Assembly (NCBI GenBank): GCA_965213975.1
Contig: OZ243930.1
Location: forward strand, 2,166,390 to 2,230,389
Direction of reading: 5' to 3'
Length of the DNA stretch: 64,000 nt
DNA from: Candidatus Spongiisociaceae bacterium
GTDB lineage: Bacteria > Actinomycetota > Acidimicrobiia > Spongiisociales > Spongiisociaceae
Numbering within the stretch: the stretch's first letter is position 1; each line of letters opens with the position of its first letter. The notes under the pieces are model-generated. The model was not told the origin of the DNA. It made no database searches and saw nothing but the letters and a program-made list of their open reading frames with translations. Below are positions 1-64,000 of this stretch, piece by piece. The position numbers were made by a program, and so were the translations under genes.

Positions 1-363
1 CGCGGCCGAGATCTCCAGATCGCGTCGGTCCTCCGCCCCTAAGGGGGGCAGGTGCGGGGTGCGGCCCAGCAACACATATTCGGCCACGCTCATGCCGGTG
101 GGTATCACCGGCTCCTGCGGAACGAGAGCTACCAGCCGCGCCCGCTCGCGGCTCCTCAACGATGAGGCTTCGATACCCGACAGCTGGATGCCCCCCGAGT
201 AGTTGACCAAACCGGCGATGGCCTTAAGCAATGTGGACTTCCCTGATCCGTTGGGGCCGAGTAGACCCAGCCATTCCCCGGTTCGTACCTTGAGCGAGAG
301 TTCGCGGATTGCGGTTAGGTCTCTCCCGTAGGACACCGACAGTCGATCAACGCTGATGCTCAT
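1..363 (-). CDS. ABC transporter ATP-binding protein (BtuD/FepC-like), partial; the N-terminal ~120 aa are in the window
   Basis: The reverse translation reads MSISVDRLSVSYGRDLTAIRELSLKVRTGEWLGLLGPNGSGKSTLLKAIAG..., which carries a Walker A motif. Its ATG at 361-363 overlaps the permease stop (ATGA). The gene continues beyond the window start. Confidence 0.85.
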   Translation of the reverse strand, partial: MSISVDRLSVSYGRDLTAIRELSLKVRTGEWLGLLGPNGSGKSTLLKAIAGLVNYSGGIQLSGIEASSLRSRERARLVALVPQEPVIPTGMSVAEYVLLGRTPHLPPLGAEDRRDLEISAA

Positions 364-1400
364 GCCATGTACCTCCGGCTGGTCCGGAGCACGAGAAGGA
401 AGAACGGTGCCCCGACGAAGGCGGTGATGACCCCTATGGGTAGCTCGGCCGGGCTAGCAACTGTCCTCGCCGCCAGATCGGCGACGATGAGAAACGCGGC
501 ACCGGCGACCACGGACAAAGGGACCAAGGATCGATAGCTGGTACCCACCAGCAGCCGGACGGTGTGCGGTATCACGATGCCGACGAAGCCGATCAGTCCG
601 CTGACTGCCACGGCCGCGGCGGTGGCCAGGGTAGCCAGAATCACCACGGCAGCCCTTACGTGGGATGCTGAGATTCCCAGGCTGGTCGCCTCCTCATCCC
701 CCACGCTCATCACGTCTAATAGGCGGCGGAGCAATACCAGCCCTGACATACAGATCACCGCGTAGGGCAGCAGCAGTACGACCTCGTGCCATCCGGTGGT
801 GGCGAGGAGGCCCAGAATCCAGGAGTAGACCGTGCGAATAGTATCGGCGTTGCGCTGCAGGATGTAGGTCTGAACCGCGGTGAAGAAGGTGGCAACCGCC
901 ACGCCAGCGAGGATCAGGGACACCGCGCTCCGTCCTCCCAGCGAACGCCCCACCGCATAGGTCAGGAGGACCGCTCCTAACGCCCCCACGAAGGCTGCGA
1001 CTGGTAGCCAGGCAGGACCCGCGCCGGGTAAGAGGGCGATCGCCACGGTCGCGCCTAGACCCCCTCCCGCGGCGACACCGAGGAGGTAGGGGTCGGCCAG
1101 CGGGTTGCGGAATACCCCCTGATATGCCGCGCCTGCTATCGACAACAAACCCCCGACCAGCCCCCCCAACACCACCCGTGGGAGTCGGATTTCCCAAATG
1201 ATCGCCTGGTGGACAGCAGAGAGTTGCGAGGGTCCCCCTGAGATCTTCGCCAGCAACTCCGCGAAGACCTGCCCGGGCGTGATACCGGCCGGTCCCACCA
1301 CAACCCCGGTGAGAGCGGCTACCGCCAAGAGCGCCGCCATGACGAAGAACCATCCCCAGCGCAGTCGGGATGGGTGCAGGCGCGGCGTTGCTCTCGACAT
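360..1400 (-). CDS. FecCD-family ABC transporter permease (BtuC-like)
   Basis: The 394-aa ORF contains a FecCD-type polytopic membrane domain with a Gly/Ala-rich TM signature. The start is placed at the internal Met MSRATPRL (ATG 1398-1400), which has an upstream GAGGA. Confidence 0.85.
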   Translation of the reverse strand: MSRATPRLHPSRLRWGWFFVMAALLAVAALTGVVVGPAGITPGQVFAELLAKISGGPSQLSAVHQAIIWEIRLPRVVLGGLVGGLLSIAGAAYQGVFRNPLADPYLLGVAAGGGLGATVAIALLPGAGPAWLPVAAFVGALGAVLLTYAVGRSLGGRSAVSLILAGVAVATFFTAVQTYILQRNADTIRTVYSWILGLLATTGWHEVVLLLPYAVICMSGLVLLRRLLDVMSVGDEEATSLGISASHVRAAVVILATLATAAAVAVSGLIGFVGIVIPHTVRLLVGTSYRSLVPLSVVAGAAFLIVADLAARTVASPAELPIGVITAFVGAPFFLLVLRTSRRYMA

Positions 1401-1405
1401 GTTCC

Positions 1406-2425
1406 TCAGGCTTGGTCGGCGACCGACTGGAGCGTCTGGCCGATGAGCCGCGCAAACTGGATCAACCTTGGGCCCCATCGGCTGGATAGGTCGTCGTCGA
1501 CTTCGAAGAGGTAGCCGTTGCCCACCGCGCTCAGCTCGTCCCATCCAGGCCTTCCCGCCACCGACTCAGCTGTAGTCCCACACCAGACAGCGCAACCGAA
1601 GAAAATGAGGTCAGGATCTGACTCAAGGATGTGCTCCGGAGACAGCTGGGGGTACCCGGAGCCGTCGGGGTCGGCAGGGTCGGCGATGTTTTCCAAGCCG
1701 AACAAGCCGTACACGACCCCGATGAAGGTGCCGGAGGTAGCGGAGAAGAAAGTGTCCGAAATCTCGTGGTAGAACGTCAGACCCCGACCGATATCCCCAT
1801 GACGGGAAACCAACTCGGCGATCTCCTCCTCAAGGGAAGACACCAAAGCCTCGGCCTCCTCGGAGTGGCCGGTGGCGACCCCCATATGCCGCATCTGCTC
1901 GTAGGCATCCTCAAGGCTCAGCGCGGGCTCGTGGACGAGGGTCGGGATCCCCAGCGCAGCCAGACCAGAGACGATCTCGTCGGGATTGCCCGACATGATC
2001 ACCAGATCCGGCTCGTACTCGGCGAGGGCCTCCAGGTTGGGTCGAAACCCGCTGAGGTCAGTCACCGGCGCACCGGGCGGGTAGTTCGACAAGGAATCAA
2101 CCGCCACCACTTGGTCTCCTGCCCCGACCCCATACAACATCTCCGTGGCGGTGGGTGACAGGGACACGATGGCTACCGGCTGCTCCGGGATGACCATCCC
2201 TGCCACTGTCACCGGAAAGGCGGCCGGTTCTGTGGTGGTCGGTACCGGTTGCGTCGTAGTCGAATCCGGTTGTGTCGTAGTAGCGGCTGGCTGTGTCGTA
2301 GTAGGGGCCGGCTGCGTCGTGGTCGGATCCGGTTGGCTGGCGGTGGGGGCGGTGGTCGTATCCCCGCTGCACGCTCCGACTATGAGCGTCAAGACAAGAA
2401 AAATCGACCTAATGGTGAGTCGCAT
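1406..2425 (-). CDS. ABC transporter periplasmic substrate-binding lipoprotein (BtuF/FepB class), probably corrinoid-binding
   Basis: The protein has a lipobox LIVGAC and a Thr/Pro-rich (TTTQP)n linker followed by a class III SBP fold. It is first in the operon with the permease and ATPase, and a cobalamin riboswitch lies upstream. Confidence 0.85.
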   Translation of the reverse strand: MRLTIRSIFLVLTLIVGACSGDTTTAPTASQPDPTTTQPAPTTTQPAATTTQPDSTTTQPVPTTTEPAAFPVTVAGMVIPEQPVAIVSLSPTATEMLYGVGAGDQVVAVDSLSNYPPGAPVTDLSGFRPNLEALAEYEPDLVIMSGNPDEIVSGLAALGIPTLVHEPALSLEDAYEQMRHMGVATGHSEEAEALVSSLEEEIAELVSRHGDIGRGLTFYHEISDTFFSATSGTFIGVVYGLFGLENIADPADPDGSGYPQLSPEHILESDPDLIFFGCAVWCGTTAESVAGRPGWDELSAVGNGYLFEVDDDLSSRWGPRLIQFARLIGQTLQSVADQA

Positions 2426-2469
2426 GACATCCTCCTGTGATTAGGAAGGATGAAGAGAGATCGGCTGGA

Positions 2470-2700
2470 GCCCTTGAGGCCCCGTACGAGCAACCCTTCT
2501 TCCGAGAGCTGATACGTGACCATGGGTCAGGCGACCTGGCTCGTCCTCACCAGCGTGAGGCTTGACAGTTGCGGGACAGCGCCGGACTCGCACCGGACTT
2601 CGCTGGTCTCCATGGCATCCGGCTGTTCACCCGGACCGATACCCACTATAGCGATACTTCCCCCCAGGGATTCGGCATGATCTCGCGTAGTCCTACCTCT
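2470..2700 (-). ncRNA. Cobalamin (AdoCbl) riboswitch in the 5' leader of the SBP-permease-ATPase operon
   Basis: The minus strand contains GGTGCGAGTCCGGCGCTGTCCCGCAACTGTCAAGCC, which matches the conserved cobalamin-riboswitch core GGTG.GAATCCGG...CCCGCAACTGTAA. It also contains a B12-box-like GAGCCAGGTCGCCTGACC near the 3' side. An AGGAGGA SD sits 7 nt before the ATG at 2425. Boundaries are approximate. Confidence 0.6.
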
Positions 2701-2863
2701 TCGGACTAGACAGGCTCTCCGGGAGAAACGGGCCCAGTCGAGAGGCTTACCGAGATAGAAGAACCTGACCCAACCACCAGAGAGTCCCGGTCGACTCGCT
2801 CGATTAGCGACGTCATGTGGCTAGGTTGGACTACCAACTACTAGGGCGTTGAGGAGGACTGAT

Positions 2864-3274
2864 ATGGCTATAGAGCAGGCGCGCGACTTCATAAGGTCTA
2901 ACCATCGGGGCATTCTGCTCACCTCTCGCCGGGTTGGTTCGCCTCAGATGTCCCCCATCGTTGCCAACGTCGACGCGGAGGGTTACATCGTGGTGTCAAG
3001 CCGGGCTACCGCCTATAAGGTGAAGAACCTGGAACGGAACCCGCGAACGTCGCTCTGTATGTTCACCGATCGCTTTTACGGACAATGGTTCCAAGTAGAC
3101 GGGGTAGCGGAGATCATCAGGTTGCCGGAGGCCATGGAACCCCTGGTTGATTACTACCGGTCTCTTTCCGGCGAACATCCCGATTGGGCCGAGTATCGGG
3201 AGGCGATGCAACGAGAGGAGCGGGTGATCATCCGCATAACCGCCGAACATGCCGGGCCAACCCGACACGGCTAG
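2864..3274 (+). CDS. PPOX-class (pyridoxamine 5'-phosphate oxidase-like) probable F420-dependent enzyme
   Basis: The 136-aa protein shows a PPOX/FMN-binding split-barrel pattern (IVANVDAEGYIVVSSR...). A GAGGAGG SD lies 6 nt upstream of ATG 2864. Confidence 0.7.
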   Translation: MAIEQARDFIRSNHRGILLTSRRVGSPQMSPIVANVDAEGYIVVSSRATAYKVKNLERNPRTSLCMFTDRFYGQWFQVDGVAEIIRLPEAMEPLVDYYRSLSGEHPDWAEYREAMQREERVIIRITAEHAGPTRHG

Positions 3275-3298
3275 ACCCGACGCTTAGGGCATCAGGCA

Positions 3299-3391
3299 TG
3301 GCGGAGGGGGTGGGATTCGAACCCACGAGGAGGTGCAACCCCCTACGGCATTTCGAGTGCCGCGCACTAGGCCAGACTATGCGACCCCTCC
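3299..3391 (-). tRNA. tRNA-Ser (anticodon CGA)
   Basis: The 93-nt reverse complement is GGAGGGGTCGCATAGTCTGGCCTAGTGCGCGGCACTCGAAATGCCGTAGGGGGTTGCACCTCCTCGTGGGTTCGAATCCCACCCCCTCCGCCA. It has a 7-bp acceptor stem, a long variable arm, a GTTCGAATC T-loop, an anticodon loop CTCGAAA, and an encoded CCA. Confidence 0.9.
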
Positions 3392-3425
3392 GGAGCCTAT
3401 GCAGTCTACCCATCCGACGCAGGCC

Positions 3426-3881
3426 CTAGCCTCGCCGGGACTTGAAGAAGTCCCTCAACAGGGCGGAACACTCCTCTTCTAACACCCCAGACACCAACTC
3501 GATCCGGTGGTTTAATCGCGGGTCCTGGGGAACGTTGTAGAGACTCCACGCCGCTCCCGCCTTGAGGTCAGCGGCACCATAGACGATCCGATCGACTCGC
3601 GCCGCTACGGCGGCCCCGGCGCACATTACGCAAGGCTCCAAAGTGACCACCAGGGTGTGGCCAGCCAAACGCCATCCGCCAACCCGGCGGCCCGCGGCCC
3701 CGAGCACCAGCAACTCGGCGTGAGCAGTCGGATCGTGGCTTGCTTCACGACGATTGTGGTCGGACGCCACCGCGGTCCCATCCGGTCCCACCAGCAACGC
3801 CCCCACCGGGACGTCGCCGTGTAGGGGAGCTTTGACAGCTTCGGCGAGGGCCATCTGCATCCAATGTTCCCAGGAAGACAT
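3426..3881 (-). CDS. tadA: tRNA-specific adenosine deaminase TadA
   Basis: The protein carries the CMP/dCMP deaminase zinc motifs HAE...PCVMCAGA. The start is taken at MSSWEH; an in-frame alternative exists at 3893. Confidence 0.85.
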   Translation of the reverse strand: MSSWEHWMQMALAEAVKAPLHGDVPVGALLVGPDGTAVASDHNRREASHDPTAHAELLVLGAAGRRVGGWRLAGHTLVVTLEPCVMCAGAAVAARVDRIVYGAADLKAGAAWSLYNVPQDPRLNHRIELVSGVLEEECSALLRDFFKSRRG

Positions 3882-3964
3882 CACACCCACCACTAGCGAT
3901 ACCGGCTACATGAACACCGTGCAGCCCGCCGTCGAATGCGGATCACGAGCACCTGGTCGGTCGC

Positions 3965-4098
3965 CGACTCCGGTCCGGCACCCCCACGGCACCCGGCTCC
4001 GTTCGCTTAGGGCTGCTTCCTCCCGGACCTGACCCGGTTCACGAAGGTTCCGCTGCGTAGGACCCGACCTTCAACACCACGTGCCGACCGGACGCTCG
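3965..4098 (-). ncRNA. ffs: Candidate signal recognition particle RNA (small 4.5S-type, ffs)
   Basis: The minus strand reads ...CCGGGTCAGGTCCGGGAGGAAGCAGCC..., which matches the SRP RNA domain IV consensus CAGGUCAGGUCCGGAAGGAAGCAGCC with a GNRA tetraloop. Terminal segments near 3971-3983 and 4081-4093 are complementary, which is consistent with the long SRP hairpin. The position beside tadA and tRNA-Ser is typical. Ends are approximate. Confidence 0.6.
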
Positions 4099-4250
4099 CT
4101 GTCACGACACCCTTCGACGGGCATTCCGCCCCGCTTCTAGAGGGTTTCGGGCTACAGGACACCCCTAGCGCCCCGCGTAGCACGGTCGTAGCCAGTCTAA
4201 CGAAGGTCCCTGAAACGGCCACGAAGCCCAGCCGGTAGAATTGGCAGCCC

Positions 4251-4340
4251 GGAGGGATCGCATAGTCTGGCCTAGTGCGCACGCCTGGAAAGCGTGTTGG
4301 CGTTTACCGCGCCTCGTGGGTTCGAATCCCACTCCCTCCG
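4251..4340 (+). tRNA. tRNA-Ser (anticodon GGA)
   Basis: The sequence is GGAGGGATCGCATAGTCTGGCCTAGTGCGCACGCCTGGAAAGCGTGTTGGCGTTTACCGCGCCTCGTGGGTTCGAATCCCACTCCCTCCG. It has an anticodon loop CTGGAAA, a long variable arm and a 7-bp acceptor stem. CCA is not encoded. Confidence 0.9.
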
Positions 4341-4513
4341 CTGGCTAGCCGTACTGTCCAGGGGGTTCAACCACCCCTCGCCCCACGTATGGGCCCACCG
4401 GCAGCTGTACGCCACCAACCAGGCCCTCACCACTTACACTGAACGTCTCGTCTAGGCGTCTGCGTAGCCGAGCGGGGGTTGATGTAGTCACATTGATGCT
4501 CTAAAGTGACCAC

Positions 4514-4768
4514 ATGAATGTCGGCATCCGTGAACTCAAGGCTCGTCTATCGGAGTACGTGAAGAAGGCTGCGGCGGGAGAGCATATCCTCGTGACCGAC
4601 CGGGGCAGGCCGGTTGCGAGACTCGAAGGCCTAGGCGGCTCATCGAGGGTGGAAAGAGGGATCGCTGAGGGGTGGATAACGCCCCCGGCGCGCTCCGGAC
4701 TCACACCCGCCGTGTACTACAAGGCTTCTCGGAGCACCATGGAGGTGATAGACGAGGATCGGGGATGA
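4514..4768 (+). CDS. Type II antitoxin, Phd/YefM-like
   Basis: The 84-aa protein begins MNVGIRELKARLSEYVKKAAAGEHILVTDRGRPVARL, which is the canonical Phd/YefM N-terminus. Its stop overlaps the PIN-toxin start (ATGA at 4765-4768). Confidence 0.8.
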   Translation: MNVGIRELKARLSEYVKKAAAGEHILVTDRGRPVARLEGLGGSSRVERGIAEGWITPPARSGLTPAVYYKASRSTMEVIDEDRG

Positions 4769-5166
4769 CCCTTTATGTCGACACGAGTGCCCTGATCAAG
4801 CGGTATGTCCACGAGCGGGATTCCGAAGTCGCCGAGCAGCTGATGATGACCGATCCCGTACTCGTGACCTCGTGGCTCACCGAAGTCGAGCTGCGTCGCA
4901 ACCTCACTCGCCTCCTTGACGGTGACGATCTTGTCAGCGCCCGTCGTCGTGCCCAGGCAGACTTGGGCGCGTTCGCGCTGGTCAACCTCGATGCGGCTAC
5001 CTGCACCGATGCTGCCCGCATTGCGGAGCAGACACTGTGCCGTTCGCTCGACGCACTGCATGTGGCCGCCGCACTCCGCATAGGTCAGTTAACGACTTTG
5101 CTCACCTTTGACATACGCCAAGCTCAAGTCGCACGATCAGTAGGCCTCTCCGTCGTCGGAGTTTGA
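4765..5166 (+). CDS. vapC: PIN-domain toxin VapC
   Basis: The protein begins MTLYVDTSALIKRY and contains ...TSWLTEVEL... and ...LDALHVAAAL..., giving the PIN acidic quartet pattern. It is translationally coupled to the upstream antitoxin. Confidence 0.8.
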   Translation: MTLYVDTSALIKRYVHERDSEVAEQLMMTDPVLVTSWLTEVELRRNLTRLLDGDDLVSARRRAQADLGAFALVNLDAATCTDAARIAEQTLCRSLDALHVAAALRIGQLTTLLTFDIRQAQVARSVGLSVVGV

Positions 5167-5384
5167 CCAAAGGAGCATCTCACACATGGGGTCAAGATCT
5201 GATATAGGTCCCCTTCCGACCCAGGTAGGCGCGGACTTCTTCAGCCTTGTGGCGTATGTCGTCCTTTTGTGTGAACTTCGACCGGTACAGAAATGGGCTC
5301 TGGTTAAGACCCCGGATCGGCACATGGAAAAGTCAAGCAAGCTTGGCATAGCGATCGAGGACCTGAACGAATAGTCAACCCGCC

Positions 5385-7646
5385 CTAGTTCCAGTGATCG
5401 CGAGTGTACTCGTATTGGTCGTTGCCATACAGTTGCTTGGTCGCGTTACCGACCCGAACCCAAAAGTCGCTGGCGGTTGTGCCGCCATCCTGTGCTCGCG
5501 CGAACACCGGCTTTCCAGAAGATGAAACAAAAACGACACATACTGTGCCCGTTGAGGTCTCCTCGAAGGCAATCTCTACTACCTTGGCAGTCGAGATTGA
5601 GAGGTCTGCGTCAAGTCGCTGGCGTAGCCACAGTTCGTAAGAGTCGGTGTTCCTTCTCGCTTTGGTCATGGAGGAGAAATCAGGCCCGAGGCCTAGGACC
5701 GCGCCTTGGTCGTCCACGCCAATCAGAAGTGTCCCGCCATCAGAGTTGAGAAACCCGGCCACCGTCTTGACAATCACGTGTTCCATCGCCTTGTCAGACC
5801 GTCGGGCCCTCAGGTTGTAGCGAGCAGTCGACTTGAACTCGAGTGTCTGGGACTCACCAGCCTTAAGCATCTGCTGCAAGGTCGTGGAAGCTTGCCCGGG
5901 CACATGCCCTATCCGACTGAATCCCTGCCTGGTCACCCGGGCCATCAGCTTGCGGCGCTTCTCCAAGAATTCGGCGTAGTTCAACTGCTCCCAGCCGATA
6001 GGCAAGGCATGCAGGCGCGCCTGCTTGTCGAGCCGGCCGGACGCAAACCGGGCTGCCAAGGGGGGCCAGTAATCAGCGGGGCCAGCGGCACCCTTCGACA
6101 CGTCATCGGGCTGATCCATGAAGCCGGTGTTGGCGATGGCGTTATAGTCCGTGGATTTTTTCAGTCCCAGGGTTGCTAAATAGGCCCGCGGGAAAAGAAG
6201 GTCTCTGTCGAGCGACACCTTGGAACGTGGACCGGCGTCGAGCAGATCCCGCACGCGCTGCCTGCCCAGGAGCGTTTCCGCGTCGAGCAGCACCAGTGCC
6301 GCCCAATACGCCGACAGGGGTGCCGACTTGGGTGCCGATGTGTCGAGCTGGTTGGGAAGTGTGATCTCCCAGTAGTCGGATGTGAACTCAACCCCGATCA
6401 GTCGGTCCAACACCTCGAGAAACGCTTGGCCGTCCGAACCTGCCTGGGAGATGCGATTCAGATCGGATTGCAGTTGGCTCTCGGAAGAGCCCGTGTAGCG
6501 CCTAGTAGCGTGGGCCATGAAGAACCAGCGGGCGATCGCGTCATCAAGGGACGAAGTATCGGCATCCGTATCCCTTAGGCCGATCAACCAGATTATGTAG
6601 CAATATAGAACGGCAATGTCAGAGGTAATCATCCGCCGATCCCGGAATCCGGCCGTTCTCAGACATTCGAGGAAGCGACTCCAATTGGTGAGGTCCAACA
6701 CCTCGTCCTGCGCGCGCCTAAGCTCTCTGAACTGCCGATCTCGCCGTACCTCCGAGATCTCCCCGGTATCGAGGTCCTTGCCGCGCAAGATGTTGTAGAC
6801 GGTCGCCAAACTGCCCCTACGGAAGGCCAGTCCGACCGAGACACGCAACATCTGGTCGGCGTCGGGATCGATAAACGGGTTCCTCGGAGACCGCTGGCCC
6901 GGACTCGCGGTTCTGGCTTCTCGGCAGAAGTCCTCGAGTTGGCGGCGGCCCTTATCCCAGTACACCGACATCAGCGTCAGGATGAAGTTCGCCCGGTTGA
7001 GAATGGCCCCCTGGGAATTGGTTCGCACGAAGACTTCGGCCACCACGTCCGCTTCGACCCGTTCATTGATTTCGATGGCGTGAAACGCGAACCGTTGGAG
7101 GTCCCGGACCCGGTCGATCCGATCCTCGTATAGGTCCTTGTCCTGCTGGGTGATGTCTGTATGGCGTGAAGCTTGGAGACGGGACAGGAACTCGCGAACG
7201 GTCTGGCGATGGCTGACCCAGATTGCGGAAATGTCGGGAAGGTACTCGGGGTCCTGGCGAATCGCTGCGTTATACACATCGAAGGTCTCCGCCACCGGAT
7301 TAAAGGCTATGCGGATGCGCCTTTCTGTGAAGTTCTTGGTTAGAACGGCTTCGCCCGTGAGGATTGCATACAGGGATGTCAACCGCTGCTGGCCGTCTAC
7401 GATGGCCAATTTGGCCACCGACGTTGCGCTGTCATCGATCTGGCGTAGGTTCGCATCAGCGCCGGTATCCCAGAAGAGAAGGGAGCCGACCGGAAACCCC
7501 CGATACATAGAATCGATCAGCTCGCGGGCCTTCGTATTACCCCATACGAACGGTCGCTGGATATCCGGCAACCCGATCCTACCCTCGCTGATGTCTTCGA
7601 TCAGGGAGCCGAGAGAGTAAGTGGTGGTTCGGTAGAGGCTGGACAT
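5385..7646 (-). CDS. GmrSD-like DUF262 (ParB/Srx-fold) protein with a C-terminal AlbA_2/Schlafen-like domain; candidate stand-alone defence nuclease
   Basis: The N-terminus has the motifs IQRPFVW...DGQQRLTSL...FVRTNSQGAILNRANF, which define DUF262 (GmrSD/SspE/BrxU-type NTP-binding ParB-like domain). The C-terminal ~140 aa read TLEFKSTARYN...AGFLNSDGGTLLIGVDDQGAVLGLG, which matches the AlbA_2 'divergent AAA/Schlafen' DNA-binding domain. The middle region may hold a degenerate DUF1524-like segment. The start is placed at MSSLYRTT (ATG 7644-7646) with an AGGAAGG upstream; the ORF could extend in frame to 7706. Confidence 0.75.
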   Translation of the reverse strand: MSSLYRTTTYSLGSLIEDISEGRIGLPDIQRPFVWGNTKARELIDSMYRGFPVGSLLFWDTGADANLRQIDDSATSVAKLAIVDGQQRLTSLYAILTGEAVLTKNFTERRIRIAFNPVAETFDVYNAAIRQDPEYLPDISAIWVSHRQTVREFLSRLQASRHTDITQQDKDLYEDRIDRVRDLQRFAFHAIEINERVEADVVAEVFVRTNSQGAILNRANFILTLMSVYWDKGRRQLEDFCREARTASPGQRSPRNPFIDPDADQMLRVSVGLAFRRGSLATVYNILRGKDLDTGEISEVRRDRQFRELRRAQDEVLDLTNWSRFLECLRTAGFRDRRMITSDIAVLYCYIIWLIGLRDTDADTSSLDDAIARWFFMAHATRRYTGSSESQLQSDLNRISQAGSDGQAFLEVLDRLIGVEFTSDYWEITLPNQLDTSAPKSAPLSAYWAALVLLDAETLLGRQRVRDLLDAGPRSKVSLDRDLLFPRAYLATLGLKKSTDYNAIANTGFMDQPDDVSKGAAGPADYWPPLAARFASGRLDKQARLHALPIGWEQLNYAEFLEKRRKLMARVTRQGFSRIGHVPGQASTTLQQMLKAGESQTLEFKSTARYNLRARRSDKAMEHVIVKTVAGFLNSDGGTLLIGVDDQGAVLGLGPDFSSMTKARRNTDSYELWLRQRLDADLSISTAKVVEIAFEETSTGTVCVVFVSSSGKPVFARAQDGGTTASDFWVRVGNATKQLYGNDQYEYTRDHWN

Positions 7647-7901
7647 GGCGGGCAAGTCTACCTTCCTGGTGTGACACCAACAGATGTGACACCAACAGAA
7701 GCCCACTACCGTCGACGATAATCACGAGTCCCCCTAGCTCGACTCGACACCCGCAGATAAGACACTCGCCGGCAAACCCGGGCAGCTCAACCAGTGGCCA
7801 GTTGGGGCTTGGATCGCACTGAGGCGTCGCGCCCGCTTTGTCGGTGGCAGTTGCTATTTGTGAGCCAGTCGGTAGTTTGAAGCCGCTCACGGTGGTGGTT
7901 G

Positions 7902-8585
7902 TTAGTTTCGGAGGATTGCTCCGTAGACGAAGCCGAGGGGGCCCATCCTCCAGAGTTGCTCTAGGTGGAGGGGGGCGTTGCGGTACAACTCTTCGGGTGG
8001 GGGAAGCTTGTCGAGCGAGCGGTGCAGGTAGACATACTCCTGTCGTGCGCCGATCAGGAGTCCCGCCAGAGGAACGGTCACGCCCGTCGCTACCCGGTGG
8101 ACTGCTGCGGCCAATCCCCCGACCGGTCGGGTTAGACCCACGATGCCCGCTTTTCCTCCGGGGCGCAATACTCGAGCTATCTCGGCCAACGTTATGTCCA
8201 CGGAATCTAGGTTGCGCATCACGAACGCCGTGAACACCGCCTCGAAAGTGTTATCCCCGAACGGAATCTGCTCGCCTTTGCCCACCACCCGCATCGATGC
8301 GGGGTTCAGGTCGAGCATCGCCTGAGCCGGATCTAGTGCCACCACGGTAGACCCGGAGAAGAGCCGATCCGCCGCCCCTGTCCCGGCACCAAGATCAAGC
8401 ACCCGATCCCGCGTCAGGAGCTGGTCAGCCACTCTCCTCCGCCAGGCCTGATCCTGACCTAGGGCGAGCACCCGGTTGACGGCATCGTAACGCCGAGCGA
8501 TCCTGGCGAATATGGCATCCGTGCCCGCTGTCTGAGCCGCCGGGCCCGGAGGCTCAACCGATTCGATCGAACCCGGTGTAGGCAC
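7902..8585 (-). CDS. Class I SAM-dependent methyltransferase (UbiE/MenG-like)
   Basis: The protein contains the glycine-rich motif VLDLGAGTGA followed by a methyltransferase fold. The annotated 5' end overlaps the serS 3' end by about 30 nt, so the true start may be further downstream. Confidence 0.7.
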   Translation of the reverse strand: MPTPGSIESVEPPGPAAQTAGTDAIFARIARRYDAVNRVLALGQDQAWRRRVADQLLTRDRVLDLGAGTGAADRLFSGSTVVALDPAQAMLDLNPASMRVVGKGEQIPFGDNTFEAVFTAFVMRNLDSVDITLAEIARVLRPGGKAGIVGLTRPVGGLAAAVHRVATGVTVPLAGLLIGARQEYVYLHRSLDKLPPPEELYRNAPLHLEQLWRMGPLGFVYGAILRN

Positions 8586-9807
8586 GTAGCGCTTCGGGGA
8601 TTATCACCGACCCGTCCTCCTGCTGGTGGTTCTCGAGCAAGGCGATCAAGGCCCTTCCCACCGCCACGGCGGTTCCGTTGAGAGTATGAACCAACCGATT
8701 TCCCTCCGACGTTCGGAACCGTATTCGTAGTCGCCGGCTCTGGAAGTCGGTGGTGTTGGAACAGGAGGTGATCTCCCGGTATCGGGCCTGGGACGGCACC
8801 CACGCCTCGATGTCGTATTTCTTGGAGGCGGACGCCCCGAGATCACCAGCGGCCACGTTCACCACGCGGTAGGGGATCTCGAGACGTTGCACCAGATCCT
8901 CCTCGATGGCGAGGAGCCTCTCGTGCTCCTCCCGGGATCGGTCGGGATGGCAGAAAGAGAACATCTCCACCTTGTCGAACTGGTGAACGCGGAAGATACC
9001 GGCAGTGTCTTGGCCGTGAGCACCTGCCTCCCGACGGAAGCAGCTCGAGTAACCGGCGTACCGGAGGGGGAGGTCCGTCTCGGACAGGATCTCGTCGGCG
9101 TGGAACCCGGCCAGCGGAACCTCGGATGTCCCGACCAGGAACAGATTGTCGCGCTCCAGCCGATAGACCTGGTCCTCGTCATCCGGGAAGAACCCGGTGC
9201 CGAAGAGAGCCTTTTCTCGCACCAGGACCGGGGGGACCACCGGAACGAAACCCTTCGCTCCCAACAAATCAAAAGCCATCCGCACCAAAGAGAACTGGAT
9301 CAATACTGCCGGACCTAGCAGGTAACCGAACCGGCTTCCCGAGACCTTGGCAGCCCGCTCGATGTCGATGGCACCGAGCGAGACTCCCAGATCCTGATGA
9401 TCGCGAACCGGGAAGTCGAAGGCTCTGCGGTCCCCCCACTGGTGAATCTCCTCTCCGTCTGCCTCAGACAAGCCGTGGGCGGCGGTGGGGTCCGCCAAGT
9501 TCGGCACTCGCACCCACATGGTTCGGAAGGACTCATCCAACCGGTCGGCGGCGGCGATTAACTCTTTGTATCGAGCGGCGAGATTCCCAGCCTTCTGGAT
9601 GGCTGCTCGACGTTCGTCCCCCTGCAGTCTGGAGATGGCGCGACCGAGGTGCCGCTGCTCAGCCCGAACCGCCTCGGCCTCGGCTCGGACCCGTCGGCGC
9701 TCCTGATCGAGCTCCAGCATACGAGGGACGTCAAGGTCCAACCCGCGGCGTTCCAGAGCCGCGGCCAAACCAGTGGGGTCATCCCGGAGAATCGCCAGAT
9801 CAATCAT
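8554..9807 (-). CDS. serS: Seryl-tRNA synthetase
   Basis: The 417-aa protein has an N-terminal coiled-coil arm and the class II core motifs (...FRRE...GIFRVHQFDKVE...TLNGTAVAVGRALIALLEN). Confidence 0.95.
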   Translation of the reverse strand: MIDLAILRDDPTGLAAALERRGLDLDVPRMLELDQERRRVRAEAEAVRAEQRHLGRAISRLQGDERRAAIQKAGNLAARYKELIAAADRLDESFRTMWVRVPNLADPTAAHGLSEADGEEIHQWGDRRAFDFPVRDHQDLGVSLGAIDIERAAKVSGSRFGYLLGPAVLIQFSLVRMAFDLLGAKGFVPVVPPVLVREKALFGTGFFPDDEDQVYRLERDNLFLVGTSEVPLAGFHADEILSETDLPLRYAGYSSCFRREAGAHGQDTAGIFRVHQFDKVEMFSFCHPDRSREEHERLLAIEEDLVQRLEIPYRVVNVAAGDLGASASKKYDIEAWVPSQARYREITSCSNTTDFQSRRLRIRFRTSEGNRLVHTLNGTAVAVGRALIALLENHQQEDGSVIIPEALRAYTGFDRIG

Positions 9808-9843
9808 TCCTTCACCATGTTATGCCGGTGGTCAGCAGAACTA

Positions 9844-10920
9844 CTAACCCCTCGGGTTGATGCGGATCGGCGACTCCCACACGTTGTTGGAGGTGTCCAA
9901 CTCATCCTCTACTACCGTGACTTTGAAGGTAAGCAGGTACTCCGCCCCCGGCTCCACCACCTCCGTCCCGAACAGGACCGATCCGATTTCCCCCGGCGCC
10001 AAATCCAAGGCCGGACTATCCACTGAGGAAAGCGTCTCACCGCCTTCGGATCGAATACCGGCCGTCACCAAGAGTCCCTTCTGTTCTACGTTGCCCCGGT
10101 TACCTACCACCGCGCTGAACTGCAGCCGCTCTGTCGCCGGGAACAAAATCTCTCCCTCCTGACCCAAACCACCGGCGGGCAAGGGCTCGAACACCACCTG
10201 GAGAATGGCGACATCCCGACGCACGCCCATCGCCGTGCTGCTTCGGATGGTTCGCGCTAGCCTCTCGCCGTTGAGAAGCGGCCTCTGGTCGATTATGAAC
10301 GAGATATCGGGCATTGAGTTGGTTATGCCCATCTCTTCTATCAGGTCGTCCGCCCTGGCGAGGTAACTCTCATACACCAGATCCCCAACCCGGATTCGAG
10401 CGATGGCCCCTCCCAAACGGTCGACCGGCACCGAACCAGATGGGTCGTCGGTCACGTCGGTGACTGCGTCTCGAAACTCGACCAATCCCTCCTCCCAGGA
10501 GGTGAAGGCGAGCTCGAGTAAGTCCCTCACCGACGACACCCTTTCCGGTACCGGTACCTCCCTGAACTCCTGCGCCTCCACCATCATCTCCGCGGAGAGC
10601 CGATCCATTAACGCTACGAAGTCGTCTCGGTTGATGGTCCGCAGTTCGTTGCTGACCAGCCGCCGAAATCCCTCGGCTATCTGATCCACCTGCCCGGCGG
10701 ACACTCGGGCCATATCGAAAAAGGCAGTCTGCTCGCGAGCCCTGGTTCCGAGGTTTCCGACCGCCGCGGAAAGCCCCACCACCGTCGCCAATAATCCGGC
10801 CAATACCCAAACCCACCGTCGCCGGGCACGAGGACGTCGTGGCCGATACCGCTCGGTCACGAGCCTCTTCTCCTGATGGTCAGCTGAGAGGCAGCAACGC
10901 CTGTCGCCAAGCCGGAACAC
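9844..10920 (-). CDS. Hypothetical membrane-anchored protein with C-terminal CARDB-like beta domains
   Basis: The 358-aa ORF has codon usage consistent with neighbours. It has a basic N-terminus followed by a TM helix (WVWVLAGLLATVVGLSAAV). The C-terminus reads ...TFKVTVVEDELDTSNNVWESPIRIN. Confidence 0.55.
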   Translation of the reverse strand: MFRLGDRRCCLSADHQEKRLVTERYRPRRPRARRRWVWVLAGLLATVVGLSAAVGNLGTRAREQTAFFDMARVSAGQVDQIAEGFRRLVSNELRTINRDDFVALMDRLSAEMMVEAQEFREVPVPERVSSVRDLLELAFTSWEEGLVEFRDAVTDVTDDPSGSVPVDRLGGAIARIRVGDLVYESYLARADDLIEEMGITNSMPDISFIIDQRPLLNGERLARTIRSSTAMGVRRDVAILQVVFEPLPAGGLGQEGEILFPATERLQFSAVVGNRGNVEQKGLLVTAGIRSEGGETLSSVDSPALDLAPGEIGSVLFGTEVVEPGAEYLLTFKVTVVEDELDTSNNVWESPIRINPRG

Positions 10921-11131
10921 TCAACTGCGCCCAATAGCCGATCCAACCGAACCCCTGTCCATTCCCGAGTCGAATACCACCCACCCGCACAATCGAGCGT
11001 AGCCACGACGGTACATGTTTCCTACGAACCAACCACAAACACCGAGCGAGCCCATGACCGCCGAAACAACCCCGCCCCACTTGCACCTGGCCACAGACCA
11101 CACGCCACAGGAGTAACATTCCCTGGTTCCG

Positions 11132-11217
11132 GGGCGAGTGGCGGAATTGGTAGACGCGCTGGGTTCAGGACCCAGTGAGCATTTAAGCTCGTGGAGGTTC
11201 GAGTCCTCTCTCGCCCA
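11132..11217 (+). tRNA. tRNA-Leu (anticodon CAG)
   Basis: The sequence is GGGCGAGTGGCGGAATTGGTAGACGCGCTGGGTTCAGGACCCAGTGAGCATTTAAGCTCGTGGAGGTTCGAGTCCTCTCTCGCCCA. It has a long variable arm and an anticodon loop TTCAGGA. Confidence 0.9.
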
Positions 11218-11245
11218 CTACAAACCAGACAGAGTCTCACCAATT

Positions 11246-11407
11246 CCGACGGTGTACTGGACCCTCCGCGAAAATGTGCGCGCCCGCCTCCGCGTTCTGG
11301 CCCGGCGCACCCTCCGCAAGTACCACTACCCGCCCGACAAGCAAGAGAGAGCTACCCAAACCGTCCTGCAACAGGCTGAAGTCCTCTCAGAAGCCTGGGC
11401 CGCCTAA
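11246..11407 (+). pseudogene. hsdR: Remnant of a type I restriction enzyme R subunit (HsdR): the C-terminal ~50 codons only
   Basis: Immediately 3' of tRNA-Leu the sequence translates to ...[50 protein letters not shown], which is the conserved extreme C-terminus of HsdR proteins (...R.[33 protein letters not shown].L). No upstream body of the gene is present. Confidence 0.6.
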
Positions 11408-11429
11408 CCCTTGCTGCGGCTTGTGCCCC

Positions 11430-11960
11430 TCATTTAGACGTGGAATCGAACAGCGATCCAAGTGGTTTGGGCTTCGCTGCCCTTCGTTTCTTCGCGGCTA
11501 TCCGCTTCATGCGCTGCTGCACCAAGTGGACAGCCCTCTCTACCGACAAGCGCTCATTCTTGGTTCGTAGGGAACGTATGCATACGGGTCCGGCTGCGCT
11601 CTGCAAAAGGTCTTCCCATTCACGGGCCGCTCGGAACACGAGAACGACCATCTCATCCCTGGTGACTTTCCGCCCGCGGGGATCCAGCCAGATCACCGAC
11701 TGGTGCTGTTCGAGGCAGAGCAGGATCATATCGTGATTCGATGTGACCACTACCTGGTTGGTAGCTCGGGCATGGTCGATAATTTCCTGGTCGGAAGAGC
11801 CCCGGGGCGGAGCGCTGTCTTTCTCGTTCCCTACGTAGCTGGCGTTGTATTCGAGTTGCCGCAGCGCGCTGGCCACTCTCCACGGAAGGTTCTCATCGAA
11901 TAGGAGACGGCATCGGGGATGTCTACGCCGCTGGCTTCGACTCTCAGGCGGCGATTTCAT
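11430..11960 (-). CDS. DUF5615 (PIN-like) domain protein, putative toxin partner of the DUF433 protein
   Basis: The protein contains RLLFDENLPWRVASALRQLEYNASYV...VVVTSNHD, typical of the DUF5615 family, plus a basic C-terminal tail. Its 5' end overlaps the upstream DUF433 gene, and the start is ambiguous (11960 or 11993). Confidence 0.6.
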   Translation of the reverse strand: MKSPPESRSQRRRHPRCRLLFDENLPWRVASALRQLEYNASYVGNEKDSAPPRGSSDQEIIDHARATNQVVVTSNHDMILLCLEQHQSVIWLDPRGRKVTRDEMVVLVFRAAREWEDLLQSAAGPVCIRSLRTKNERLSVERAVHLVQQRMKRIAAKKRRAAKPKPLGSLFDSTSK

Positions 11961-12576
11961 ACTGCAGGGCAGCGCGTACCTGTGTGATGTCAAGACTCAG
12001 GTCGTCGGCGATGTCCTCGATGTGGTCACCCACGGCTTCGAGGTCGGCTATAACGCTGGTGGGCACCCGGGTCCCATCGATGCACGGTGCGCCCGCCTGG
12101 ACTTTCGGGTTGAGCCACACGCCTTCGGATGGCCGCCAGATGGATGCGTACAGGTCGGGTCCGAACTCGATAGGACTCAGAAGCTCTTTGATCACCGCTG
12201 GGAAGGATCTCTGGCCACCTTTACCCAGGTCGACCCAATCCTTGAATTTGCCGAAGACGCCAGCACCTACCGTGGCCAACTCCTGATGAGCGAAGGGGTA
12301 GTTCGTATCGACGTGCTCAGCTATGTATTGTCCTCCTGCCCGGATCTCCTGTCGAGGAACGCCACGCCTGAGCAGTTCGGATATCACCCAGAGGCTGATC
12401 AGGTCGAGGAAAGAGAGGATCCGATCACTCTCCACAGGGTGCAGCGGATTGGCACCCCGGGTCCAACGCGCGACCGTCTCGGGGTGTCTGCCCACTACCC
12501 GGGCTGTCTCGATAATGTCGTAGATACCCCGCCCCAGTAGCGGTTCGGTCTTGCGAGCTTCAGCATGTGTAGCCAT
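11944..12576 (-). CDS. DUF433 domain protein with an N-terminal HTH-like extension, putative antitoxin
   Basis: The C-terminus reads GAPCIDGTRVPTSVIADLEAVGDHIEDIADDLSLDITQVRAALQYE, which matches the DUF433 core (G.P.I.GTR..V..I.....G.S.EEI...YP.L....I.AAL.Y). The gene sits directly upstream of, and overlaps, the DUF5615 gene. Confidence 0.65.
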   Translation of the reverse strand: MATHAEARKTEPLLGRGIYDIIETARVVGRHPETVARWTRGANPLHPVESDRILSFLDLISLWVISELLRRGVPRQEIRAGGQYIAEHVDTNYPFAHQELATVGAGVFGKFKDWVDLGKGGQRSFPAVIKELLSPIEFGPDLYASIWRPSEGVWLNPKVQAGAPCIDGTRVPTSVIADLEAVGDHIEDIADDLSLDITQVRAALQYEIAA

Positions 12577-12766
12577 AGCGGTCTCCGGCGTCTACGCGGT
12601 TGTGTGGCAAGAAACTACACGCTAGTAGGGGTTCGGGAGGTGACGTGGTCCCAAGCCCCCCGATAGACCGCCTCGTCAGGGGTGGTCGCGAAGACCCCAC
12701 GACCCATCGGCGCACTATGGTGCCCACCGGGTTTTCGGTGGCCAGCGGCTAGTTGGGTGGTGCGGG

Positions 12767-13237
12767 CTAACGAATTTCTGGAACACCGAGCCGGGTGTCT
12801 GGCTCGATTCGGTTCTTCAGTCGCTCTAGGTTGCTCTTCCAGATCCTGGCCAGGAGGATTCTTCCCACCCAGGCACCGACCGGGCCTCCATAACGCCAGG
12901 GAAACCGGATCCGCTCCTGCCACACGAGTCGGCTCTTGCCGGACGTGACGGGTGTCAGCTCGAAGCGGCCCACTCCCTGGAACAGGCCGGTGTGTCGACC
13001 CCTGATGATCCGCTTCGGGACCAATTCGGTTATCTCGAAGCGGTCGGTGGTGCGGAGCGGCCCCACCCGAGTGTCGATGAGAAGAACCGTGCCGATTCCT
13101 TGCGTACGGTCGGTCTCGAAGCGGATCGCAACCGCGTCCTTCATCCACTCGACGTGGGACTCGAACGCGGCGAGCTCCTTCCAGACTCGATCGACAGCCG
13201 CGTTGATTTCTGTCTCGACCGCTACCGAGACGTCCAT
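12767..13237 (-). CDS. SRPBCC (START/Bet v1-like, polyketide cyclase/dehydrase-type) family protein
   Basis: The protein begins MDVSVAVETEINAAVDRVWKELAAFESHVEWMKDAVAIRFE..., a typical SRPBCC sequence. The long GC-rich 5' extension of the ORF is unlikely to be coding. Confidence 0.65.
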   Translation of the reverse strand: MDVSVAVETEINAAVDRVWKELAAFESHVEWMKDAVAIRFETDRTQGIGTVLLIDTRVGPLRTTDRFEITELVPKRIIRGRHTGLFQGVGRFELTPVTSGKSRLVWQERIRFPWRYGGPVGAWVGRILLARIWKSNLERLKNRIEPDTRLGVPEIR

Positions 13238-13278
13238 CAGGGTGCCAACACGTCGGGGCCTGGGGGCCGAGGTCTTGC

Positions 13279-14565
13279 CTAGCCGCATAGTTCTCGGGCA
13301 AGCGGTGTGGGATTGACCGGACCTCCACCTCCTGGTTGGAACTCCCAGTGCAGGTGGGGGATATGGGCGGGGGCGTTGCCGGTGGTCCCGACCACCCCCA
13401 GCAAATCGCCTGCCGAGACGTCCTGCCCGGTGGTCAGGCCGGATGCCCAGGAATCCAGATGGGCGTAGTAGTAGACGTCGCCTCCTGCCCCCTGTAACCG
13501 TACGGTGATCCCTCCTAGGCCTCCCTGATACAGCTGCAAGATGCGGCCCGCCTCCACCGCTACCACCGGGGTGCCCCGGTCGGCCAAGATGTCGACCCCT
13601 TGGTGCCTTCGCCCGCCCGAACGAGGAGCTCCCCAACTGTCGGTGAAGGTGTTGAACCCGTCCACCGGGCACACCATCGTGGCGGGTTCGGGATCAGCCA
13701 CTGGAGGATCTGGCGAGGCGACCGATGTAGTGGTCGCAACGGGAGTCGTGGTGTCGGTGACCAAGATGGTGGTAGAAGTGCTGGTAGTAGTAGGGGCTGT
13801 GGTGGCGGGAGGGGCTTCCGTCGTGGTCGTTGACGAGGTGGTGTCCACGGGAGGGGATGTGTCGACGGTGGGATCAGTAGTCGAAACCGGGAGGGTGGTG
13901 GAGGTTGTAGGCGGGATAGTGGTGCTGGTGGCGAGAAAGGCGGCTCTGGCTTCTGCCTCGGCCCGGGCTCGGGCCTCCTCCTCCGCCCGCTGTGCCTCGA
14001 GGGCAAGCTGCAGCGCTTGGCCAGCGGCGATTCGTTCGTTGAGCTCAGCAGATAGGTCCTCTAGACGACGAAGGGCATCTTGATGGTCCTCCCGGTCGGT
14101 TTGTAACGACTCGGTCGCCTCCGTGAGCTGGCGGGTCAGGATCTCAAGCCCGTTGAAGAGCACTTGGTCCCTATCCCGAAGATCGTCCATGTACTCGACC
14201 CGGGTATCGACGTCCGAGAGCGTCCCGGCGAGGATCAGCGCCGCTAGATCGTGGCCCGCGCTGCTACTCATGTACAGATCGACGGCCCGTTCCCGGATCT
14301 GCTCCTGGAGATATCGCTGTTCCACCCCATAATCGGCGATCCTGGACTCAAGATCATCGATGCTGTCGGCTAGCTCGGCGTCTGTGGCCCAAGCGGCCAG
14401 GTAGTCCTCCGTAAGCTGCTGGGCGTCGGCCTCAATCCTGGCCAACTCGGCTTCGATCTCCTGAAGCTGATCCTCGGTGGTCTGCGCTGGCATCGGGGAA
14501 CCGGTCAAGGACCAGGCCAGGGCCGCAGTCATCACTATGAGGAGGCGGCGGGTGGGCCTGGTCAT
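13279..14565 (-). CDS. Secreted M23 family metallopeptidase (LytM-like) with an N-terminal coiled coil and a Thr/Pro-rich linker
   Basis: The protein has a signal peptide (MTRPTRRLLIVMTAALAWS) and long Glu/Ala/Arg coiled-coil heptads. A T/P/S-rich linker follows, and the C-terminal M23 motifs are HQGVDI...HLH. Confidence 0.85.
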   Translation of the reverse strand: MTRPTRRLLIVMTAALAWSLTGSPMPAQTTEDQLQEIEAELARIEADAQQLTEDYLAAWATDAELADSIDDLESRIADYGVEQRYLQEQIRERAVDLYMSSSAGHDLAALILAGTLSDVDTRVEYMDDLRDRDQVLFNGLEILTRQLTEATESLQTDREDHQDALRRLEDLSAELNERIAAGQALQLALEAQRAEEEARARAEAEARAAFLATSTTIPPTTSTTLPVSTTDPTVDTSPPVDTTSSTTTTEAPPATTAPTTTSTSTTILVTDTTTPVATTTSVASPDPPVADPEPATMVCPVDGFNTFTDSWGAPRSGGRRHQGVDILADRGTPVVAVEAGRILQLYQGGLGGITVRLQGAGGDVYYYAHLDSWASGLTTGQDVSAGDLLGVVGTTGNAPAHIPHLHWEFQPGGGGPVNPTPLARELCG

Positions 14566-15365
14566 TCGGGGCCCTCGGGCCGAACCGACCAAGTACCGGC
14601 TTCCCCCAAAGCCTCGCCCCGGCGGACCTGCGCTTCGGCGGCCAGCTTCCTGAGATGTGCCCGAGTGGATATCGTGGCGGCGGGCCGGAGAGGCGAACCA
14701 AGCTTTGGGTACACCGAATCGACTACCGCGTCCACGCTTCCGGCGCCAGCACGTACCGCCTCTAGGACTTGATTCTCTCGCTCGGTTCGATGGGCAAGGT
14801 AGTGATCCACCACTGAGATTGGTTCGGAGATGCGCTCACCGTGGCCGGGTAGGAAAGCATCAGCACCGAGGGTCTTCATACGTTCCAGGGACCGCATGTA
14901 TTCGATCATTTCCTCCACGCGTACCGTTGAGCCACCGATGATGTGGTCCCCGGTGAAGACCACCCGTTCGGATCCGCCTCGCATCAGAAAGCAGAGGTGG
15001 TCAGGGGTGTGGCCGGGCGTGTGGATCACGTCAAGCACCACCACGCCGAGGCGAACCCTATCGCCATCGCCCAGCCGTCGGTCGGGTACGAATCCGGCTT
15101 GTGGTGCGTGACCGTAGGTCTTGGCACCTAGATCCGCCGCCAGCCGGTGGGATAGCTGAGCATGATCGGCGTGAGCATGGGTAACCAGTACGGTGCCCAC
15201 CGACGTGCTTCCCAGCGTCTCCATGATCGCCCTGCGGTGGGCTTCGATGTCGGGACCGGGATCGATCACCATCCCTCGCGAACCTGAGACGATCACGTAG
15301 GTGTTGGTCCCCGGGCCGGTCATAGGTCCCGGGTTAGGGGCTAGCAAGCGATGAACCTGGGTCAC
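14562..15365 (-). CDS. MBL-fold metallo-hydrolase
   Basis: The protein contains PNPGPMTGPGTNTYVI...VTHAHADH...HTPGHTPDH. A GTG start at 15365 overlaps the fxsA stop (GTGA); an alternative ATG lies at 15323. Confidence 0.75.
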   Translation of the reverse strand: MTQVHRLLAPNPGPMTGPGTNTYVIVSGSRGMVIDPGPDIEAHRRAIMETLGSTSVGTVLVTHAHADHAQLSHRLAADLGAKTYGHAPQAGFVPDRRLGDGDRVRLGVVVLDVIHTPGHTPDHLCFLMRGGSERVVFTGDHIIGGSTVRVEEMIEYMRSLERMKTLGADAFLPGHGERISEPISVVDHYLAHRTERENQVLEAVRAGAGSVDAVVDSVYPKLGSPLRPAATISTRAHLRKLAAEAQVRRGEALGEAGTWSVRPEGPE

Positions 15366-15739
15366 TTGATGACGATGATGCGCCGCTTCATCAGGCGATC
15401 TGCCACGGTACGGCGGATTCCCTCTCTCAGCTGGGGGACCATCAAGACGAAACCGATGGCGTCGGTCAGGAAGCCCGGAGTCAGCAACAGCGCACCACCG
15501 ACCAAGACCATGGCCCCGTGGACCAGCTGGTGACCGGGCAGCACACCAGCGGCTAGGTCCTCCTGGATTCTTCGCCACACCAGGAACCCCTGGCTTCTCA
15601 CCAGAAAGGCCCCCACCACGGCGGTGGTGACGATGCTGACAATAAGCCAGGCAATACCGATCCGGTCTCCCACCTGGATGAAGACCAGGAGCTCGATGAT
15701 CGGGATCAGGATGAAGGCCCCACCTAGGAATACTCCCAT
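15362..15739 (-). CDS. fxsA: FxsA family cytoplasmic membrane protein
   Basis: The protein begins MGVFLGGAFILIPIIELLVFIQVGDRIGIAWLIV... and has two TM helices, matching the FxsA signature. Confidence 0.8.
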   Translation of the reverse strand: MGVFLGGAFILIPIIELLVFIQVGDRIGIAWLIVSIVTTAVVGAFLVRSQGFLVWRRIQEDLAAGVLPGHQLVHGAMVLVGGALLLTPGFLTDAIGFVLMVPQLREGIRRTVADRLMKRRIIVIK

Positions 15740-15858
15740 GTGTGCCAGCTTATCCGCTTAGGGAACCCTCGGTTGACATGCCTGCGGCCGGAAGACTCGA
15801 GCTGGTTGGATCGCCTTCGGCGGGAGATGAGCTGGGCGGGCTGGGTTATCCTCCCCTG

Positions 15859-17211
15859 ATGCCCGATCTTCGCCGCCTCCCGTCGGTCGATGCTCTGGCC
15901 AGGCGGTTGCTCACCTCACCTAGCTGCGATCTACCGCAGGCTGTAGTAATCGAGATTGCCCGGCGCAACATTGAGGCTGCCCGATCCGCGGCCCTCGACG
16001 GCCGAGATATCGATCCGGACGAGATGGCCCAATTTGAGGTCAGGAGACTGTCAAGTACCCGCATTGACCGAGTCGTCAACGCTACCGGGGTCATCCTCCA
16101 CACCAACCTGGGCCGGGCCCCGTTGCATGCGTCGGCGGCGGCAGCAGCCCGCCGGGCCGCCCTGGGCTACACCAATCTGGAGTTTGACCTCACCGAGGGC
16201 GCTCGAGGCGGCAGGGGTCGCTACCTGACCGAGTTGCTTACCCACCTGACCGGGGCCGGAGCGGCTATGGCGGTGAACAACAACGCCGCCGCCCTCTTTC
16301 TGACCCTCCACACGCTGGCCGGGGACGGCTCGGTTCCGGTGTCCCGAGGGGAGCTGATCGAGATCGGCGGGTCCTATCGCCTACCCGAGTTGATGGCAGC
16401 ATCTGGTACCCGTTTGCTGGAAGTTGGAACCACCAACCGGACCCGGATCGCCGACTACCGCCAGGCGATCCAAGAGGACACCCGCCTGCTGCTGAAGGTC
16501 CACCCGTCTAACTACCGAGTGGTGGGCTTCTGCGAGGAGGTGTCCGTCAGGGATCTGGTGAGTCTGGCTCATACCCACCACCTTCCGGTGGTGTATGACG
16601 TCGGAAGCGGGCTGGTCGACCGAGAGACCCCCTGGCTGGGCGGGCCGCCTCCCCGGTGGATAGGGGACGAACCAGGCGTACGCCAGGTACTCGCCGATGG
16701 TGCCGATCTGGTCACCTTCTCGGGGGACAAGCTGTTCGGAGGCTGCCAGGCGGGCATCATTGCGGGACGACCTGACCTGGTGGCTGGCTTGAAGGCCAGC
16801 CCGGTCGCCCGGGCGATGCGCTTGGATGGTTCGTCGCTCGCCGCTCTCAGCCGCACCTGCGAGCTCTACGCCGAGGGAAGAGGTGCCGAGATCCCGTTCT
16901 GGAGGAAGGTGAATTACCCGGTGGACGATCTGGAGTCCCGTCTGCAGCGTCTTGCCGATCAGGCCGGGGTGGCCCGAGACATCCGTCAGTCTGAGTCAAT
17001 GGTGGGGGCCGGGTCGGTTCCAGGCATGACGGTTCCTACTCCGGTGCTCGCCCTGCCCGATGGTGAGGGACTCTGGGACGGCTTGTTGAGGGGGAACCCG
17101 CCGGTGGTGGCCCGCCGTTCGGCAGGCGAGCTGTTGGTCGATCTCCGAGCGGTCGATTCGGATGACGACGTGCTTATCGCCGCCTCGCTGAGAGAACTGT
17201 GCCGGTCGTAG
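15859..17211 (+). CDS. selA: L-seryl-tRNA(Sec) selenium transferase
   Basis: The protein carries a PLP-dependent fold with SelA-specific motifs (MPDLRRLPSVDALARRLL... ; ...FSGDKLFGGCQAGIIAGRPDLVAGL...). The longer ORF from 15742 would abut the divergent fxsA start with no promoter space, so the start is placed at M40 (15859). Confidence 0.85.
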   Translation: MPDLRRLPSVDALARRLLTSPSCDLPQAVVIEIARRNIEAARSAALDGRDIDPDEMAQFEVRRLSSTRIDRVVNATGVILHTNLGRAPLHASAAAAARRAALGYTNLEFDLTEGARGGRGRYLTELLTHLTGAGAAMAVNNNAAALFLTLHTLAGDGSVPVSRGELIEIGGSYRLPELMAASGTRLLEVGTTNRTRIADYRQAIQEDTRLLLKVHPSNYRVVGFCEEVSVRDLVSLAHTHHLPVVYDVGSGLVDRETPWLGGPPPRWIGDEPGVRQVLADGADLVTFSGDKLFGGCQAGIIAGRPDLVAGLKASPVARAMRLDGSSLAALSRTCELYAEGRGAEIPFWRKVNYPVDDLESRLQRLADQAGVARDIRQSESMVGAGSVPGMTVPTPVLALPDGEGLWDGLLRGNPPVVARRSAGELLVDLRAVDSDDDVLIAASLRELCRS

Positions 17212-18980
17212 GAACCGGTGGGCACGTTGACCACGGCAAGTCCACCCTGGTTCATGCGCTGACCGGACGCGATCCAGATCGCTGGAAGGAAGAAAAAGAT
17301 CGCGGCCTCACGATTGATCTGGGTTTTGCCTGGACGAACCTGGGAGGTCAGGAGGTCTCCTTCGTCGACGTGCCCGGGCACGAGCGATTCATCAAGAACA
17401 TGCTCGCCGGGAGTGGCGGCTTCGATGTGGCTTTGCTGGTCGTGGCCGCCGACGAGGGCTGGATGCCCCAATCCGAGGAGCACGTCGCCGTATTTGACCT
17501 GCTTGAGACCCGAAGTGGGGTAGTGGCCTTGACCAAGATCGACAAGGCCGATGCCGACCTGATCGAGTTAGCGGGCCTGGAAGTAGAAGAGCGCCTAGCC
17601 GGCACCTCTCTGGAAGGATGCCCCATAGTGGGGGTTTCAGCCCAGACCGGAGAAGGACTCGAACGGCTGGAGGCGGTCCTGGCGGAGGCGATAACCCGCG
17701 CTCCCGACCGGAGCCGTTCGCCGAGTCGGCTATGGGTAGACAGGGTCTTTCCGATGGCGGGAGCGGGAACGGTCGTTACCGGAACCCTGGCGGGGGGCAC
17801 CATCGAGCTTGGCGACGAGTTTGAGGTACATCCGGGTGGTATCCGCGGACGGATTCGATCTCTCCAGGCCCACGAGACCTCACGGAGTCGGGTAACCGCG
17901 GGCACCCGGACGGCGGCGAGTATCGCCGGGCTCGATCGCTCCAAGGTCGGCCGGGGATCCATGCTGGGCCGACCCGGGGAATGGATACCGAGCGATCGCC
18001 TCCTAGTGAAGCTTCGTCGGGCTCGCTACGTCGCCGACCCCTTGTCCCGACGGGGTGCCTACCAAATGCACCTGGGAAGTGGGGCCTGGCCGGTGCGTTT
18101 GGTGACCGTCGGCGACGACGGTGAGGCCACCGTCGGCATACTGCGATCGGAGCAGCCGATCCCGGTGCAGATGGGCGATCGTCTCATACTCCGCGATGTG
18201 GGAAGACGGCTGATCGTGGCGGGAGGTCAGGTCCTCGATCCGGTGGCACCGCGCAAGGGTCGGGAGGCGAGGCGGGCGGCGGCTCTTCTCGGTTCGGCAT
18301 TAGCTGCTGATAGCGACGGTCGAGCTGATGCCCTCCTCGAGTGGCGGGGCATATCGTCGCCGACGACCTTGGCGGCCCATTCCGGAGGCGGTCGGCCACA
18401 TGGCGGTCTGAAGGCCGGCGGCCTGCTGCTGAGCCTGGCTTATGCTCGTAAGTTGTCGGCCGAAGCCGAGAAGATCGTCGAAGATTTCCATCGCGATCAT
18501 CCTCTCCGCCCGGGCATGCCGAAGGCCAGTCTGGCGAGTGGGCTCGGAGTAGACGTAGACGTGTTGGACGAGTTGATAGCGATCACGGACGGCCTTGGCC
18601 ACCAAGAGGCAACGGTGGCTAGAGCCAATTTCTCTCCCCGACTCAGCGAATCCGAGGAAATGACCTGGGCACAGACTCGGGATATGCTCGCCAGTTCTGG
18701 ACCGCAGGTTCCCACCCTCAAAGAGTTGGATATTGATCCCGAGTTGCTGCACGCTCTGTTAAGAGAAGGTCGCCTGGTGCGCATCTCGAACGAACTGGCG
18801 TACCTGCCCGAGCAGGCGGATGATCTGGTTGATCGTATGCAGCGCCTTGCGGACGGCTTCACGGTCGCCGACTTCCGTGATGCCACCGGACTCACCCGTA
18901 AGTACGCGGTTCCTTTCCTTGAGTGGAGCGATGACGCCGGGCTGACGACCCGTGACGGGAGTACCCGCTCCTTCAACTGA
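17199..18980 (+). CDS. selB: Selenocysteine-specific translation elongation factor
   Basis: The N-terminal GTPase reads GHVDHGKSTLVHALTG...DRGLTIDLGF.... C-terminal winged-helix domains follow. The gene overlaps the selA end by 13 nt. Confidence 0.9.
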   Translation: MPVVGTGGHVDHGKSTLVHALTGRDPDRWKEEKDRGLTIDLGFAWTNLGGQEVSFVDVPGHERFIKNMLAGSGGFDVALLVVAADEGWMPQSEEHVAVFDLLETRSGVVALTKIDKADADLIELAGLEVEERLAGTSLEGCPIVGVSAQTGEGLERLEAVLAEAITRAPDRSRSPSRLWVDRVFPMAGAGTVVTGTLAGGTIELGDEFEVHPGGIRGRIRSLQAHETSRSRVTAGTRTAASIAGLDRSKVGRGSMLGRPGEWIPSDRLLVKLRRARYVADPLSRRGAYQMHLGSGAWPVRLVTVGDDGEATVGILRSEQPIPVQMGDRLILRDVGRRLIVAGGQVLDPVAPRKGREARRAAALLGSALAADSDGRADALLEWRGISSPTTLAAHSGGGRPHGGLKAGGLLLSLAYARKLSAEAEKIVEDFHRDHPLRPGMPKASLASGLGVDVDVLDELIAITDGLGHQEATVARANFSPRLSESEEMTWAQTRDMLASSGPQVPTLKELDIDPELLHALLREGRLVRISNELAYLPEQADDLVDRMQRLADGFTVADFRDATGLTRKYAVPFLEWSDDAGLTTRDGSTRSFN

Positions 18981-19213
18981 GCAAGAAAATCAAAGGACTC
19001 GAGGGAGTGAGGGACAGCAACCGGGCACAAGACGCCCTGCGGTGGGCAAGGAACCAGACAAAAGCCCCACCGACCGAGCCAACTTCGGTCTAGCAGCTAC
19101 GTCCGCTCACCACTGACAACTGCAACCAAATGGCGTGGCGGAGGGTTTCGGGATCGGTCGAAGTCCCAGCTGGCAACTGGCAACTGGCAACTGGCCCAGG
19201 GTTACAGCAGAGT

Positions 19214-19237
19214 CGGTCAGCGGCTGTAGCCGCTGAC
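19214..19237. terminator. Perfect 11-bp-stem hairpin (CGGTCAGCGGC-TGTA-GCCGCTGACCG) overlapping the whiB stop codon; probable intrinsic terminator or RNA-stability element
   Basis: The inverted repeat is seen directly. It lies between convergent selB and whiB. There is no U-tract, which is common in high-GC genomes. Confidence 0.4.
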
Positions 19238-19489
19238 CGAGATCAACTCCCGACGTTCCGCCTCCGTGTACCCGCCCCATATGCCGAAGGGCTCTCGGAT
19301 GGTCAGCGCATAGTCGAGGCACTCTTGACGGACCGAACAGGCCCGACATACCGCCCGGGCCCTGGCCTCCCGCCGTTCTCGTTCGTCCTTCCGTTCAAAG
19401 GTGCTCGGGGGGAAGAACAAGTGAGAGTACTGCGTGCGACATCTTGCATGTAGATGCCATGAATCGTCATAGTCCATGGTGTTGGACAT
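19217..19489 (-). CDS. whiB: WhiB-family (Wbl) Fe-S transcriptional regulator
   Basis: The protein has four conserved Cys residues (C...CRACSVRQECLDYAL) and the motif GIWGGYTEAERREL. Confidence 0.85.
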   Translation of the reverse strand: MSNTMDYDDSWHLHARCRTQYSHLFFPPSTFERKDERERREARARAVCRACSVRQECLDYALTIREPFGIWGGYTEAERRELISVSGYSR

Positions 19490-19604
19490 TTCCTACTCCT
19501 CCTGCCAGCAGGAAACGTTATCAGCACGACCCCGCCCGGAGAAGAGAAGTTTTTCGCGTTCTTCTTCCGAAATGCGTCCGGGGTGGCTTAGGTCCCGGCC
19601 AACC

Positions 19605-20864
19605 TCAATCGGGGCTGTTCCGCGGCTCCACTTCCAGGATCGCCCCATCTACGGCCAGAACCATGACCTCATCTCCGGGAACCAGCTTGGCTTCGCGATG
19701 GGCGGTGGCTCCCCACCGGGCACCTTCGAGCTCCACCACACCGTCCGGGTTGAAGACACTCACCGCCTGCCCCAAGCGACCCTTGAGGAAATCCCTACCT
19801 ATGGTCGGCGTGGAGAAACGAGCCCGGGCAACCGTCCGTATCCCCACCACGTAGAAGGCGGTAACCGACACCACGATCACCAGGACAATCCACCAGGACG
19901 GTCTGATCTGAGGTGCCGCATCGGTGAAGTACAGACCGCCTGCGAACATCGCCGACGCGCCAAGGGCCGTAAGAGGCCCAGTCGTTCCACGCTGAAAATC
20001 AACCGTGAGTAGCCAAAGCCCCATGAGCGCCAGCCCCACCGCCCAACCCCGAAGCGGGAGAACGATGAGCCCGTAGGAACCGATGAGCAACATGAGCGCA
20101 CCTACCCCGGCCGCAATCCCCGGGCCTAGGGAATAGAACTCGAAAGCCACCACGGCCAGTCCCACCATCAACAGGAAAAAGGCGGCCTCGGCACCGGTGG
20201 AAGCCCGAAGCACGCTCACTCCCAAGGAGGGCTGGTAAAACACGGTCTGGACCGCAGTCAGCGATCCGTCATCGGTGCTCTCGACCGTGTGCAGGGTGGT
20301 CGGGACTCCCCGCACCGACACGGTCCGGCCGTCAAGCTCCACCAGCAGGTTGTGGATAGATGGTGCTACCAAGTCCACCAATCCCTCGATCGGTTCCCCG
20401 ACCTGCACCTGGGTGTCGCTCAGGTCGAGGAGCGGGTTGGTGCCTCCCGAGAGGGCACCATCATCACCCACCACCGCGGGTTCGGTGTAGCCGATCGTTG
20501 CCCCGGGGGCTGCTGCCCGGATGGGAGCGGACATCAGCAGATGAGCCGCCCCACCAAGAGCGGAGGCCGGGGCCGGTCCCACCCAAACCACCAGCGGCAA
20601 CGGTGGATCGGCCATCCTTGCGGCCAGCTGGTAGAGATCGGCGGAGAGGGTGGCTCGGGAGTCAAGTTGGATCACGACAGCCATTGCTTTCGCTTGTGCG
20701 GCAGCATCTATTCGCTCAGCCAAGAAATCAAGGGCCATGTCCTCCAAGTTGCCGCCGATTTCAATGATCTCGATGTGCCCGCCGCCTTCCTGGCTGTGGG
20801 CAGGGCCGGACAGGCTCAAGAGGGTTGCGGCTATCAACAGGATGGGGAGGGAGCGAAGTCTCAT
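19605..20864 (-). CDS. NfeD-family membrane-bound ClpP-class serine protease
   Basis: The protein has a signal peptide and an N-terminal ClpP-like domain, followed by multiple TM helices. The C-terminal OB-fold reads ...GDEVMVLAVDGAILEVEP. No adjacent SPFH/stomatin partner is present. Confidence 0.75.
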   Translation of the reverse strand: MRLRSLPILLIAATLLSLSGPAHSQEGGGHIEIIEIGGNLEDMALDFLAERIDAAAQAKAMAVVIQLDSRATLSADLYQLAARMADPPLPLVVWVGPAPASALGGAAHLLMSAPIRAAAPGATIGYTEPAVVGDDGALSGGTNPLLDLSDTQVQVGEPIEGLVDLVAPSIHNLLVELDGRTVSVRGVPTTLHTVESTDDGSLTAVQTVFYQPSLGVSVLRASTGAEAAFFLLMVGLAVVAFEFYSLGPGIAAGVGALMLLIGSYGLIVLPLRGWAVGLALMGLWLLTVDFQRGTTGPLTALGASAMFAGGLYFTDAAPQIRPSWWIVLVIVVSVTAFYVVGIRTVARARFSTPTIGRDFLKGRLGQAVSVFNPDGVVELEGARWGATAHREAKLVPGDEVMVLAVDGAILEVEPRNSPD

Positions 20865-20956
20865 GACCAGCTCGATGTTAGATACGCCCTCGAGGATGGT
20901 TGCTGCTCAGCGGTTCGCATGAACCGTGACCTCCGTCACTCGCTACAGTTGATCTC

Positions 20957-21313
20957 ATGAGAGTGCTGTTGGTAGCTGATGCCTCCTGGGTGAGGAACCA
21001 GGTGATGAGCGCCTTGAGCGGTATCGCATCGGTGGTAGAAGTAGCTGACCCCTTCGCGGCGACCTCTCAAGGCGACGGAGTCGATCTCGCCATCGTCGAC
21101 ATGCAGGTCGGCACCATGGGGAGCATGGCGATCACTCGGGGCTTGAAGTCCACCCCGTCGTTCGACGGTGCCATCATTATCCTCCTCGATCGCGAGGCAG
21201 ACGCGTTTATCGCCAAGCGGGCCGGTGCCGACGCGTGGCTCACCAAACCCTTCAGCGCCCAGGCGCTCAGAGCCAAGCTGTCCGAGGTTTCATCGCTTCG
21301 GGCGGTCCGCTGA
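20957..21313 (+). CDS. Single-domain response regulator (CheY-like receiver)
   Basis: The protein begins MRVLLVADAS, contains ...DLAIVDMQ... and ...LTKPF (the conserved Asp and Lys positions), and is 118 aa long. Confidence 0.7.
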   Translation: MRVLLVADASWVRNQVMSALSGIASVVEVADPFAATSQGDGVDLAIVDMQVGTMGSMAITRGLKSTPSFDGAIIILLDREADAFIAKRAGADAWLTKPFSAQALRAKLSEVSSLRAVR

Positions 21314-21337
21314 TCCGCGACTCCTGATGTTTCCGGG

Positions 21338-22633
21338 ATGCTGGACCCCTATCACCTAACCCTCGTCGGCGTCTTCACTGCTTGTCTCTTCGCCTCCGGG
21401 TTCCTCTCAGGAAGCGAAACCGCGCTCACCGCCATTCCAAGAGAGAGGGTCGCCCAGTTGGCCACCGAGGGCAGAAGAGGGGAACGCCTCGCAGGGCTGG
21501 TCGACGATCTAGAGGGGTCAATCGGGGTGTTGCTGGTAGCCAACAACTTCGTCAACATTCTGGCCACCACCTCGGCTGCGGCCTTGGCCATATACCTGGT
21601 GGGGGACCGGCTGGGAGCGATCCTCTCCACGATCCTTGTCACCATAGCGGTGTTGATCATCGGCGAGGTCACCCCTAAGACCCTGGCTGCCAGATACCCG
21701 GAGCGTTACGGTATGGCCGTTGCCATCCCGGTATGGGCGCTGAAGGTGGTTCTCCGGCCTATAGCCCAGGTGTTCATCGGCTTGGGGCAGGGGATCATCA
21801 GGTTGTTCCGCCTCACGCCGATGAGTTCTACCGGTATCACGCCAGCTGACGTTCGAGCCTTGGCCGAGCTGGGCGAACGGGGCGGAGAGATCGAGCCCAC
21901 GGAACGCAAGATCATCGAGCGACTCTTCGAGACCGGCGATCAGCCGGTCCGCGAGGTCATGACCCCGCGTATGGAGATTATGTTCCTGACCCTGCCGGTG
22001 AGCGCGGCGGACGTGCGCGAGACGGTGGCTCGTACAGGGCACTCCCGATTTCCGGTGGTAGCGGACGAGCGCAATCCAGAGTCGGTTCGAGGGATTCTCT
22101 ATGCCAAGGACGTTCTCGGGCGAGCCTTGGAGCCCAGCAGCCACCAGATTGCCAAGCTGCTTCGTAGACCCTATTACGCGCCCGAAAGCGCCTCCGTAAG
22201 ACGAGTGATGGAGGACCTGCGGGAGAATCGCATCGGCCTTGCCATCGTCACCGACGAGCATGGTGGGGTGGACGGGTTGGTCACGATCAAGGACTTGGTC
22301 GGCGAGCTGGTGGGCGATCTCTGGGATGAGCACGATCCGGGTGTGCCCTCGATTCGACCGGCCGGAACCCGGGTCTGGGAAGCCGACGGCCGCACCCCCA
22401 TCGATGAACTCGAGGTTCTGACCGGGCTAGCGGTCCCTGACGGTCCCTATTCGACGATTGCCGGAATGTTGCTCAGCCTCTTCGGGAGGATCCCTAAGAC
22501 GGGCGACCATGTCACCTACGACGGGTTTCGCTTCACGGTGCTAGGTATGGATGAGCGCCGCATTGCGAAGGTCGGGGTCAAGGTGTCCGAAGTACGGCCA
22601 GCCATTCCAAGACCTTCCCGACCAGGGCCGTGA
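21338..22633 (+). CDS. CNNM/CorC-family transporter (DUF21-CBS pair-CorC_HlyC), hemolysin-family protein
   Basis: The protein has an N-terminal DUF21 TM domain (LSGSETALTA), tandem CBS domains and a C-terminal CorC_HlyC domain. Confidence 0.85.
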   Translation: MLDPYHLTLVGVFTACLFASGFLSGSETALTAIPRERVAQLATEGRRGERLAGLVDDLEGSIGVLLVANNFVNILATTSAAALAIYLVGDRLGAILSTILVTIAVLIIGEVTPKTLAARYPERYGMAVAIPVWALKVVLRPIAQVFIGLGQGIIRLFRLTPMSSTGITPADVRALAELGERGGEIEPTERKIIERLFETGDQPVREVMTPRMEIMFLTLPVSAADVRETVARTGHSRFPVVADERNPESVRGILYAKDVLGRALEPSSHQIAKLLRRPYYAPESASVRRVMEDLRENRIGLAIVTDEHGGVDGLVTIKDLVGELVGDLWDEHDPGVPSIRPAGTRVWEADGRTPIDELEVLTGLAVPDGPYSTIAGMLLSLFGRIPKTGDHVTYDGFRFTVLGMDERRIAKVGVKVSEVRPAIPRPSRPGP

Positions 22634-22849
22634 TCCGGATCCGTTCTCCCCGTACACAAGCCGCTAGAACAACGCATGACCCTCAGTCTGGCTATCGCGT
22701 AGCTTGGTGGTTCTCGGGGTCCCGCGATAACGAACAACCCTCATGGAGGGGCGTACCGGCCCTCGGCCGCCAACGGCTGAGCAGGGATTTCCTGTCCCAC
22801 CACCAGCCGCTCTTGGCCGATAACCGGCTATACTTTCGCACCTCTTACA

Positions 22850-22923
<74 letters not shown>

Positions 22924-22946
22924 CCCTCGTTAGCGTAGGCCGTGGC

Positions 22947-23963
22947 CTAGGCCAGCAACTCGGCGATTTGGACGGCGTTTAGCGCCGCCCCCTTGCGCAA
23001 ATTGTCTCCCACTACCCACAGGCTGATCCCCCCGGACCGTCCGATGGTGGGGCGGAGTCGAGAAGCCATCACTACATCCCGACCGGCAGAATCCAGCGGG
23101 GTGGCCACCCGTTCGTCTGACCAGACCTCAATGCCGGACGCCTCGGCAAGGACTACCCGGGCCGCAGAGACGTCTACCGGTGTGTCGAACCACATCGACG
23201 CGGCGATACCATGCCCCACCATCACCGGTACCCGAACGCAGGTCGGCTCGACCAAGATGTCGTCCCGCTCCAGGATTTTGTGGGACTCGTTGACCAACTT
23301 CCATTCCTCATCGGTATGCCCGGACTCTCCCATCGCGCCCGCTAGGGGCACAACGTTGAAGGCGATGGTCCGCTGAAAGGGACCACACTCCTGCTCTTCC
23401 CAGCCTCCTTCAACGATGGCGTCCCGTTGTTCCCTCAAGACCTCGGTCTGTTGCCAGAGGGTGTCCATGCCGGTCATCCCGGCACCGGACACAGACTGAT
23501 ACGAGGTTGCGGCAGCGCTGGCCAGACCAAACCGGCGATGAAGTGGCCCGGCCGCCATCATCAAGGTCATCGTGGTGCAGTTTGGGTTGGCGATGATGCC
23601 CCGATGTTGTCCGACGGCGTGATCGTTGACCCCGGCCACCACCAACGGAACCGTCGGGTCCATACGGAAGGCAGATGAGTTGTCAACCACCGTCGCTCCG
23701 GCCTCGGCGAACGCGGGCGCGTACTGTCTGCTTCGGGACGCACCGGCGGAGAACAGGGCTACGTCAATCCCGGTTGGGTCGGCGGAGGCCAGATCCTCCA
23801 CGGTTACCTCGCCCCATCGGGTGGTGATCGTACGTCCGGCGGACCGAGCCGAGGCCATCAGCCGCAGCCCGGCAAGAGGAAAGTCTCTCGCTTCCAGGAT
23901 CTCAAGCATGGTTCGGCCCACCGCGCCGGTGGCACCGATGATCGCTACCCGTGACTCAGGCAT
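22947..23963 (-). CDS. asd: Aspartate-semialdehyde dehydrogenase
   Basis: The protein begins [20 protein letters not shown]..., has an active-site Cys in the NPNCTT context, and is 338 aa long. Confidence 0.95.
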
Positions 23964-25194
23964 TTGCCCCCACCTCCTCGGTGATCACCGGTGGCTCAAA
24001 CTCGGCGTGCAGGCAACGGACTGCGCTCTCCACCGCGTCGCGGGCGACCACGCAGGAGATCCGGATCGGGGAGGTCGAGATCATCTCGATGTTGATGCTG
24101 GCATCACCCAAGGCACGGAATACTCGGGCGGCAACCCCCGGTGTGGATCGCATCCCGGCACCTACCAGCGATACCTTGCCGACGTTACGGTCCACTGAGG
24201 TTCCCACCGCCCCGAGCCGTTTCACCAAGATTCCGGTGACTTGTCGAGCGGGGCCAGTATGCGCTTCTGGAACGGTAAAGCTGATGTCAGTGTGGCCATC
24301 TTCGGCGACGTTCTGCACGATCATGTCCACGTTCACTCGTGACTCTGCTAGTCGCTCGAAAATCTCGGCCGCTACGCCGGGCCGGTCGGGAACGCCGCGT
24401 AGGGTGACCTTCGCCTCAGAGGTGTCATGGGCAATACCGCTTATGATTGCTTCTTCCATCACCGTCTCCTTTACCCAGGTACCTTCGGCCTCCGAGAAAG
24501 AAGACCGGACATGGATAGGGGTGTTGAATTTTCTTCCCACCTCGACCGAGCGTGCCATGAGCACACCGGCCCCCCCGGCGGAGAGTTCCAGCATCTCGTC
24601 GAAGGAGACCTCATCTAGCTTGGAGGCATCGGGCACGACCCGTGGATCGGCGGTGTAGATGCCGTCCACGTCAGTGTAGATCTCGCATACCTGCGCCCGG
24701 TGTGCGGCGGCCAGCGCCACCGCTGTCGCATCAGATCCGCCCCGGCCTAGCGTGGTCACCTCCATCGAATCCGGGTTAACACCCTGGAATCCGGCGACGA
24801 TCACCGCCTTCCCCGCGCTTAACGCTTCGTCCACCCGTCCGCCCCGAATCTCGGTGATCTTGGCCTCGCCGTGAGCCGAGTCTGTCAAAATGCCAGCCTG
24901 AGTGCCAGTGAGGCTGACCGCCGGAATGCCCAGGTCATGGAGTGCCATGGCGAGAAGCGCCATGGAGATCCTCTCCCCGGCGGTGAGAAGCATGTCCATC
25001 TCTCGCGCTGGGGGACTCAGGCTCACCTGTTGAGCAAGGTTGATCAGATCGTCGGTTTGTTTGCCCATTGCTGATACCACGACGATCACGTCATGGCCGC
25101 TTGTGCGGGTGCGGGCCACCCTGGCGGCGACTCGCTTGATGCACTCGGAGTCGGCCACCGAGGTTCCGCCATACTTTTGGACAACCAGAGACAT
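23956..25194 (-). CDS. ask: Aspartate kinase
   Basis: The protein begins [26 protein letters not shown]...[14 protein letters not shown] and has C-terminal ACT domains. It overlaps asd by 8 nt. Confidence 0.95.
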
Positions 25195-25401
25195 GGCAAA
25201 GTATCCGGGGTGGAGAGTCGTTGTTCGGTCCGATTGGGTCGGTCAACCCTGTTTCTCGGTCATCCCATTCTATTGGGGTCCAAGCTTGACCTAGCCAGCG
25301 GCCTACAAGTGGCCCGTGGCCAGTCGGGATGGGGTGTTCCGGAAGTCCATTAGCCCGCTCAGTTCAGTTGCCGGTAGCCAGTGACCACCTAGACTGGAAG
25401 T

Positions 25402-25638
25402 ATGGGAAGCGAAAAGAGGGCTCGGCAGAGGGCCAACCGCCAGGCTCGCCGTGAAGAGGAGAAACGGGCGATTGCCCGGGCCAAATGGCGACGTCGGATC
25501 ATCACTTGGGGAACCGCAGCCGGGGCGCTGATCCTCATATTCGTGATCGGCAATTTGCTCACGGGAGGCGGCGGCAGTGTGGAGGATACCGTGGTGACCA
25601 CGGTGGCTCAGGTCACCGACACCACTTCGGCTTCTTAA
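25402..25638 (+). CDS. Small hypothetical membrane protein (basic N-terminus plus one TM helix)
   Basis: The protein (78 aa) reads MGSEKRARQRANRQARREEEKR...ITWGTAAGALILIFVIGNLL. It has no homology anchor. Confidence 0.4.
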   Translation: MGSEKRARQRANRQARREEEKRAIARAKWRRRIITWGTAAGALILIFVIGNLLTGGGGSVEDTVVTTVAQVTDTTSAS

Positions 25639-25933
25639 TCACGGCCAACTAGCGGTGCCGGTGGCGGCAATGGCCCTCGGGAACCTCAACCATCCGCGGC
25701 GAGCATGGATTCGAGGACAAACCGATCCACATCAGTGGAAGCGGCTATTGCGGAGTTGTATGGATGCGTAACGACCGGTCAGAAGATGGCGATTCCGGGG
25801 GTCCCTGGTTCTACGGGAGCACCGCGTATGGAATCCATCAGGGATACTGATATTACTTTCCGAAGGTCCGGGACGTCTTCACACCCGTAGATCATATCGA
25901 TGAAGCCTTGGGCGACTGGGAAGTAGCCACTTC

Positions 25934-27076
25934 ATGAACGGGCGCATTCCAAGCCTGGGCTCGCGGTTGAAGGGACGGGTGATTGACGGCTTGGCCTTTG
26001 CCGTCATTACCGGGGCTTTGGTTCTTTCGGGACAAGTCATCAAGTGTTGTGGCCGTACGGATTCGATTCCTCCGTTTTTCTATGCCGAGCTGTTACCTAT
26101 TCCCGCTGGTATCCCTGGCAATGGCTACTTCTACGTGGCCCACGCATTGTTCTGGTGGTTGCTGATCGTAGGGTTGATTCCGAGTCTTCTCGTGGAGGTG
26201 CCCATGGTCGCCCTGAACGGAGGAACCCTCGGAAAGATCATGGCCGGATCCAAGGTCATTCGGGTCAGCGACGGCGGCAAGCCCGGATGGTCAAGGTCAT
26301 TCATCAGATGGCTAGTCCTGTACGGCTTGATAGCGGTGCCCATCCTCGGGTGGTCCATACTCCTTTTGAACATCGCACGGTTGCGGCGCGATCCTGAACA
26401 CAGGGGCATCCACGACAGGCTCGCTGGCACCATGGTCCTCAAAGCACCTCCAGCAACCGGTGGTGCCAGCCAGATGGCCCAACTTGCTCCAGCTGTGGCG
26501 GACCGGCGGAGTCTGGCAGGTTGGCGGAGTCTGGCGTCGATGATCCTGCTTGGCTCCTGCACGACCAGCGTGGAGGTGTACTCCGCCGAGGTCTCCCGTG
26601 ACGACCTGAGACTGAGACTCACATTACAGACATGCAAGCCGTCTTCGGTGTCGGCCACCGTGAAGGATGTCGTATCCCATATCGAGGTAGCCGCCACAGC
26701 CTCCCCCGCCAGGCTACTGGGCGGCCCTGACTGTCAGCACCTAGTCATCGTCGCCCTACCCGAGCCGCTCGCTGGCCGCGATGTCTTCGACATATCAACT
26801 CGCCGGGCAGTACCAGTATCGCAGTCTTCCTGGTGGCCGTACGATCGGGAACGCTTCACAATGGCCGACTACGAGACGGCCCTAGCCGCGATGGTCGCCT
26901 GTCTCGAAGCTCGCGATCCAGAAATGCAGGCGGCGATCGTCGACGATCTCGACTGGCCCACCTACGAGTGGCACAAGGAACGGGATGAACGGGGCAACAT
27001 GTCGGCACCCGCCGTCGGGGAGTGGGCTAGCGAGCACTTGGAGCCCCTTAGGGTCGCGCCCGCCGACAACAGGTAG
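25934..27076 (+). CDS. RDD-family membrane protein with a C-terminal extracytoplasmic extension
   Basis: The N-terminal ~190 aa show RDD-domain topology (LKGRVIDGLAFAVITG... ; ...HRGIHDRLAGTMV). The C-terminal 180 aa have no recognised domain. Confidence 0.6.
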   Translation: MNGRIPSLGSRLKGRVIDGLAFAVITGALVLSGQVIKCCGRTDSIPPFFYAELLPIPAGIPGNGYFYVAHALFWWLLIVGLIPSLLVEVPMVALNGGTLGKIMAGSKVIRVSDGGKPGWSRSFIRWLVLYGLIAVPILGWSILLLNIARLRRDPEHRGIHDRLAGTMVLKAPPATGGASQMAQLAPAVADRRSLAGWRSLASMILLGSCTTSVEVYSAEVSRDDLRLRLTLQTCKPSSVSATVKDVVSHIEVAATASPARLLGGPDCQHLVIVALPEPLAGRDVFDISTRRAVPVSQSSWWPYDRERFTMADYETALAAMVACLEARDPEMQAAIVDDLDWPTYEWHKERDERGNMSAPAVGEWASEHLEPLRVAPADNR

Positions 27077-27127
27077 CATCCACGGGAAGTCGATGGCGAC
27101 CGCGTCGGCGGAGGGGTTGGTTTCAGC

Positions 27128-27760
27128 GTGGCAGCAGCAGAGGATCGCACGGCGAGAAGCCTTGCTGTTATAGCGACCCGCGCTCATTCTCGCTACACCA
27201 CCGTGGAGGCAGTGGCGACGGCCGCTCTGCGCGATGCGATCCTGACAGGAGTGTTCCGGCCCGGCCAGCGGCTGCGCCAGCAGCGCCTAGCCGAGGATCT
27301 GATGATGTCACGGATTCCGGTCGTCGGTGCTTTACGGGCGCTCGAGCAGGAGGGGTTGGTGACGCTGATTCCTCATCGCGGAGCGACCGTGCGGATCCTC
27401 AAACCCGCCGAAATCGAGGAGACCTATCAGCTTCGTATCCTCTTGGAGACCTTCGCGTTGCTCAAGACGTTCGGGCGTATCACCTCCCGGGAAACCGAAG
27501 AGCTAGCCGACCTCGCCTGCGAGATCGACGGAGCCGCTGATATAGTGTCACGGCTCCGGGCGAACGTAGGTCGCTACTGGCTGGGTCTCAGAGTGGTGCC
27601 CCACCATCATTCGGCGCATAGTGTGATCGTCGAAGCCATCCGTTCAGGCGACTACGCAAGGGCAGAACAGTGGATCACCGATCACCTCACCCGTGTATCA
27701 ACCGAACTACAGGAACGAATCAGGAACACCCACCGTGGACACTCCGCTGCGTCCGCATGA
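27128..27760 (+). CDS. GntR-family transcriptional regulator (FadR/FCD subfamily)
   Basis: The N-terminal winged HTH reads RLRQQRLAEDLMMSRIPVVGALRALEQEGLV. It is followed by an FCD-type helical C-terminal domain. Confidence 0.8.
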   Translation: MAAAEDRTARSLAVIATRAHSRYTTVEAVATAALRDAILTGVFRPGQRLRQQRLAEDLMMSRIPVVGALRALEQEGLVTLIPHRGATVRILKPAEIEETYQLRILLETFALLKTFGRITSRETEELADLACEIDGAADIVSRLRANVGRYWLGLRVVPHHHSAHSVIVEAIRSGDYARAEQWITDHLTRVSTELQERIRNTHRGHSAASA

Positions 27761-27915
27761 GGCCGGGATGCCTTCGTAGGGGCGTTCGTGGTGGGGATCG
27801 CGCTGGGCCTTCCGGAGCGGGATGCGGTGCGACTCGGCAACGCCTGCGCCGCGGACAGCGTCACTCGGCCGGGCACCCGGACCTCTTTCCCGAGTCCCGA
27901 CCGGGCTGGAGGTTC
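27761..27915 (+). pseudogene. Remnant of a PfkB-family carbohydrate kinase (C-terminal ~50 codons only)
   Basis: Immediately after the gntR stop, in the +1 frame, the sequence reads GRDAFVGAFVVGIALGLPERDAVRLGNACAADSVTRPGTRTSFP.... This matches the C-terminal PfkB signature GAGDAF.GAF...L..G.....A...A.A.AA.SV...GA. No upstream kinase body exists. Confidence 0.5.
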
Positions 27916-28737
27916 ATGACCGAAATCCTCTGATCGAGCGGGCGGACACGAGCGGAGGCTCCATCGAATTGTGCCGTTGGTCAAAGGTCCTTGGCCGCTC
28001 GTGCAAGGTCACGCCTCGCGATGATCCCGGCCCCGCCTGCTGAGATCATCAGGCCGATGCATATGGCGGCGAATACCGTCCACACTCCCAGTCGGGACGC
28101 CTACGTGGAGCCGCTAGACAGGGTGATGGCGAGCGCGGCCATCCATCGGACTTGGGTTAGTGGCTTGCCAGTTGGGACTCGGTTATTTCAGATGTCGTTG
28201 GCCTACTCAGTCAATGATGAGGGCACGTAGGCTGAAGTTGACCCGCTCTTAGGGTCGTTCTTCTGGTTCGTCGCCCACAGCAGGGTGCCTCTCGCTGACT
28301 GGCGTCCACAGCGTCGAACACTCCCTCATCTGTCGGCTACGGGACGTATTGATGCTCAGGATCAGAGTCGACTAAAGCCCCCAACCAACCCTTGCTTTCT
28401 CAGATGGTTCCTTCGGATCGGGAGCCACCCATCATGCGCGAGGGTAGGACTTTGGGTCGTGATCCGATCAAGCAGAAATCCTTAACAAGGGGGTTGTCTT
28501 TGCCTCAGGGTTGTTATACGGTGTCTGTTGCTAAGCACCGATTCTGGCTTGTTAAGGCAGTTGTGACCGATCGGAACAGCCGGACCTTTGGGAAAATCAA
28601 TTCTTGTAGAGCTAAGGCCCCAGCGTCTCCCGGCTTCAGCCCGGGCATGGCCAATCACGCTCCGAACCTGGTGGTGTGAGGCGGGGGTGGGGCCCAGCGA
28701 AGCTGGGCCAGCCGCGTCTTAGGTGCCAAAGACCCGG

Positions 28738-30147
28738 CTAGCCGCCCGACGGTGGGTCGCCTGGATCGGGTAGGCCCTGGGAAGCCGCCCATGCCCTGAC
28801 CAGCTCGAAGGCTTCTTCTTCGTCATATGGGCCTTCCTCGATCCTCTTCTCCAGGAGCACCCCGAGGGCCTCTCCTACCAGTGGGCCTGGGCCGATTCCC
28901 AGGTACGTCATCACCGCGAATCCGTCTATCGGCGGCCGAATGGCATCCAGTTCTTCGCGGGTACGGAGGTCCACGATCCTCTCCTCCAGCTCGTCAATCT
29001 GCCTTTGAATGCGCCGAGCCCGCCGGTCGTTGCGTGTGGTTACGTCGCAGCGAGCTAACTCGTTGAGCCGATCAAGAAGATGGCCCGCGTCTCGAACGTA
29101 GCGCCTTACCGCCGAGTCGGTCCATCCCATCTTGAACGTATGGGCGCGCATGTGGAGGAAGACCAGCTCAGACACGTCAGCCACCACCTGCTTCGGGTAC
29201 CGCAACTCCCTCAGCCGCCGACGGGTTAGGCGTGCACCGACCACCTCATGGTGATGGAATGTCACCTTCGAGCCATGAAACCGACGGGTCTCGGGTTTAC
29301 CAACATCGTGGAAAAGGGCGGCAAGCCTCAGCACCAGGTCTGGTGACGCCTTCTGCATCACCGCCAAGGAATGCGCGAGAACGTCCTTGTGCCGGTGCTG
29401 CGGATCGGCCGTCATAGCAAGGCTTGGCACCTCCGGAATGAACTCTTGTGCAAGGCCTGAGGAAATCATGGTCCGCAGGGCTAGCGACGCATGTTCTGCA
29501 ACGACAAGCTTCGATAGCTCGTCCCGAACCCGCTCCCGGCTGATAGTGCCCAAGCGTCCCTTCATCCGAGACACCGCCTCGAGCTCGGCAGGTTCAGCGG
29601 TGAAGCCGAGCTGCGCCATGAACCGAAACAGACGAAGCATCCGCAGCGGATCGTCGGAGAACGACAGGGCAGGCCCGGCTGGCGTTCGCAATATGCCTCT
29701 GGCTAGGTCAACCGCCCCGTTGAACGGATCGATAAAAGAAGGCGATGCACTCCCAAGGCACAGTCCCATGGCGTTGATCGTGAAGTCGCGTCGCTCCAGA
29801 TCCTCCTCGATCGACGCCCCGAACGTCACTCGTGGGTGACGGCTATCCTCCCGGTAGCTCTCCGCCCGAAACGTCGTGATCTCGCAAATCTTCCCGTCCT
29901 TGAGTATCCCTATCGTCCCGAAACGCTCCCCCATCGTGTAGATCTGATCGGCCCAGGTAGACAAGAGGCTCTTGGTCCGGTCAGGTAGCGCGTCGGTGGC
30001 AAAATCCAGATCAGGCGAAGCTCTATCCAAAAGAGCGTCCCTCACCGAACCCCCTACCAGATACAGCTGATAGCCCGCAGCCTCGAATCGGTCCGCTAGG
30101 TCACGGGCTATCCCTCGGCCAAGCCAAGCAAGTCGTGAGGGGACCAT
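28738..30147 (-). CDS. cca: CCA-adding tRNA nucleotidyltransferase (poly(A) polymerase head plus HD domain)
   Basis: The protein begins LYLVGGSVRDALLDRASPDLDFATDALPDR..., has an HD-domain histidine/aspartate pattern (...HDVGK...), and is 469 aa long. Confidence 0.9.
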   Translation of the reverse strand: MVPSRLAWLGRGIARDLADRFEAAGYQLYLVGGSVRDALLDRASPDLDFATDALPDRTKSLLSTWADQIYTMGERFGTIGILKDGKICEITTFRAESYREDSRHPRVTFGASIEEDLERRDFTINAMGLCLGSASPSFIDPFNGAVDLARGILRTPAGPALSFSDDPLRMLRLFRFMAQLGFTAEPAELEAVSRMKGRLGTISRERVRDELSKLVVAEHASLALRTMISSGLAQEFIPEVPSLAMTADPQHRHKDVLAHSLAVMQKASPDLVLRLAALFHDVGKPETRRFHGSKVTFHHHEVVGARLTRRRLRELRYPKQVVADVSELVFLHMRAHTFKMGWTDSAVRRYVRDAGHLLDRLNELARCDVTTRNDRRARRIQRQIDELEERIVDLRTREELDAIRPPIDGFAVMTYLGIGPGPLVGEALGVLLEKRIEEGPYDEEEAFELVRAWAASQGLPDPGDPPSGG

Positions 30148-30150
30148 GGG

Positions 30151-31173
30151 TCAGGCATCTCCTATCTTCCACACCTTGGCGGCCTCGGCCCGGACCTGTC
30201 GGAGAGTCGTGTACGCCCTCTCCGGCGACCTATACCGCCTAGCCTCGGCAGGTACCGGCTGTCCGGCAGCGCCGGCCAGCGTGGCTGTCACAGAATCCGT
30301 AATCGCCTTGAGGTCATAACCGCCTTCGAGAAAGTAGACGGTGCGACCGCTCGGCATCAGGTCCGACAGCGCCGAAGCCATATAGGCATAGTCCGAGGGG
30401 AGCAGTCGGAGGCTCGCCAGGGGATCGTCCGCGTGGGCGTCATACCCGGCACTGACCAGGAGCCAATCGGGACGAAACCCTTCGAGCACGGGGAGGATGA
30501 GCCCGTCGAACGCCTGCCGGTAGAGGTCCCCTGCCGCCCCCGCGGGCAGAGGAAGATTGAGGGTGGTGCGGTCGGCGGGGTCAGCGGTCATAGACGCCAT
30601 CGCCCCAGTTCCCGGATAAAACGGATACTGGTGCATAGATATATACAAAACCCCCGATTCCCGGCGAAACATCTCCTCGGTACCGTTACCGTGGTGAACG
30701 TCCCAGTCGACGATGGCGACCCTCTCCCCTCGCTCAAGCAACATCGCGGTGGTCACAGCAACGTTGTTGAACAAACAGAACCCCATCGCGGTCGCCGGAC
30801 GCGCATGATGTCCCGGGGGACGGACGACGGCGAATGCCAGATCAGCGATCCGGGCCTCCATCTGCCGTACAGCATGCGGACCTGCTCCGGCGGCTCGGGT
30901 CGCCGCCGCCCAGGAGGCCTCAACGGCCCCGGTGTCAGGATCTAGTTTCCCTCCCCCATCCCGACAGAAGCGCCGAATTCCATCAATGTACGCACCGGTA
31001 TGTACCCTGACCAGGCTCCTCCGTGACGCCTCGGGGGCGTCATCCTCCACCAGATCCACAGGCGCATTGTGGATACCCTCCAGGGCCGCGGCTAGGCGAG
31101 TGGGGCGTTCCGGGTGGCCGGATCCGGCATCGTGAGCCGCGAAAATGGGATGGGTGATGGCTAGGACTCGCAT
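30151..31173 (-). CDS. Histone deacetylase-family amidohydrolase (AcuC/acetoin-utilisation-type)
   Basis: The protein carries the HDAC motifs ...RPPGHHA... and ...DWDVHHGNGT..., plus ...GGYD.... Confidence 0.85.
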   Translation of the reverse strand: MRVLAITHPIFAAHDAGSGHPERPTRLAAALEGIHNAPVDLVEDDAPEASRRSLVRVHTGAYIDGIRRFCRDGGGKLDPDTGAVEASWAAATRAAGAGPHAVRQMEARIADLAFAVVRPPGHHARPATAMGFCLFNNVAVTTAMLLERGERVAIVDWDVHHGNGTEEMFRRESGVLYISMHQYPFYPGTGAMASMTADPADRTTLNLPLPAGAAGDLYRQAFDGLILPVLEGFRPDWLLVSAGYDAHADDPLASLRLLPSDYAYMASALSDLMPSGRTVYFLEGGYDLKAITDSVTATLAGAAGQPVPAEARRYRSPERAYTTLRQVRAEAAKVWKIGDA

Positions 31174-31344
31174 GCAGGCTCAGGCTACCCCGGCGCGACT
31201 GGCAATCGATAAGGCCGCTCAATTGGTAGATTTCGTGTGAGGCATGAGAGGCGGCAGCAATCGGAATGCGATTCCTTCCGACCCGGCCCGCGACGCAAGC
31301 TCCCTCAATTCCCCAAGTGCCAGCCTCTACAAACAAAGTGACGT

Positions 31345-32667
31345 ATGCCCCCTAAGCTTCCTTCCCGTTACCGCCTCGAGGTTCGGCTCGGCCGTGATGA
31401 GGACATCGAAGAGTGGTTCGCAACTGATGTTGAATTGGACCGACCCGTCCTCATCCGCCTATTGGGTCCGGAAAGCACCCCCAAACGACGGCAGTCCTTC
31501 CTTGGTGCCTATCGGCAGGCCTCGAGAGTCAACCATTCGCACGTAGCCGGTGTGTTCGCAGCCGACGCGGTTTCAGGCGCGGTCTACGCCATCACCGAAT
31601 GGGGTAGCGGCGCAACGTTGGCCGACCTTCTCAATGGGGGAGGGGTACCGACGCCAGAGGAGCTTCTCGATACGGCCACAAACCTAGCCGACGGATTGGC
31701 TGCGCTCCACGCCGAGGGCGTCATCCATGGAACAATCGACGCCACTGCCGTTCTCCATACTCACAGAAGGACCCCCAAGCTGGGTGGTTTCGGACGCCGC
31801 CCCCGGGCCAGGACCACGACCGAGGACGTGCGGGACTTGGCGACCACAATCGAGACCGCCCTCACCGGGCTACCAGCCGGTACGGTCGCCCCCTCCGAGT
31901 TGGCTCATTCGGTCACACCCGATGTTGACGAGGTACTGCGAATGGCCGCCGAGGGAAGTTTGGAAGCCCGGGAGATGGCCGACCTCCTTAGGGAACACCC
32001 TTGTCAGCCCCGCCCTCAGGGGGCTTTTCGGTGGACCTGGCGTCGCACGGCACCTATCGCCACATTGGCGGCGGCGGCGGTCTTGCTCCTCTGGATCGGC
32101 AATGCCATAACCGCTGGCCCCGAACCGACCCTGACCGTGCCTACCATTCCGCTCCCCACCCTGCCCCCGCAAGCGGTACGGGAGATCACCGATCCACCGC
32201 GAACTCCAGAGATCGGGGAACCCTCCCTTCCGGAGGGAGGCCCGGTCGCCCTAGCCGATGTATTCGACTTCGATCCGTTGGGAGACGGCGAAGAACATCC
32301 CGGTCGAGTGCGTTACCTGACCGACGGCGATCCCGACACCACATGGCGCACCGAGTATTACTACACCCCTCTACAAAGCCTCAAAGCGGGGGTCGGCGTA
32401 GCGTTTGAGGTTGAGGGATCACCATCCTTAGTCGAACTCACCGGCCTCTCTGAAGGTACAGCTTTCCGGGTGCTGTGGGCTGGCGAATCGCTTGGGGTGG
32501 ACGTTTCCGAATGGGAGATGATCACCGAGGAGCGGGCTGGCACCTCCACCATGCGGCTGCCTTTACCCGAAAAACCCGGCGGGTACTGGATTCTTTGGTT
32601 GATCGACCTGCCCGTAGACGCGGAGGGCTACCGATCGCATCTGGCCGAGGTGTCCTTCAGCTCTTGA
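31345..32667 (+). CDS. Membrane-anchored pseudokinase (degenerate Ser/Thr protein-kinase fold) with a C-terminal extracytoplasmic domain
   Basis: The N-terminus has a kinase-like layout (YRLEVRLGRD... ; ...LHAEGVIHGTIDATAVL...). It lacks the VAIK Lys, the HRDLKP catalytic loop and a DFG motif. A TM segment (IATLAAAAVLLLWIG) follows, then a Pro-rich linker and a ~150-aa C-terminal domain. Confidence 0.65.
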   Translation: MPPKLPSRYRLEVRLGRDEDIEEWFATDVELDRPVLIRLLGPESTPKRRQSFLGAYRQASRVNHSHVAGVFAADAVSGAVYAITEWGSGATLADLLNGGGVPTPEELLDTATNLADGLAALHAEGVIHGTIDATAVLHTHRRTPKLGGFGRRPRARTTTEDVRDLATTIETALTGLPAGTVAPSELAHSVTPDVDEVLRMAAEGSLEAREMADLLREHPCQPRPQGAFRWTWRRTAPIATLAAAAVLLLWIGNAITAGPEPTLTVPTIPLPTLPPQAVREITDPPRTPEIGEPSLPEGGPVALADVFDFDPLGDGEEHPGRVRYLTDGDPDTTWRTEYYYTPLQSLKAGVGVAFEVEGSPSLVELTGLSEGTAFRVLWAGESLGVDVSEWEMITEERAGTSTMRLPLPEKPGGYWILWLIDLPVDAEGYRSHLAEVSFSS

Positions 32668-32697
32668 GTGGCTCGGTCAGGTCGCTAACCTGTTGAT

Positions 32698-33003
32698 GTG
32701 AAGGAAAGCTATTCCGCACGCTTCGCCGACCTTCTTGTGGACATCGCGGCGAAGGTGCGGGCCATGACGGCGGATCGCGCTGAACGTGCCCTTGTGATTG
32801 TCTCGTTAGGGCTGTTACCCCTGTTGCTCCTGGGTGTGATGATGTTATTGCTGGGTATCGGCCTGTTTCGACTGCTAAGCGATCTAACTAACGTGACAAG
32901 TGCGTATGCAATCATCGGAGGCCTGCTTGTGGTAGTCGGATGGCTGCTGTGGAGAAAGAGTCGTCGTGTACCCGGTAACGAAGTCGCCGCGGCGGACCAG
33001 TGA
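32698..33003 (+). CDS. Small two-TM membrane protein (Holin-X/DUF1469-like topology)
   Basis: The 101-aa protein has two hydrophobic helices ([26 protein letters not shown] ; [14 protein letters not shown]). It is adjacent to trxB. Confidence 0.45.
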
Positions 33004-33936
33004 CCGAACCAACGACCGAGACCCTGGCAATCATCGGCTCCGGACCTGCTGGCCTCACTGCCGCTCTGTACGCAGCCCGGGCTGACCTCTCTCCGATTGT
33101 CTTTGAAGGCGTACCGGCTGGCGGCCAGCTGATGATCACCACCGACGTAGAGAACTACCCCGGTTTCCCTGAGGGCGTGCTCGGACCCGAGCTCATGGCC
33201 AAGTTCCGCGATCAAGCCGTCCGTTTCGGGGCCCGGCCGGTCGCTGAGGACGTTACTTCGGTGGATTTCTCGGTATACCCGTTCGAAGCTCTCAGTAGGT
33301 TCGGACCTCTATGCGGCGAAGGCTGTGGTGATCGCCACCGGAGCAAGCGCCCGTTTTCTGGGAATTCCCGGAGAGGCGACCCTAATCGGTCGAGGTGTCT
33401 CCGCTTGCGCTACCTGTGACGGGTTCTTCTTCCGCGACAAGCAGCTTCTGGTAGTCGGTGGTGGCGACTCCGCAATGGAGGAGGCCCTCTTCCTAACCAA
33501 GTTTGCTGCCAGCGTCACCATAGTGCATCGACGGAATCGGTTTCGTGCCTCCCGCATAATGGCCGATCGGGCGCTCTCTCATCCCAAGATCGACGTCTTA
33601 TGGAACACGACCGTGGATAAGATCCTCGGCGATGACCAAGTCCGGGGCGTGATCTTGTCCGAGGTCGGTGGCAGCCATCGGGAGCACCGGACGGACGGTG
33701 TGTTCATCGCCATCGGCCACACACCCAACACGCAGATCTTCCGAAACCAAATCCGGCTTGACCCTGAAGGCTACATATCATTGGCCGGACCGACGACCAT
33801 GACCGATGTCGAAGGGGTGTTCGCTGCCGGAGATGTCGCCGATCGCGTCTATCGTCAGGCGGTAACAGCCGCGGGTGCCGGATGCGCAGCTGCTATCGAT
33901 GCCGAACGATGGCTCGAAGCGAAGCATGAGGGGTAG
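33000..33936 (+). CDS. trxB: Thioredoxin reductase, interrupted by a +1 frameshift near 33285
   Basis: The N-terminal half ([23 protein letters not shown]...) sits in one frame up to ~33285. The C-terminal half (...[20 protein letters not shown]...CATCDGFFF...[10 protein letters not shown]...) sits in another frame from ~33283. Together they form a complete TrxB, including the CATC redox site. Confidence 0.8.
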
Positions 33937-34038
33937 CTGACTGACCACGTAGAACGGCGTATATCGCTAGTCTACGTTTGGCGAATACCCGTACTTGCAG
34001 TATAGAATTAACACGAGTTGCTTGAGGAGGACTCAATC

Positions 34039-34359
34039 ATGAGCGAGGTTATAACCCTGACCGACGCCGACTTTTCGGAGCGGGTTGACGCGTCACATCC
34101 GGTGTTGGTCGACTTCTGGGCCGAATGGTGCGGTCCTTGTCGCCTAGTGGCACCCATCCTTACCGAGATCGCAGCCGAACACAGTGACCGTATTACTATC
34201 GCCAAGCTCAACATCGACGAGAACCCCCAAGCCCCCTTTGCTCATCAGGTCATGAGCATCCCCACCATGATCGTGTTCCAGAACGGCGTGGAGAAGAAAC
34301 GGATAGTGGGCGCTCGTCCCAAGGCCGCCATTCTCTCAGAACTGAGCGAATGGATTTAA
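34039..34359 (+). CDS. trxA: Thioredoxin
   Basis: The protein reads MSEVITLTDADF...VLVDFWAEWCGPCRLVAPIL.... It carries the WCGPC active site, is 107 aa long, and has a GAGGAGG SD. Confidence 0.95.
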   Translation: MSEVITLTDADFSERVDASHPVLVDFWAEWCGPCRLVAPILTEIAAEHSDRITIAKLNIDENPQAPFAHQVMSIPTMIVFQNGVEKKRIVGARPKAAILSELSEWI

Positions 34360-34524
34360 AGGGTCACCGTTTTCGGTAGCCAATGGCCAGTTGGAGCCTT
34401 GAATTGTCTCGGATGGGGTGTGGCCGCGCTGTCAGCTGCCAGAAGACAGTAGGGAACATCTGCCCAGGCTTTGGGGGCTGCGCGCGCTCCAGTATCTGCG
34501 CTTCCGCACGCCAAGGTGGTTTGG

Positions 34525-35397
34525 TTACTGCTCCTCAACAAAAAAGCGGCGGTAGATCGTCTCCAGTTGGTCGAGTCCACTGAATCGCAGAATCAAGTGG
34601 CCGTCAGCCGATCCTTTCTTCCGTTCTTTGTACTTAATCTCAACGCTGGTGCCTAACTGTTCGGCCAGCCGCCTCTCCAGTTCCACGATCACCGCCGGGC
34701 GTGGGCTCTTGGGCTTCTTCGGTTTCGAGCCTTGCCGGATTCTGCCCCCGAGCCTTACCGCCTCTTCGAGACGGCGCACGGTCCATTCTTCCGCAACTGT
34801 TCTGGCCGCGAGGTGGTTGGCCAAGGACTCGTCCTCCACTGCTAGTAAGGCTCGGCCGTGTCCGGCCGTCAATTTCCCGGCTGATACCAAGTCAGCCACC
34901 TCAGTTGGCAGCTTCAGAAGCCGCAGGCTGTTGGTCACCGCCACCCGACTCCGGCCCATCGTCTGACCGATCTCGGCGTGAGTCATACCAAACTCCTGCT
35001 CAAGTCTAAGAAACGCCGAGGCCTCCTCTATCGGATTCAAATCCTGTCGGATCAAATTCTCTACGAGGGCTTCGACCAGGGCACCTCGGTCGTCCGTCTC
35101 CCTGATCAGAGCTGGGATCAAACTCAAGCCTGCCTTCTGGGCAGCCCGCCAACGGCGTTCTCCCGCCACTAGGACGAATCCTTGGCCCTTGCGCCGGACG
35201 AGGATCGGCTGCAGTACACCCATGTCTCGGACCGAGTCGGCAAGATGCTCAAAGGATTCCTCGTCGACACGAATCCGCGGTTGGCTGGGGTTCGCGCTGA
35301 CCCGATCCACGGGTATCTCTTGTAACACTGCTTTCTGACCCGGCGGTATGAGTGCCTCCAGGCCCTTACCGAGTCCTGAACGGTGGCCACTCTTCAC
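34525..35397 (-). CDS. parB: Chromosome partitioning protein ParB (Spo0J)
   Basis: The protein has the ParB N-terminal box (...LQPILVRRKG..FVLVAGERRWRAAQKAGL...) and an HTH, and is 290 aa long. Confidence 0.9.
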   Translation of the reverse strand: MKSGHRSGLGKGLEALIPPGQKAVLQEIPVDRVSANPSQPRIRVDEESFEHLADSVRDMGVLQPILVRRKGQGFVLVAGERRWRAAQKAGLSLIPALIRETDDRGALVEALVENLIRQDLNPIEEASAFLRLEQEFGMTHAEIGQTMGRSRVAVTNSLRLLKLPTEVADLVSAGKLTAGHGRALLAVEDESLANHLAARTVAEEWTVRRLEEAVRLGGRIRQGSKPKKPKSPRPAVIVELERRLAEQLGTSVEIKYKERKKGSADGHLILRFSGLDQLETIYRRFFVEEQ

Positions 35398-36182
35398 TCG
35401 TGTTCCTCCTTGTCCTGCCTATTCCATCGAGCGATAACCTCGGCCGCGAGGGCCCGATAAGCTATGGCACCCCGACTCATCCGGTCGTAAACCTCGATCG
35501 GCTCCGCATAAGAGGGTGCTTCGGCCAATCGTACCGACCGAGGAATCACCGTCGTGAAGACCAACTCCCCAAATCGCTCCCTTACCGCCGCTACCACATC
35601 CCCGCTCAGCCGGGTTCGTCCGTCATGCAACGTGAGCAGAAGCCCCCCGATCCTCAACTGCGGATTCAGGCTCCCCTGGACCAACGCCACGCTATCCAGC
35701 AGTCGGCTCAAACCTTCCAGAGCGTAATACTCGCATTGAACCGGTATGAGAACGCTCCCTGAACACACCAGAGCGTTTATGGTCAACAGTCCGAGGCTCG
35801 GACCGCAGTCAATCAAGACAAAGTCGTAGCGTTCGCGGGTTGAGGCTAGGACATCCCTCAGACGCCCTTCCCGGTCAGGGGCATTGACCATTTCGACCTC
35901 TGCCCCGGCAAGGTCAATGTTGGAGGGAGCCAAGGCCAAGTTTTCCGCGGTCGTAGCTACTTGAATCTCCTCGATCGAGGCATTTCCCGACAAGGCGGCG
36001 TAAATTGACCGGTCGGCTGATACCCGCGCATGACCAAGACCCGAGGTGGCGTTCGCCTGTGGGTCAAGATCGACCAAGAGAACCTGTCGACCCGAACCCG
36101 CCAGGGCCGCCCCGAGGTTGACCGCCGTCGTCGTCTTAGCTACTCCCCCCTTTTGGCTGGCTATGGCGACCACACGGCCCAT
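35394..36182 (-). CDS. parA: Chromosome partitioning ATPase ParA (Soj)
   Basis: The protein begins VVAIASQKGGVAKTTTAVNLGAALA, a deviant Walker A motif. Its stop overlaps the parB start (ATGA). Confidence 0.9.
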   Translation of the reverse strand: MGRVVAIASQKGGVAKTTTAVNLGAALAGSGRQVLLVDLDPQANATSGLGHARVSADRSIYAALSGNASIEEIQVATTAENLALAPSNIDLAGAEVEMVNAPDREGRLRDVLASTRERYDFVLIDCGPSLGLLTINALVCSGSVLIPVQCEYYALEGLSRLLDSVALVQGSLNPQLRIGGLLLTLHDGRTRLSGDVVAAVRERFGELVFTTVIPRSVRLAEAPSYAEPIEVYDRMSRGAIAYRALAAEVIARWNRQDKEEHE

Positions 36183-36244
36183 TGTGCTATTCGGACCTTT
36201 CCGGTCGATGCCCGTCCTTGCAGGCAGCCTCCAGGAGGGGTCTG

Positions 36245-36272
36245 GGTCTATGTTTCACGTGAAACATAGACC
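36245..36272. promoter_or_regulatory. parS: parS centromere site (perfect consensus)
   Basis: The sequence GGTCTATGTTTCACGTGAAACATAGACC is a perfect 28-bp palindrome. It contains the canonical parS tGTTTCACGTGAAACa, 63 bp upstream of parA. Confidence 0.85.
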
Positions 36273-36332
36273 TGAGAAAGAAGGCGCTCGTCGCCTGCTC
36301 CCCTACCGGAGACCCTTTGCTATCTCCGCCCC

Positions 36333-37235
36333 TTACTCTAGAGAGAGGACTACGGATCGCCTCGGCTCAGACCCTTCGGAGTAGGACTTGATCCCATCTA
36401 TCGCAGCCGCCGCGTCGTGTACGACCTTCCGGTCGGAGGGGTTCATCGGCTCGAGCATGATCTCGCCGCCCTCGTCACTAAGCTGCTCCGCCAACTCACC
36501 AACGTAAATCGCCAACGCTTCCCTTCGACGTGCCCCATAACCGGCGACGTCCAGCCTCAACCTCGCTCCTCGCGCCGTCTTGCGCTGCACGATGGTCTTG
36601 GTGAGCTCGTGAACTGCCTGCATAACTGACGCCTTTGGCCCTATAAGGGCCTCGGTTTGTTCACCTGAGACGTCTACCTCGACATAACGGCCGTCGAACT
36701 TGCTCTCGACTGTGCCCTCGAGCCCGAACTCCGTTAAGAGTCCAGCGAGAAAGTCTTCTACAACTTCCGCCTGTCGCTTGCCCAATGTCTCACTATTATT
36801 TTCGGCATCGGACACGACTGAACCCTTTCCTTGCGGTTTATTGTTGCCCTTTTTCCCTTTTTTCTTGCCTGACTTCGAACGGCGTCCCTTTTCGGACGCT
36901 GTCTGGTCACTCTGACGCGTTGGGCGCTTTCCTCTCTCCTTTGAGGACTCGGCCGACTTCGGCGACCTCTGCTGCCTGGTCTGTTGGGAGCCGCTCTTCG
37001 TTGCGCCCCGCTTCCGCGGACGGCGTCGGCGACGCTTCTTGCCACCCGTCTTCGGCTTCACAATCACCATCGCGTCTCGGCGACCGAGGCCCAAGAAGCC
37101 GGGTTTCGGCTCTCGAACAACCTTGACGTCGGCCGCGTCGGGATCGCTTATCCCCAACTCTTCAAGCCCAGCCTCAACAGCTAAGGATACGGATGCCCCT
37201 TCGACTTCTACCCACTCTGCCATTTGGTTACCCAT
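36333..37235 (-). CDS. jag: Jag/KhpB-like RNA-binding protein (Jag_N, KH and R3H domains) with a long basic low-complexity linker
   Basis: The Jag_N domain begins MAEWVEVEGASVSLAVEAGLEELGI. A Lys/Arg-rich disordered region follows, and the C-terminal KH/R3H reads ...VVHDAAAAIDGIKSYSEGSEPRRSVVL. The N-terminus carries MGNQMGNQM from a 12-nt tandem repeat. The ORF extends to 37370, but a start at 37235 or 37223 fits the yidC stop. Confidence 0.8.
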   Translation of the reverse strand: MGNQMAEWVEVEGASVSLAVEAGLEELGISDPDAADVKVVREPKPGFLGLGRRDAMVIVKPKTGGKKRRRRRPRKRGATKSGSQQTRQQRSPKSAESSKERGKRPTRQSDQTASEKGRRSKSGKKKGKKGNNKPQGKGSVVSDAENNSETLGKRQAEVVEDFLAGLLTEFGLEGTVESKFDGRYVEVDVSGEQTEALIGPKASVMQAVHELTKTIVQRKTARGARLRLDVAGYGARRREALAIYVGELAEQLSDEGGEIMLEPMNPSDRKVVHDAAAAIDGIKSYSEGSEPRRSVVLSLE

Positions 37236-37239
37236 TTGG

Positions 37240-38085
37240 TTACCTATTTCTCCTCCGCCGCCGCTTCTTCTTTGACGAACCCTGTGGGCGCGACGGCTTC
37301 GCCCCATCATCCGGTTCCTTAGGTGTTGCTGGTTTCGCCCCGCCACCTGCAGCCTGTGGCCGGCCATCAATCTTGAAAATCAAGAGCTGCTGCAAGGTTC
37401 TAAACACGTTGCTCGTCGCAAAATACAGGTTCAGCCCCGATGGCCAGACATAGGAGATCACCCCGAAAGCTATGGGCAGGATTCGGGTCATCTTCTGCAC
37501 AGCCTCCGCCTGCGGGTTCTGGGAGCTGTTCTGGCTGGGTGGACTCAGCAGCTTCTGCTGCGCGAAACCAGTAAGTACAACCAACCCAACCAAGAGCAGG
37601 TAGGGGACTGTGCTGGTGGCAAACAGCCCGTCTGTTGCGACGACTTCTGACGGTGCCAAGTCCAGGTCCATGCTGAGAAACCGAAGGGCACCTGCGGTCG
37701 CCGCCGCAAACAGCTCCGAATCGACCGGCAGACTGTTTTCGGGATCCCGCAGTACTCGGAAGAGTGCAAACCATACCGGCATCTGAACCAACAACGGAAG
37801 TACGCACCCGAAGGGGCTTACGCCGCGCTCGCGATACAACTCCATCACCTTTTGGTTCATCATCTCCTGGTCGCCCTTGTGTTCTCTTCGAATCCGCTCC
37901 ATCTCGGGTTGGACTTCCTGCATAGCTCGCGTTGATCGAACCTGCTTTAGCGTCAAGGGAAATACCAGTAGATTGACCACGATCGTCAACATAACGATAG
38001 CAAACCCATAGTTCGGGTATAGGTCGTACCAGAAAGATAGAATCCCAGCAAGTAGCGCTAGCAAACCATCCCATAACTGTGTCAC
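37240..38085 (-). CDS. yidC: Membrane protein insertase YidC (short actinobacterial form)
   Basis: The protein shows a conserved YidC/Oxa1 core (...NYGFAIVMLTIVVNLLVFPLTLKQVRS...GCVLPLLVQMPVWFALFRVL...). Confidence 0.9.
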   Translation of the reverse strand: MTQLWDGLLALLAGILSFWYDLYPNYGFAIVMLTIVVNLLVFPLTLKQVRSTRAMQEVQPEMERIRREHKGDQEMMNQKVMELYRERGVSPFGCVLPLLVQMPVWFALFRVLRDPENSLPVDSELFAAATAGALRFLSMDLDLAPSEVVATDGLFATSTVPYLLLVGLVVLTGFAQQKLLSPPSQNSSQNPQAEAVQKMTRILPIAFGVISYVWPSGLNLYFATSNVFRTLQQLLIFKIDGRPQAAGGGAKPATPKEPDDGAKPSRPQGSSKKKRRRRRNR

Positions 38086-38087
38086 CG

Positions 38088-38405
38088 CTACGTCAACTTT
38101 CTATCCGGCACCGGATCATATCCGGCTTTCGACCACGGATGGCACCGACCCAACCTCCTGAGGCCGAGCCATGAACCCCGCCAGAAGCCATGTGCGCCGA
38201 GAGCTTCGTACGTGTAACGCGAACAGGTGGGCAGGAACCGACATGAACTCGGAATCATCGGGCCAACCGTGCTCTGCCACACTCGGATAAGTGCCTGCCC
38301 GACCCGAACAGTCGGGTTGAGAGCCAGCTTGCCCCTCGTTGCGTACTTCACGACGCAGCCAATCGTGAAACCGCCCGGGTAGTGGCGGATTGGACCCACA
38401 CGCAA
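38088..38405 (-). CDS. yidD: Membrane protein insertion efficiency factor YidD
   Basis: The protein contains ...ALIRVWQSTVGPMIPSSCRFLPTCSRYTYEALGAHGFWRGSWLGLRRLGRCHPWSKAGYDPVP. The 5' end overlaps rnpA, and the true start is probably internal. Confidence 0.8.
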   Translation of the reverse strand: MRVGPIRHYPGGFTIGCVVKYATRGKLALNPTVRVGQALIRVWQSTVGPMIPSSCRFLPTCSRYTYEALGAHGFWRGSWLGLRRLGRCHPWSKAGYDPVPDRKLT

Positions 38406-38758
38406 AGTTCCGTGAACGGTGCTTGAACTACCGCTGGTTCAGCCACAATCACAAAATCGAACGGTGTGGGCAGCGACGTTTGGCGCACGGCCGCCCGGAT
38501 TCTCCGTTTGGCGCGATTCCGTACCGCCGCTCCACCTACCCGACGACCGACGGCGAGACCCACCCTGGAACAACCCGACCGGCGACGCCGGGCAACAACG
38601 GTCACACCGCCGCTTCGAGCGCGTCTGCCCCGACGGAACACTTCAGTAAATTGGCGGCTGGTCTTGAGGCTCCGCGTCGCTTGCGATGGACGTTTACTGA
38701 CCTCGCCCGAGGCCGGAAGCGGTCTCTCGTTCATCTGCAAACTTCGGTCCCTTTCCAC
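38348..38758 (-). CDS. rnpA: Ribonuclease P protein component
   Basis: The protein contains ...FTEVFRRGRRARSGGVTVVARRR...VGLAVGRRVGGAAVRNRAKRRIRAAV..., which matches the RnpA signature. The start is uncertain. Confidence 0.8.
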   Translation of the reverse strand: MERDRSLQMNERPLPASGEVSKRPSQATRSLKTSRQFTEVFRRGRRARSGGVTVVARRRRSGCSRVGLAVGRRVGGAAVRNRAKRRIRAAVRQTSLPTPFDFVIVAEPAVVQAPFTELCVWVQSATTRAVSRLAAS

Positions 38759-38901
38759 TTCACCGTCGCGTCGACACCCCCAATGCGGGACCTAAGAGAC
38801 ACTCCCGAAACCCGGACGGTTCGCTCGCGTCTCTGGTCTTCGGAATAACCGAACACCGAAATCACGCTAGGGCACGACGGCCGAGATGTCACCCGATCCG
38901 G

Positions 38902-39036
38902 CTAGACCGTGAGCTGGCGACGTCCCTTTCGGCGTCGCCTCTTCAGGACCGCGCGACCCTGCCTAGTACGGTTACGCAAACGAAAGCCGTGCTTACGCTT
39001 TCTCTTGCGATTCTTGGGTTGGTAGGTGCGCTTCAT
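38902..39036 (-). CDS. rpmH: 50S ribosomal protein L34
   Basis: The protein reads [44 protein letters not shown] (44 aa). The upstream in-frame extension of the ORF is not L34. Confidence 0.95.
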
Positions 39037-39484
39037 CAGGACCCCATTTCGAGTGACTGGCCGAGGTGGCGCGAGGTCTGCGTGCTTGCGTTCCCCGAGC
39101 ACCGAGGTGCTGCCCTGCAAGCCTCCGTGAGGTATACCAAACCCTACGAGCATCGTCGCGGTTTTGCAAAGATCGACTCAGGCAGGGCGCAGGCGCTGCG
39201 GGCAGGAATAAGAGTAACAAAACAACCGCACATAAGCGGGAAAAACGGCCTCGCCACTTCTAGGCCGTCTCGATTGGACGTGTGACACGCCCCTGATTAG
39301 GCGTTTTATGGCTTCTCTGACGGCTGAAGTTTGCCGGTGCGACCAGCCATCGGCAAAGGTCAGGTGGGGAACCTGCCTTCTATTGTTAGGCCCACTGAGG
39401 GACACCGGGTACGGAGTCCCAGGAGCGTTACATACACCACCGCGCCAGACAGCCGAGCCGATCCGAGGGGTCGGTCCCGAAGAA

Positions 39485-40945
39485 ATGCCGAAGTCCTCAC
39501 CTTTTCCACACTTGTGGACAACGTTGTGGGCAACTTGTCGAGCGCTTAGTGCCGAATGGAGAGGAGGGGCTTTGGCTACCGAGTTGGCTGAACAGCACGC
39601 TGATACCAAGGGCAACTTCCCCAGCGTGCTCCGGGCTGGCGTCGGTACCGGCAACTGGCACAAGTGGTTTGCTTCAGTTGACCACAAGCTTGTCGACGGC
39701 ACGCTGTACGTAATCGCGCCATCCGAGTTTCACATCCGATGGCTTCGTACCAACTATCACGTTGACATCGCAGAAGCCAGTCGGGCCATCTATGGCCCGG
39801 GCGTCATGGTCAAGTACGTCGTATCCGAACGACCGACCGTCTTCAAGCCGGAACCAACCCCACCTCCGCCCGGCTCCACCTCCCCCGCCCCGCAACCAGA
39901 GTATCGCGGGTGCAATCTTTCGGACTCCAAGGGATTCCTTGACAAGTACGTGTTTGACACGTTCGTGGTGGGCCGATCCAACCAACTCGCGCTCGCCGCC
40001 GCTAAGCGCGTGTCCGAAGGTCCAGGTCTCAACTACAACCCGCTCTTCATATACGGCAGCGCAGGGCTGGGGAAAACACACCTGCTGCATGCCATCCGTC
40101 ACGATATCCAAACGACGCAACCCGAAGCCACGGTCCGCTACATGACTTCCGAGAACTTCTTCAACGACTTTGTCGACGGTATACGGAACAAGCGAATGGA
40201 TTCTTTTAAGAACCGTTATCGTACGATCGATGTACTTCTATTGGACGATATACAGTTTTTCGAGGGTAAAGAACAGGTGCTTGAGGAACTGTTTCACACT
40301 TTCGACTCCCTATACGAACTCGGACACCAGATGGTTCTCTCCTGCGACCGACCACCTAAGGATCTCGGGATAGAAGAACGCCTCCGTTCCCGCTTCCAGT
40401 GGGGCCTCCTCATAGACATAGGCCCTCCTGACTTAGAGACCCGCCTCGCCATTCTGCGGCGCAACGCCGACCTGTACGCACCCGTTGTAGTACCGGACGA
40501 CGTTATTGATTTCATTGCGCGACATATCACAAACAACGTTAGAGAGCTCGAAGGGGCGCTCACCCGCATCACGGCTTGTGCGGCCCTCACCCGCCAACAG
40601 ATCACTCTTGGCCTGGCTGAAGCCGAGCTACGCGACCTCATCCCTCAACAGCGGGCTACCCCCACCGGACCGGACATCCTCAAGCTGGTCGCTACGACAT
40701 ACGGTCTTACCCTTGCCGACATCCAAGGGTCCTCACGCACTCAACCGCTTGCCACCCACCGGCAGATCGCCATGTACTTGTGTCGGGAACTAACTGATCT
40801 CTCCCTCCCCAAGATCGGCCGGCTCTTCGGAGGACGCGACCACACCACGATCATCCATGGAATCAACAAGATCAAGAAGCTGATTGGCTCCGATCCGGAG
40901 ATGGCCCGACAGGTGTCACACCTGTCGAATAATCTGTGGAAATGA
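39485..40945 (+). CDS. dnaA: Chromosomal replication initiator protein DnaA
   Basis: The AAA+ core reads ...NPLFIYGSAGLGKTHLLHAI.... The C-terminal HTH reads ...IAMYLCRELTDLSLPKIGRLFGGRDHTTIIHGINKI. The start is ambiguous: candidates are ATG 39485, TTG 39572 with a GGAGG SD, and the ORF is open from 39308. Two DnaA boxes (TGTGGACAA, TGTGGGCAA) lie at 39513-39533. Confidence 0.9.
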   Translation: MPKSSPFPHLWTTLWATCRALSAEWRGGALATELAEQHADTKGNFPSVLRAGVGTGNWHKWFASVDHKLVDGTLYVIAPSEFHIRWLRTNYHVDIAEASRAIYGPGVMVKYVVSERPTVFKPEPTPPPPGSTSPAPQPEYRGCNLSDSKGFLDKYVFDTFVVGRSNQLALAAAKRVSEGPGLNYNPLFIYGSAGLGKTHLLHAIRHDIQTTQPEATVRYMTSENFFNDFVDGIRNKRMDSFKNRYRTIDVLLLDDIQFFEGKEQVLEELFHTFDSLYELGHQMVLSCDRPPKDLGIEERLRSRFQWGLLIDIGPPDLETRLAILRRNADLYAPVVVPDDVIDFIARHITNNVRELEGALTRITACAALTRQQITLGLAEAELRDLIPQQRATPTGPDILKLVATTYGLTLADIQGSSRTQPLATHRQIAMYLCRELTDLSLPKIGRLFGGRDHTTIIHGINKIKKLIGSDPEMARQVSHLSNNLWK

Positions 40946-41233
40946 CCAGTCTTGTCCCCAGCCATGGCTCCGCGTCCCCTACTGCCTGGGTAAAACCGAT
41001 GTACTTATCCACCCTGCGTCAGCACAACCAGAGCGAGAAGGAGCGGTCATTTCCTCGCCTCCAGGATCACCTCACAAACCCTGCTTTACCTGCGATTACG
41101 TGCACTCGACGGGTACCCGCCTCTGTAGCTGTACCGCAGTTGCTCGGACTCCTCTATCCACATTTCCCCGCGCCTACTACTACGACTAATAAAGAAGAAA
41201 GAACTAGAAGTCACTCTAGGGAGGGAGATTGCT
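40946..41233. other. oriC: Chromosomal replication origin (oriC), dnaA-dnaN intergenic type
   Basis: DnaA-box-like 9-mers are TTGTCCCCA (40949-40957), TTATCCACC (40996-41004) and CTATCCACA (41153-41161). An AT-rich stretch at 41175-41222 (CTACTACTACGACTAATAAAGAAGAAAGAACTAGAAG) is a plausible DNA-unwinding element (DUE). The context is the conserved dnaA-dnaN arrangement. Confidence 0.7.
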
Positions 41234-42319
41234 GTGCATATCCGAGCTGATCGGGAAGAGCTAGCCGACGCGTTCGCGCGAGCAAGTCGGGGAACTGGTC
41301 TCCGAACTGCCCTTCCGATCCTCCAGGGCCTGAAATGCGAGACTTCGGACGACCGCCTCGAAATCACTGGGAGCGACACGGAGGTCACCGTCCGGACGTC
41401 GGTGGCCGTGGACGTCAAGGAGCAAGGCAGCTTCGTTGCTCCGGGTCGCTTGATAACCGACGTGATACGAAAGATGCCGGATGGCGCGGTGACAATACGA
41501 TCTTCGGACCAGGAAGTGGAGGTGAGCGGCAACGGCCCGAGCTACAGGATACGCTGCCTCAGCCTTGACGAATACCCGACGTTGCCGAAGCCCAGTCTGA
41601 ACGGAGCTATCGAGATCGATGGAGCGACCCTTCTTGAGGCTCTCGGCCAAGTGCTGGTGGCCGCCTCCAACGACGCCTCGCGACCGATCTTGACCGGGGT
41701 GTTGCTTGAAGATTATGAAGACGGACTTCGCTTGGTAGCTACTGATAGTTATCGATTAGCGGTCCGGAACTTGCCGGGCCAGAGCATCCACCAATCGGCA
41801 TTGATCCCGGCTCGGGGCCTAAAGGAGCTAGCGCGCACGATCGCGTCGGAACGCATCAGGCTGGCGATTCAAGAGCGGGAAGTCGTATTCGGGTCAGACA
41901 AGGGCACACTGAGCCTCCGACTTATCGAAGGTACTTTCCCCAACTATCGGCAACTTCTCCCTGATGACCATCCGGGCTTGTTGAAGATCCGCAAGGGGCC
42001 GACCCTTGACTCGATCGGGCGCTGCGCTCTGCTGGCGGATGATCATATTCCCGTACGTTTGCAGGTGTCGAGCGAGGGAATCAGGATGTCGGTGCAGAGA
42101 AGCGACCTGGGCGGAGGCGGGGAGGAACTGGAAGCTGAGTTAACCGGCGAGCTTGACGATCTTGAGATCGCCTTTAACTGGCGATACCTGCAGGAGGGCC
42201 TTTCCGCCACCAGAGGAGACGAGGTGCTGATCGAGATCAAGAACAGTACCCGGCCTAGCCTGATCCGGGGGGCGGATGATGCGGAGTTCCTTTATCTGTT
42301 GATGCCGGTTCGCATCTGA
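41234..42319 (+). CDS. dnaN: DNA polymerase III beta sliding clamp
   Basis: The 361-aa protein has three clamp domains. It begins with a GTG start preceded by a GGGAGGGAG SD. Confidence 0.9.
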   Translation: MHIRADREELADAFARASRGTGLRTALPILQGLKCETSDDRLEITGSDTEVTVRTSVAVDVKEQGSFVAPGRLITDVIRKMPDGAVTIRSSDQEVEVSGNGPSYRIRCLSLDEYPTLPKPSLNGAIEIDGATLLEALGQVLVAASNDASRPILTGVLLEDYEDGLRLVATDSYRLAVRNLPGQSIHQSALIPARGLKELARTIASERIRLAIQEREVVFGSDKGTLSLRLIEGTFPNYRQLLPDDHPGLLKIRKGPTLDSIGRCALLADDHIPVRLQVSSEGIRMSVQRSDLGGGGEELEAELTGELDDLEIAFNWRYLQEGLSATRGDEVLIEIKNSTRPSLIRGADDAEFLYLLMPVRI

Positions 42320-42344
42320 CAACCACCGGACACAGCCTCAGCAG

Positions 42345-43439
42345 ATGCGCCTGGTCTGGATGACGATCAGCGACTTTCGAAGCTACCGAGAACTTCGCTG
42401 GACACCGCATCCGGGTGTCAACATCATCTCCGGGCCGAATGCCTCAGGCAAGAGCAACCTCCTTGAAGCTATCGGTTACCTAGCTTGCCTTCGGTCTTTT
42501 CGAGGGGCAAAGGACTCGGTTCTTATTCGTCAGGACGCGGAGAGTGCGGTTGTACGAGGAGAGATCCAGACCGGGGCCGACACCACGTTAATAGAAGTGG
42601 AGCTAAGTCGAGATCGAGCTAGGCGCGCCCAACTCAACGGTTCCCGCCTGGCACGGGTAGCGGATCTCTCGGGCAAGGTGAGCGCGATTGCGTTTCTTCC
42701 GGATGATCTCGCGCTGGTCAAAGACGGTCCGGCTTTACGCCGAGGTTTGCTGGACTCGGTTGCGGTGATGCTCTGGCCGGTGGCACATCGTGACCAGCGA
42801 GAATACGAACGGGCGCTACGGCAGCGGAATATGCTGCTCAGGCAGATGGGGAGGCGTACCGATCCCGTCACCCTCGATGTGTGGGACGAGCGCTTAAGCC
42901 GAGCCGGCGGTCGGCTCATGGAACGTCGCATGGCGTGTGTAGACACCTTGGCCACCCATACCACCGAGGCGTATCGGGACCTATCTGGTGGGCCGGGAAG
43001 GGTCGCTATCAAGTACCGATCGGTGTGGGGCGGGGACTCGGTCAAGGGCCGGGAGCATTGGGAGGGAACACTGCGGGATGCGCTGGCCGGTTCACGGTCC
43101 ATGGATATGGACCGACGGGTCTCCACCGTCGGTCTACATCGTGATCATGTTGATCTCATGCTGGACGATCGTAATTCCCGCACGCACGCAAGTCAGGGAG
43201 AACAACGAACCCTCACCCTCGCATTACGGCTTGCAACCCACCGAGCGGTGGAACAGAAAGTAGGCCATTCGCCGGTTTTGATCCTTGATGATGTCTTCTC
43301 GGAGTTGGACCGGGAGAGATGTGACGCCCTGTCTCGGCACCTACCTGAAGCCCAGACCTTTATCTCCTCCGCTCGCCAAGAGGACGTCTCTCTGCCGTCC
43401 GGTCGACGTTGGACGATGAATAAGTCCGGTTTGGTGTGA
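42345..43439 (+). CDS. recF: DNA replication and repair protein RecF
   Basis: The N-terminus reads ISGPNASGKSNLLEAIG (Walker A). The C-terminus has an SMC-like signature (...LILDDVFSELD). Confidence 0.9.
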   Translation: MRLVWMTISDFRSYRELRWTPHPGVNIISGPNASGKSNLLEAIGYLACLRSFRGAKDSVLIRQDAESAVVRGEIQTGADTTLIEVELSRDRARRAQLNGSRLARVADLSGKVSAIAFLPDDLALVKDGPALRRGLLDSVAVMLWPVAHRDQREYERALRQRNMLLRQMGRRTDPVTLDVWDERLSRAGGRLMERRMACVDTLATHTTEAYRDLSGGPGRVAIKYRSVWGGDSVKGREHWEGTLRDALAGSRSMDMDRRVSTVGLHRDHVDLMLDDRNSRTHASQGEQRTLTLALRLATHRAVEQKVGHSPVLILDDVFSELDRERCDALSRHLPEAQTFISSARQEDVSLPSGRRWTMNKSGLV

Positions 43440-43957
43440 CCAGGGGTTCGGGTCAAACCAGAGGGACCGAGGAACCAGCCGCTCTCGCCCCGCCTTCTCG
43501 GTCTGACCGCTTCCGACAGCTCGCCGCCCAGTTTCCCTACCTACCATCCGAAGCTATCCGCCGCCTTGCCGACCAAGAGGCTGTGGGCCGCGAGGCGGGG
43601 ATCAAACGGCTCAGTTCGTTGAAGGCGCAGCGAGAGCGTTCGGGTGAGGACATGGCTGAGCTTCGGCATCTGACGTTGGCAATGCTGGCCAGGTACGGCT
43701 TTGACCGGGAGGAACTGGATCGCTTCTACGAATTGCGGGAAGGTTGGCCCGAACTGTCCGGCCCACAATGGTCTTCCCATTCCCGTCCGAAATGGCTACG
43801 TAAAGGGGAGCTGGTGGTCGAGGCCACCAACCGACGCATGGTGCCGTCCCTGCGCAATGATGCGGGACAGCTGCGGAAGAGGATAAACCAGCGGCTGGGA
43901 CGCTCACTCATCGTGTCGGTACGGGTGGTTGGCCCACCTTGGCGCGTTGGTGACTAG
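43436..43957 (+). CDS. DUF721 (DciA-like) protein, conserved downstream of recF in Actinobacteria
   Basis: The 173-aa protein overlaps the recF stop. Its C-terminus reads ...KGELVVEATNRRMVPSLRNDAGQLRKRINQRLGRSLIVSVRV. Confidence 0.75.
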   Translation: MTRGSGQTRGTEEPAALAPPSRSDRFRQLAAQFPYLPSEAIRRLADQEAVGREAGIKRLSSLKAQRERSGEDMAELRHLTLAMLARYGFDREELDRFYELREGWPELSGPQWSSHSRPKWLRKGELVVEATNRRMVPSLRNDAGQLRKRINQRLGRSLIVSVRVVGPPWRVGD

Positions 43958-44028
43958 GGGCTCGGGAAAGGACGGTTAACTTTGGCAAAAGGGCAGGTAA
44001 AGAGCGATTTTACCAACTCGGCTGATAG

Positions 44029-46026
44029 TTGGTTTCAGGACATTTTGCTAGTAGACTGCATCATGCTGGGAGATACTCGCCCAGCGGGCCGCGCCCTCTT
44101 CGAGTTGACGAAGGAAACCTCTTGATTCCAGAACGAGCTTCAAGCTATGGCGCGAGCGACATCAAGGTCTTGCCCGGCCTCGAGGCGGTCCGTCACCGCC
44201 CAGGGATGTACATCGGGACCACTGGACCGAAGGGCCTGCACCATCTGATCTGGGAGGTGGTGGACAACTCTGTTGACGAGGCGATGGCCGGACACGCGAG
44301 CAGCATAAACGTGGTCCTCGGCGCTGACGGTAGCTGTCGGGTTGAGGATGACGGCCGGGGAATTCCGGTATCTCGTCACAGCCAGACCAAGAAGTCGGCG
44401 CTAACCACAGTCCTTACCACCCTGCATGCGGGAGGCAAGTTTGAGGAGGGTGCGTACACGGTGTCCGGCGGCCTGCACGGAGTGGGCGTCTCAGTAGTGA
44501 ACGCGCTATCCGCGCGGTTCGTATCTGAGGTGGCAAGGGACGGGTTTCAATGGTCCCAATCGTTCGTACAGGGCAAGGAGACCGGGCCGGTGAGAAAAGG
44601 GTCTCCGTCGGCGAAGACCGGAACCACGATCACCTTCTGGGCTGATCCCGAGATTTTTGGCGACAACACTCGGTTCAAGTCCGCCACTGTCGCCCAACGC
44701 CTCCGCGAGTTGGCCTTTCTGAATAAGGGACTCTCCTTAAGCCTGGTTGAAGAAGAAGCCGATACGAAGACAGATTTCCGTTACAACGGCGGCCTCCGTG
44801 ACTTCGTCATGTATCTGAACCAACGCCGTGACCCTCTCCATGGGCGAATTCTCTATCTCGAAGATGTTGGGCAGGATGCTGAGTTGCAGGTGGCCCTTCA
44901 ATGGACCAACTCCTATAACGAGAACTTCCTCAGCTTTGCCAACAACATCAACACTCACGAGGGAGGAACCCATGAGGAGGGGTTCCGCACCGCCCTTACC
45001 CGATCCATAAACGATTTTGCCCGTTCTAAGGGACTTCTTAAGGACAGGGATCCCAACCTAAGCGGCGAGGATGTGCGCGAAGGCTTGACCGCGGTCCTCT
45101 CCATCAAGGTCAGGAATCCCCAGTTCGAGGGACAGACGAAGACGAAGCTCGGAAATACCGAGATCCGGAGCTACGTTCTCAAGACGCTGAACCGGATGCT
45201 CCCGGAATGGTTGGAGCGCTACTCGGGAGATGCTCGCCGGATCATCCAGAAGGCCCGTGCCGCTCAGCACGCCCGAGAAGCGGCGCGCAAGGCTAGGGAC
45301 GTGATCAGGCGCAAGTCGCTCCTTGATTCGTCGCGGCTTCCAGGGAAGCTGGTTGACTGCTCCTCCCGTGATCCCTCGATCGCCGAGCTGTTCATCGTCG
45401 AGGGAGACTCGGCGGCCGGTCCCGCTAAGAACGGTCGGGATTCCATGTACCAGGCGGTTCTCCCGATTCGGGGGAAGATCTTGAATGTAGAGAAGGCACG
45501 TCTCGCCAGGGCCCTCCAAAACAAGGAAATTCAGGCGCTGATCACCGCTATCGGAACTGGGATCGGTGAGGATTTCACCATCGATAAGGCACGCTATCAC
45601 AAGGTGATCCTCTTGACCGACGCCGATGTGGACGGTGCCCACATCCGAACTCTTCTCCTGACGTTCTTCTTCCGTCACATGCGTCCGCTGATCGAAGCCG
45701 GGTATGTGTACATTGCCGTCCCGCCCTTGTACCGGGTCAAGATCGGTCGCAAAGTCCGTTACCTGGCGGACGACGGGGAGCTGGCACGTCTGAGAGAAAG
45801 CCATCCCAAGGCTCGGCCCACCCGCTTCAAGGGCTTGGGGGAGATGAACGACTCGGAACTCGGCGAGACGGCACTCCGTCCCGAGTCTCGAACCCTGGTC
45901 CAAGTGGAGATGGACGATGCGTCCTCGGCCGACGAGATCTTCTCGATCCTTATGGGGGGTGATGTGGCGGCCCGCAAGGAGTTCATTCAGAAAAACGCTG
46001 ACGATGTCCGATTTCTGGACATCTGA
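44029..46026 (+). CDS. gyrB: DNA gyrase subunit B
   Basis: The protein has GHKL ATPase, TOPRIM and tail domains. The ORF starts with TTG at 44029; an alternative TTG at 44122 lies just before the conserved SYGASDIKVLEGLEAVR start. Confidence 0.95.
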   Translation: MVSGHFASRLHHAGRYSPSGPRPLRVDEGNLLIPERASSYGASDIKVLPGLEAVRHRPGMYIGTTGPKGLHHLIWEVVDNSVDEAMAGHASSINVVLGADGSCRVEDDGRGIPVSRHSQTKKSALTTVLTTLHAGGKFEEGAYTVSGGLHGVGVSVVNALSARFVSEVARDGFQWSQSFVQGKETGPVRKGSPSAKTGTTITFWADPEIFGDNTRFKSATVAQRLRELAFLNKGLSLSLVEEEADTKTDFRYNGGLRDFVMYLNQRRDPLHGRILYLEDVGQDAELQVALQWTNSYNENFLSFANNINTHEGGTHEEGFRTALTRSINDFARSKGLLKDRDPNLSGEDVREGLTAVLSIKVRNPQFEGQTKTKLGNTEIRSYVLKTLNRMLPEWLERYSGDARRIIQKARAAQHAREAARKARDVIRRKSLLDSSRLPGKLVDCSSRDPSIAELFIVEGDSAAGPAKNGRDSMYQAVLPIRGKILNVEKARLARALQNKEIQALITAIGTGIGEDFTIDKARYHKVILLTDADVDGAHIRTLLLTFFFRHMRPLIEAGYVYIAVPPLYRVKIGRKVRYLADDGELARLRESHPKARPTRFKGLGEMNDSELGETALRPESRTLVQVEMDDASSADEIFSILMGGDVAARKEFIQKNADDVRFLDI

Positions 46027-46047
46027 CCCGACAAGACGAAGGCGAAC

Positions 46048-48489
46048 GTGGCAGACACTGGCCCTACCAACCCGGCCCCCCCTTTGGAGGCGGTTGACAT
46101 AAACGATGAGATGGCGAAGTCGTTTGTCGACTACGCCATGTCCGTGATAGTTGCTCGGGCCTTGCCGGATGTTCGGGACGGACTCAAACCGGTGCAGCGT
46201 CGGATCATCTACGCCATGGATGACATGGGCGTTGGGTCGCGGAGTTCCCACCGAAAGTCGGCCACGGTCGTCGGGGAGGTGATAGGCAAGTACCACCCCC
46301 ACTCGAACGACGCCATCTACGACGCTCTGGTGCGGATGGCGCAATCGTTCTCGCTTCGCTACCCGCTTCTCCATCCGCAGGGCAACTTCGGTACCCCCGA
46401 CGATCCACCGGCGGCTATGCGCTACACGGAATGTAGGCTCGACAGCCTGGCTGCGGTACTCCTTGACGGGATTGATGAAGACACGGTGGACTTCGTCGAT
46501 AACTTCGACGGATCTGAGCAGGAGCCGGTGGTTCTGCCATCCCGATTCCCGAACCTGCTGTTGAACGGATCGCAGGGAATTGCGGTGGGCATGGCCACCA
46601 ATATCCCGCCCCACAACATGAACGAAATCATGGACGCCTGCCTCTTCGGTCTTACCCATCCGGACGCCGCGCCGGAAGAGTACTTGAAGATCGTGAAGGG
46701 GCCCGACTTCCCTACCGGCGGCTACGTAATTGGCCGTGCAGGAGTACGGAAGGCCTTGCTCACCGGGCGAGGAGCGGTCCGTATGCGCGCCGTCACCGAC
46801 GTGGAACAGCTACGAAGGGGCCGTACCGCAATCGTGGTGACCGAGCTGCCCTACCAGGTTGGCCAGGATCGAGTCATGGCCCGGATCGCAGATCTGGTCC
46901 AACAGAAGACGCTAGAGGGAATCGCTGACCTGCGGAATGAGTCCTCGTCACGGGTGGGGGTACGGCTGGTCATCGAGCTAAAGCGCCACGCCAACCCTCG
47001 GGTGGTGCTGAACAACCTGTTCAAGCACACCAGCCTCGAAGAGAGCTTCGGGGTCAACACCGTTGCGCTCGTGGACGGGGTTCCACGGACGCTCAACATC
47101 GCCGAGATGATTCAGTACTTCCTCGACCATCAGATGGAGGTGATCGAGCGTCGCACCCGCTACCGCCTGGGTCGGGCGGAGGCACGCGCCCATATCTTGG
47201 AGGGCTTGATAGTTGCGGTGGATCACATTGATGAGGTGATCAAGCTGATCCGCCAGAGCAAGGACACCGACTCGGCGAAGACTGCTCTCATCTCCAAATT
47301 CTCCCTGACGGAGATCCAGGCGAGAGCCGTCTTGGACATGCCACTGCGGCGGCTGACCTCCCTGGAGACCGGCCGGCTCAGGGAGGAGCACGCCGCTCTT
47401 CAAGATCTGATCAAGGAACTCGGCGCGATCCTTGCCGACCCGATGCGCCGTCGTCGGCTCATAGCGGAGGAACTCGAAGAGATTCGCAAGGCACACGGGG
47501 ACGAGCGTCGTACCCAGATCATGCCTGCGGAATCGGAGTTGTCCCTGGAAGACCTGGTTGAGGACGAGGAGTTGATCGTTACCGTATCGGCGAAGGGCTA
47601 CCTCAAGACCGTGGCAGCCAACTCCTATCGTGCCCAAGGCCGCGGGGGAAGGGGGGTGAAGACCGCGGCTCTCGGCGGCGGCGACTATCTCACCCACGTT
47701 GTTCACACCACCGCGCACTCGTATCTGCTCTTCTTCACTAACCGAGGACGCGTCTACCGGGTGCGGGCCCATGAGATTCCTCGTAAGACGCGCACGGCCC
47801 GAGGGGTGCTCGCCCACGGCGTGATATCCCTCGATCCCAGCGAGCGGATAGAGGCAATAGTCGATACGCGAGATTACGAGACCTATCGCTACATGGTCAT
47901 GGTGACCCGCAAGGGGAAGGTCAAACGCACTACCTTCCGGGAGTACGACAGCCGCTATGCCCGGCTGGTAGCGATACGGCTGACCGGCGACGATGAGGTA
48001 GTGGCAGTCCACTCCACAGACGGGAAGAGCGATCTCCTCCTCTTCACCAAGAAGGGTTTGGGCATCCGTTTCTCCGAAAAGGATGTCAAGGCACGGGGTC
48101 GGGCGACCCAAGGGGTCATTGGAGTCCGGCTGAACCCGGGTGATGAGGTGATTGGTGCGGCGGCCACCTTGGAAGGAAACGACATTCTGTTGCTCACCAC
48201 GGGCGGGTACGGCAAGCGAGTGCGATGTGCCCTGTTCAGGACGCAGGCCAGAGGCGGCAGGGGGGTCAAGGCCATCAAGCGGGTCGTGGAGCGGGGCGAT
48301 CTTGTCGGCGCGCGGGCGGTCACAGAGGGGAGTGAGGTGATGGTGGTGTCCACCGAGGGAATCGCCATCCGCACCCCGGTTGACCACATCAGCCGCCAGA
48401 GCCGGATCGCCTCCGGCGTCAAGGTGATGGACCTTGCGGAAGGCGCGCAGGTTGCCAGCTTCGCCCCGGTCCCCAGCGAAGAGAGATGA
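46048..48489 (+). CDS. gyrA: DNA gyrase subunit A
   Basis: The 813-aa protein contains an active-site Tyr region and a C-terminal beta-pinwheel with GyrA-box repeats. It begins with a GTG start. Confidence 0.95.
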   Translation: MADTGPTNPAPPLEAVDINDEMAKSFVDYAMSVIVARALPDVRDGLKPVQRRIIYAMDDMGVGSRSSHRKSATVVGEVIGKYHPHSNDAIYDALVRMAQSFSLRYPLLHPQGNFGTPDDPPAAMRYTECRLDSLAAVLLDGIDEDTVDFVDNFDGSEQEPVVLPSRFPNLLLNGSQGIAVGMATNIPPHNMNEIMDACLFGLTHPDAAPEEYLKIVKGPDFPTGGYVIGRAGVRKALLTGRGAVRMRAVTDVEQLRRGRTAIVVTELPYQVGQDRVMARIADLVQQKTLEGIADLRNESSSRVGVRLVIELKRHANPRVVLNNLFKHTSLEESFGVNTVALVDGVPRTLNIAEMIQYFLDHQMEVIERRTRYRLGRAEARAHILEGLIVAVDHIDEVIKLIRQSKDTDSAKTALISKFSLTEIQARAVLDMPLRRLTSLETGRLREEHAALQDLIKELGAILADPMRRRRLIAEELEEIRKAHGDERRTQIMPAESELSLEDLVEDEELIVTVSAKGYLKTVAANSYRAQGRGGRGVKTAALGGGDYLTHVVHTTAHSYLLFFTNRGRVYRVRAHEIPRKTRTARGVLAHGVISLDPSERIEAIVDTRDYETYRYMVMVTRKGKVKRTTFREYDSRYARLVAIRLTGDDEVVAVHSTDGKSDLLLFTKKGLGIRFSEKDVKARGRATQGVIGVRLNPGDEVIGAAATLEGNDILLLTTGGYGKRVRCALFRTQARGGRGVKAIKRVVERGDLVGARAVTEGSEVMVVSTEGIAIRTPVDHISRQSRIASGVKVMDLAEGAQVASFAPVPSEER

Positions 48490-48938
48490 CCGTCACATAC
48501 GGGCGAGAGTCGACGGCCGGTCCGCGGCGGGCTAGGCGAATCCTGAGAAAGTTCGATCCTTGGACGGTGACGAAAGCTTCGGCCGTGGTCTCGGCCTTGA
48601 CCGGGCTGGGCCTGGTATTGCTATCGGTGATGCTATGGGCAGTCATATCCCGACTCGGACTACTCACCGCCATCGACGACGCGGCCATCAGGGTGGCTCT
48701 CATCGATACCGACGATTCCCTGTTCAATTCGGGTGGCGAGTACTTGTTTGGTGTGATCCTCCTCGCCCTTGGATGGACTGCTGCCAGCACCGCCCTATTG
48801 ACGGCGACCGCCGTTCTCTACAACCTGATCTCTGATCTGGTGGGAGGGGTGGAGTTCACAGTTCTCGAGGACTCGCTAGGCCGCTCGGCTGCGCCCGGAT
48901 CCGAGGGACTCAGACAACCCACTCCCGGAGAAGGCTGA
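48486..48938 (+). CDS. DUF3566 transmembrane protein (copy 1)
   Basis: The protein contains RRILRKFDPWTV...AVLYNLISDLVGGVEFTVLE. This family is conserved downstream of gyrA in Actinobacteria. The gene overlaps the gyrA stop. Confidence 0.75.
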   Translation: MTVTYGRESTAGPRRARRILRKFDPWTVTKASAVVSALTGLGLVLLSVMLWAVISRLGLLTAIDDAAIRVALIDTDDSLFNSGGEYLFGVILLALGWTAASTALLTATAVLYNLISDLVGGVEFTVLEDSLGRSAAPGSEGLRQPTPGEG

Positions 48939-49384
48939 TGGCAGTGGTGCGTCGGGTGCGGCGAGTGATCCGCAAGCTCGATCCATGGACGGTCTTCAAG
49001 GTCTCGATCCTGCTCCACCTGGTGTTTGCGTCAGCGACCCTGATCGGCCTGGTAATAACCTGGTCGTTGGTTCAGAGGGCAGGGATCCCTGCGTCCCTTG
49101 ATGACTTTCTGGTGACCATCAGCCTGGTAGATGAAGGGGCGGTCTTCTTCGACAACGGTGATAGGTTCATTAGGGTGGCGATATTCGGTTCCATGGTCAT
49201 GGGGGTGGCCTTGACACTTCTCACCACCCTCGGTGCCGTCATATACAACCTCACATCGGACGTGGTGGGTGGGGTGGAGGTAGTCATGCTGGAGGAGATC
49301 CTGCAGTCACCCACCCCGGTCAACCCAGACGTTGACTATCCGAGGCCGGAAGACGGGCCCGAGCTACCTACCCCCGCCGACTGA
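48938..49384 (+). CDS. DUF3566 transmembrane protein (copy 2, tandem paralog)
   Basis: The protein contains RRVIRKLDPWTV...AVIYNLTSDVVGGVEVVMLE. It shows about 40-45% identity to copy 1 by eye and the same topology. Confidence 0.7.
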   Translation: MAVVRRVRRVIRKLDPWTVFKVSILLHLVFASATLIGLVITWSLVQRAGIPASLDDFLVTISLVDEGAVFFDNGDRFIRVAIFGSMVMGVALTLLTTLGAVIYNLTSDVVGGVEVVMLEEILQSPTPVNPDVDYPRPEDGPELPTPAD

Positions 49385-49544
49385 TCTTGCGACCCCCGAC
49401 GGCGAAGCCCGCACCGCGCGGCACGGCAAACAAGCCGTCGGGCACCATCTACCGCATCGACAGCCCACCCCACCGCAGTCTGATGAGCCGGTTAGGTCGG
49501 GCGGGCCGGGGTGTGGGAGTTGCTAGATGTCGGACAACTAGACG

Positions 49545-51593
49545 ATGACTAGGCGCTCCCTGCTCGAGGTGGAGAACTTGTCGGTACGTTTTGCGCTCCC
49601 GGGCACCACGGTACACGCGGTTAATGACGTCAGCTTCTCCGTAACCGAAGGGGAGACGCTGGCCATTGTCGGCGAGTCGGGTTCCGGAAAGAGCGTGTCG
49701 ATGTTGGCCATTATGGGTCTGGTTTCCTCACCGCCCGCGCGCCTCTCTGGCTCCATCCGGTTCCAGGGCAACGAGATTCTCGGTCTGGGCTCACGCCGTA
49801 TCAACAAACTCCGGGGCCGAGAGATGGCCATGGTTTTCCAGGAACCGATGTCGAGCCTCAACCCGGTTCACCGGGTGGGAAAGCAGATTGGCGAGAGCCT
49901 GCGCATTCACCATGGCCTCCGCCGCGGCGAAGCCCGCCGGCGGGCCATAAGCCTGCTGGAGCGGGTGGGCATACCCTCCCCCTCGTCGCGGGCGGACAGC
50001 TATCCGCACGAGTTCTCGGGGGGGATGCGGCAAAGAGCGATGATTGCCATGGCTCTGGCCTGCGATCCGAAGCTGCTGATCGCCGACGAGCCGACCACGG
50101 CCCTCGATGTGACCGTCCAAGCCCAGATTGTCGACTTGGTGAGCGAACTACAGGATGAGTATCGGCTCGCCGTGGTCTGGGTGAGCCATGACCTCGGGGT
50201 AGTGGCGGAAATCGCCGATCGGGTAGCTGTCATGTACGGAGGCCGGTTGTTGGAGACGGGTGCGGCGGAGCATGTCTATGCGTCAAGCCGACACCCATAC
50301 ACCTTGGGCCTCCTTCGCTCCATTCCGCACCTCGACCGGCCCGCCGTGGTTCGTCTGCCTGAGGTCCCTGGCGTGCCCATAAGGGTGGCGGAGAAGCTGA
50401 CGCGGTGTCCGTTTGATGAGAGATGTCCGATGTCCGCCGATGAATGCGACACGGTCCTACCTGAGCTTGAGGAGACCGGTACGGCCAACCATCTCTCGGC
50501 CTGCCTGCACCATCACCGGATTGGGAGCGCAGAGGCCCTATTTCCCGAGGGTCCACCGCTGAGCGAATCGGTGATGGACGCAAACGACGGGGAACTATTG
50601 GTTGCGGTGCATGACCTGAAGGTTTACTTTGGCGGGTCAGGCGGCATCCGCCGAGAAAATGCTCCGATTCGAGCCTTGGACGGGGTCAGCCTGGAGGTGA
50701 GGAAGGGACAAACCCTTGGGGTGGTTGGAGAGAGCGGTTGTGGCAAGACCACCCTGGGAAGAGCGCTGGTGGGTTTGGTCAGTCCGTCAGCCGGTGAGGT
50801 GCTGATCAAGGGAAAGCCGCTCGATCATCGAAGCGGGCGGCATCGTCGGGTAGTCCAGATGATCTTTCAGGACCCGTTCTCGGCGATGAATCCGGGACTG
50901 CGGGCCGGTGATGTGATCGCCGAACCCATCCGCATCCACAAGCTGGTTCCCAAAGACGCCATCGAGGCCCGCGTTGCTGAACTCATGGAGCAGGTGGGGC
51001 TACCTACGGAGGGTCGACGGCGATACCCCCACGAGTTCAGCGGTGGCCAGCGCCAACGCATCGCTATCGCCAGAGCCTTGGCGGCAAGGCCGGAGGTGGT
51101 GGTGTGCGACGAGCCGGTATCGGCCTTGGACGTATCGGTTCAAGCCCAGGTCGTCAACCTGCTGACCGATATCTCGACGTCCACGGGCATGGCCATCGTC
51201 TTCATATCTCACGATCTGGCCGTCGTGCGACATATCTCCACGGAGGTAGCGGTGATGTACCTCGGCGAGGTGGTGGAGCGGGCCTCCCGAGACCAGCTTT
51301 ACGACAATCCTCAACATCCCTACACCAAGGCGCTGCTGGCGGCAGTGCCTAGACCGCAGCCGGGCGGCGAGAGAGCCGAGCGAGTTCGCCTACTGGGGGA
51401 ATTACCGAGTCCGGCCGATCCTCCCCACGGGTGTCGGTTCCATACCCGCTGTCCGGTAGCGGTCGAAGGGCTCTGCTCGTCCGTCAAACCGAGCCTGTCG
51501 GAGGCCACTCCGGGACACTGGGTCTCTTGTCATCTGGTCAATGGACCTACCGAGAAGGCCCCAACAGGGCGGGAGATGGGTGTGGTCGGCTAG
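49545..51593 (+). CDS. Peptide/nickel-type ABC transporter ATP-binding protein with two fused ATPase domains (DppD-DppF fusion)
   Basis: Two Walker A motifs ([10 protein letters not shown] ; [11 protein letters not shown]), two LSGGQ-like signatures and C-terminal oligopeptide-ABC extensions occur in a single 682-aa ORF. Confidence 0.9.
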
Positions 51594-51632
51594 TCTGGTG
51601 CGTTAGGTCATATCCGGGGAAAGGAGGCCGAT

Positions 51633-53396
51633 ATGGCAAAGGGATTCATGCGATCAGCCCTAGGAGTGATGCTCGTAACCCTCTTGCTTGCGGTGACCGC
51701 GTGCGGGGATGCGGAGGAAGCCGAAACCGAAGAGGCCCCCTCCACAACCCAGTCAGCACCGGTAACAACGGCGGCAGCAGACGAACCATCCGAGCCGACG
51801 CCGGCCACCACCGCCGCCCCTCCAACCACCGCCGCGCCGACCACCGAGGCACCCCAGGAGCCGGTTCGGGTTCGCGCCGCAGTGACCGGCGACGAGAGCA
51901 CCCTTAATCCCTACACCTACATCAGTGGCTTCCCCGGCTGGAACCTCTTGATGCTCCAATACGACACCCTGATGCAGCTGGACAGGGATGGGGTTCCGCA
52001 GCCTTGGTTGGCCACCGAGGTCGGCGTCAACTCTGACCTCACGGAGTACACGGTTGCGCTGGAGTCGGGAGTTATGTGGCATGACGGCCAACCCCTAACC
52101 GCTCACGACGTGGCGTTCAGCGTCAACTATTACCTCACCAACACCGAGGCGAGCCGGTTTGCCCGGGACTTGAGAGGAGTGGAGGATGTGGTTGTCGCGG
52201 ACGATCACAACGCCACCTTCGTCTTGGCTGACCCGAACGCCGGGTTTCAGTTATCGGCGCTGGCCGATGTTCCGATTATTCCCCGCCACATCTGGGAGGG
52301 TGTAGAGCTTCCTTCGGAGCATCAGTTCGACGGTGGTACCAACATCGGGACGGGACCATATCGGATGGTCGACTACGTGGAAGGCCAGAGCTACCGATTT
52401 GAGGCCAATCCCGACTACTTCCGGGGCGCCCCGGCGGTTGACGAGTTGGTGGTGATCGTCTTTGCCGACGATGCCGGGGCTCAAGCCGCCATCCGTACTG
52501 GCGAAGTGGATGTCATTTTCGAGCGCATACCGCCTGAGCAGATCAACCTGCTTGACGCGGCTGATCCGCTGGAGATCGCCCTCGGGCCGGAGTTCACCAC
52601 CCAGATGATCAACTATGACGTAACCAAGCCCCCCTTCGACGACATAGCGGTGCGGAAGGCCATCGACTTGGCGATGAACCGCCAAGACCTAGTAGATACG
52701 GTGTTCCTCGGAGCAGCCACCGTCGGAAGCCCAGGATGGATTCACCCTGGTCATTCCTCCTACAACCCGGATATCGAAACGGTCTACGACCCGGCGGCCG
52801 CCAATGCCATGCTGGACGAAGCAGGCTATCTCGACAGCGACGGGGACGGGGTCCGTGAGTTCGATGGTCAGCCCATGTCCTTCGATATCATCACCAACTC
52901 TCCCGACTCTCTGCGCCTCCGACTCGCCGAGCTGACCGTGGAGATGCTCGGTGCCGTCGGTATCCGCGGGACGGTGGCGGCGGTCGAGACCGGCACCTGG
53001 GAGCAGGCGGTATGGCCGGGATTCGATGTGACCGCCGGTAGAAACTATGACATTGCCATGTGGGGATGGTCGGCACCGGTGCAGGCCGATCCGCTGCGGC
53101 TACCGCAGTTGGTGGCGAGCATTCCCAACGGGGGTTTCTTGAACCTCACCGGCTATGCCAGCGAGGAAATGGACGAGCTCTCGGGACGGCTCGGTCAGGA
53201 AGCAGACCCGGCCGAGCGCAATGCCATCCTCGGGCGAATGCAGGAGATCATCGCCGATGAGCTGCCCTTCGTGCTCCTCCTATACCCGGACGGTGCTTAC
53301 GTGTACGACTCGAGCGTCTACGCTGATTGGGAGTTCATCGCCGGTCAAGGGATCGTGAGCAAGCTGTCCCTCTTGCCGCCGTCAGCCCGTCCGTAA
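51633..53396 (+). CDS. ABC transporter substrate-binding lipoprotein, family 5 (peptide/nickel/opine)
   Basis: The protein has a lipobox LLAVTACGD, a T/P/A-rich linker and an SBP_bac_5 fold. Confidence 0.85.
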   Translation: MAKGFMRSALGVMLVTLLLAVTACGDAEEAETEEAPSTTQSAPVTTAAADEPSEPTPATTAAPPTTAAPTTEAPQEPVRVRAAVTGDESTLNPYTYISGFPGWNLLMLQYDTLMQLDRDGVPQPWLATEVGVNSDLTEYTVALESGVMWHDGQPLTAHDVAFSVNYYLTNTEASRFARDLRGVEDVVVADDHNATFVLADPNAGFQLSALADVPIIPRHIWEGVELPSEHQFDGGTNIGTGPYRMVDYVEGQSYRFEANPDYFRGAPAVDELVVIVFADDAGAQAAIRTGEVDVIFERIPPEQINLLDAADPLEIALGPEFTTQMINYDVTKPPFDDIAVRKAIDLAMNRQDLVDTVFLGAATVGSPGWIHPGHSSYNPDIETVYDPAAANAMLDEAGYLDSDGDGVREFDGQPMSFDIITNSPDSLRLRLAELTVEMLGAVGIRGTVAAVETGTWEQAVWPGFDVTAGRNYDIAMWGWSAPVQADPLRLPQLVASIPNGGFLNLTGYASEEMDELSGRLGQEADPAERNAILGRMQEIIADELPFVLLLYPDGAYVYDSSVYADWEFIAGQGIVSKLSLLPPSARP

Positions 53397-53449
53397 TCGG
53401 AGGAGGTAGGTCCGCGGACCCGCTCTAACGCTGCGCTGAACGGTACGGC

Positions 53450-54424
53450 TTGGGTCGGCGTATAGACCTGAGGCGGCTGGCCCAGTACGGGGTGGCGGTG
53501 GTGGCGGCGGTTACCTTGAATTTCCTGCTTCCCCGGCTGATGCCGGGGAACCCGTTGGTGCTCATCGCCGGGGTAGATGTGGGTCTTTTGACCCCCGAAC
53601 AGCGGGCTGAGATCGTCGCCCGGGTGGGCTTGGATGCCCCACTCTGGCAACAGTATCTGAACTATTGGGGGGCGATCTTCACCGGGGACTTCGGCTTCTC
53701 GTTCCGTTCAGGGAGACCGATAGTCGACATGATCAGGGATCGGCTTCCGTGGACCCTTCTGATCACCGGATCGTCGTTAGTGCTGTCGGGTCTCATCGGG
53801 GTGATGATCGGGTCGTTCTCGGCGTGGCGGCGGGGCAAGGTGGAGGACCTCGGCTTGCTGACGATGATGATCTCGCTTGAGTCGCTGCCCTCCTTCTGGC
53901 TGGGGATGTTGCTTATCACCCTCTTCTCCGTGCATTGGGGGGTCCTTCCGTCCTTTGGTGCGGTGACACCGGCGTCGGACCTGACGGGTTGGGCGCACAT
54001 CATGGATATTGCCGGACACGCGGTGTTGCCGGTGGTTACTCTGACCATCCTGGCCATCCCGGGCGTTTACCTCACCATGAGGTACTCGATGCTTGAAACC
54101 TTGGGTGAGGATTACATTCGGACGGCTCGTGCCAAGGGTGCTGGCGGGGTGCGGGTACTCTTCGGTCACGTTGCTCGCAATGCCATTGCGCCGGTGGTGA
54201 CGGTCCTGGCTCTTCGTCTCGGTTTTGCTTTCGGGGGTACGGTGATCGTAGAGACCGTCTTTTCCTACCCAGGTTTGGGACGGTTGGTCTACGAGGCGGT
54301 CTCGGGCCGGGACTATCCGGTGATGCAGGCGGCGTTCCTCGTCTTCACCGCCGCCGTGCTGATCGCCAACCTGGTCGCGGACCTGTTGTATCCGCTAATA
54401 GACCCACGGACCCGAGCCTCGTGA
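53450..54424 (+). CDS. ABC transporter permease (DppB/OppB-like)
   Basis: The protein has six TM helices and an EAA-like loop, and is 324 aa long. Confidence 0.85.
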   Translation: MGRRIDLRRLAQYGVAVVAAVTLNFLLPRLMPGNPLVLIAGVDVGLLTPEQRAEIVARVGLDAPLWQQYLNYWGAIFTGDFGFSFRSGRPIVDMIRDRLPWTLLITGSSLVLSGLIGVMIGSFSAWRRGKVEDLGLLTMMISLESLPSFWLGMLLITLFSVHWGVLPSFGAVTPASDLTGWAHIMDIAGHAVLPVVTLTILAIPGVYLTMRYSMLETLGEDYIRTARAKGAGGVRVLFGHVARNAIAPVVTVLALRLGFAFGGTVIVETVFSYPGLGRLVYEAVSGRDYPVMQAAFLVFTAAVLIANLVADLLYPLIDPRTRAS

Positions 54425-55284
54425 GCTCGGCAGCGCCGACGGAGGGCCGAACGACGCCCTCGCGCCGGGTGGCCTGGCTACCAAGGCTCCTGGGCTGGCT
54501 CGGGGGGCTCATGGTGGGCAGTCTGCTGCTGGTGGCGGTGTTCGCGCCCTGGCTGGCCCCCTATGATCCGAAGGAGCGGGTTGCTCGTCCTTTCCTGCCG
54601 CCCGGAGAGGGACATGTTCTCGGGACCAACGATGTGGGCCAGGACTTGCTGTCCGAGATGATTGTCGGTTCACGGGTGTCGTTGGCGGTGGGGATCGTGG
54701 CGGCGACCGTTGCTCTGCTGATCGGGGCGACCGTTGGGCTGTTGGCAGGCTATTACCCCAAGCGCCTCGGGCTGCTGTTGATGCGGGGTGTGGACATAAT
54801 CCTGATCCTGCCCTTCCTGCCTCTCCTAATCGTCCTATCTGCCTATCTGGGCCGGAGCCTTCTCAATACCATCGTCGTGATTGCGGTGCTGATCTGGGCT
54901 GAACCAGCTCGGATCGTCCGATCCCAGGTGCTGTCGCTCAGATCCCGTGAGTACGTCCTAGCGGCCCGTTCGATGGGGGCTACCGACCGGTGGACGATCC
55001 TTCGCCACATTGTCCCGAGGACGGCTCTGCTAGCGACCGGTTCGTTTGTGAGGGCCGTGTCTGGAGCGATCCTCCTTGAGGCGTCGCTAAGCTTTCTTGG
55101 CCTTGGGGATCCGATCCAGAAGAGTTGGGGCTCAACGTTGTTCTGGGCACAAACGCGGGGGGCCTTCCTTACTCCGGCCTGGAAGTGGTGGGTTCTGCCG
55201 CCCGGCCTGCTGATCATGGCGGCTTCGCTCGGCTTCGCTCTACTGGCTTTTGCCCTCGAGGAGCGTATCGATCCCCGCCTTTGA
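54421..55284 (+). CDS. ABC transporter permease (DppC/OppC-like)
   Basis: The 287-aa protein overlaps the upstream permease stop. Confidence 0.85.
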   Translation: MSSAAPTEGRTTPSRRVAWLPRLLGWLGGLMVGSLLLVAVFAPWLAPYDPKERVARPFLPPGEGHVLGTNDVGQDLLSEMIVGSRVSLAVGIVAATVALLIGATVGLLAGYYPKRLGLLLMRGVDIILILPFLPLLIVLSAYLGRSLLNTIVVIAVLIWAEPARIVRSQVLSLRSREYVLAARSMGATDRWTILRHIVPRTALLATGSFVRAVSGAILLEASLSFLGLGDPIQKSWGSTLFWAQTRGAFLTPAWKWWVLPPGLLIMAASLGFALLAFALEERIDPRL

Positions 55285-55409
55285 GCCAGCCGGGATAGCC
55301 TGTCTGTTGTGGGTACCATCACCCCGGAAACGGAGGCCGATCCCGTGATGGAAGTAGGGCTGATGCAGGCCGAGAGGGTCGAACCTAGCTTCGCGCAGTG
55401 GCTCCTTAA

Positions 55410-56489
55410 GTGCTCCGGCAAAGCGATCCCCGGAGGGTGAACCACAAGGTCGGGGCCGTGGTCCAGACGGTCCTCGGGGAGATTTCTGCCTCCGAGCTCG
55501 GAACCACCCTGGTACACGAGCACCTTCTGGTCGATATCCGCTGTAACTGGCACCCAGATGACGACCCCACCATCGCCTTCCGGCCGGTAGCGATAGAACG
55601 CCTAGGCCGTATCCGGGCCAACCCCTTCGCATGCCGGGACAACCTGAGGGTCGACGAGCCCCATGTCCTAGTGGAGGAGCTCAAGCGCTATCGGGCTGCC
55701 GGAGGCGAATCGATCGTGGACGCCACCCCGCCCGGCCTGGGCCGCGATGCCCGGGTCCTGGAATGGCTGGCGGCCGAGTCCGGGGTGAAAATCGTGGCCG
55801 GGTGCGGCTTCTACGTTGAGGCCACCCATCCAGCTGGCCTGCACCGATGGTCGGTGGAGGACATCGCCGGGGAGATGATCCGGGACCTCACCGAGGGCAT
55901 GGACGGCACCGATCTTAGGGCCGGGGTAATCGGCGAGCTGGGCGTCACCCGCTACCCGATGGGAAGAGCCGAACGCAAAGTGTTCCAGGCCGCCGCTCTG
56001 GCCCAGCAGCAGGTGGGGTGCGCGATCATCGCTCACTCGGCCGCCGGGGTCGACTCGCCCTTGGAGGTTATAGGGGTATTGTCGGACGCTGGCGCGGACA
56101 TGAGCAAGGTGGTTCAGAGCCACCTCGACGACCGATTCCGCTCCGATCTCGAACGCTACCGCAGAGCCGGGCGCTCTGGTGCCAGCTTCGGTCTCGACAC
56201 TTTCGGCCGGGAGCTCTATTACGCGATGCGCAATACCCGCCTTGTCAACGACGAAGACCGCATCGACGCCCTGATCATGCTGATCGAAGCGGGAATGACT
56301 GACCGGGTTTTTCCTGCCCAGGACATCTGCTTCAAGCACGAGTTGGCCACCTACGGAGGGCACGGCTACGACCACTTCCTCCGCTACGTAGTCCCTCGCC
56401 TCGAAGCCCGCGGCGTATCCGACGAGGCCTGCGACGCCCTACTACGGAAGAACCCCGCCCGGGTTCTATCAGTGGTCGGTGGCCAGTAG
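55410..56489 (+). CDS. Phosphotriesterase-family (PTE/Php-like) metal-dependent hydrolase
   Basis: The protein contains ...GTTLVHEHL... (an HxH metal site) and a TIM-barrel amidohydrolase pattern. The start may lie slightly downstream. Confidence 0.8.
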   Translation: MLRQSDPRRVNHKVGAVVQTVLGEISASELGTTLVHEHLLVDIRCNWHPDDDPTIAFRPVAIERLGRIRANPFACRDNLRVDEPHVLVEELKRYRAAGGESIVDATPPGLGRDARVLEWLAAESGVKIVAGCGFYVEATHPAGLHRWSVEDIAGEMIRDLTEGMDGTDLRAGVIGELGVTRYPMGRAERKVFQAAALAQQQVGCAIIAHSAAGVDSPLEVIGVLSDAGADMSKVVQSHLDDRFRSDLERYRRAGRSGASFGLDTFGRELYYAMRNTRLVNDEDRIDALIMLIEAGMTDRVFPAQDICFKHELATYGGHGYDHFLRYVVPRLEARGVSDEACDALLRKNPARVLSVVGGQ

Positions 56490-56618
56490 CCAGTAGCCGG
56501 TGGTCAGTTGGGGCGTTGGGTTGTTTCGGAAACCCGCGGCCTGCTCGGTTCGGTGGCCGGTTGGGACGTCGAGTCGTTTCGTAAGTTCGTGAGTCCCGCC
56601 TAGGCGGGGGAGGGGCCG

Positions 56619-57377
56619 CTACGCGGGAACGAACTCTGCGATGCGGAGGCCTAGGCTCTGGGCCCGGTTCAAGAAGACTCCCTGGGAGTCCGCAGGCCCA
56701 TGGGTCACGCCAGGCTTATACGCCCCACGGACCGCGGCTCGGACGGCGGCTCCAAGACAGACCGCGTCCAGGAAGCCCCTGTGATCCACGACCCCCCGGA
56801 CGAGGTGCCGTTCGGTGCCCGACTCCACGAACCGCACCTCAACGCGTATTCCATCCCATTCGGAAAGGGTGGGCGCGGGGTGGTAGGTCGTGTCCGGCCA
56901 AGGCAGATGACCGTCCGCCCAAGCGGCCCATAGAGGTCCTACTGGTTCGGGGAAGGTGATCGGCTTGCCTGACGCGAGGGGTTTGTCTTCGACAGTCCAG
57001 GCGAGCCGGGCCCCGAGGACCTGGGAGTTGGGCGGAAGAGCGGCCATCGCCACCGCGGATACCAGTCTGGCCCTCCCGATGGCGTCTCCAACGAGGACGC
57101 CTCCCGAAGTTGAGAAGCCTGGCGGTAGGGGGGATCCGACGACGACTGAGCCTCCGCATTCGAGCGTGGACCGGGTCAACGGCAGGTTGGTGTCGGACAG
57201 CGAACTCAACACAAGTACGGCCCAGTCGGGTCGGATGGCAGACCAGTCCTGACCCTCAAGGGAAATCACCTCAACGTCCGATTCGGAGGAGAGGACTCGA
57301 TTCAGTCGATTTCCTAGTTCGCCGCCGAGGTGAACAGCTACTCGATGGGTCACCGAGCGGCCGGGAGAGACCGCCAT
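56619..57377 (-). CDS. Hypothetical protein
   Basis: The 252-aa ORF has typical GC3 bias but no recognised motif. A separate upstream ORF in another frame (57350-57586) encodes a signal-peptide-like MRFLLFLGLVALGAVVLLLSG. Confidence 0.45.
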   Translation of the reverse strand: MAVSPGRSVTHRVAVHLGGELGNRLNRVLSSESDVEVISLEGQDWSAIRPDWAVLVLSSLSDTNLPLTRSTLECGGSVVVGSPLPPGFSTSGGVLVGDAIGRARLVSAVAMAALPPNSQVLGARLAWTVEDKPLASGKPITFPEPVGPLWAAWADGHLPWPDTTYHPAPTLSEWDGIRVEVRFVESGTERHLVRGVVDHRGFLDAVCLGAAVRAAVRGAYKPGVTHGPADSQGVFLNRAQSLGLRIAEFVPA

Positions 57378-57708
57378 GAGCCAAGCTCGGGCGACGGTGG
57401 TCGGGCCGGTCGGCCCCTTCCCGACAGCAGCAGAACAACCGCGCCCAAGGCCACCAAACCAAGAAAAAGTAGGAACCGCATACGCGGTGAGTCTAGACCG
57501 TGGGTCTCGCGGCCTGTGGCCAGCTTGGGCCGGGGTTGTTTCGGAGGTCTTCGGCCCGTTCTTGGTGGTTGTGGGCTTAGGCGCACCCCGGGCTAGAGAC
57601 CCAACCGGGGGGAAGTTTCCAAGCTATTCGCGCCTGCCCTTGGGTGTCCTATCATGTCCGAGAGTTGCCCCTTCTTGGAGGCAGAATCCTCGGCCAAGGT
57701 AATGAGCT

Positions 57709-58911
57709 ATGAGTGACTCCGGTTTCGCCCGATTTCGCCGTCGGTTTTGGATGCCTCCCCGCGCCCACGGAGAGGTCATAACCGACCGAAGCGTCAGTTT
57801 CCTTGAGCTTTTCTATGACCTGGTTTACGTGGTGGTCATTGCCCGGGCCGCTCACACCCTGGCTAAGGACGTCACTTGGCGGAGTGTGGGAGAGTTCGCG
57901 GTGGTCTTCGGTTTGATCTGGCTCGCCTGGGTGAACGGTACGTCTTACTACGAGTTGCATGGCCGGGAGGACGGGCGAACTCGGGTCTTCGTCTTCATTC
58001 AGATGATGCTCCTCGCGCTGCTGGCAGTCTTCACGGCCGACGCCGCCGGAGAGTCAGGAACAGAGTTCGCCATCGTCTACGTGCTGTACATGGCGGTGCT
58101 CTGTTGGTTGTGGTACACGGTTCGGCGTCAGGACTCCGAGGAGTTCATGGCTGTCACCGGCCGTTATCTGGCCGGGATGCTCTTCTCGATCGGGGTAATG
58201 TCGGTCAGCGCCTTTCTGCCCACCGAAGTCCGACTGTGGATCTGGGCCGGGTTCGTCGTGATGTGGGTCGGGATGAGTTTGGTCCTAGCCAGGGACGGCC
58301 CCATGGACAACGCCATCACCATCACGCATTCCATGGTCGAGCGATTCGGCCTGTTTGTCATCATCGTGCTGGGCGAGGTGGTGGTTGGTGTTGTGGATGG
58401 TCTCTCGGAAGCCGAGCGCGATTTTCGCTCGATCGCTACCGGGTTGATCGGCTTGAGTGTCGGTTTTGCCTATTGGTGGACCTATTTTGACTTTGTGGGT
58501 CAGCGCCTTCCGGTTGATGCCGCCCGGGTGAGGATCAGGTGGATGTTCTCGCACCTGCCGGTCACCCTTTCGATCGCGGCTGCTGGCGCGGCGATGGTAA
58601 GCCTGATCGAGCATGCCGGGGATGATCATGCCCCAACATCGACGGCGTGGCTGCTGGGCGGCTCGGTCACTGTCGGCCTGATGGCGCTGATCCTGATCAT
58701 CCGCACCCTCCGGGACTTCCCACGGCTATCGGCGATCTACCAACCCCTTGCCTGGATCATGGTGTTGGCCTCGGCCCTCGCTGTCTTGCTCGCCTACCTG
58801 GCCCCTCCTCCCTGGCTGTTCGCCCTCAGCTTGGTGGTGATCTTGGCGGGGGTCTGGGCCTTTGCCGTGAGCCGGTGGATGCGCTTAGGGGACACAGAAT
58901 CGATTCGATAG
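57709..58911 (+). CDS. ltrA: Low-temperature-requirement A (LtrA) family membrane protein
   Basis: The protein contains ...RSVSFLELFYDLVYVVVIARAAH... and about 10 TM helices, matching the LtrA signature. Confidence 0.85.
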   Translation: MSDSGFARFRRRFWMPPRAHGEVITDRSVSFLELFYDLVYVVVIARAAHTLAKDVTWRSVGEFAVVFGLIWLAWVNGTSYYELHGREDGRTRVFVFIQMMLLALLAVFTADAAGESGTEFAIVYVLYMAVLCWLWYTVRRQDSEEFMAVTGRYLAGMLFSIGVMSVSAFLPTEVRLWIWAGFVVMWVGMSLVLARDGPMDNAITITHSMVERFGLFVIIVLGEVVVGVVDGLSEAERDFRSIATGLIGLSVGFAYWWTYFDFVGQRLPVDAARVRIRWMFSHLPVTLSIAAAGAAMVSLIEHAGDDHAPTSTAWLLGGSVTVGLMALILIIRTLRDFPRLSAIYQPLAWIMVLASALAVLLAYLAPPPWLFALSLVVILAGVWAFAVSRWMRLGDTESIR

Positions 58912-59087
58912 GGCCGCCCGTAACCCCCACCGGTCAACACCCCGGCCGCCGGGAGCGGCCCGCACTCCGGTCAACACCCCCGAACCAATTCGGGGCAACC
59001 CTAAGATGTGGCCCAAGTCAACAGGAACCTTCGCACCCAACCCGAACTTAGGGCACCCTTAGGACACACCGTCGGTCAGGAGCAGCA

Positions 59088-60434
59088 ATGCAGGTCGAGG
59101 CTATACCCACCGCCGGACTGGGTGACACAACCTATTTGGTGGTGCACGACGGGGTAGGCGTAGTCGTCGACCCTCAACGAGACGTGGACAGGTTCGAGGA
59201 GGCCATCGCTGCCACCGATGCCCAGATCAGGTATGTGGTTGAGACCCATATCCACAATGACTACATCTCGGGTGGAGGCGAACTGGCCCGACGCACCGGC
59301 GCGGAGCTGGTGTTGCCCGCTGGAGCCGGGGCGGCGTTTGCGCATTCTCCGGCCTTCCACATGGAGGATATCGTGGCGGGCTCGATGGTGGTAAGGCCCA
59401 TTCACACCCCCGGACATACACCCGAACATTCCAGCTACCTGGTGCTGGTAGAGGGAGAAGACCCGATCTTGTTCTCGGGCGGCAGCCTCCTGGCGGGAAC
59501 AGCCGGGAGGACTGATCTCTTAGGTGATGAGCGAGCTCATCAGCTGGCGCGACTGCAGCACGGTTCCATCCACCGCCTATCCCGACTGCCTGCCGCTACC
59601 GTGCTCTACCCCACCCACGGGCTTGGCTCCTTCTGTGCGGCTTCTGAGGCGGGGCGTGATGTCTCTACCGTCGGACGGGAAAGAAAGACCAACCCAGCGC
59701 TCGCTTACCCCGATCCTGCCTCGTTCGCCTCCGGCCACCTAGCGGGCCTAGGCCCTTACCCCGACTACTACGCGCAGATGGGTCCGAACAACCTAATGGG
59801 TCCCCCACCCTTCCCCGCCGTGTCGCTGCAAACCCTTGACCCCGGCGAGCTACCACCGGGCGCAGCCGTGATCGACGTGCGCTCCCGGCAAGCCTTTGCT
59901 GCGGGCCATCTACCGGGCTCGATCGGGTTGGAGGCGAGCGACAACGTGGCGGTATGGGCTGGGTGGCTCTTACCCTTCAACACCGAGATCGTGATAGTGG
60001 CCGAGGACACCCAAGATATTGACGGAATCGTTCGGCAGTTCTACCGCATCGGTTTCGATCGGGTATCGGGCATCGTTCGTCGGTTAGGAGAAGCCTGCCT
60101 ACCTCTGGTCGAGCTCGAGTCCCATTCCGCCGCGTCGTTAGCGCAGGCCCTCGCCAACGGGCAGGACCTGCAGCTACTCGACGTGCGGTCTGCGGAGGAG
60201 TGGGGGGCCGGACACATACCCGGTTCTCTTCATCGCTACCTCCCGGATCTCAAGGGCGGCCTCCCAGAAGGGGTCGATCGCGATCGTGAGTTGTGGGTGG
60301 TTTGCGGAACCGGGTATCGGGCTACTGCGGCGGTTGCCTTCGTGGAGGCGGAAGGGGTGAGACCGGTAGTGGTTAATAGGGGTGGCGTGGGGGAGGCGCT
60401 GGCCGCGTTGGGCAGCGCGGCGGGCGAGGCCTAA
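59088..60434 (+). CDS. MBL-fold persulfide-dioxygenase-like domain fused to tandem rhodanese domains (CstB/Blh-like)
   Basis: The N-terminal metallo-beta-lactamase region reads HIHNDYISGG...HTPGHTPEH. Two rhodanese modules follow, with active-site Cys residues in the ...VCGTGYRA... and HRY contexts. Confidence 0.8.
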   Translation: MQVEAIPTAGLGDTTYLVVHDGVGVVVDPQRDVDRFEEAIAATDAQIRYVVETHIHNDYISGGGELARRTGAELVLPAGAGAAFAHSPAFHMEDIVAGSMVVRPIHTPGHTPEHSSYLVLVEGEDPILFSGGSLLAGTAGRTDLLGDERAHQLARLQHGSIHRLSRLPAATVLYPTHGLGSFCAASEAGRDVSTVGRERKTNPALAYPDPASFASGHLAGLGPYPDYYAQMGPNNLMGPPPFPAVSLQTLDPGELPPGAAVIDVRSRQAFAAGHLPGSIGLEASDNVAVWAGWLLPFNTEIVIVAEDTQDIDGIVRQFYRIGFDRVSGIVRRLGEACLPLVELESHSAASLAQALANGQDLQLLDVRSAEEWGAGHIPGSLHRYLPDLKGGLPEGVDRDRELWVVCGTGYRATAAVAFVEAEGVRPVVVNRGGVGEALAALGSAAGEA

Positions 60435-60437
60435 GCG

Positions 60438-62018
60438 GTGCAGTACGGCTTCATCATTGATCAGACCGCCTGTATCGGTTGCCATGCCTGCACGGTGGCA
60501 TGCAAGACGGAGCACGAGGTACCGCTGGGGGTCAATCGAACCTGGGTGAAGTACATAGAACAGGGTTCATGGCCCGATACCACTCGCTCGTTCTCGGTGA
60601 TGCGATGCAACCACTGCTCAGACGCCCCCTGCGTGACGATCTGCCCCACCGGTGCCCTGTTCAAGCGGGAGGATGGGATCGTAGACTTCGATACCAGCCT
60701 ATGCATCGGCTGCAAGAGCTGCATGCAGGCTTGTCCTTACGACGCTATCTATATCGATCCGGATGATCACACCGCCCAAAAGTGCAACTATTGCGTCCAC
60801 CGAGTGGAGGTGGGTCTCGAACCGGCCTGTGTGGTGGTGTGTCCGGAGGGAGCGATCATCTCCGGTCTGGTTGACGATCCCAGCACCCCGATCTCGCGCA
60901 TGCTGGCCGCCGAGCCCCTTCTTCAGCGATCGCCTGAGCAGAACACTCGTCCCAACCTCTGGTATCGAGGGGGTACAGAGGCATCCATCGATCCTCTCGG
61001 CGCGGTCGATCCAGGCGATGGAGGCTTGTGGCGGGACCCGGCACCGGGGTTCCTGTCGGTTGATCTCACGCCGGACAGTCGGAGGCGTCCCGGCCTGGGA
61101 GCCGCGGCCGGGCTAGATCGTCCCGCGCCGGATAAACCGGCCCGGGTTGTCTATGACACCGACCATCCCATGCCGTGGGGGTGGCGGGTGTCGAGTTATT
61201 TCCTTACCAAGGGCATCTCGGCTGGCCTGGTGATAGTTCTGGCGATCGCGCTGGCCGCGGGAGGGGATAGCACCGCTTCCTTCGCCCGCTGGGGTGCCCC
61301 TCTGATCGCCGGGTTCTTCCTAGCGCTCACCGGCGGGTTGTTGGTAGCGGACCTCAAGCGACCCGAACGGTTCTTCTACATACTCTCCAAAGGCAATCCC
61401 GGATCGTGGCTGGTGCGAGGGGCATGGATCCTTAGTGCCTACGGGCTGGTGTTGGCCGTCTGGTTGCTATGCGGGTTGTTCTTCCCGCACCTTACGGTGC
61501 CGCTGGTCTGGACGGCGGCGGTGCTCGGGTTAGGGGTGGCTGGCTACACGGCCTTCTTGTTCGGACAGGCGGAAGGGCGGGATCTTTGGCAAAGCCGACT
61601 GCTGCTCTGGCACATGTTGGCGGGGGCGCTAGCGGTGGGTGGAGGTTCCGCCCTGGTGTCGACCGGATTACTCGGGATGGGAATGGGGTCGACCGCGGAG
61701 AGAGTGTTCGGTCTGACCATGATGCTGGGAGCTGGTTCCCTCGGGCTCATCACTGCCCTTGAACTTCGTCTGGGCCACCAAACTGCCAACGCCCGCGCTG
61801 GCCTATTCCATCTGACCAGAGGCGCTTGGGCCCGAGAATGGTGGCTGGGCGGCCATCTCTTGGGTGTCCTAGTCCCGGTCGTGGCCGGGGGGGTCTTCCT
61901 CCTTCGTGGCGCCGATGCCAGCTGGGTGGCGATGATAGGTGGGGTAGTCGGGATGGTGGGCCTATGGCTGGCGGACGACGCGTTTGTGAGAGCTGGCCAG
62001 AGCCCGCCTCTCTCCTGA
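60438..62018 (+). CDS. 4Fe-4S dicluster (PsrB/DmsB-like) domain fused to an NrfD/PsrC-like polytopic membrane quinol-interaction domain
   Basis: The N-terminal 170 aa have four Cys clusters (CIGCHACTVAC ; CNHCSDAPCVTICP ; CIGCKSCMQACP ; CNYCVHRVE...CVVVCP). The C-terminal ~330 aa have 8-9 TM helices of NrfD type. Confidence 0.8.
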   Translation: MQYGFIIDQTACIGCHACTVACKTEHEVPLGVNRTWVKYIEQGSWPDTTRSFSVMRCNHCSDAPCVTICPTGALFKREDGIVDFDTSLCIGCKSCMQACPYDAIYIDPDDHTAQKCNYCVHRVEVGLEPACVVVCPEGAIISGLVDDPSTPISRMLAAEPLLQRSPEQNTRPNLWYRGGTEASIDPLGAVDPGDGGLWRDPAPGFLSVDLTPDSRRRPGLGAAAGLDRPAPDKPARVVYDTDHPMPWGWRVSSYFLTKGISAGLVIVLAIALAAGGDSTASFARWGAPLIAGFFLALTGGLLVADLKRPERFFYILSKGNPGSWLVRGAWILSAYGLVLAVWLLCGLFFPHLTVPLVWTAAVLGLGVAGYTAFLFGQAEGRDLWQSRLLLWHMLAGALAVGGGSALVSTGLLGMGMGSTAERVFGLTMMLGAGSLGLITALELRLGHQTANARAGLFHLTRGAWAREWWLGGHLLGVLVPVVAGGVFLLRGADASWVAMIGGVVGMVGLWLADDAFVRAGQSPPLS

Positions 62019-62037
62019 CGAAGTTAGGCGCACGCTC

Positions 62038-62955
62038 TTGCCCATCCGTGGCCGCTCCCTAACGAGGCTGCTCTCTACCGCCGAGGGATCTCGAGTAGGC
62101 GCATTCGGTGCCACCGAATGGGGGCTATTGGTCGGGGTGGCGCTGATATGGGGATCTTCGTACCTGCTGATTGACATCAGCTTGGAAGGAATGCAACCTC
62201 CGGTGATCGCCTGGACGAGGAGCTTGCTGGGATGCGTGATCCTCGCCGCCTTCCCGGCTGCCCGTCGGCGTATAGATCGGTCAGATCTGGGCAAAATGGC
62301 GCTGCTCAGCCTTACGTGGGTAGCGGTGCCTTTCATGCTGTTTCCTCTTGCGCAGCAGCACATAGATTCGGCCCTCGCCGGGATGCTCAACGCGCTGGTT
62401 CCGATTTGGAGCACGCTGATCACGGCGCTTCTCCTCAAAGCCCGACCCAAGCCCCGCTTGGTCATGGGGATTCTCGTCGGATGTCTGGGTGCCGTGCTCA
62501 TCGGGTATCCCCCAGCGCGGGAGTCCGAGGCGGGAGCGTTAGGTGTTGCCCTGGTAGTCATCGCCACGCTTCTGTACGGCCTTTCGCTGAACACCGCCGT
62601 GCCGCTTCAGCAACGCTATGGGGCACCCACCGTGATGATGTGGGCTTTAGGGGCGTCGGCGATCGCACTTACCCCGCTTAGCGCCGCTGTGATCAATGAA
62701 TCGGACTGGACGTTTCCTTCCATGATCAGCGTGGGCATCCTGGGAACACTCAACACCGGGGGCGGCTACGTGATCATGGCAGCACTGGTCGGCCGGGTCG
62801 GTTCGGCAAGAGGCAGCGTTGCCGTGTTTTTCCTACCGGTCGTGGCCGCGTCCCTCGGGGTGATATTCAGGGGCGACACTCTGGTCGTATTTCAGCTGTT
62901 CGGTATGGGGCTGGTCATGGTAGGTGCGTGGCTAAGCAGCCGACGGCACAATTAG
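62038..62955 (+). CDS. EamA/DMT-family transporter
   Basis: The protein has two EamA repeats and 10 TM helices. The start is uncertain. Confidence 0.7.
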   Translation: MPIRGRSLTRLLSTAEGSRVGAFGATEWGLLVGVALIWGSSYLLIDISLEGMQPPVIAWTRSLLGCVILAAFPAARRRIDRSDLGKMALLSLTWVAVPFMLFPLAQQHIDSALAGMLNALVPIWSTLITALLLKARPKPRLVMGILVGCLGAVLIGYPPARESEAGALGVALVVIATLLYGLSLNTAVPLQQRYGAPTVMMWALGASAIALTPLSAAVINESDWTFPSMISVGILGTLNTGGGYVIMAALVGRVGSARGSVAVFFLPVVAASLGVIFRGDTLVVFQLFGMGLVMVGAWLSSRRHN

Positions 62956-63068
62956 GCGCAAGGCTCGGGTCCCCAAAGTCTCCCCGGGGGCGACTGCTCG
63001 GCCGAGCTGCTTGAGCGGGTATGTTGTTGACGAGCCTCAGAGTAAGAGAGCGACTCTTGGTGCCCCAC

Positions 63069-63467
63069 TCAGTCGGGTGGCAGGCGAAGCAACTCGCTTC
63101 GCACCATAATCTCCCCCCGGAACTGCCGCCTCTGCTGCCTCAACGCCTCAACCGCGGCCAGAGCGGCGTTTCTCTGGCTTCTCATCTCCCTAAGTCGGGT
63201 TCGGAGCCGGAGGTTCTCTTCGCTGAGGGAGATAATGTGCTTTACCCCCTCAATGTTGATTCCCTGCGCGGTGAGGTCTTGGATCATCGAGAGGCGATCG
63301 AGGTCGGCGTCCGAGTAGCGTCTGGTACCTCCGGGGGTTCGGAATGGCTCGAGAAGGCCGCGCCGTTCGTAGACGCGCAGGGTCTGCGGATGCATGCCAG
63401 CCAAGGCGGCAGCCACCGATATGACATAGACCGCTTCCATCTCCGGTCGGATACCCTCGTCGGCCAT
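63069..63467 (-). CDS. hspR: Heat-shock repressor HspR (MerR family)
   Basis: The MerR HTH reads YVISVAAALAGMHPQTLRVYERRGLLEPFRTPGGTRRYSDADLDRL. The gene lies immediately downstream of dnaJ. Confidence 0.85.
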   Translation of the reverse strand: MADEGIRPEMEAVYVISVAAALAGMHPQTLRVYERRGLLEPFRTPGGTRRYSDADLDRLSMIQDLTAQGINIEGVKHIISLSEENLRLRTRLREMRSQRNAALAAVEALRQQRRQFRGEIMVRSELLRLPPD

Positions 63468-63479
63468 TTCGAACCCCCT

Positions 63480-64000
63480 TCAGGACAGATGTTCTCTAGG
63501 GTCGGCGTTCTCGTACTTTTCCTTGAAATCCTTGAGGAGCTTCTTCGCATCCCGCGGCAAGCCTTCAGGGACCATCACCTGGGTAGTGACCAGTAAGTCG
63601 CCGCTGCGGAACCGGTCGTGGCGCACACCCTCCTTGCGTATACGGAAAGTCTTACCTGATGGGGTACCGGGAGGAATCCTCAAGGTGACCGATCCGGCCA
63701 TAGTGGGGACCTTCACCTTGGTCCCTAGAGCAGCCTCGGTAAAGGTCAAGGGAAGCTGCAGGGTGAGATCGTCGTTCTTCCTAGAGAAGAACGGATGTGA
63801 GCGGACCCTGACCTGCACCATGAGATCCCCAGCAGGTCCGCCTGAACTCCCCGGGTTGCCCCGGCCTCTTACTCGGATCGTTGCGCCATCCTTGACGCCC
63901 GGAGGGATGCGAACCCGAACGGCCCGGGATCTGGTCTCGTGCCCGGATCCTCGACAGGCACGGCATCTCTTCTCGATGGTTCGTCCGGAACCGCCGCAGG
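63480..64000 (-). CDS. dnaJ: Chaperone DnaJ, C-terminal part (the gene continues beyond the window end)
   Basis: An open frame to the window edge reads ...CGGSGRTIEKRCRACRGSGHETRSRAVRVRIPPGVKDGATIRVRGRGNPG...DLMVQVRVRSHPFFSRKNDDL.... This covers the Zn-finger CxxCxGxG repeats and the C-terminal beta domain. Confidence 0.9.
   Translation of the reverse strand, partial: CGGSGRTIEKRCRACRGSGHETRSRAVRVRIPPGVKDGATIRVRGRGNPGSSGGPAGDLMVQVRVRSHPFFSRKNDDLTLQLPLTFTEAALGTKVKVPTMAGSVTLRIPPGTPSGKTFRIRKEGVRHDRFRSGDLLVTTQVMVPEGLPRDAKKLLKDFKEKYENADPREHLS

What the first reader, a model, noticed from the sequence alone, without database searches (positions are those of the whole stretch)
5385..7646. Orphan GmrSD-like DUF262 protein with a C-terminal AlbA_2/Schlafen-like domain, a candidate single-gene defence system
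The N-terminus carries both DUF262 hallmarks, (I/V)QRPFVW...DGQQRLTSL and FVRTNSQGAILNRANF. These define the NTP-binding ParB/Srx-fold module of type IV restriction enzymes (GmrSD, SspE, BrxU). Canonical members carry a clear DUF1524 His-Me nuclease downstream. This protein does not: it has a ~350-aa helical middle segment with at best a degenerate DUF1524-like stretch (…DRDLLFPRAYL…YNAIANTGFMDQPDD…). It then ends in a well-preserved AlbA_2 domain (TLEFKSTARYN…AGFLNSDGGTLLIGVDDQGAVLGLG), the prokaryotic relative of Schlafen cores. I cannot recall DUF262 fused to AlbA_2 as a described defence family. The gene sits 1 kb from tRNA-Ser(GGA), convergent with a Phd/VapC module and in a lower-GC pocket, which is typical defence-islet context. 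Schlafen-type domains act on tRNA/rRNA in eukaryotes, so nucleic-acid cleavage or sensing through the C-terminal domain is plausible.
Basis: partly seen in the sequence, partly recalled or inferred. Interest (0 to 1): 0.8.

Follow-up and report, generated by a model that had tools for sequence, protein, structure and literature searches.

The report
BrxU-like DUF262–Schlafen defence protein, HNH-dead
This gene encodes a single-protein candidate anti-phage system that joins a type IV-restriction-like (GmrSD/BrxU) body to a Schlafen RNase; the architecture was already shown to defend E. coli in a 2025/26 study, but this copy has lost the catalytic histidine of its DNA-cutting site while keeping the RNase site.

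Summary
Window 5385-7646 (-) encodes a 753-aa protein with Pfam GmrSD_N/DUF262 (aa 13-222, E=6e-29) and SLFN_AlbA_2 (aa 598-738, E=4e-15).

The novelty claim does not hold. DUF262-Schlafen fusions are a described class of prokaryotic Schlafens (1.8% of 5,930). One member, EcoSlfn7, protects E. coli about 540-fold against T7 (Perez Taboada et al., Nat Microbiol 2026).

The protein also belongs to a very large, strongly conserved, full-length family. It occurs in at least 427 GTDB species across many bacterial phyla and in archaea, at 40-69% identity apart from one 95%-identical copy.

The "helical middle" is the rest of a BrxU-like GmrSD enzyme and includes a divergent HNH/His-Me nuclease. Family members carry ERHHLFP…NAIAN…N. 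The window lineage has DRDLLFP (catalytic His to Leu483), so its DNase site is very probably dead.

A Streptomyces clade lost the same histidine independently. Both lineages remain under purifying selection (dN/dS about 0.1). The DGQQR NTPase motif and the Schlafen Ex4ExK…D site never vary.

Best reading: a stand-alone, horizontally mobile defence gene. The GmrSD body senses and regulates, and the Schlafen RNase is the essential effector.

It is a new member of a known kind, with an undescribed HNH-dead twist. Interest is moderate.

The parts
5385..7646 (-). CDS, 753 aa: BrxU-like GmrSD (DUF262 + helical linker + degenerate HNH) fused to a C-terminal Schlafen/AlbA_2 nuclease domain
6981..7610 (-). 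DUF262 / GmrSD_N ParB-like NTPase domain (aa 13-222), including IQRPFVW (7542-7562) and RELIDS (7509-7526, the counterpart of BrxU RLFDS)
   Evidence: Pfam E=5.8e-29; BrxU 7p9k hmmsearch E=6.6e-15; coordinates; BrxU motifs
7383..7397 (-). DGQQR nucleotide-hydrolysis motif (aa 84-88); present in 236/236 scorable database relatives and 80/81 genome loci (the exception is an N-terminally shortened ORF call)
   Evidence: function of the motif (Payne et al.)
6267..6980 (-). Helical linker region (aa 223-460) corresponding to the GmrSD/BrxU inter-domain linker
   Evidence: AF2 model is mostly helical with pLDDT 80-94 from about aa 310; Foldseek alignment to BrxU over 663 columns; BLASTP to a 599-aa stand-alone DUF262 protein over aa 1-569, E=2e-90
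5892..6266 (-). Divergent HNH / His-Me (DUF1524-like) nuclease domain (aa 461-585), catalytically degenerate here
6189..6209 (-). DRDLLFP (aa 480-486) in place of family ERHHLFP / BrxU DHIYP: E480D, H482D, H483L, so the HNH general-base His is lost
   Evidence: the BrxU D/H mutant and HEC-06 E471A and H472A mutants lose defence
6102..6143 (-). NAIANTGFMDQPDD (aa 502-515): the HNH N…N…N part. N502 and N506 are kept; N515 (equivalent to the metal-binding Asn of Cas9 HNH by my motif mapping) is replaced by Asp
5433..5855 (-). Schlafen / AlbA_2 nuclease domain (aa 598-738), homologous to the C-lobe of SLFN11/13/14
   Evidence: Pfam E=4.3e-15; PDB profile hits SLFN11 1.9e-6 and SLFN14 3e-6; Foldseek hits DIP2311, SLFN13, SLFN14, SLFN5, SAMD9 tRNase
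5832..5855 (-). ESQTLEFK = Ex4ExK catalytic motif of Schlafen RNases (E598, E603, K605); found in all 236 full-length database relatives scored
   Evidence: motif definition
5709..5720 (-). GVDD (aa 643-646); aligns with GVDD of SLFN11, and D646 is invariant in alignment A1
7647..7674 (-). Ribosome-binding region (AGGAAGG). This is the only flanking DNA shared with the 93%-identical copy in an unrelated contig, so the shared unit is the bare gene

Best explanation
The gene encodes a stand-alone, horizontally mobile anti-phage protein of the DUF262-Schlafen class. It is a complete BrxU-like GmrSD type IV restriction scaffold: a ParB-like DUF262 NTPase, a helical linker and an HNH domain. A Schlafen RNase domain is fused to its C-terminus. 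In most of the family both nuclease sites look intact. In this lineage the HNH general-base histidine has been replaced (Leu483), so DNA cleavage by that site is very probably lost. The inferred mechanism is as follows. The GmrSD body still binds and hydrolyses NTP and recognises an infection cue, most plausibly modified or otherwise foreign DNA, as BrxU does. That event licenses the Schlafen domain to cut tRNA or other RNA, which shuts down translation and blocks phage production. What is shown here: the domain identities, the motif states, conservation, mobility and purifying selection. What is inferred: the trigger, the RNA target and the defence phenotype.
For: Domains: Pfam GmrSD_N plus SLFN_AlbA_2. 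The best PADLOC hit is HEC-05 (E=1.4e-30), and HEC-05 is BrxU. The best PDB sequence hit is BrxU 7p9k (E=6.6e-15), followed by SLFN11, SLFN14 and Slfn8 for aa 596-725. An AF2 model (pLDDT 74) matches BrxU over 663 columns (E=4e-11); its C-terminus matches SLFN13, SLFN14, SLFN5, SLFN11 and the SAMD9 tRNase. A 599-aa stand-alone DUF262 protein aligns to aa 1-569 (E=2e-90), with DVHHIFP opposite DRDLLFP. A sub-profile of this region finds the Cas9 HNH domain as its best PDB match, aligned on the N…N…N motif (E=0.058).

Motif states: DGQQR is present in 236/236 scorable database relatives and Ex4(E/D)xK in 236/236. HH is present in 232/236, and the catalytic His is missing only in the window lineage. 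Among 81 genome loci a Streptomyces clade has also lost it (DRDNLFH). That clade is separated from the window clade by HH-bearing branches in an NJ tree.

Not a pseudogene: dN/dS between the window copy and the 95%-identical copy is 0.109 overall (HNH region 0.12, Slfn 0.19). The Streptomyces HNH-dead clade gives 0.09-0.14.

Mobility and stand-alone status: the 93%-identical copy lies in an IS-rich, unrelated context, and homology stops at the stop codon and 28 nt upstream of the ATG. No neighbour family occurs in more than 8 of 81 loci. Recurrent neighbours are type I R-M subunits, Fic and DNA methylases, and several loci have the gene embedded as hsdM-hsdS-[gene]-hsdR. This is the pattern reported for GmrSD-like defence genes.

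Precedent: the DUF262-Slfn fusion EcoSlfn7 defends E. coli against T7 and other phages. RorSlfn5 is a phage-activated tRNase whose E/D motif is required.
Against: No experiment exists for this protein or for any close relative. I could not obtain the EcoSlfn7 sequence, so full-length homology to the one validated DUF262-Slfn protein is untested. Pfam's GmrSD_C model reaches only sub-threshold scores (E 0.05-0.2), and the Cas9-HNH match is borderline (E=0.058). The HNH assignment therefore rests on motifs, BrxU fold similarity and transitive homology. The AF2 model is weak in the DUF262 domain (pLDDT 40-70). In the window itself the neighbourhood examined is housekeeping apart from Phd/VapC. 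A Leu at the general-base position does not strictly prove loss of all DNase activity. The independence of the two His losses rests on a rough NJ tree.
Confidence: 0.6

Rival explanations
1. The GmrSD/HNH part is the effector (a modification-dependent DNase as in BrxU) and the AlbA_2/Schlafen domain is only a nucleic-acid-binding sensor or specificity module. On this view the window copy, lacking the HNH histidine, is a functionally crippled or decaying allele.
For: About 98% of family members keep ERHH. BrxU and HEC-06 need the (D/E)H pair for defence. AlbA_2 domains bind DNA in some structures, for example the SAMD9 DBD 7ksp among the Foldseek hits.
Against: The Slfn catalytic residues (E598, E603, K605, D646) are kept in every full-length relative scored, including all HNH-dead ones. 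Two separate HNH-dead lineages persist under purifying selection (dN/dS 0.09-0.14). Reading frames are intact over 753-758 codons.
Confidence: 0.2
2. It is a dual-nuclease enzyme family in which the window lineage has re-specialised. The dead HNH pocket (D480, D482, N502, N506, D515) has become a ligand, metal or DNA-binding regulatory site rather than simply being lost.
For: The window lineage and the Streptomyces clade show parallel substitutions at the same positions: E to D, H to D and N to D (DRDL…PDD versus DRDN…PADE). dN/dS in the HNH region stays below 1 (0.12; 0.13-0.41).
Against: The parallelism could be chance or mutational bias in high-GC Actinomycetota. dN/dS in the HNH region is somewhat raised in the Streptomyces clade, which is consistent with simple relaxation. 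There is no structural evidence for a new ligand site.
Confidence: 0.12
3. It is not a defence gene. It is a housekeeping or stress RNA/DNA-processing enzyme, or the toxin-like cargo of a mobile element.
For: In the window it sits between tRNA genes, a TadA-like deaminase and serS, with no recognised defence genes besides Phd/VapC. Many homologous loci have metabolic neighbours such as sulfatase, Dak and SDR genes. About 30% of pSlfn genes have no defence neighbour.
Against: Distribution is patchy across many phyla and archaea at 40-69% identity. No synteny is conserved. A 93%-identical copy lies among IS elements. GC is lower than the surroundings. The protein is homologous to BrxU, and the architecture class has a proven defence member.
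Confidence: 0.08

Closest known systems
EcoSlfn7 / the 'DUF262-Slfn' composition class of prokaryotic Schlafens (Perez Taboada et al., Nat Microbiol 2026; PMC13056530)
   Same: It has the same defining domain composition: a PF04326 Schlafen domain with Ex4(E/D)xK fused to DUF262. It is a single gene. The class is predicted to pair a sensor with a Slfn RNase effector. EcoSlfn7 lowers T7 plating about 540-fold.
   Different: The held text of the paper mentions only DUF262 for this class and neither an HNH/DUF1524 part nor its loss. E. coli complete genomes contain nothing detectably similar at DNA level to two low-GC family members.
BrxU (PADLOC HEC-05), GmrSD-family type IV restriction enzyme, PDB 7P9K
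   Same: It is the best sequence and fold match. Shared features are the DUF262 domain with an IQRxFVW-type segment, the RLFDS-like motif (RELIDS), DGQQR, a helical linker and an HNH region. The fold alignment spans 663 columns. Like BrxU and other GmrSD-likes, family members are often embedded in type I R-M loci.
   Different: Sequence identity is only about 16%. There is an extra 170-aa C-terminal Schlafen nuclease domain. Where BrxU has DHIYP, the window protein has DLLFP, so the catalytic His is lost. Dimerisation and modified-DNA specificity are unknown.
RorSlfn5 and eukaryotic SLFN11/13/14 and SAMD9 tRNases
   Same: The Schlafen C-lobe fold and the E…E.K…D active site are shared. In these proteins a fused sensor domain activates tRNA cleavage.
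   Different: The sensor module is different: a GmrSD body rather than an Ig-like domain, a helicase or other modules. There is no evidence here on RNA target or trigger.
ParB(DUF262)-HNH(DUF2081)-HEPN fusions such as VNG7073 (Anantharaman et al. 2013, PMC3710099)
   Same: The logic is analogous: a GmrSD-like ParB+HNH body fused to an RNase effector. The distant full-length relative on the halophilic archaeon DL31 plasmid is annotated DUF2081, as is the Desulfonatronospira relative.
   Different: The RNase is HEPN rather than Schlafen. The fusions were only predicted computationally.
SspE (PT-sensing DUF262-DUF1524 nicking enzyme)
   Same: It has a DUF262 NTPase plus an HNH-type nuclease and acts as a single-protein defence effector.
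   Different: There is only a weak N-terminal PADLOC match (E=5.5e-5, aa 5-97). No ssp/dnd genes were seen among the neighbours examined. The protein is not a member.

Membership tests
Prokaryotic Schlafen (pSlfn), DUF262-Slfn composition class (pSlfn7-type) | Full-length PF04326 Schlafen/AlbA_2 domain (>100 aa) | tested here: met
   PF04326 at aa 598-738, E=4.3e-15, 56.7 bits against a cutoff of 25.3.
Prokaryotic Schlafen (pSlfn), DUF262-Slfn composition class (pSlfn7-type) | Catalytic Ex4(E/D)xK motif plus downstream Asp | tested here: met
   ESQTLEFK (aa 598-605) aligns with SLFN11 ESQSIEFK, and GVDD (643-646) aligns with GVDD.
Prokaryotic Schlafen (pSlfn), DUF262-Slfn composition class (pSlfn7-type) | Fusion of the Slfn domain to a DUF262 domain in one polypeptide | tested here: met
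   PF03235 at aa 13-222, E=5.8e-29, in the same ORF.
Prokaryotic Schlafen (pSlfn), DUF262-Slfn composition class (pSlfn7-type) | Sequence homology to the validated member EcoSlfn7 over the full length | not tested
   No supplementary tables are held and the text gives no accession. The indirect searches all failed.
Prokaryotic Schlafen (pSlfn), DUF262-Slfn composition class (pSlfn7-type) | Anti-phage phenotype and phage-triggered tRNA cleavage | not testable with these tools
   This needs cloning, phage challenge and RNA end-mapping.
Prokaryotic Schlafen (pSlfn), DUF262-Slfn composition class (pSlfn7-type) | Known defence gene within 10 kb (a supporting criterion, not a defining one, in the paper) | tested here: inconclusive
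   In the 14 kb examined in the window, only Phd/VapC is present; PADLOC gives only weak generic matches. Among homologous loci, type I R-M, Fic and methylase neighbours recur but are a minority.
GmrSD / BrxU-type type IV restriction enzymes | N-terminal DUF262 with the DGQQR NTP-hydrolysis motif (and a BrxU-type RLFDS-like motif) | tested here: met
   DGQQR at aa 84-88 and RELIDS at aa 41-46. BrxU 7p9k E=6.6e-15.
GmrSD / BrxU-type type IV restriction enzymes | C-terminal DUF1524 / HNH (His-Me) nuclease domain present as a fold | tested here: inconclusive
   Pfam GmrSD_C is sub-threshold in homologues (E 0.05-0.22) and absent in the window protein. In support: the BrxU fold alignment over 663 columns, the 2e-90 alignment to a stand-alone DUF262 protein with HHIFP…N…N, and the Cas9-HNH match at E=0.058.
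GmrSD / BrxU-type type IV restriction enzymes | Catalytic (D/E)-H dyad of the HNH motif (BrxU DHIYP; HEC-06 EHICP) | tested here: not met
   The window has D482-L483 (DLLFP), whereas the family has HHLFP in 232/236. The protein should therefore not be filed as an active GmrSD restriction endonuclease.
GmrSD / BrxU-type type IV restriction enzymes | Cleavage dependent on modified (5mC/5hmC/glc-hmC) DNA | not testable with these tools
   This is a biochemical property.
SspE (Ssp phosphorothioate-sensing system) | Full-length match to SspE profiles and association with sspABCD | tested here: not met
   Only aa 5-97 match (E=5.5e-5). No ssp genes were found among the neighbours scanned.

The most novel reading that the evidence does not exclude
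Within the GmrSD-Schlafen family the HNH DNase is dispensable and has been lost at least twice (the window lineage and a Streptomyces clade), while the NTPase motif and the Schlafen site stay intact. On this reading a type IV restriction enzyme scaffold has been exapted into a pure sensor, probably of modified or foreign DNA, that licenses a Schlafen tRNase. It would be a natural 'separation-of-function' variant showing that restriction-type DNA recognition can be rewired to abortive, translation-targeting immunity.
Probability: 0.35. Interest if true: 0.6.

Novelty: new member of a known kind. Interest (0 to 1): 0.4.

Why it matters
The DUF262-Schlafen class has one positive phage assay (EcoSlfn7) and no mechanism. 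This analysis shows that at least one large, cross-phylum DUF262-Slfn family is a complete BrxU-like GmrSD enzyme plus a Schlafen domain, that is, a potential dual DNase/RNase.

Nature has also run the mutant experiment. Lineages that lost the HNH histidine persist under purifying selection, whereas no full-length relative scored here has lost the Schlafen site. That points to the RNase as the indispensable effector and supplies ready-made constructs: the window protein against its 69%-identical HH-bearing relative P0002. These could be used to test how a restriction-type sensor is coupled to tRNA cleavage, a mechanism shared with human SLFN11 and SAMD9.

As a genome-annotation matter the gene itself is ordinary. 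It should be labelled a GmrSD(BrxU)-like/Schlafen fusion defence candidate, not a new system.

Tried and rejected
(1) Obtaining EcoSlfn7 for direct comparison failed. Neither paper version has supplements held, and the text gives no accession. Only the UC4224 assembly number was found (GCA_025369975.1), which the tools cannot open. tblastn of the Slfn domain against plasmids gave no Escherichia hit. blastn of two low-GC family genes against 5,426 E. coli genomes gave no match. A second protein search seeded with a 33%-GC gammaproteobacterial member listed no E. coli protein among its best 120.

(2) tRNA-targeted integration was rejected. There is no att-like direct repeat of the tRNA-Ser 3' end, and only 3 of 58 homologous loci have a tRNA within 10 kb.

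(3) A conserved partner gene or operon was rejected. The largest neighbour cluster covers 8 of 81 loci.

(4) The pseudogene or decaying-allele idea was rejected, given intact frames and dN/dS of 0.11.

(5) Exact-sequence look-ups of the window's own protein and of SerS, meant to find the source contig or an island-free relative, found nothing on record. The island borders in this genome therefore remain undefined.

(6) Pfam on the isolated HNH region gave only sub-threshold GmrSD_C hits, and NCBIfam gave nothing.

(7) The promoter/terminator scan was uninformative.

(8) The 'mad2' PADLOC hits among neighbours are probably generic SAM-methyltransferase matches. The window's UbiE-like methyltransferase hits the same profile at E=4e-4. 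I did not count them as defence genes.
Full report
**1. The observation**

The six-frame ORF list shows a 773-codon GTG ORF at 5385..7706 on the minus strand. The real start is the ATG at 7646, giving 753 aa. Three things support this: an AGGAAGG ribosome-binding site lies just upstream, homologues begin at the aligned MS(N/S)LYR, and nucleotide similarity to the closest relative begins only 28 nt upstream of this ATG.

Pfam gives GmrSD_N/DUF262 for aa 13-222 (E=5.8e-29) and SLFN_AlbA_2 for aa 598-738 (E=4.3e-15). It reports nothing in between. NCBIfam has no model.

The described context is correct:
- tRNA-Ser(GGA) lies at 4251-4341.
- A Phd antitoxin and a PIN toxin lie at 4514-5166 on the plus strand, convergent with the gene.
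- There is a mild GC dip: 0.588 for the gene against 0.616 for the window.

**2. What the middle of the protein is**

The region between the two Pfam domains is not an unrelated helical filler. The evidence is as follows:
- The best PADLOC profile is HEC-05 (E=1.4e-30, three stretches). Payne et al. state that HEC-05 is BrxU, the BREX-associated GmrSD-family type IV restriction enzyme.
- A profile built from 32 full-length homologues finds BrxU (7P9K) as the top solved structure (E=6.6e-15).
- An AlphaFold2 model (mean pLDDT 74; weak in the DUF262 domain, good from about aa 310 on) aligns to BrxU over 663 columns (Foldseek E=4e-11).
- Many roughly 590-600-aa stand-alone "DUF262 domain-containing proteins" on plasmids match aa 5-580 at 25-30% identity. 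The Priestia one aligns over aa 1-569 with E=2e-90.

It can be compared with BrxU DHIYP and HEC-06 EHICP.

Pfam's GmrSD_C model sees this segment only below threshold (E 0.05-0.22). A sub-profile of the region has the Cas9 HNH domain as its best PDB hit, aligned on the N…N…N part (E=0.058). From the textbook Cas9 motif DxDHIVPQS…DNKVL…N (my own knowledge), I map H483 to the general-base His, N506 to the structural Asn and N515 to the metal-binding Asn.

The family is therefore a full GmrSD (ParB-like NTPase, linker, HNH) with a Schlafen domain added at the C-terminus.

**3. The Schlafen domain**

Profile search against solved structures aligns aa 596-725 with the C-lobe of SLFN11 (E=1.9e-6), SLFN14, Slfn8, SLFN12 and SLFN5. 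ESQTVEFK sits opposite SLFN11 ESQSIEFK, and GVDD sits opposite GVDD. Foldseek adds DIP2311, SLFN13 and the SAMD9 tRNase domain. The window protein has E598-x4-E603-x-K605 and D646. This matches the Ex4(E/D)xK motif that Perez Taboada et al. use to define catalytically competent prokaryotic Schlafens.

**4. It is already a described kind**

Perez Taboada et al. (bioRxiv 2025; Nat Microbiol 2026) catalogued 5,930 prokaryotic Schlafen proteins in 55 domain compositions. DUF262 fusions make up 1.8% of them. The E. coli UC4224 DUF262-Slfn protein (EcoSlfn7) reduced plating of a broad range of phages, T7 by 538-fold. A different class member, RorSlfn5, was shown to be a phage-triggered tRNase.

By their criteria (PF04326 longer than 100 aa, the motif, and Pfam composition) the window protein falls into the DUF262-Slfn class.

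I could not obtain EcoSlfn7's sequence. Direct homology to the validated protein remains untested.

**5. Size and spread of the family**

The first protein search returned 120 listed relatives, all of them 750-841 aa. All carry PF04326 plus PF03235 at 54-95% identity over 98-100% of the query. The best 80 loci show 40-67% identity over essentially the full length (one, L072, is truncated). They come from Acidimicrobiia, Streptomyces, Mycolicibacterium, Nocardia, Microbacterium, Acidobacteriota, Chloroflexota, Planctomycetota, Gemmatimonadota, Bacteroidota, Desulfobacterota, Clostridia and alpha- and gammaproteobacteria.

A second search, seeded from a 33%-GC gammaproteobacterial member, added methanogenic archaea, a CPR bacterium (Collierbacteria), Zixibacteria and Nitrospinaceae, at 56-61% identity to the seed for all but its closest few relatives. 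More distant full-length versions (24-26% identity) lie on Sinorhizobium and haloarchaeal plasmids.

Such high conservation across phyla, combined with patchy occurrence, indicates horizontal spread under strong constraint.

**6. Mobility and neighbourhood**

The closest relative (P0001, 95% aa and 93% nt identity) sits in a different context full of IS110, IS21 and DDE transposases. Nucleotide similarity to the window covers only 5385-7674. It ends exactly at the stop codon and 28 nt upstream of the ATG. The shared unit is thus the bare gene.

I clustered 1,340 ORFs from 82 loci. No neighbour family is present in more than 8 of 81 loci, so there is no obligate partner.

The most recurrent neighbours are:
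- type I R-M subunits: HsdM in 8 loci, two HsdR families in 6 and 5 loci, HsdS in 4;
- Fic/DOC in 4 loci;
- C5-methylases in 4 loci;
- SNF2 helicases.

These come and are confirmed on the 149 immediate neighbours. In L054, L053 and L050 the gene lies between hsdS and hsdR, preceded by hsdM in L054 and L053. This is the "embedded" arrangement that Payne et al. report for BrxU and other GmrSD-like genes.

Many other loci are flanked by metabolic genes. In the window itself, the 14 kb examined around the gene is housekeeping: an iron/siderophore ABC transporter, PNPOx, a TadA-like deaminase, two tRNA-Ser genes, a UbiE-like methyltransferase and serS. It contains only the Phd/VapC pair and no PADLOC defence hit.

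tRNA adjacency is not a family trait (3 of 58 loci), and no att-like repeat flanks the gene. The "defence islet" argument is therefore weak for this locus. The case for defence rests on homology and family-level context.

**7. The lineage-specific loss of the HNH histidine**

Across 236 scorable database relatives the dyad is HH in 232, SH in one and RH in one (one further sequence could not be parsed at this site). Only P0001, from the window lineage, lacks the second, catalytic His. DGQQR and Ex4(E/D)xK are present in 236 of 236. The window has D-R-D-L-L-F-P, that is E480D, H482D and H483L, and it has QPDD in place of WPEN, that is N515D.

In BrxU, Ala substitution of the Asp and the His of this motif abolishes defence; in HEC-06, E471A and H472A do the same. 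The window protein's DNase site is therefore very probably inactive.

Among the genome loci, a Streptomyces clade of about ten species has DRDNLFH, DRGNLFH or DRDRLF, again with N to D in the third Asn position. Its sister, a Nocardia sequence, has ERWH.

In a neighbour-joining tree the window+L001 pair groups with P0003 (EQSH) and L002/L041 (PRHH). It is separated from the Streptomyces clade by many HH-bearing branches. The HNH segment of the window protein is also visibly closer to P0002's than to the Streptomyces one. I therefore infer at least two independent losses. The caveat is that this is a rough distance tree.

These are not decaying genes. Nei-Gojobori dN/dS between the window copy and L001 is 0.109 overall: DUF262 0.09, linker 0.09, HNH region 0.12, Slfn 0.19. 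Pairs within the Streptomyces clade give 0.09-0.14 overall. Their HNH region is somewhat higher at 0.13-0.41. No full-length relative has lost the Schlafen motif.

**8. Mechanism proposed**

Shown here:
- a BrxU-like NTPase/linker/HNH body with an intact NTPase motif;
- an HNH site without its general base;
- an intact Schlafen catalytic site;
- single-gene mobility;
- purifying selection.

Inferred from the named families:
- The DUF262/linker/HNH body recognises a nucleic-acid cue under NTP control, as GmrSD, BrxU and SspE do.
- It thereby licenses the Schlafen domain to cleave tRNA or other RNA, as in RorSlfn5, SLFN11 and SAMD9. This would give translation arrest and reduced phage yield.
- In HH-bearing relatives, DNA cleavage and RNA cleavage may act together. 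In the window lineage only the RNase can.

Rivals are weighed in the structured fields. They are: Slfn as a mere binding module with HNH as the effector; re-specialisation of the dead HNH pocket; and a non-defence role. The main argument against the first is the invariance of the Slfn active site together with the persistence of HNH-dead lineages.

**9. Verdict**

The finding is real and its domain reading is right, but the architecture is neither orphan nor undescribed. It is a new (actinobacterial-type, high-GC) member of the known DUF262-Schlafen defence class and, structurally, a BrxU-like GmrSD-Schlafen fusion.

Two points go beyond what I could find in the literature searched. First, this large family carries a complete but divergent HNH domain. 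Second, that domain's catalytic histidine has been lost recurrently under continued purifying selection, while the Schlafen site is never lost.

This is a useful mechanistic lead rather than a new kind of system. Interest is 0.4.

Noticed in passing
window 7670-7699: There is an exact 15-nt tandem duplication (TGTGACACCAACAGA x2; on the gene strand TCTGTTGGTGTCACA x2) 24-53 nt upstream of the ATG. It lies right at the point where similarity to the 93%-identical copy in L001 breaks off. It could be an operator, a promoter element or a recombination scar. L001 has unrelated sequence there.
   Followed up: partly
L023-L027, L029-L031, L034, L035 (Streptomyces spp.), HNH region of the homologous gene: A whole Streptomyces clade of the family has also lost the HNH histidines (DRDNLFH, DRGNLFH, DRDRLF; WPADE instead of WPEN). 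It keeps DGQQR and Ex4ExK, and dN/dS is 0.09-0.14. L031 (DRYH) and the sister Nocardia sequence L032 (ERWH) look like intermediates.
   Followed up: partly
L054 6180-15399; L053 2897-16500; L050 7-6112; also L007 and L028: In L054, L053 and L050 the DUF262-Slfn gene is embedded inside a type I R-M operon, between hsdS and hsdR in the same orientation (preceded by hsdM in L054 and L053). In L007 and L028 it lies adjacent to type I R-M genes. This is the 'embedded defence gene' arrangement described for BrxU/GmrSD-like genes.
   Followed up: partly
window 4514-5166 (+); L001 13783-14632; L002 13821-14123; L041 13813-14091: A Phd-like antitoxin also lies 1.5 kb downstream of the gene in L001, L002 and L041 (38-39% identical to the window Phd for the L002 and L041 copies). 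It is followed by a PIN toxin in L001 (33% identical to the window PIN, E=1e-11). Orientation and spacing differ, and VapBC modules are abundant in Actinomycetota (my own knowledge), so this may be coincidence.
   Followed up: partly
L001 12680-13786 versus L002 12372-13811 and L041 12343-13782: L001 shares downstream synteny with L002 and L041: a 368-479-aa protein with no Pfam match, 77% identical and N-terminally shortened in L001. Its upstream side is replaced by IS110, IS21 and DDE transposases. The window copy (93% nt identical to L001's) is at a completely different locus, which suggests recent transfer of just the gene.
   Followed up: partly
L036 and L039 (contigs JAXLTD010000005 and JAXLTD010000007 of one Solirubrobacteraceae MAG): The same MAG carries two full-length paralogues of the family (46-47% identical to the window protein) on different contigs.
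   Followed up: no
immediate neighbours of the gene in two of the 80 loci (alignment A4): Two immediate neighbour ORFs themselves carry a SLFN_AlbA_2 domain (best E=4.4e-15), so a second Schlafen-type gene lies next to the DUF262-Slfn gene in those loci.
   Followed up: no
plasmid hits H3 (halophilic archaeon DL31), H4 (Haloquadratum walsbyi C23), H2 (Sinorhizobium meliloti): Distant full-length relatives (24-26% identity, 98-99% coverage) are plasmid-borne in haloarchaea and rhizobia. The DL31 one is annotated 'DUF2081', the name Anantharaman et al. 2013 used for the HNH part of ParB-HNH-HEPN fusions.
   Followed up: no
window 3299-4341: Two tRNA-Ser genes (CGA on the minus strand at 3299-3391, GGA on the plus strand at 4251-4341) are divergently arranged around a TadA/MafB19-like deaminase gene (3426-3893, -). 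They show up as a 93-nt, 81%-complementary inverted repeat. This looks like ordinary housekeeping.
   Followed up: no
window 5137-5349 (-): A 70-aa ORF lies 36 nt downstream of the gene on the same strand. It has no Pfam or PADLOC match and is not conserved in L001. It is probably not a gene.
   Followed up: partly

Follow-up and report, generated by a model that had tools for sequence, protein, structure and literature searches.

Of the toxin-antitoxin (TA) systems described to date, VapBC45 of Mycobacterium tuberculosis offers the closest experimental precedent for the gene pair discussed here: its product Rv2019 is toxic, cleaves rRNA and mRNA, and is neutralized by Rv2018 (PMC5175181). The fusion of a winged helix-turn-helix (wHTH) to a DUF433 domain was described in 2009 (PMC2701414). 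A second precedent, VapBC10 (ssr2962/slr1767) of Synechocystis sp. PCC 6803, is a working TA system of the PIN-COG2442 type, whose genes are cotranscribed, whose toxin arrests growth, and whose antitoxin both rescues the cells and binds its own promoter (PMC3834315). A link between DUF433-PIN_10 TA modules and type I restriction-modification (R-M) systems was already noted by Matelska et al. in 2017, who also described hsdM/hsdS operons with a PIN-like nuclease but without an R subunit (PMC5499597). Finally, the anticodon nuclease PrrC, which resides within EcoprrI, a type IC R-M system, is the precedent for an RNase that serves as a guard of such a system (PMC3874165).

Here we examine a 64-kb stretch of a sponge-associated acidimicrobiian genome (the window), in which the 1.5 kb following a tRNA-Leu(CAG) gene is an ordinary decayed defense locus at a lineage-specific variable site (Table 1). 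It holds the last codons of a type I R-subunit gene (hsdR') and, convergent with them, an intact antitoxin-toxin gene pair. We consider it probable that the locus joins a dead hsdR' to a live, mobile VapBC45-like cassette, the latter likely being a companion that has outlived the R-M system. All the elements that a first-pass annotation had observed at this site, with the sequence as its sole source, were found again where it had placed them; what changes is the account of how they came together.

Table 1. Parts of the locus in window coordinates, with the evidence for each
Feature	Position	Strand	Basis
Molybdopterin oxidoreductase gene relic, internal fragment, ~38 codons	10908..11021	-	tblastn
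tRNA-Leu(CAG), intact	11132..11218	+	ARAGORN; Rfam tRNA, 57 bits
Junction spacer, tRNA to clear hsdR homology	11219..11248	no strand	Weak, gapped HsdR similarity (protein and DNA)
hsdR' relic, T1RH-like_C type	11249..11407	+	Last ~52 codons and native stop of a type I R-subunit gene
Spacer, hsdR' stop to toxin gene stop (convergent)	11408..11429	no strand	22 nt, from sequence
Mobile TA cassette, ~1.2 kb	11426..12622	-	Block of DNA homology to copies elsewhere
Toxin gene, DUF5615/PIN_10 (Mut7-C group) PIN-like, 176 aa	11430..11960	-	Pfam
Antitoxin gene, Rv2018/VapB45-like, 210 aa	11944..12576	-	Pfam DUF433; PDB 5AF3
Cassette leader	12577..12622	-	Sequence and alignment of cassette ends
Spacer, cassette to SRPBCC (Polyketide_cyc2) gene	12623..12766	no strand	Without homology to other cassette loci
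SRPBCC (Polyketide_cyc2) gene, neighbor of the cassette	12767-13231		Pfam

The frame beyond the tRNA gene translates to 62 residues, which match the Pfam T1RH-like_C domain (PF11867) at positions 281-328 of 329 with an E value of 3.1e-17 and a score of 63 bits (cutoff, 26.8), far above chance, so that only the last 48 of the 329 profile positions are represented. The same peptide matches positions 976-1023 of 1029 of the PADLOC REase_I profile, and HsdR tails compared with the window by tblastn are 79-84% identical to it at this place. These matches bear out the first-pass assignment of the peptide to the C terminus of HsdR, although the peptide as quoted there lacked its final 'AA'. Homology to HsdR begins 15-31 nt past the 3' end of the tRNA gene, and the junction spacer in between, of uncertain origin, may be degraded hsdR sequence. 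The DNA alignment lends no support to a microhomology of the tRNA 3' end (CTCGCCCAC) with the hsdR codons that specify 'IAREL', a possibility also considered.

Two near-invariant motifs of the tail are altered (TIDW to TVYW and LVRR to LARR), the only start codon preceding the codons homologous to HsdR is a GTG within the tRNA gene, and outside that gene the frame lacks both a start codon and a ribosome-binding site. To judge from its sequence, hsdR' is what remains of a gene for a type I restriction R subunit, dead and nonfunctional. The frame, which is open as far as its native stop codon, might instead be taken to mean that the 52-codon tail has been kept because it is functional, whether by encoding a short polypeptide or by acting in cis, for instance to terminate transcription or to insulate the cassette from the tRNA gene. 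In favor of this reading, orphan ORFs of the T1RH-like_C type do recur, both on long contigs and on a cyanobacterial plasmid (Gloeothece), the latter the only further orphan tail in the plasmid search. Yet such orphans in related sponge MAGs occur in decayed or IS-disrupted R-M loci and are cut at differing points, a search for a terminator-like site at the tail found none, and both the position of the only start codon and the substituted residues speak against a retained function. The recurrence is itself partly a search artifact, since the proteins that the 62-aa tail retrieved are all 108 aa or shorter, apparently through a length filter that also yielded no intact HsdR for comparison. We hence regard a functional tail as highly improbable.

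The remainder of an R-M system is missing from the window, as the first-pass annotation had stated. Neither an hsdR body nor hsdM or hsdS was recovered by Pfam among the 20 ORFs scanned (nearly all of the large ones), HSDR_N and ResIII/SWI2_SNF2 domains are absent from these ORFs, and tblastn with full-length HsdM, HsdS, and HsdR against the window translated in six frames returned no other R-M match at an E value of ≤0.01.

The tRNA gene itself is 95-98% identical to its counterparts in four related genomes (L008 and L088-L090), and DNA homology to relatives ceases exactly at its 3' end, which is where the variable region starts. Beyond this point the sequence differs in all five of the five clade members compared; the four relatives each carry different genes there, and the content of the window is absent from them. 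This comparison of the orthologous site was made at the family level, the best relative in a genome scan with serS being 71% identical and none being close. The conserved gene order runs from tRNA-Leu(CAG) through an oxidoreductase gene and p358 to serS, the Oxidored_molyb gene being intact in those four relatives and lying between the tRNA and p358/serS genes. In the window it has been reduced to a fragment with 66-74% identity (tblastn; E values of 1e-9 to 2e-10) to the Oxidored_molyb proteins of L089, L090, and L008. This second relic lies on the opposite side of the tRNA gene from hsdR'.

The first-pass annotation had concluded that a type I R-M system once sat at this tRNA and that the DUF433/DUF5615 module was its replacement cargo. 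An R-M island that integrated at tRNA-Leu(CAG) and was later deleted and replaced would accord with the onset of HsdR homology so near the tRNA 3' end, with the variability of the site among relatives, and with a cassette that is independently mobile and occurs elsewhere without the tail. However, the hallmarks of such an island did not turn up. Even with up to 3 mismatches allowed, the window contains a single instance of the 3'-terminal 23 nt of the tRNA gene, with no direct repeat; the local repeats near the gene are short and at chance level, and a 31-nt match between window positions 12669-12699 and L092, checked as a possible repeat element, proved unique. One integrase and three transposases from related loci found no match in the window by tblastn, and no integrase occurs among its Pfam-scanned ORFs, although small or degraded fragments could remain. 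Intact hsdRMS genes, which the first-pass annotation proposed to seek at this tRNA in relatives, were present there in none of the five examined; these genomes do not carry the pair at the same place free of any R-M history either, relatives having it elsewhere. The geometry, moreover, is that of neighbors: hsdR' and the toxin gene end 22 nt apart, tail to tail, and the missing body would have lain on the tRNA side, so the space it vacated is not where the cassette sits. Taken with the family-level association described below, which favors coresidence, these observations leave integration followed by replacement an unlikely course of events.

The antitoxin and toxin genes lie on the same strand, overlap by 17 nt, and are both intact. 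The antitoxin comprises an N-terminal MerR-like wHTH, a central β domain, and a C-terminal three-helix bundle formed by DUF433 (PF04255; E=1e-15; residues 156-206). Over residues 46-205 it matches the sequence of Rv2018 (PDB 5AF3) with an E value of 1.2e-9 and ~22% identity. Its AlphaFold2 (AF2) model (pLDDT 84.9) recovers 5AF3 in a Foldseek search with a TM score of 0.65 and an E value of 2.7e-9, followed by members of the MerR family. Sequence and model together identify the antitoxin as Rv2018 (VapB45)-like. The additional N-terminal HTH suspected at first pass is accounted for by the MerR-like winged helix of the model and by the match to Rv2018. The gene evolves under a dN/dS of 0.17-0.23.

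The toxin matches DUF5615 (PF18480) with an E value of 2e-13 and PIN_10 with an E value of 7e-6, and Mut7-C weakly; together with the DUF433 match of its partner, this upholds the first-pass reading of a two-gene TA-like pair. Its PIN_10 score, at 26.5 bits, lies barely above the cutoff of 26.2, and it is through this marginal match alone that direct homology to Rv2019 is suggested. The sole in-frame start is the ATG at 11958-11960, from which the protein begins with an Arg-rich N-terminal leader; it ends in a basic C-terminal extension of ~55 aa, a feature pointed out at first pass and found here to be conserved across the toxin subfamily, which numbers 113 representatives at an E value of ≤1e-3 in 1.84 billion proteins. 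The acidic and Thr/Ser positions of the motifs D-E, D, T-S-N-x-D, and W-x-D are conserved in 19 homologs, and the dN/dS of the gene is 0.18-0.24. A single-sequence AF2 model gave no usable fold (pLDDT 41), and a search of PDB sequences with the toxin family profile returned no homologous solved structure. From its family membership and conserved positions, the toxin is predicted to be a PIN-like RNase. The pair had been termed poorly characterized, a description that no longer fits given its homology to Rv2018/Rv2019, a system with a tested RNase toxin (PMC5175181) and a solved antitoxin structure (PDB 5AF3).

Both genes are part of a block of DNA that recurs in at least four genomic contexts among related sponge-associated Acidimicrobiia. 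The copies at L092/93, L001-4, and L095 are 81-89% identical to that of the window at the DNA level (blastn), and in four contexts the homology stops sharply at window positions 11426-11437 and 12622. Terminal inverted repeats (GTGGAAnTCG) were considered for these ends and rejected as unconserved coding sequence. The order of the two genes is kept wherever a toxin homolog is detectable, down to ~37% antitoxin identity, and purifying selection acts on both (dN/dS of 0.14-0.24). The GC3 of the cassette is 0.66-0.68, against 0.73-0.76 in most neighboring genes. Upstream of the antitoxin gene, the leader contains a putative Shine-Dalgarno sequence, GGAG at 12583-12586, which is spaced 6 nt from the ATG, and a candidate promoter element, the -10-like TAGTTT at 12612-12617. 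Other copies of the cassette run ~20 nt further upstream, and because this shared stretch is missing from the window copy, its expression is a prediction. PADLOC has no model for either protein, and a scan of viral contigs found no full-length homolog. By sequence and by analogy, the DUF433/DUF5615 pair is a live VapBC45-like type II TA cassette, with toxicity and neutralization as its predicted properties, for which the purifying selection on both genes is indirect evidence.

At the level of the family, the long-DUF433 antitoxins are associated with type I R-M systems. Type I hsd genes occur within 9 of the 26 long-DUF433 locus groups and in none of the 67 control loci (Fisher p=3e-6), the controls being anchored on serS, a housekeeping gene, so that the excess may stem from a general tendency of TA modules to cluster in defense islands rather than from a specific partnership; further, related HsdR proteins occur in some of the R-M-positive groups, which do not count as independent. 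The pair is codirectional with and 45-530 nt downstream of hsdR or hsdM in five locus groups, and in more distant relatives (L099, L102, L109, L146, and L148) the toxin gene lies inside or directly beside an intact type I hsd operon. One close copy (L095) adjoins an Azaca ZacABC system. The adjacency to R-M genes makes a surviving companion more likely than replacement cargo. Other observations suggest that the juxtaposition in the window could be coincidental: the closest copies of the cassette have no R-M neighbors, and the T1RH-like_C tail is found at none of the 82 loci with a long-DUF433 gene. The cassette could have arrived after the hsdR deletion. Its orientation, convergent with hsdR', also departs from the codirectional arrangement usual in R-M-positive loci.

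The same data invite two stronger readings. According to one, the family of long-DUF433 antitoxins and extended DUF5615 toxins would be a dedicated partner of type I R-M, a PrrC-like backup RNase or stabilizer recruited beside hsdR or hsdM of several unrelated subfamilies; we think this unlikely, and, if true, it would make the window a case of a guard outliving the system that it once guarded. The other would couple the pair to type I R-M as PrrC is coupled to EcoprrI, with a latent RNase that fires when a phage disables the R-M system and that has been orphaned here. The frequency of hsd neighbors, the five groups with the pair close downstream of an hsd gene, the PrrC precedent, and the R-subunit-less hsdM/hsdS operons with a PIN-like nuclease of Matelska et al. 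would all agree with such a guard. Nevertheless, the pair has its own antitoxin and in M. tuberculosis works by itself as a TA system (PMC5175181), most of its copies, the closest included, are without an R-M neighbor, its R-M partners belong to different HsdR subfamilies, and the housekeeping-anchored control set cannot separate a guard from general defense island clustering. A latent guard of this kind is, in our estimation, very unlikely.

Returning to the surviving companion, we infer the following order of events. The hsdR' relic and the TA cassette are two evolutionarily separate elements; the latter moves as a unit of ~1.2 kb and, as do more distant members of its family, is prone to settle next to genes of type I R-M or of other defense systems. 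Most likely it adjoined hsdR as a companion or stabilizer. An hsdR body of ~1000 codons, with any hsdM and hsdS, would then have been removed by deletion or rearrangement, with an endpoint abutting the tRNA gene, which selection would have kept intact, and the cassette would have outlived the R-M system. A promoter within the cassette would drive the cotranscription of its two genes, and their overlap would couple their translation. The PIN-like toxin would act as a metal-dependent RNase that degrades rRNA or mRNA and arrests growth, and the antitoxin would bind and neutralize it and control the operon by way of its HTH domains; a cell that lost the cassette or broke down the antitoxin would be left with free toxin, an addiction effect.

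None of these results will greatly surprise a specialist. The locus is nonetheless a textbook case of defense island turnover in a sponge-associated acidimicrobiian genome, and the sharp ends of the cassette in four contexts make it a clean case of TA movement without visible transposition machinery. The R-M enrichment extends an earlier anecdotal observation and provides a testable hypothesis on the cooperation of TA and R-M systems.

Among the known systems, PrrC/EcoprrI resembles the family in placing an RNA-cleaving toxin in or beside a type I hsd operon, a layout seen in the distant relatives of the window pair. PrrC differs in having no dedicated antitoxin and in being silenced by the R-M complex, and the dedicated antitoxin of the window pair argues against a strict dependence of its toxin on R-M. 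At the window, in addition, R-M is reduced to a relic, and no intact hsd operon lies beside the toxin. The defense island of Belliella baltica (Matelska et al. 2017) combines a DUF433-PIN_10 TA module with HsdM, HsdS, and GmrSD, and the window likewise has a GmrSD_N domain protein (5385-7706), 3.7 kb away. However, the R-M subunits of Belliella are intact and in one operon with the TA genes, whereas the window retains a 52-codon relic, and serS along with further core genes stands between its GmrSD-like gene and the pair.

VapBC10 shares with the window the pairing of a DUF433 (COG2442) antitoxin with a PIN domain toxin. The typical COG2442 domain, however, is only 70-80 aa and lacks a wHTH or middle domain (Makarova et al., PMC2701414), and VapB10 activates rather than represses its operon. 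The nearest likeness is to VapBC45 (Rv2018, PDB 5AF3; Rv2019). The antitoxins are only ~22% identical, and the window toxin is matched best by DUF5615 and marginally by PIN_10 and bears both the conserved basic extension and the Arg-rich leader. Still, the two systems share the antitoxin architecture of wHTH, middle domain, and DUF433, a toxin of the Mut7-C-like PIN group (COG4634/DUF5615, PIN_10), and the organization as a two-gene TA module in which the antitoxin adjoins the toxin. The VapBC45-like annotation thereby ties a gene pair of an uncultured symbiont to an experimentally tested M. tuberculosis system.

The site 3′ of tRNA-Leu(CAG) is an ordinary decayed defense locus, in which a dead hsdR stub lies beside a live, mobile, VapBC45-like toxin-antitoxin (TA) cassette. 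The first-pass annotation had described an orphan HsdR C terminus after this tRNA, with no HsdR body, hsdM, or hsdS, and, convergent with it, overlapping genes for a DUF433 protein with an extra N-terminal helix-turn-helix (HTH) domain and a DUF5615 protein with a basic C-terminal tail. This observation is correct in all of these points, and the interpretation placed on it is partly right. The frame 3′ of the tRNA, read over 53 residues, matches the ends of both Pfam T1RH-like_C (positions 281 to 328 of 329; E = 3.1e-17) and PADLOC REase_I (positions 976 to 1023 of 1029). Homology to hsdR is clear at both the protein and DNA levels up to the native stop codon, and the 30 nt that separate it from the tRNA may be degraded hsdR sequence. 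No Hsd proteins were found among the 20 open reading frames (ORFs) scanned with Pfam, which include nearly all of the large ORFs of the window, and tblastn searches of all window frames with full-length HsdM, HsdS, and HsdR from related loci retrieved nothing beyond the hsdR tail. Its features identify the piece as a fragment of a pseudogene and not as a small gene of its own: the codons homologous to HsdR are preceded by a single start codon, a GTG that lies within the tRNA gene, and several near-invariant columns of the family are substituted (e.g., TIDW to TVYW and LVRR to LARR). The public 89-aa protein record over this stretch (P0121; 11138 to 11407, plus strand) is an annotation artifact that starts at the GTG in tRNA-Leu and reads through into the relic.

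Features of the window discussed in the text
Feature	Position	Strand	Remarks
Cobalamin riboswitch	2509-2654	-	Rfam RF00174, 36.4 bits; upstream of genes at ~360-2425
Small defense-like cluster	3299-7706		Around two tRNA-Ser genes and SRP RNA
PIN-domain protein	4672-5166	+	Within the defense-like cluster
773-aa protein, GmrSD_N + SLFN_AlbA_2	5385-7706	-	Matches PADLOC HEC-05/PDC-M55C models
Oxidored_molyb relic	10908-11021	-	Internal fragment, only piece of the gene left
tRNA-Leu(CAG)	11132-11218		Intact; ARAGORN and Rfam
hsdR relic	~11249-11407	+	Clear homology through native stop
Toxin gene, DUF5615/PIN_10	11430-11960	-	176 aa; opposite to hsdR tail
Antitoxin gene, C-terminal DUF433	11944-12576	-	210 aa; opposite to hsdR tail
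selA + selB	15742-18980		Selenocysteine synthase and its elongation factor; no tRNA-Sec found by ARAGORN within the window
~1-kb stretch	27761-28737		Between a 210-aa ORF (27128-27760) and the CCA-adding enzyme gene; no convincing ORF, no Rfam match
dnaA	39308-40945		Marks origin proximity
gyrB/gyrA	44029-48489		Marks origin proximity

The window is high-GC acidimicrobiial DNA (61.6% GC) close to the replication origin, and its nearest relatives are sponge-associated "Candidatus Spongiisociaceae" MAGs. The gene order tRNA-Leu(CAG), p358 (a conserved neighbor of serS), serS, and a ubiE-like methyltransferase is conserved across Acidimicrobiia. In most of the genomes compared (loci L008 to L040 and L088 to L090) the tRNA, which lies upstream of p358/serS, is co-oriented with serS. 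In the clade of the window (with L008 and L088 to L090) it points the opposite way from the remaining Acidimicrobiia examined, which suggests that a local inversion took place at this breakpoint long ago. These four relatives carry an intact molybdopterin oxidoreductase (Oxidored_molyb) gene between the tRNA and p358, of which the window keeps only 38 codons; therefore, gene relics flank the tRNA on both sides. The sequence past the tRNA 3′ end differs in every genome of the clade, and ~17.5 kb of mostly core genes stands between the tRNA and the genes that come after it in L089. The ~1-kb stretch listed in the table lies at the far edge of this segment, which parts tRNA-Leu from PolyA_pol in the window but not in L089. 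The site behaves as a hotspot of rearrangement and turnover. A tRNA-integrated island was also considered; the tRNA 3′ end has no second copy anywhere in the window, none of four integrases/transposases tried has a homologue there, and no integrase occurs among the ORFs scanned, and thus the defining features of such an island are absent.

The tRNA stands in the place, left of the tail, that the hsdR body would once have taken up; the event that removed this body therefore ended at the tRNA. The proposal that a type I restriction-modification (R-M) system had been located at this tRNA gains nothing from comparison, as none of the relatives examined has hsdRMS at the site. Orphan hsdR tails of the same kind are also found in related sponge metagenome contigs: L005/L006 (4600 to 10900) hold a decayed type I R-M locus with a truncated hsdM and two separate hsdR tail fragments, and in L007 (8400 to 12300) a tail directly follows an IS (rve) element and precedes STM3845/RVT_1 (reverse transcriptase) genes. 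A Gloeothece plasmid carries a further such tail. The L005/L006 locus also contains a PIN/FitA TA pair, an SLFN_AlbA_2 gene, and DUF2442.

The toxin and antitoxin genes overlap by 17 nt, and 22 nt separate the stop codons of the toxin gene and hsdR. DNA similarity between the cassette and its closest copies (89% identity in L092/93, 84% in L001 to L004, and 82% in L095) always stops at 11426 to 11437 and at 12622. The cassette is therefore a unit of ~1.2 kb, present in at least four contexts: at tRNA-Leu(CAG) in the window, near tRNA-Leu(TAA) among IS elements (L001 to L004), between metabolic genes (L092), and beside an Azaca ZacABC defense system (L095). The other copies share ~20 nt more upstream among themselves than with the window copy, which lacks these but keeps a putative Shine-Dalgarno sequence and a −10-like TAGTTT. 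Pairwise dN/dS is 0.14 to 0.24 for both genes, and the GC3 of the cassette is below that of most neighboring genes. The window copy is intact, unlike decaying copies elsewhere: in L119/120 a 548-bp internal deletion takes the promoter and two-thirds of the antitoxin gene and the toxin gene is frameshifted, and in-frame stops interrupt the toxin gene in L002, L100, and L101/104. In L001 to L003 (11380 to 12215), the cassette lies ~1 kb from tRNA-Leu(TAA), with fragments of 63 and 82 aa in between that by eye resemble carboxymuconolactone decarboxylase/AhpD and with IS elements nearby; this layout of tRNA, gene relic, and convergent cassette matches that of the window. The L095 Azaca system (1144 to 7494, minus strand; ZacA E = 3e-124, ZacB E = 7e-161, ZacC E = 0 with PADLOC) is complete, directly adjoins the cassette, and is divergent from it.

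The pair had been read as cargo that replaced the R-M system. The cassette, however, does not occupy the position of the missing hsdR body, and the long-DUF433 antitoxin family often adjoins type I R-M genes: hsdM-hsdS-x-x-hsdR-DUF433-DUF5615 in L109 and L099, with the pair ~100 nt past the hsdR stop; hsdS-hsdM-DUF433-DUF5615 in L102; hsdM-hsdS-hsdR-DUF433 in L146; hsdS-hsdM-DUF433 in L148; and, in L112, a pair divergent from an EcoEI-type hsdR. Together these make replacement unlikely, and a companion that outlived its R-M system is the better reading. When the distinct long-DUF433 locus groups are restricted to those that span 6 kb or more, 9 of 26 have hsd genes; among control loci anchored on serS and taken from similar taxa, 0 of 67 do (Fisher P = 3e-6). 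This difference has to be read with three points in mind: the anchor of the control is a core gene, related HsdR proteins recur in some of the positive groups, and TA modules in general cluster in defense islands. Single cases of a link between DUF433-PIN TA and type I R-M systems were already noted by Matelska et al. (2017; PMC5499597). None of the 82 loci carrying a long-DUF433 gene has a T1RH-like_C tail; therefore, the juxtaposition of relic and cassette is unique to the window and their histories are separate. PrrC/EcoprrI is a precedent for partnership with type I R-M systems (PMC3874165), but we consider a specific partnership of that manner improbable for this TA family.

The toxin belongs to a small subfamily, for which a search of 1.84 billion proteins gave 113 representatives at E ≤ 1e-3. 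Its members are predicted from sequence to have a PIN-like fold, and the positions D-E, D, T-S-N-x-D, and W-x-D are conserved among them. Also conserved is the C-terminal extension (VCxRALRTK...RMKRIxAKKR...KPxPLGPL), which makes the basic tail a trait of the whole family. Residues 46 to 205 of the antitoxin match the crystal structure of Mycobacterium tuberculosis Rv2018 (PDB 5AF3; E = 1.2e-9). Its AlphaFold2 model (47 homologues; pLDDT 84.9) has an N-terminal HTH, two long helices followed by a β-rich middle domain, and the DUF433 three-helix bundle; in Foldseek it fits 5AF3 over the full length (TM 0.65; E = 2.7e-9), followed by the DUF433 structure 2GA1 and MerR family DNA-binding domains. 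Fusions of wHTH and COG2442 paired with PIN genes, including Rv2018/Rv2019, were described by Makarova et al. (2009; PMC2701414), and Matelska et al. (2017; PMC5499597) assigned COG4634 and PIN_10 to the Mut7-C-like PIN group and, for a PIN_10 toxin, identified Rv2018 as its antitoxin. Rv2019 makes Escherichia coli as well as M. smegmatis stop growing, degrades rRNA and mRNA in an activity abolished by EDTA, and is neutralized in vivo by Rv2018 (Kim et al., 2016; PMC5175181), while Synechocystis VapBC10, a PIN-COG2442 pair, is a proven TA system (PMC3834315). The earlier designation as a TA-like pair thus stands, and only "poorly characterized" has to be dropped: given the Rv2018 match and the published work on Rv2018/Rv2019 and VapBC10, the window pair belongs to a known, partly characterized, VapBC45-like kind of TA system.
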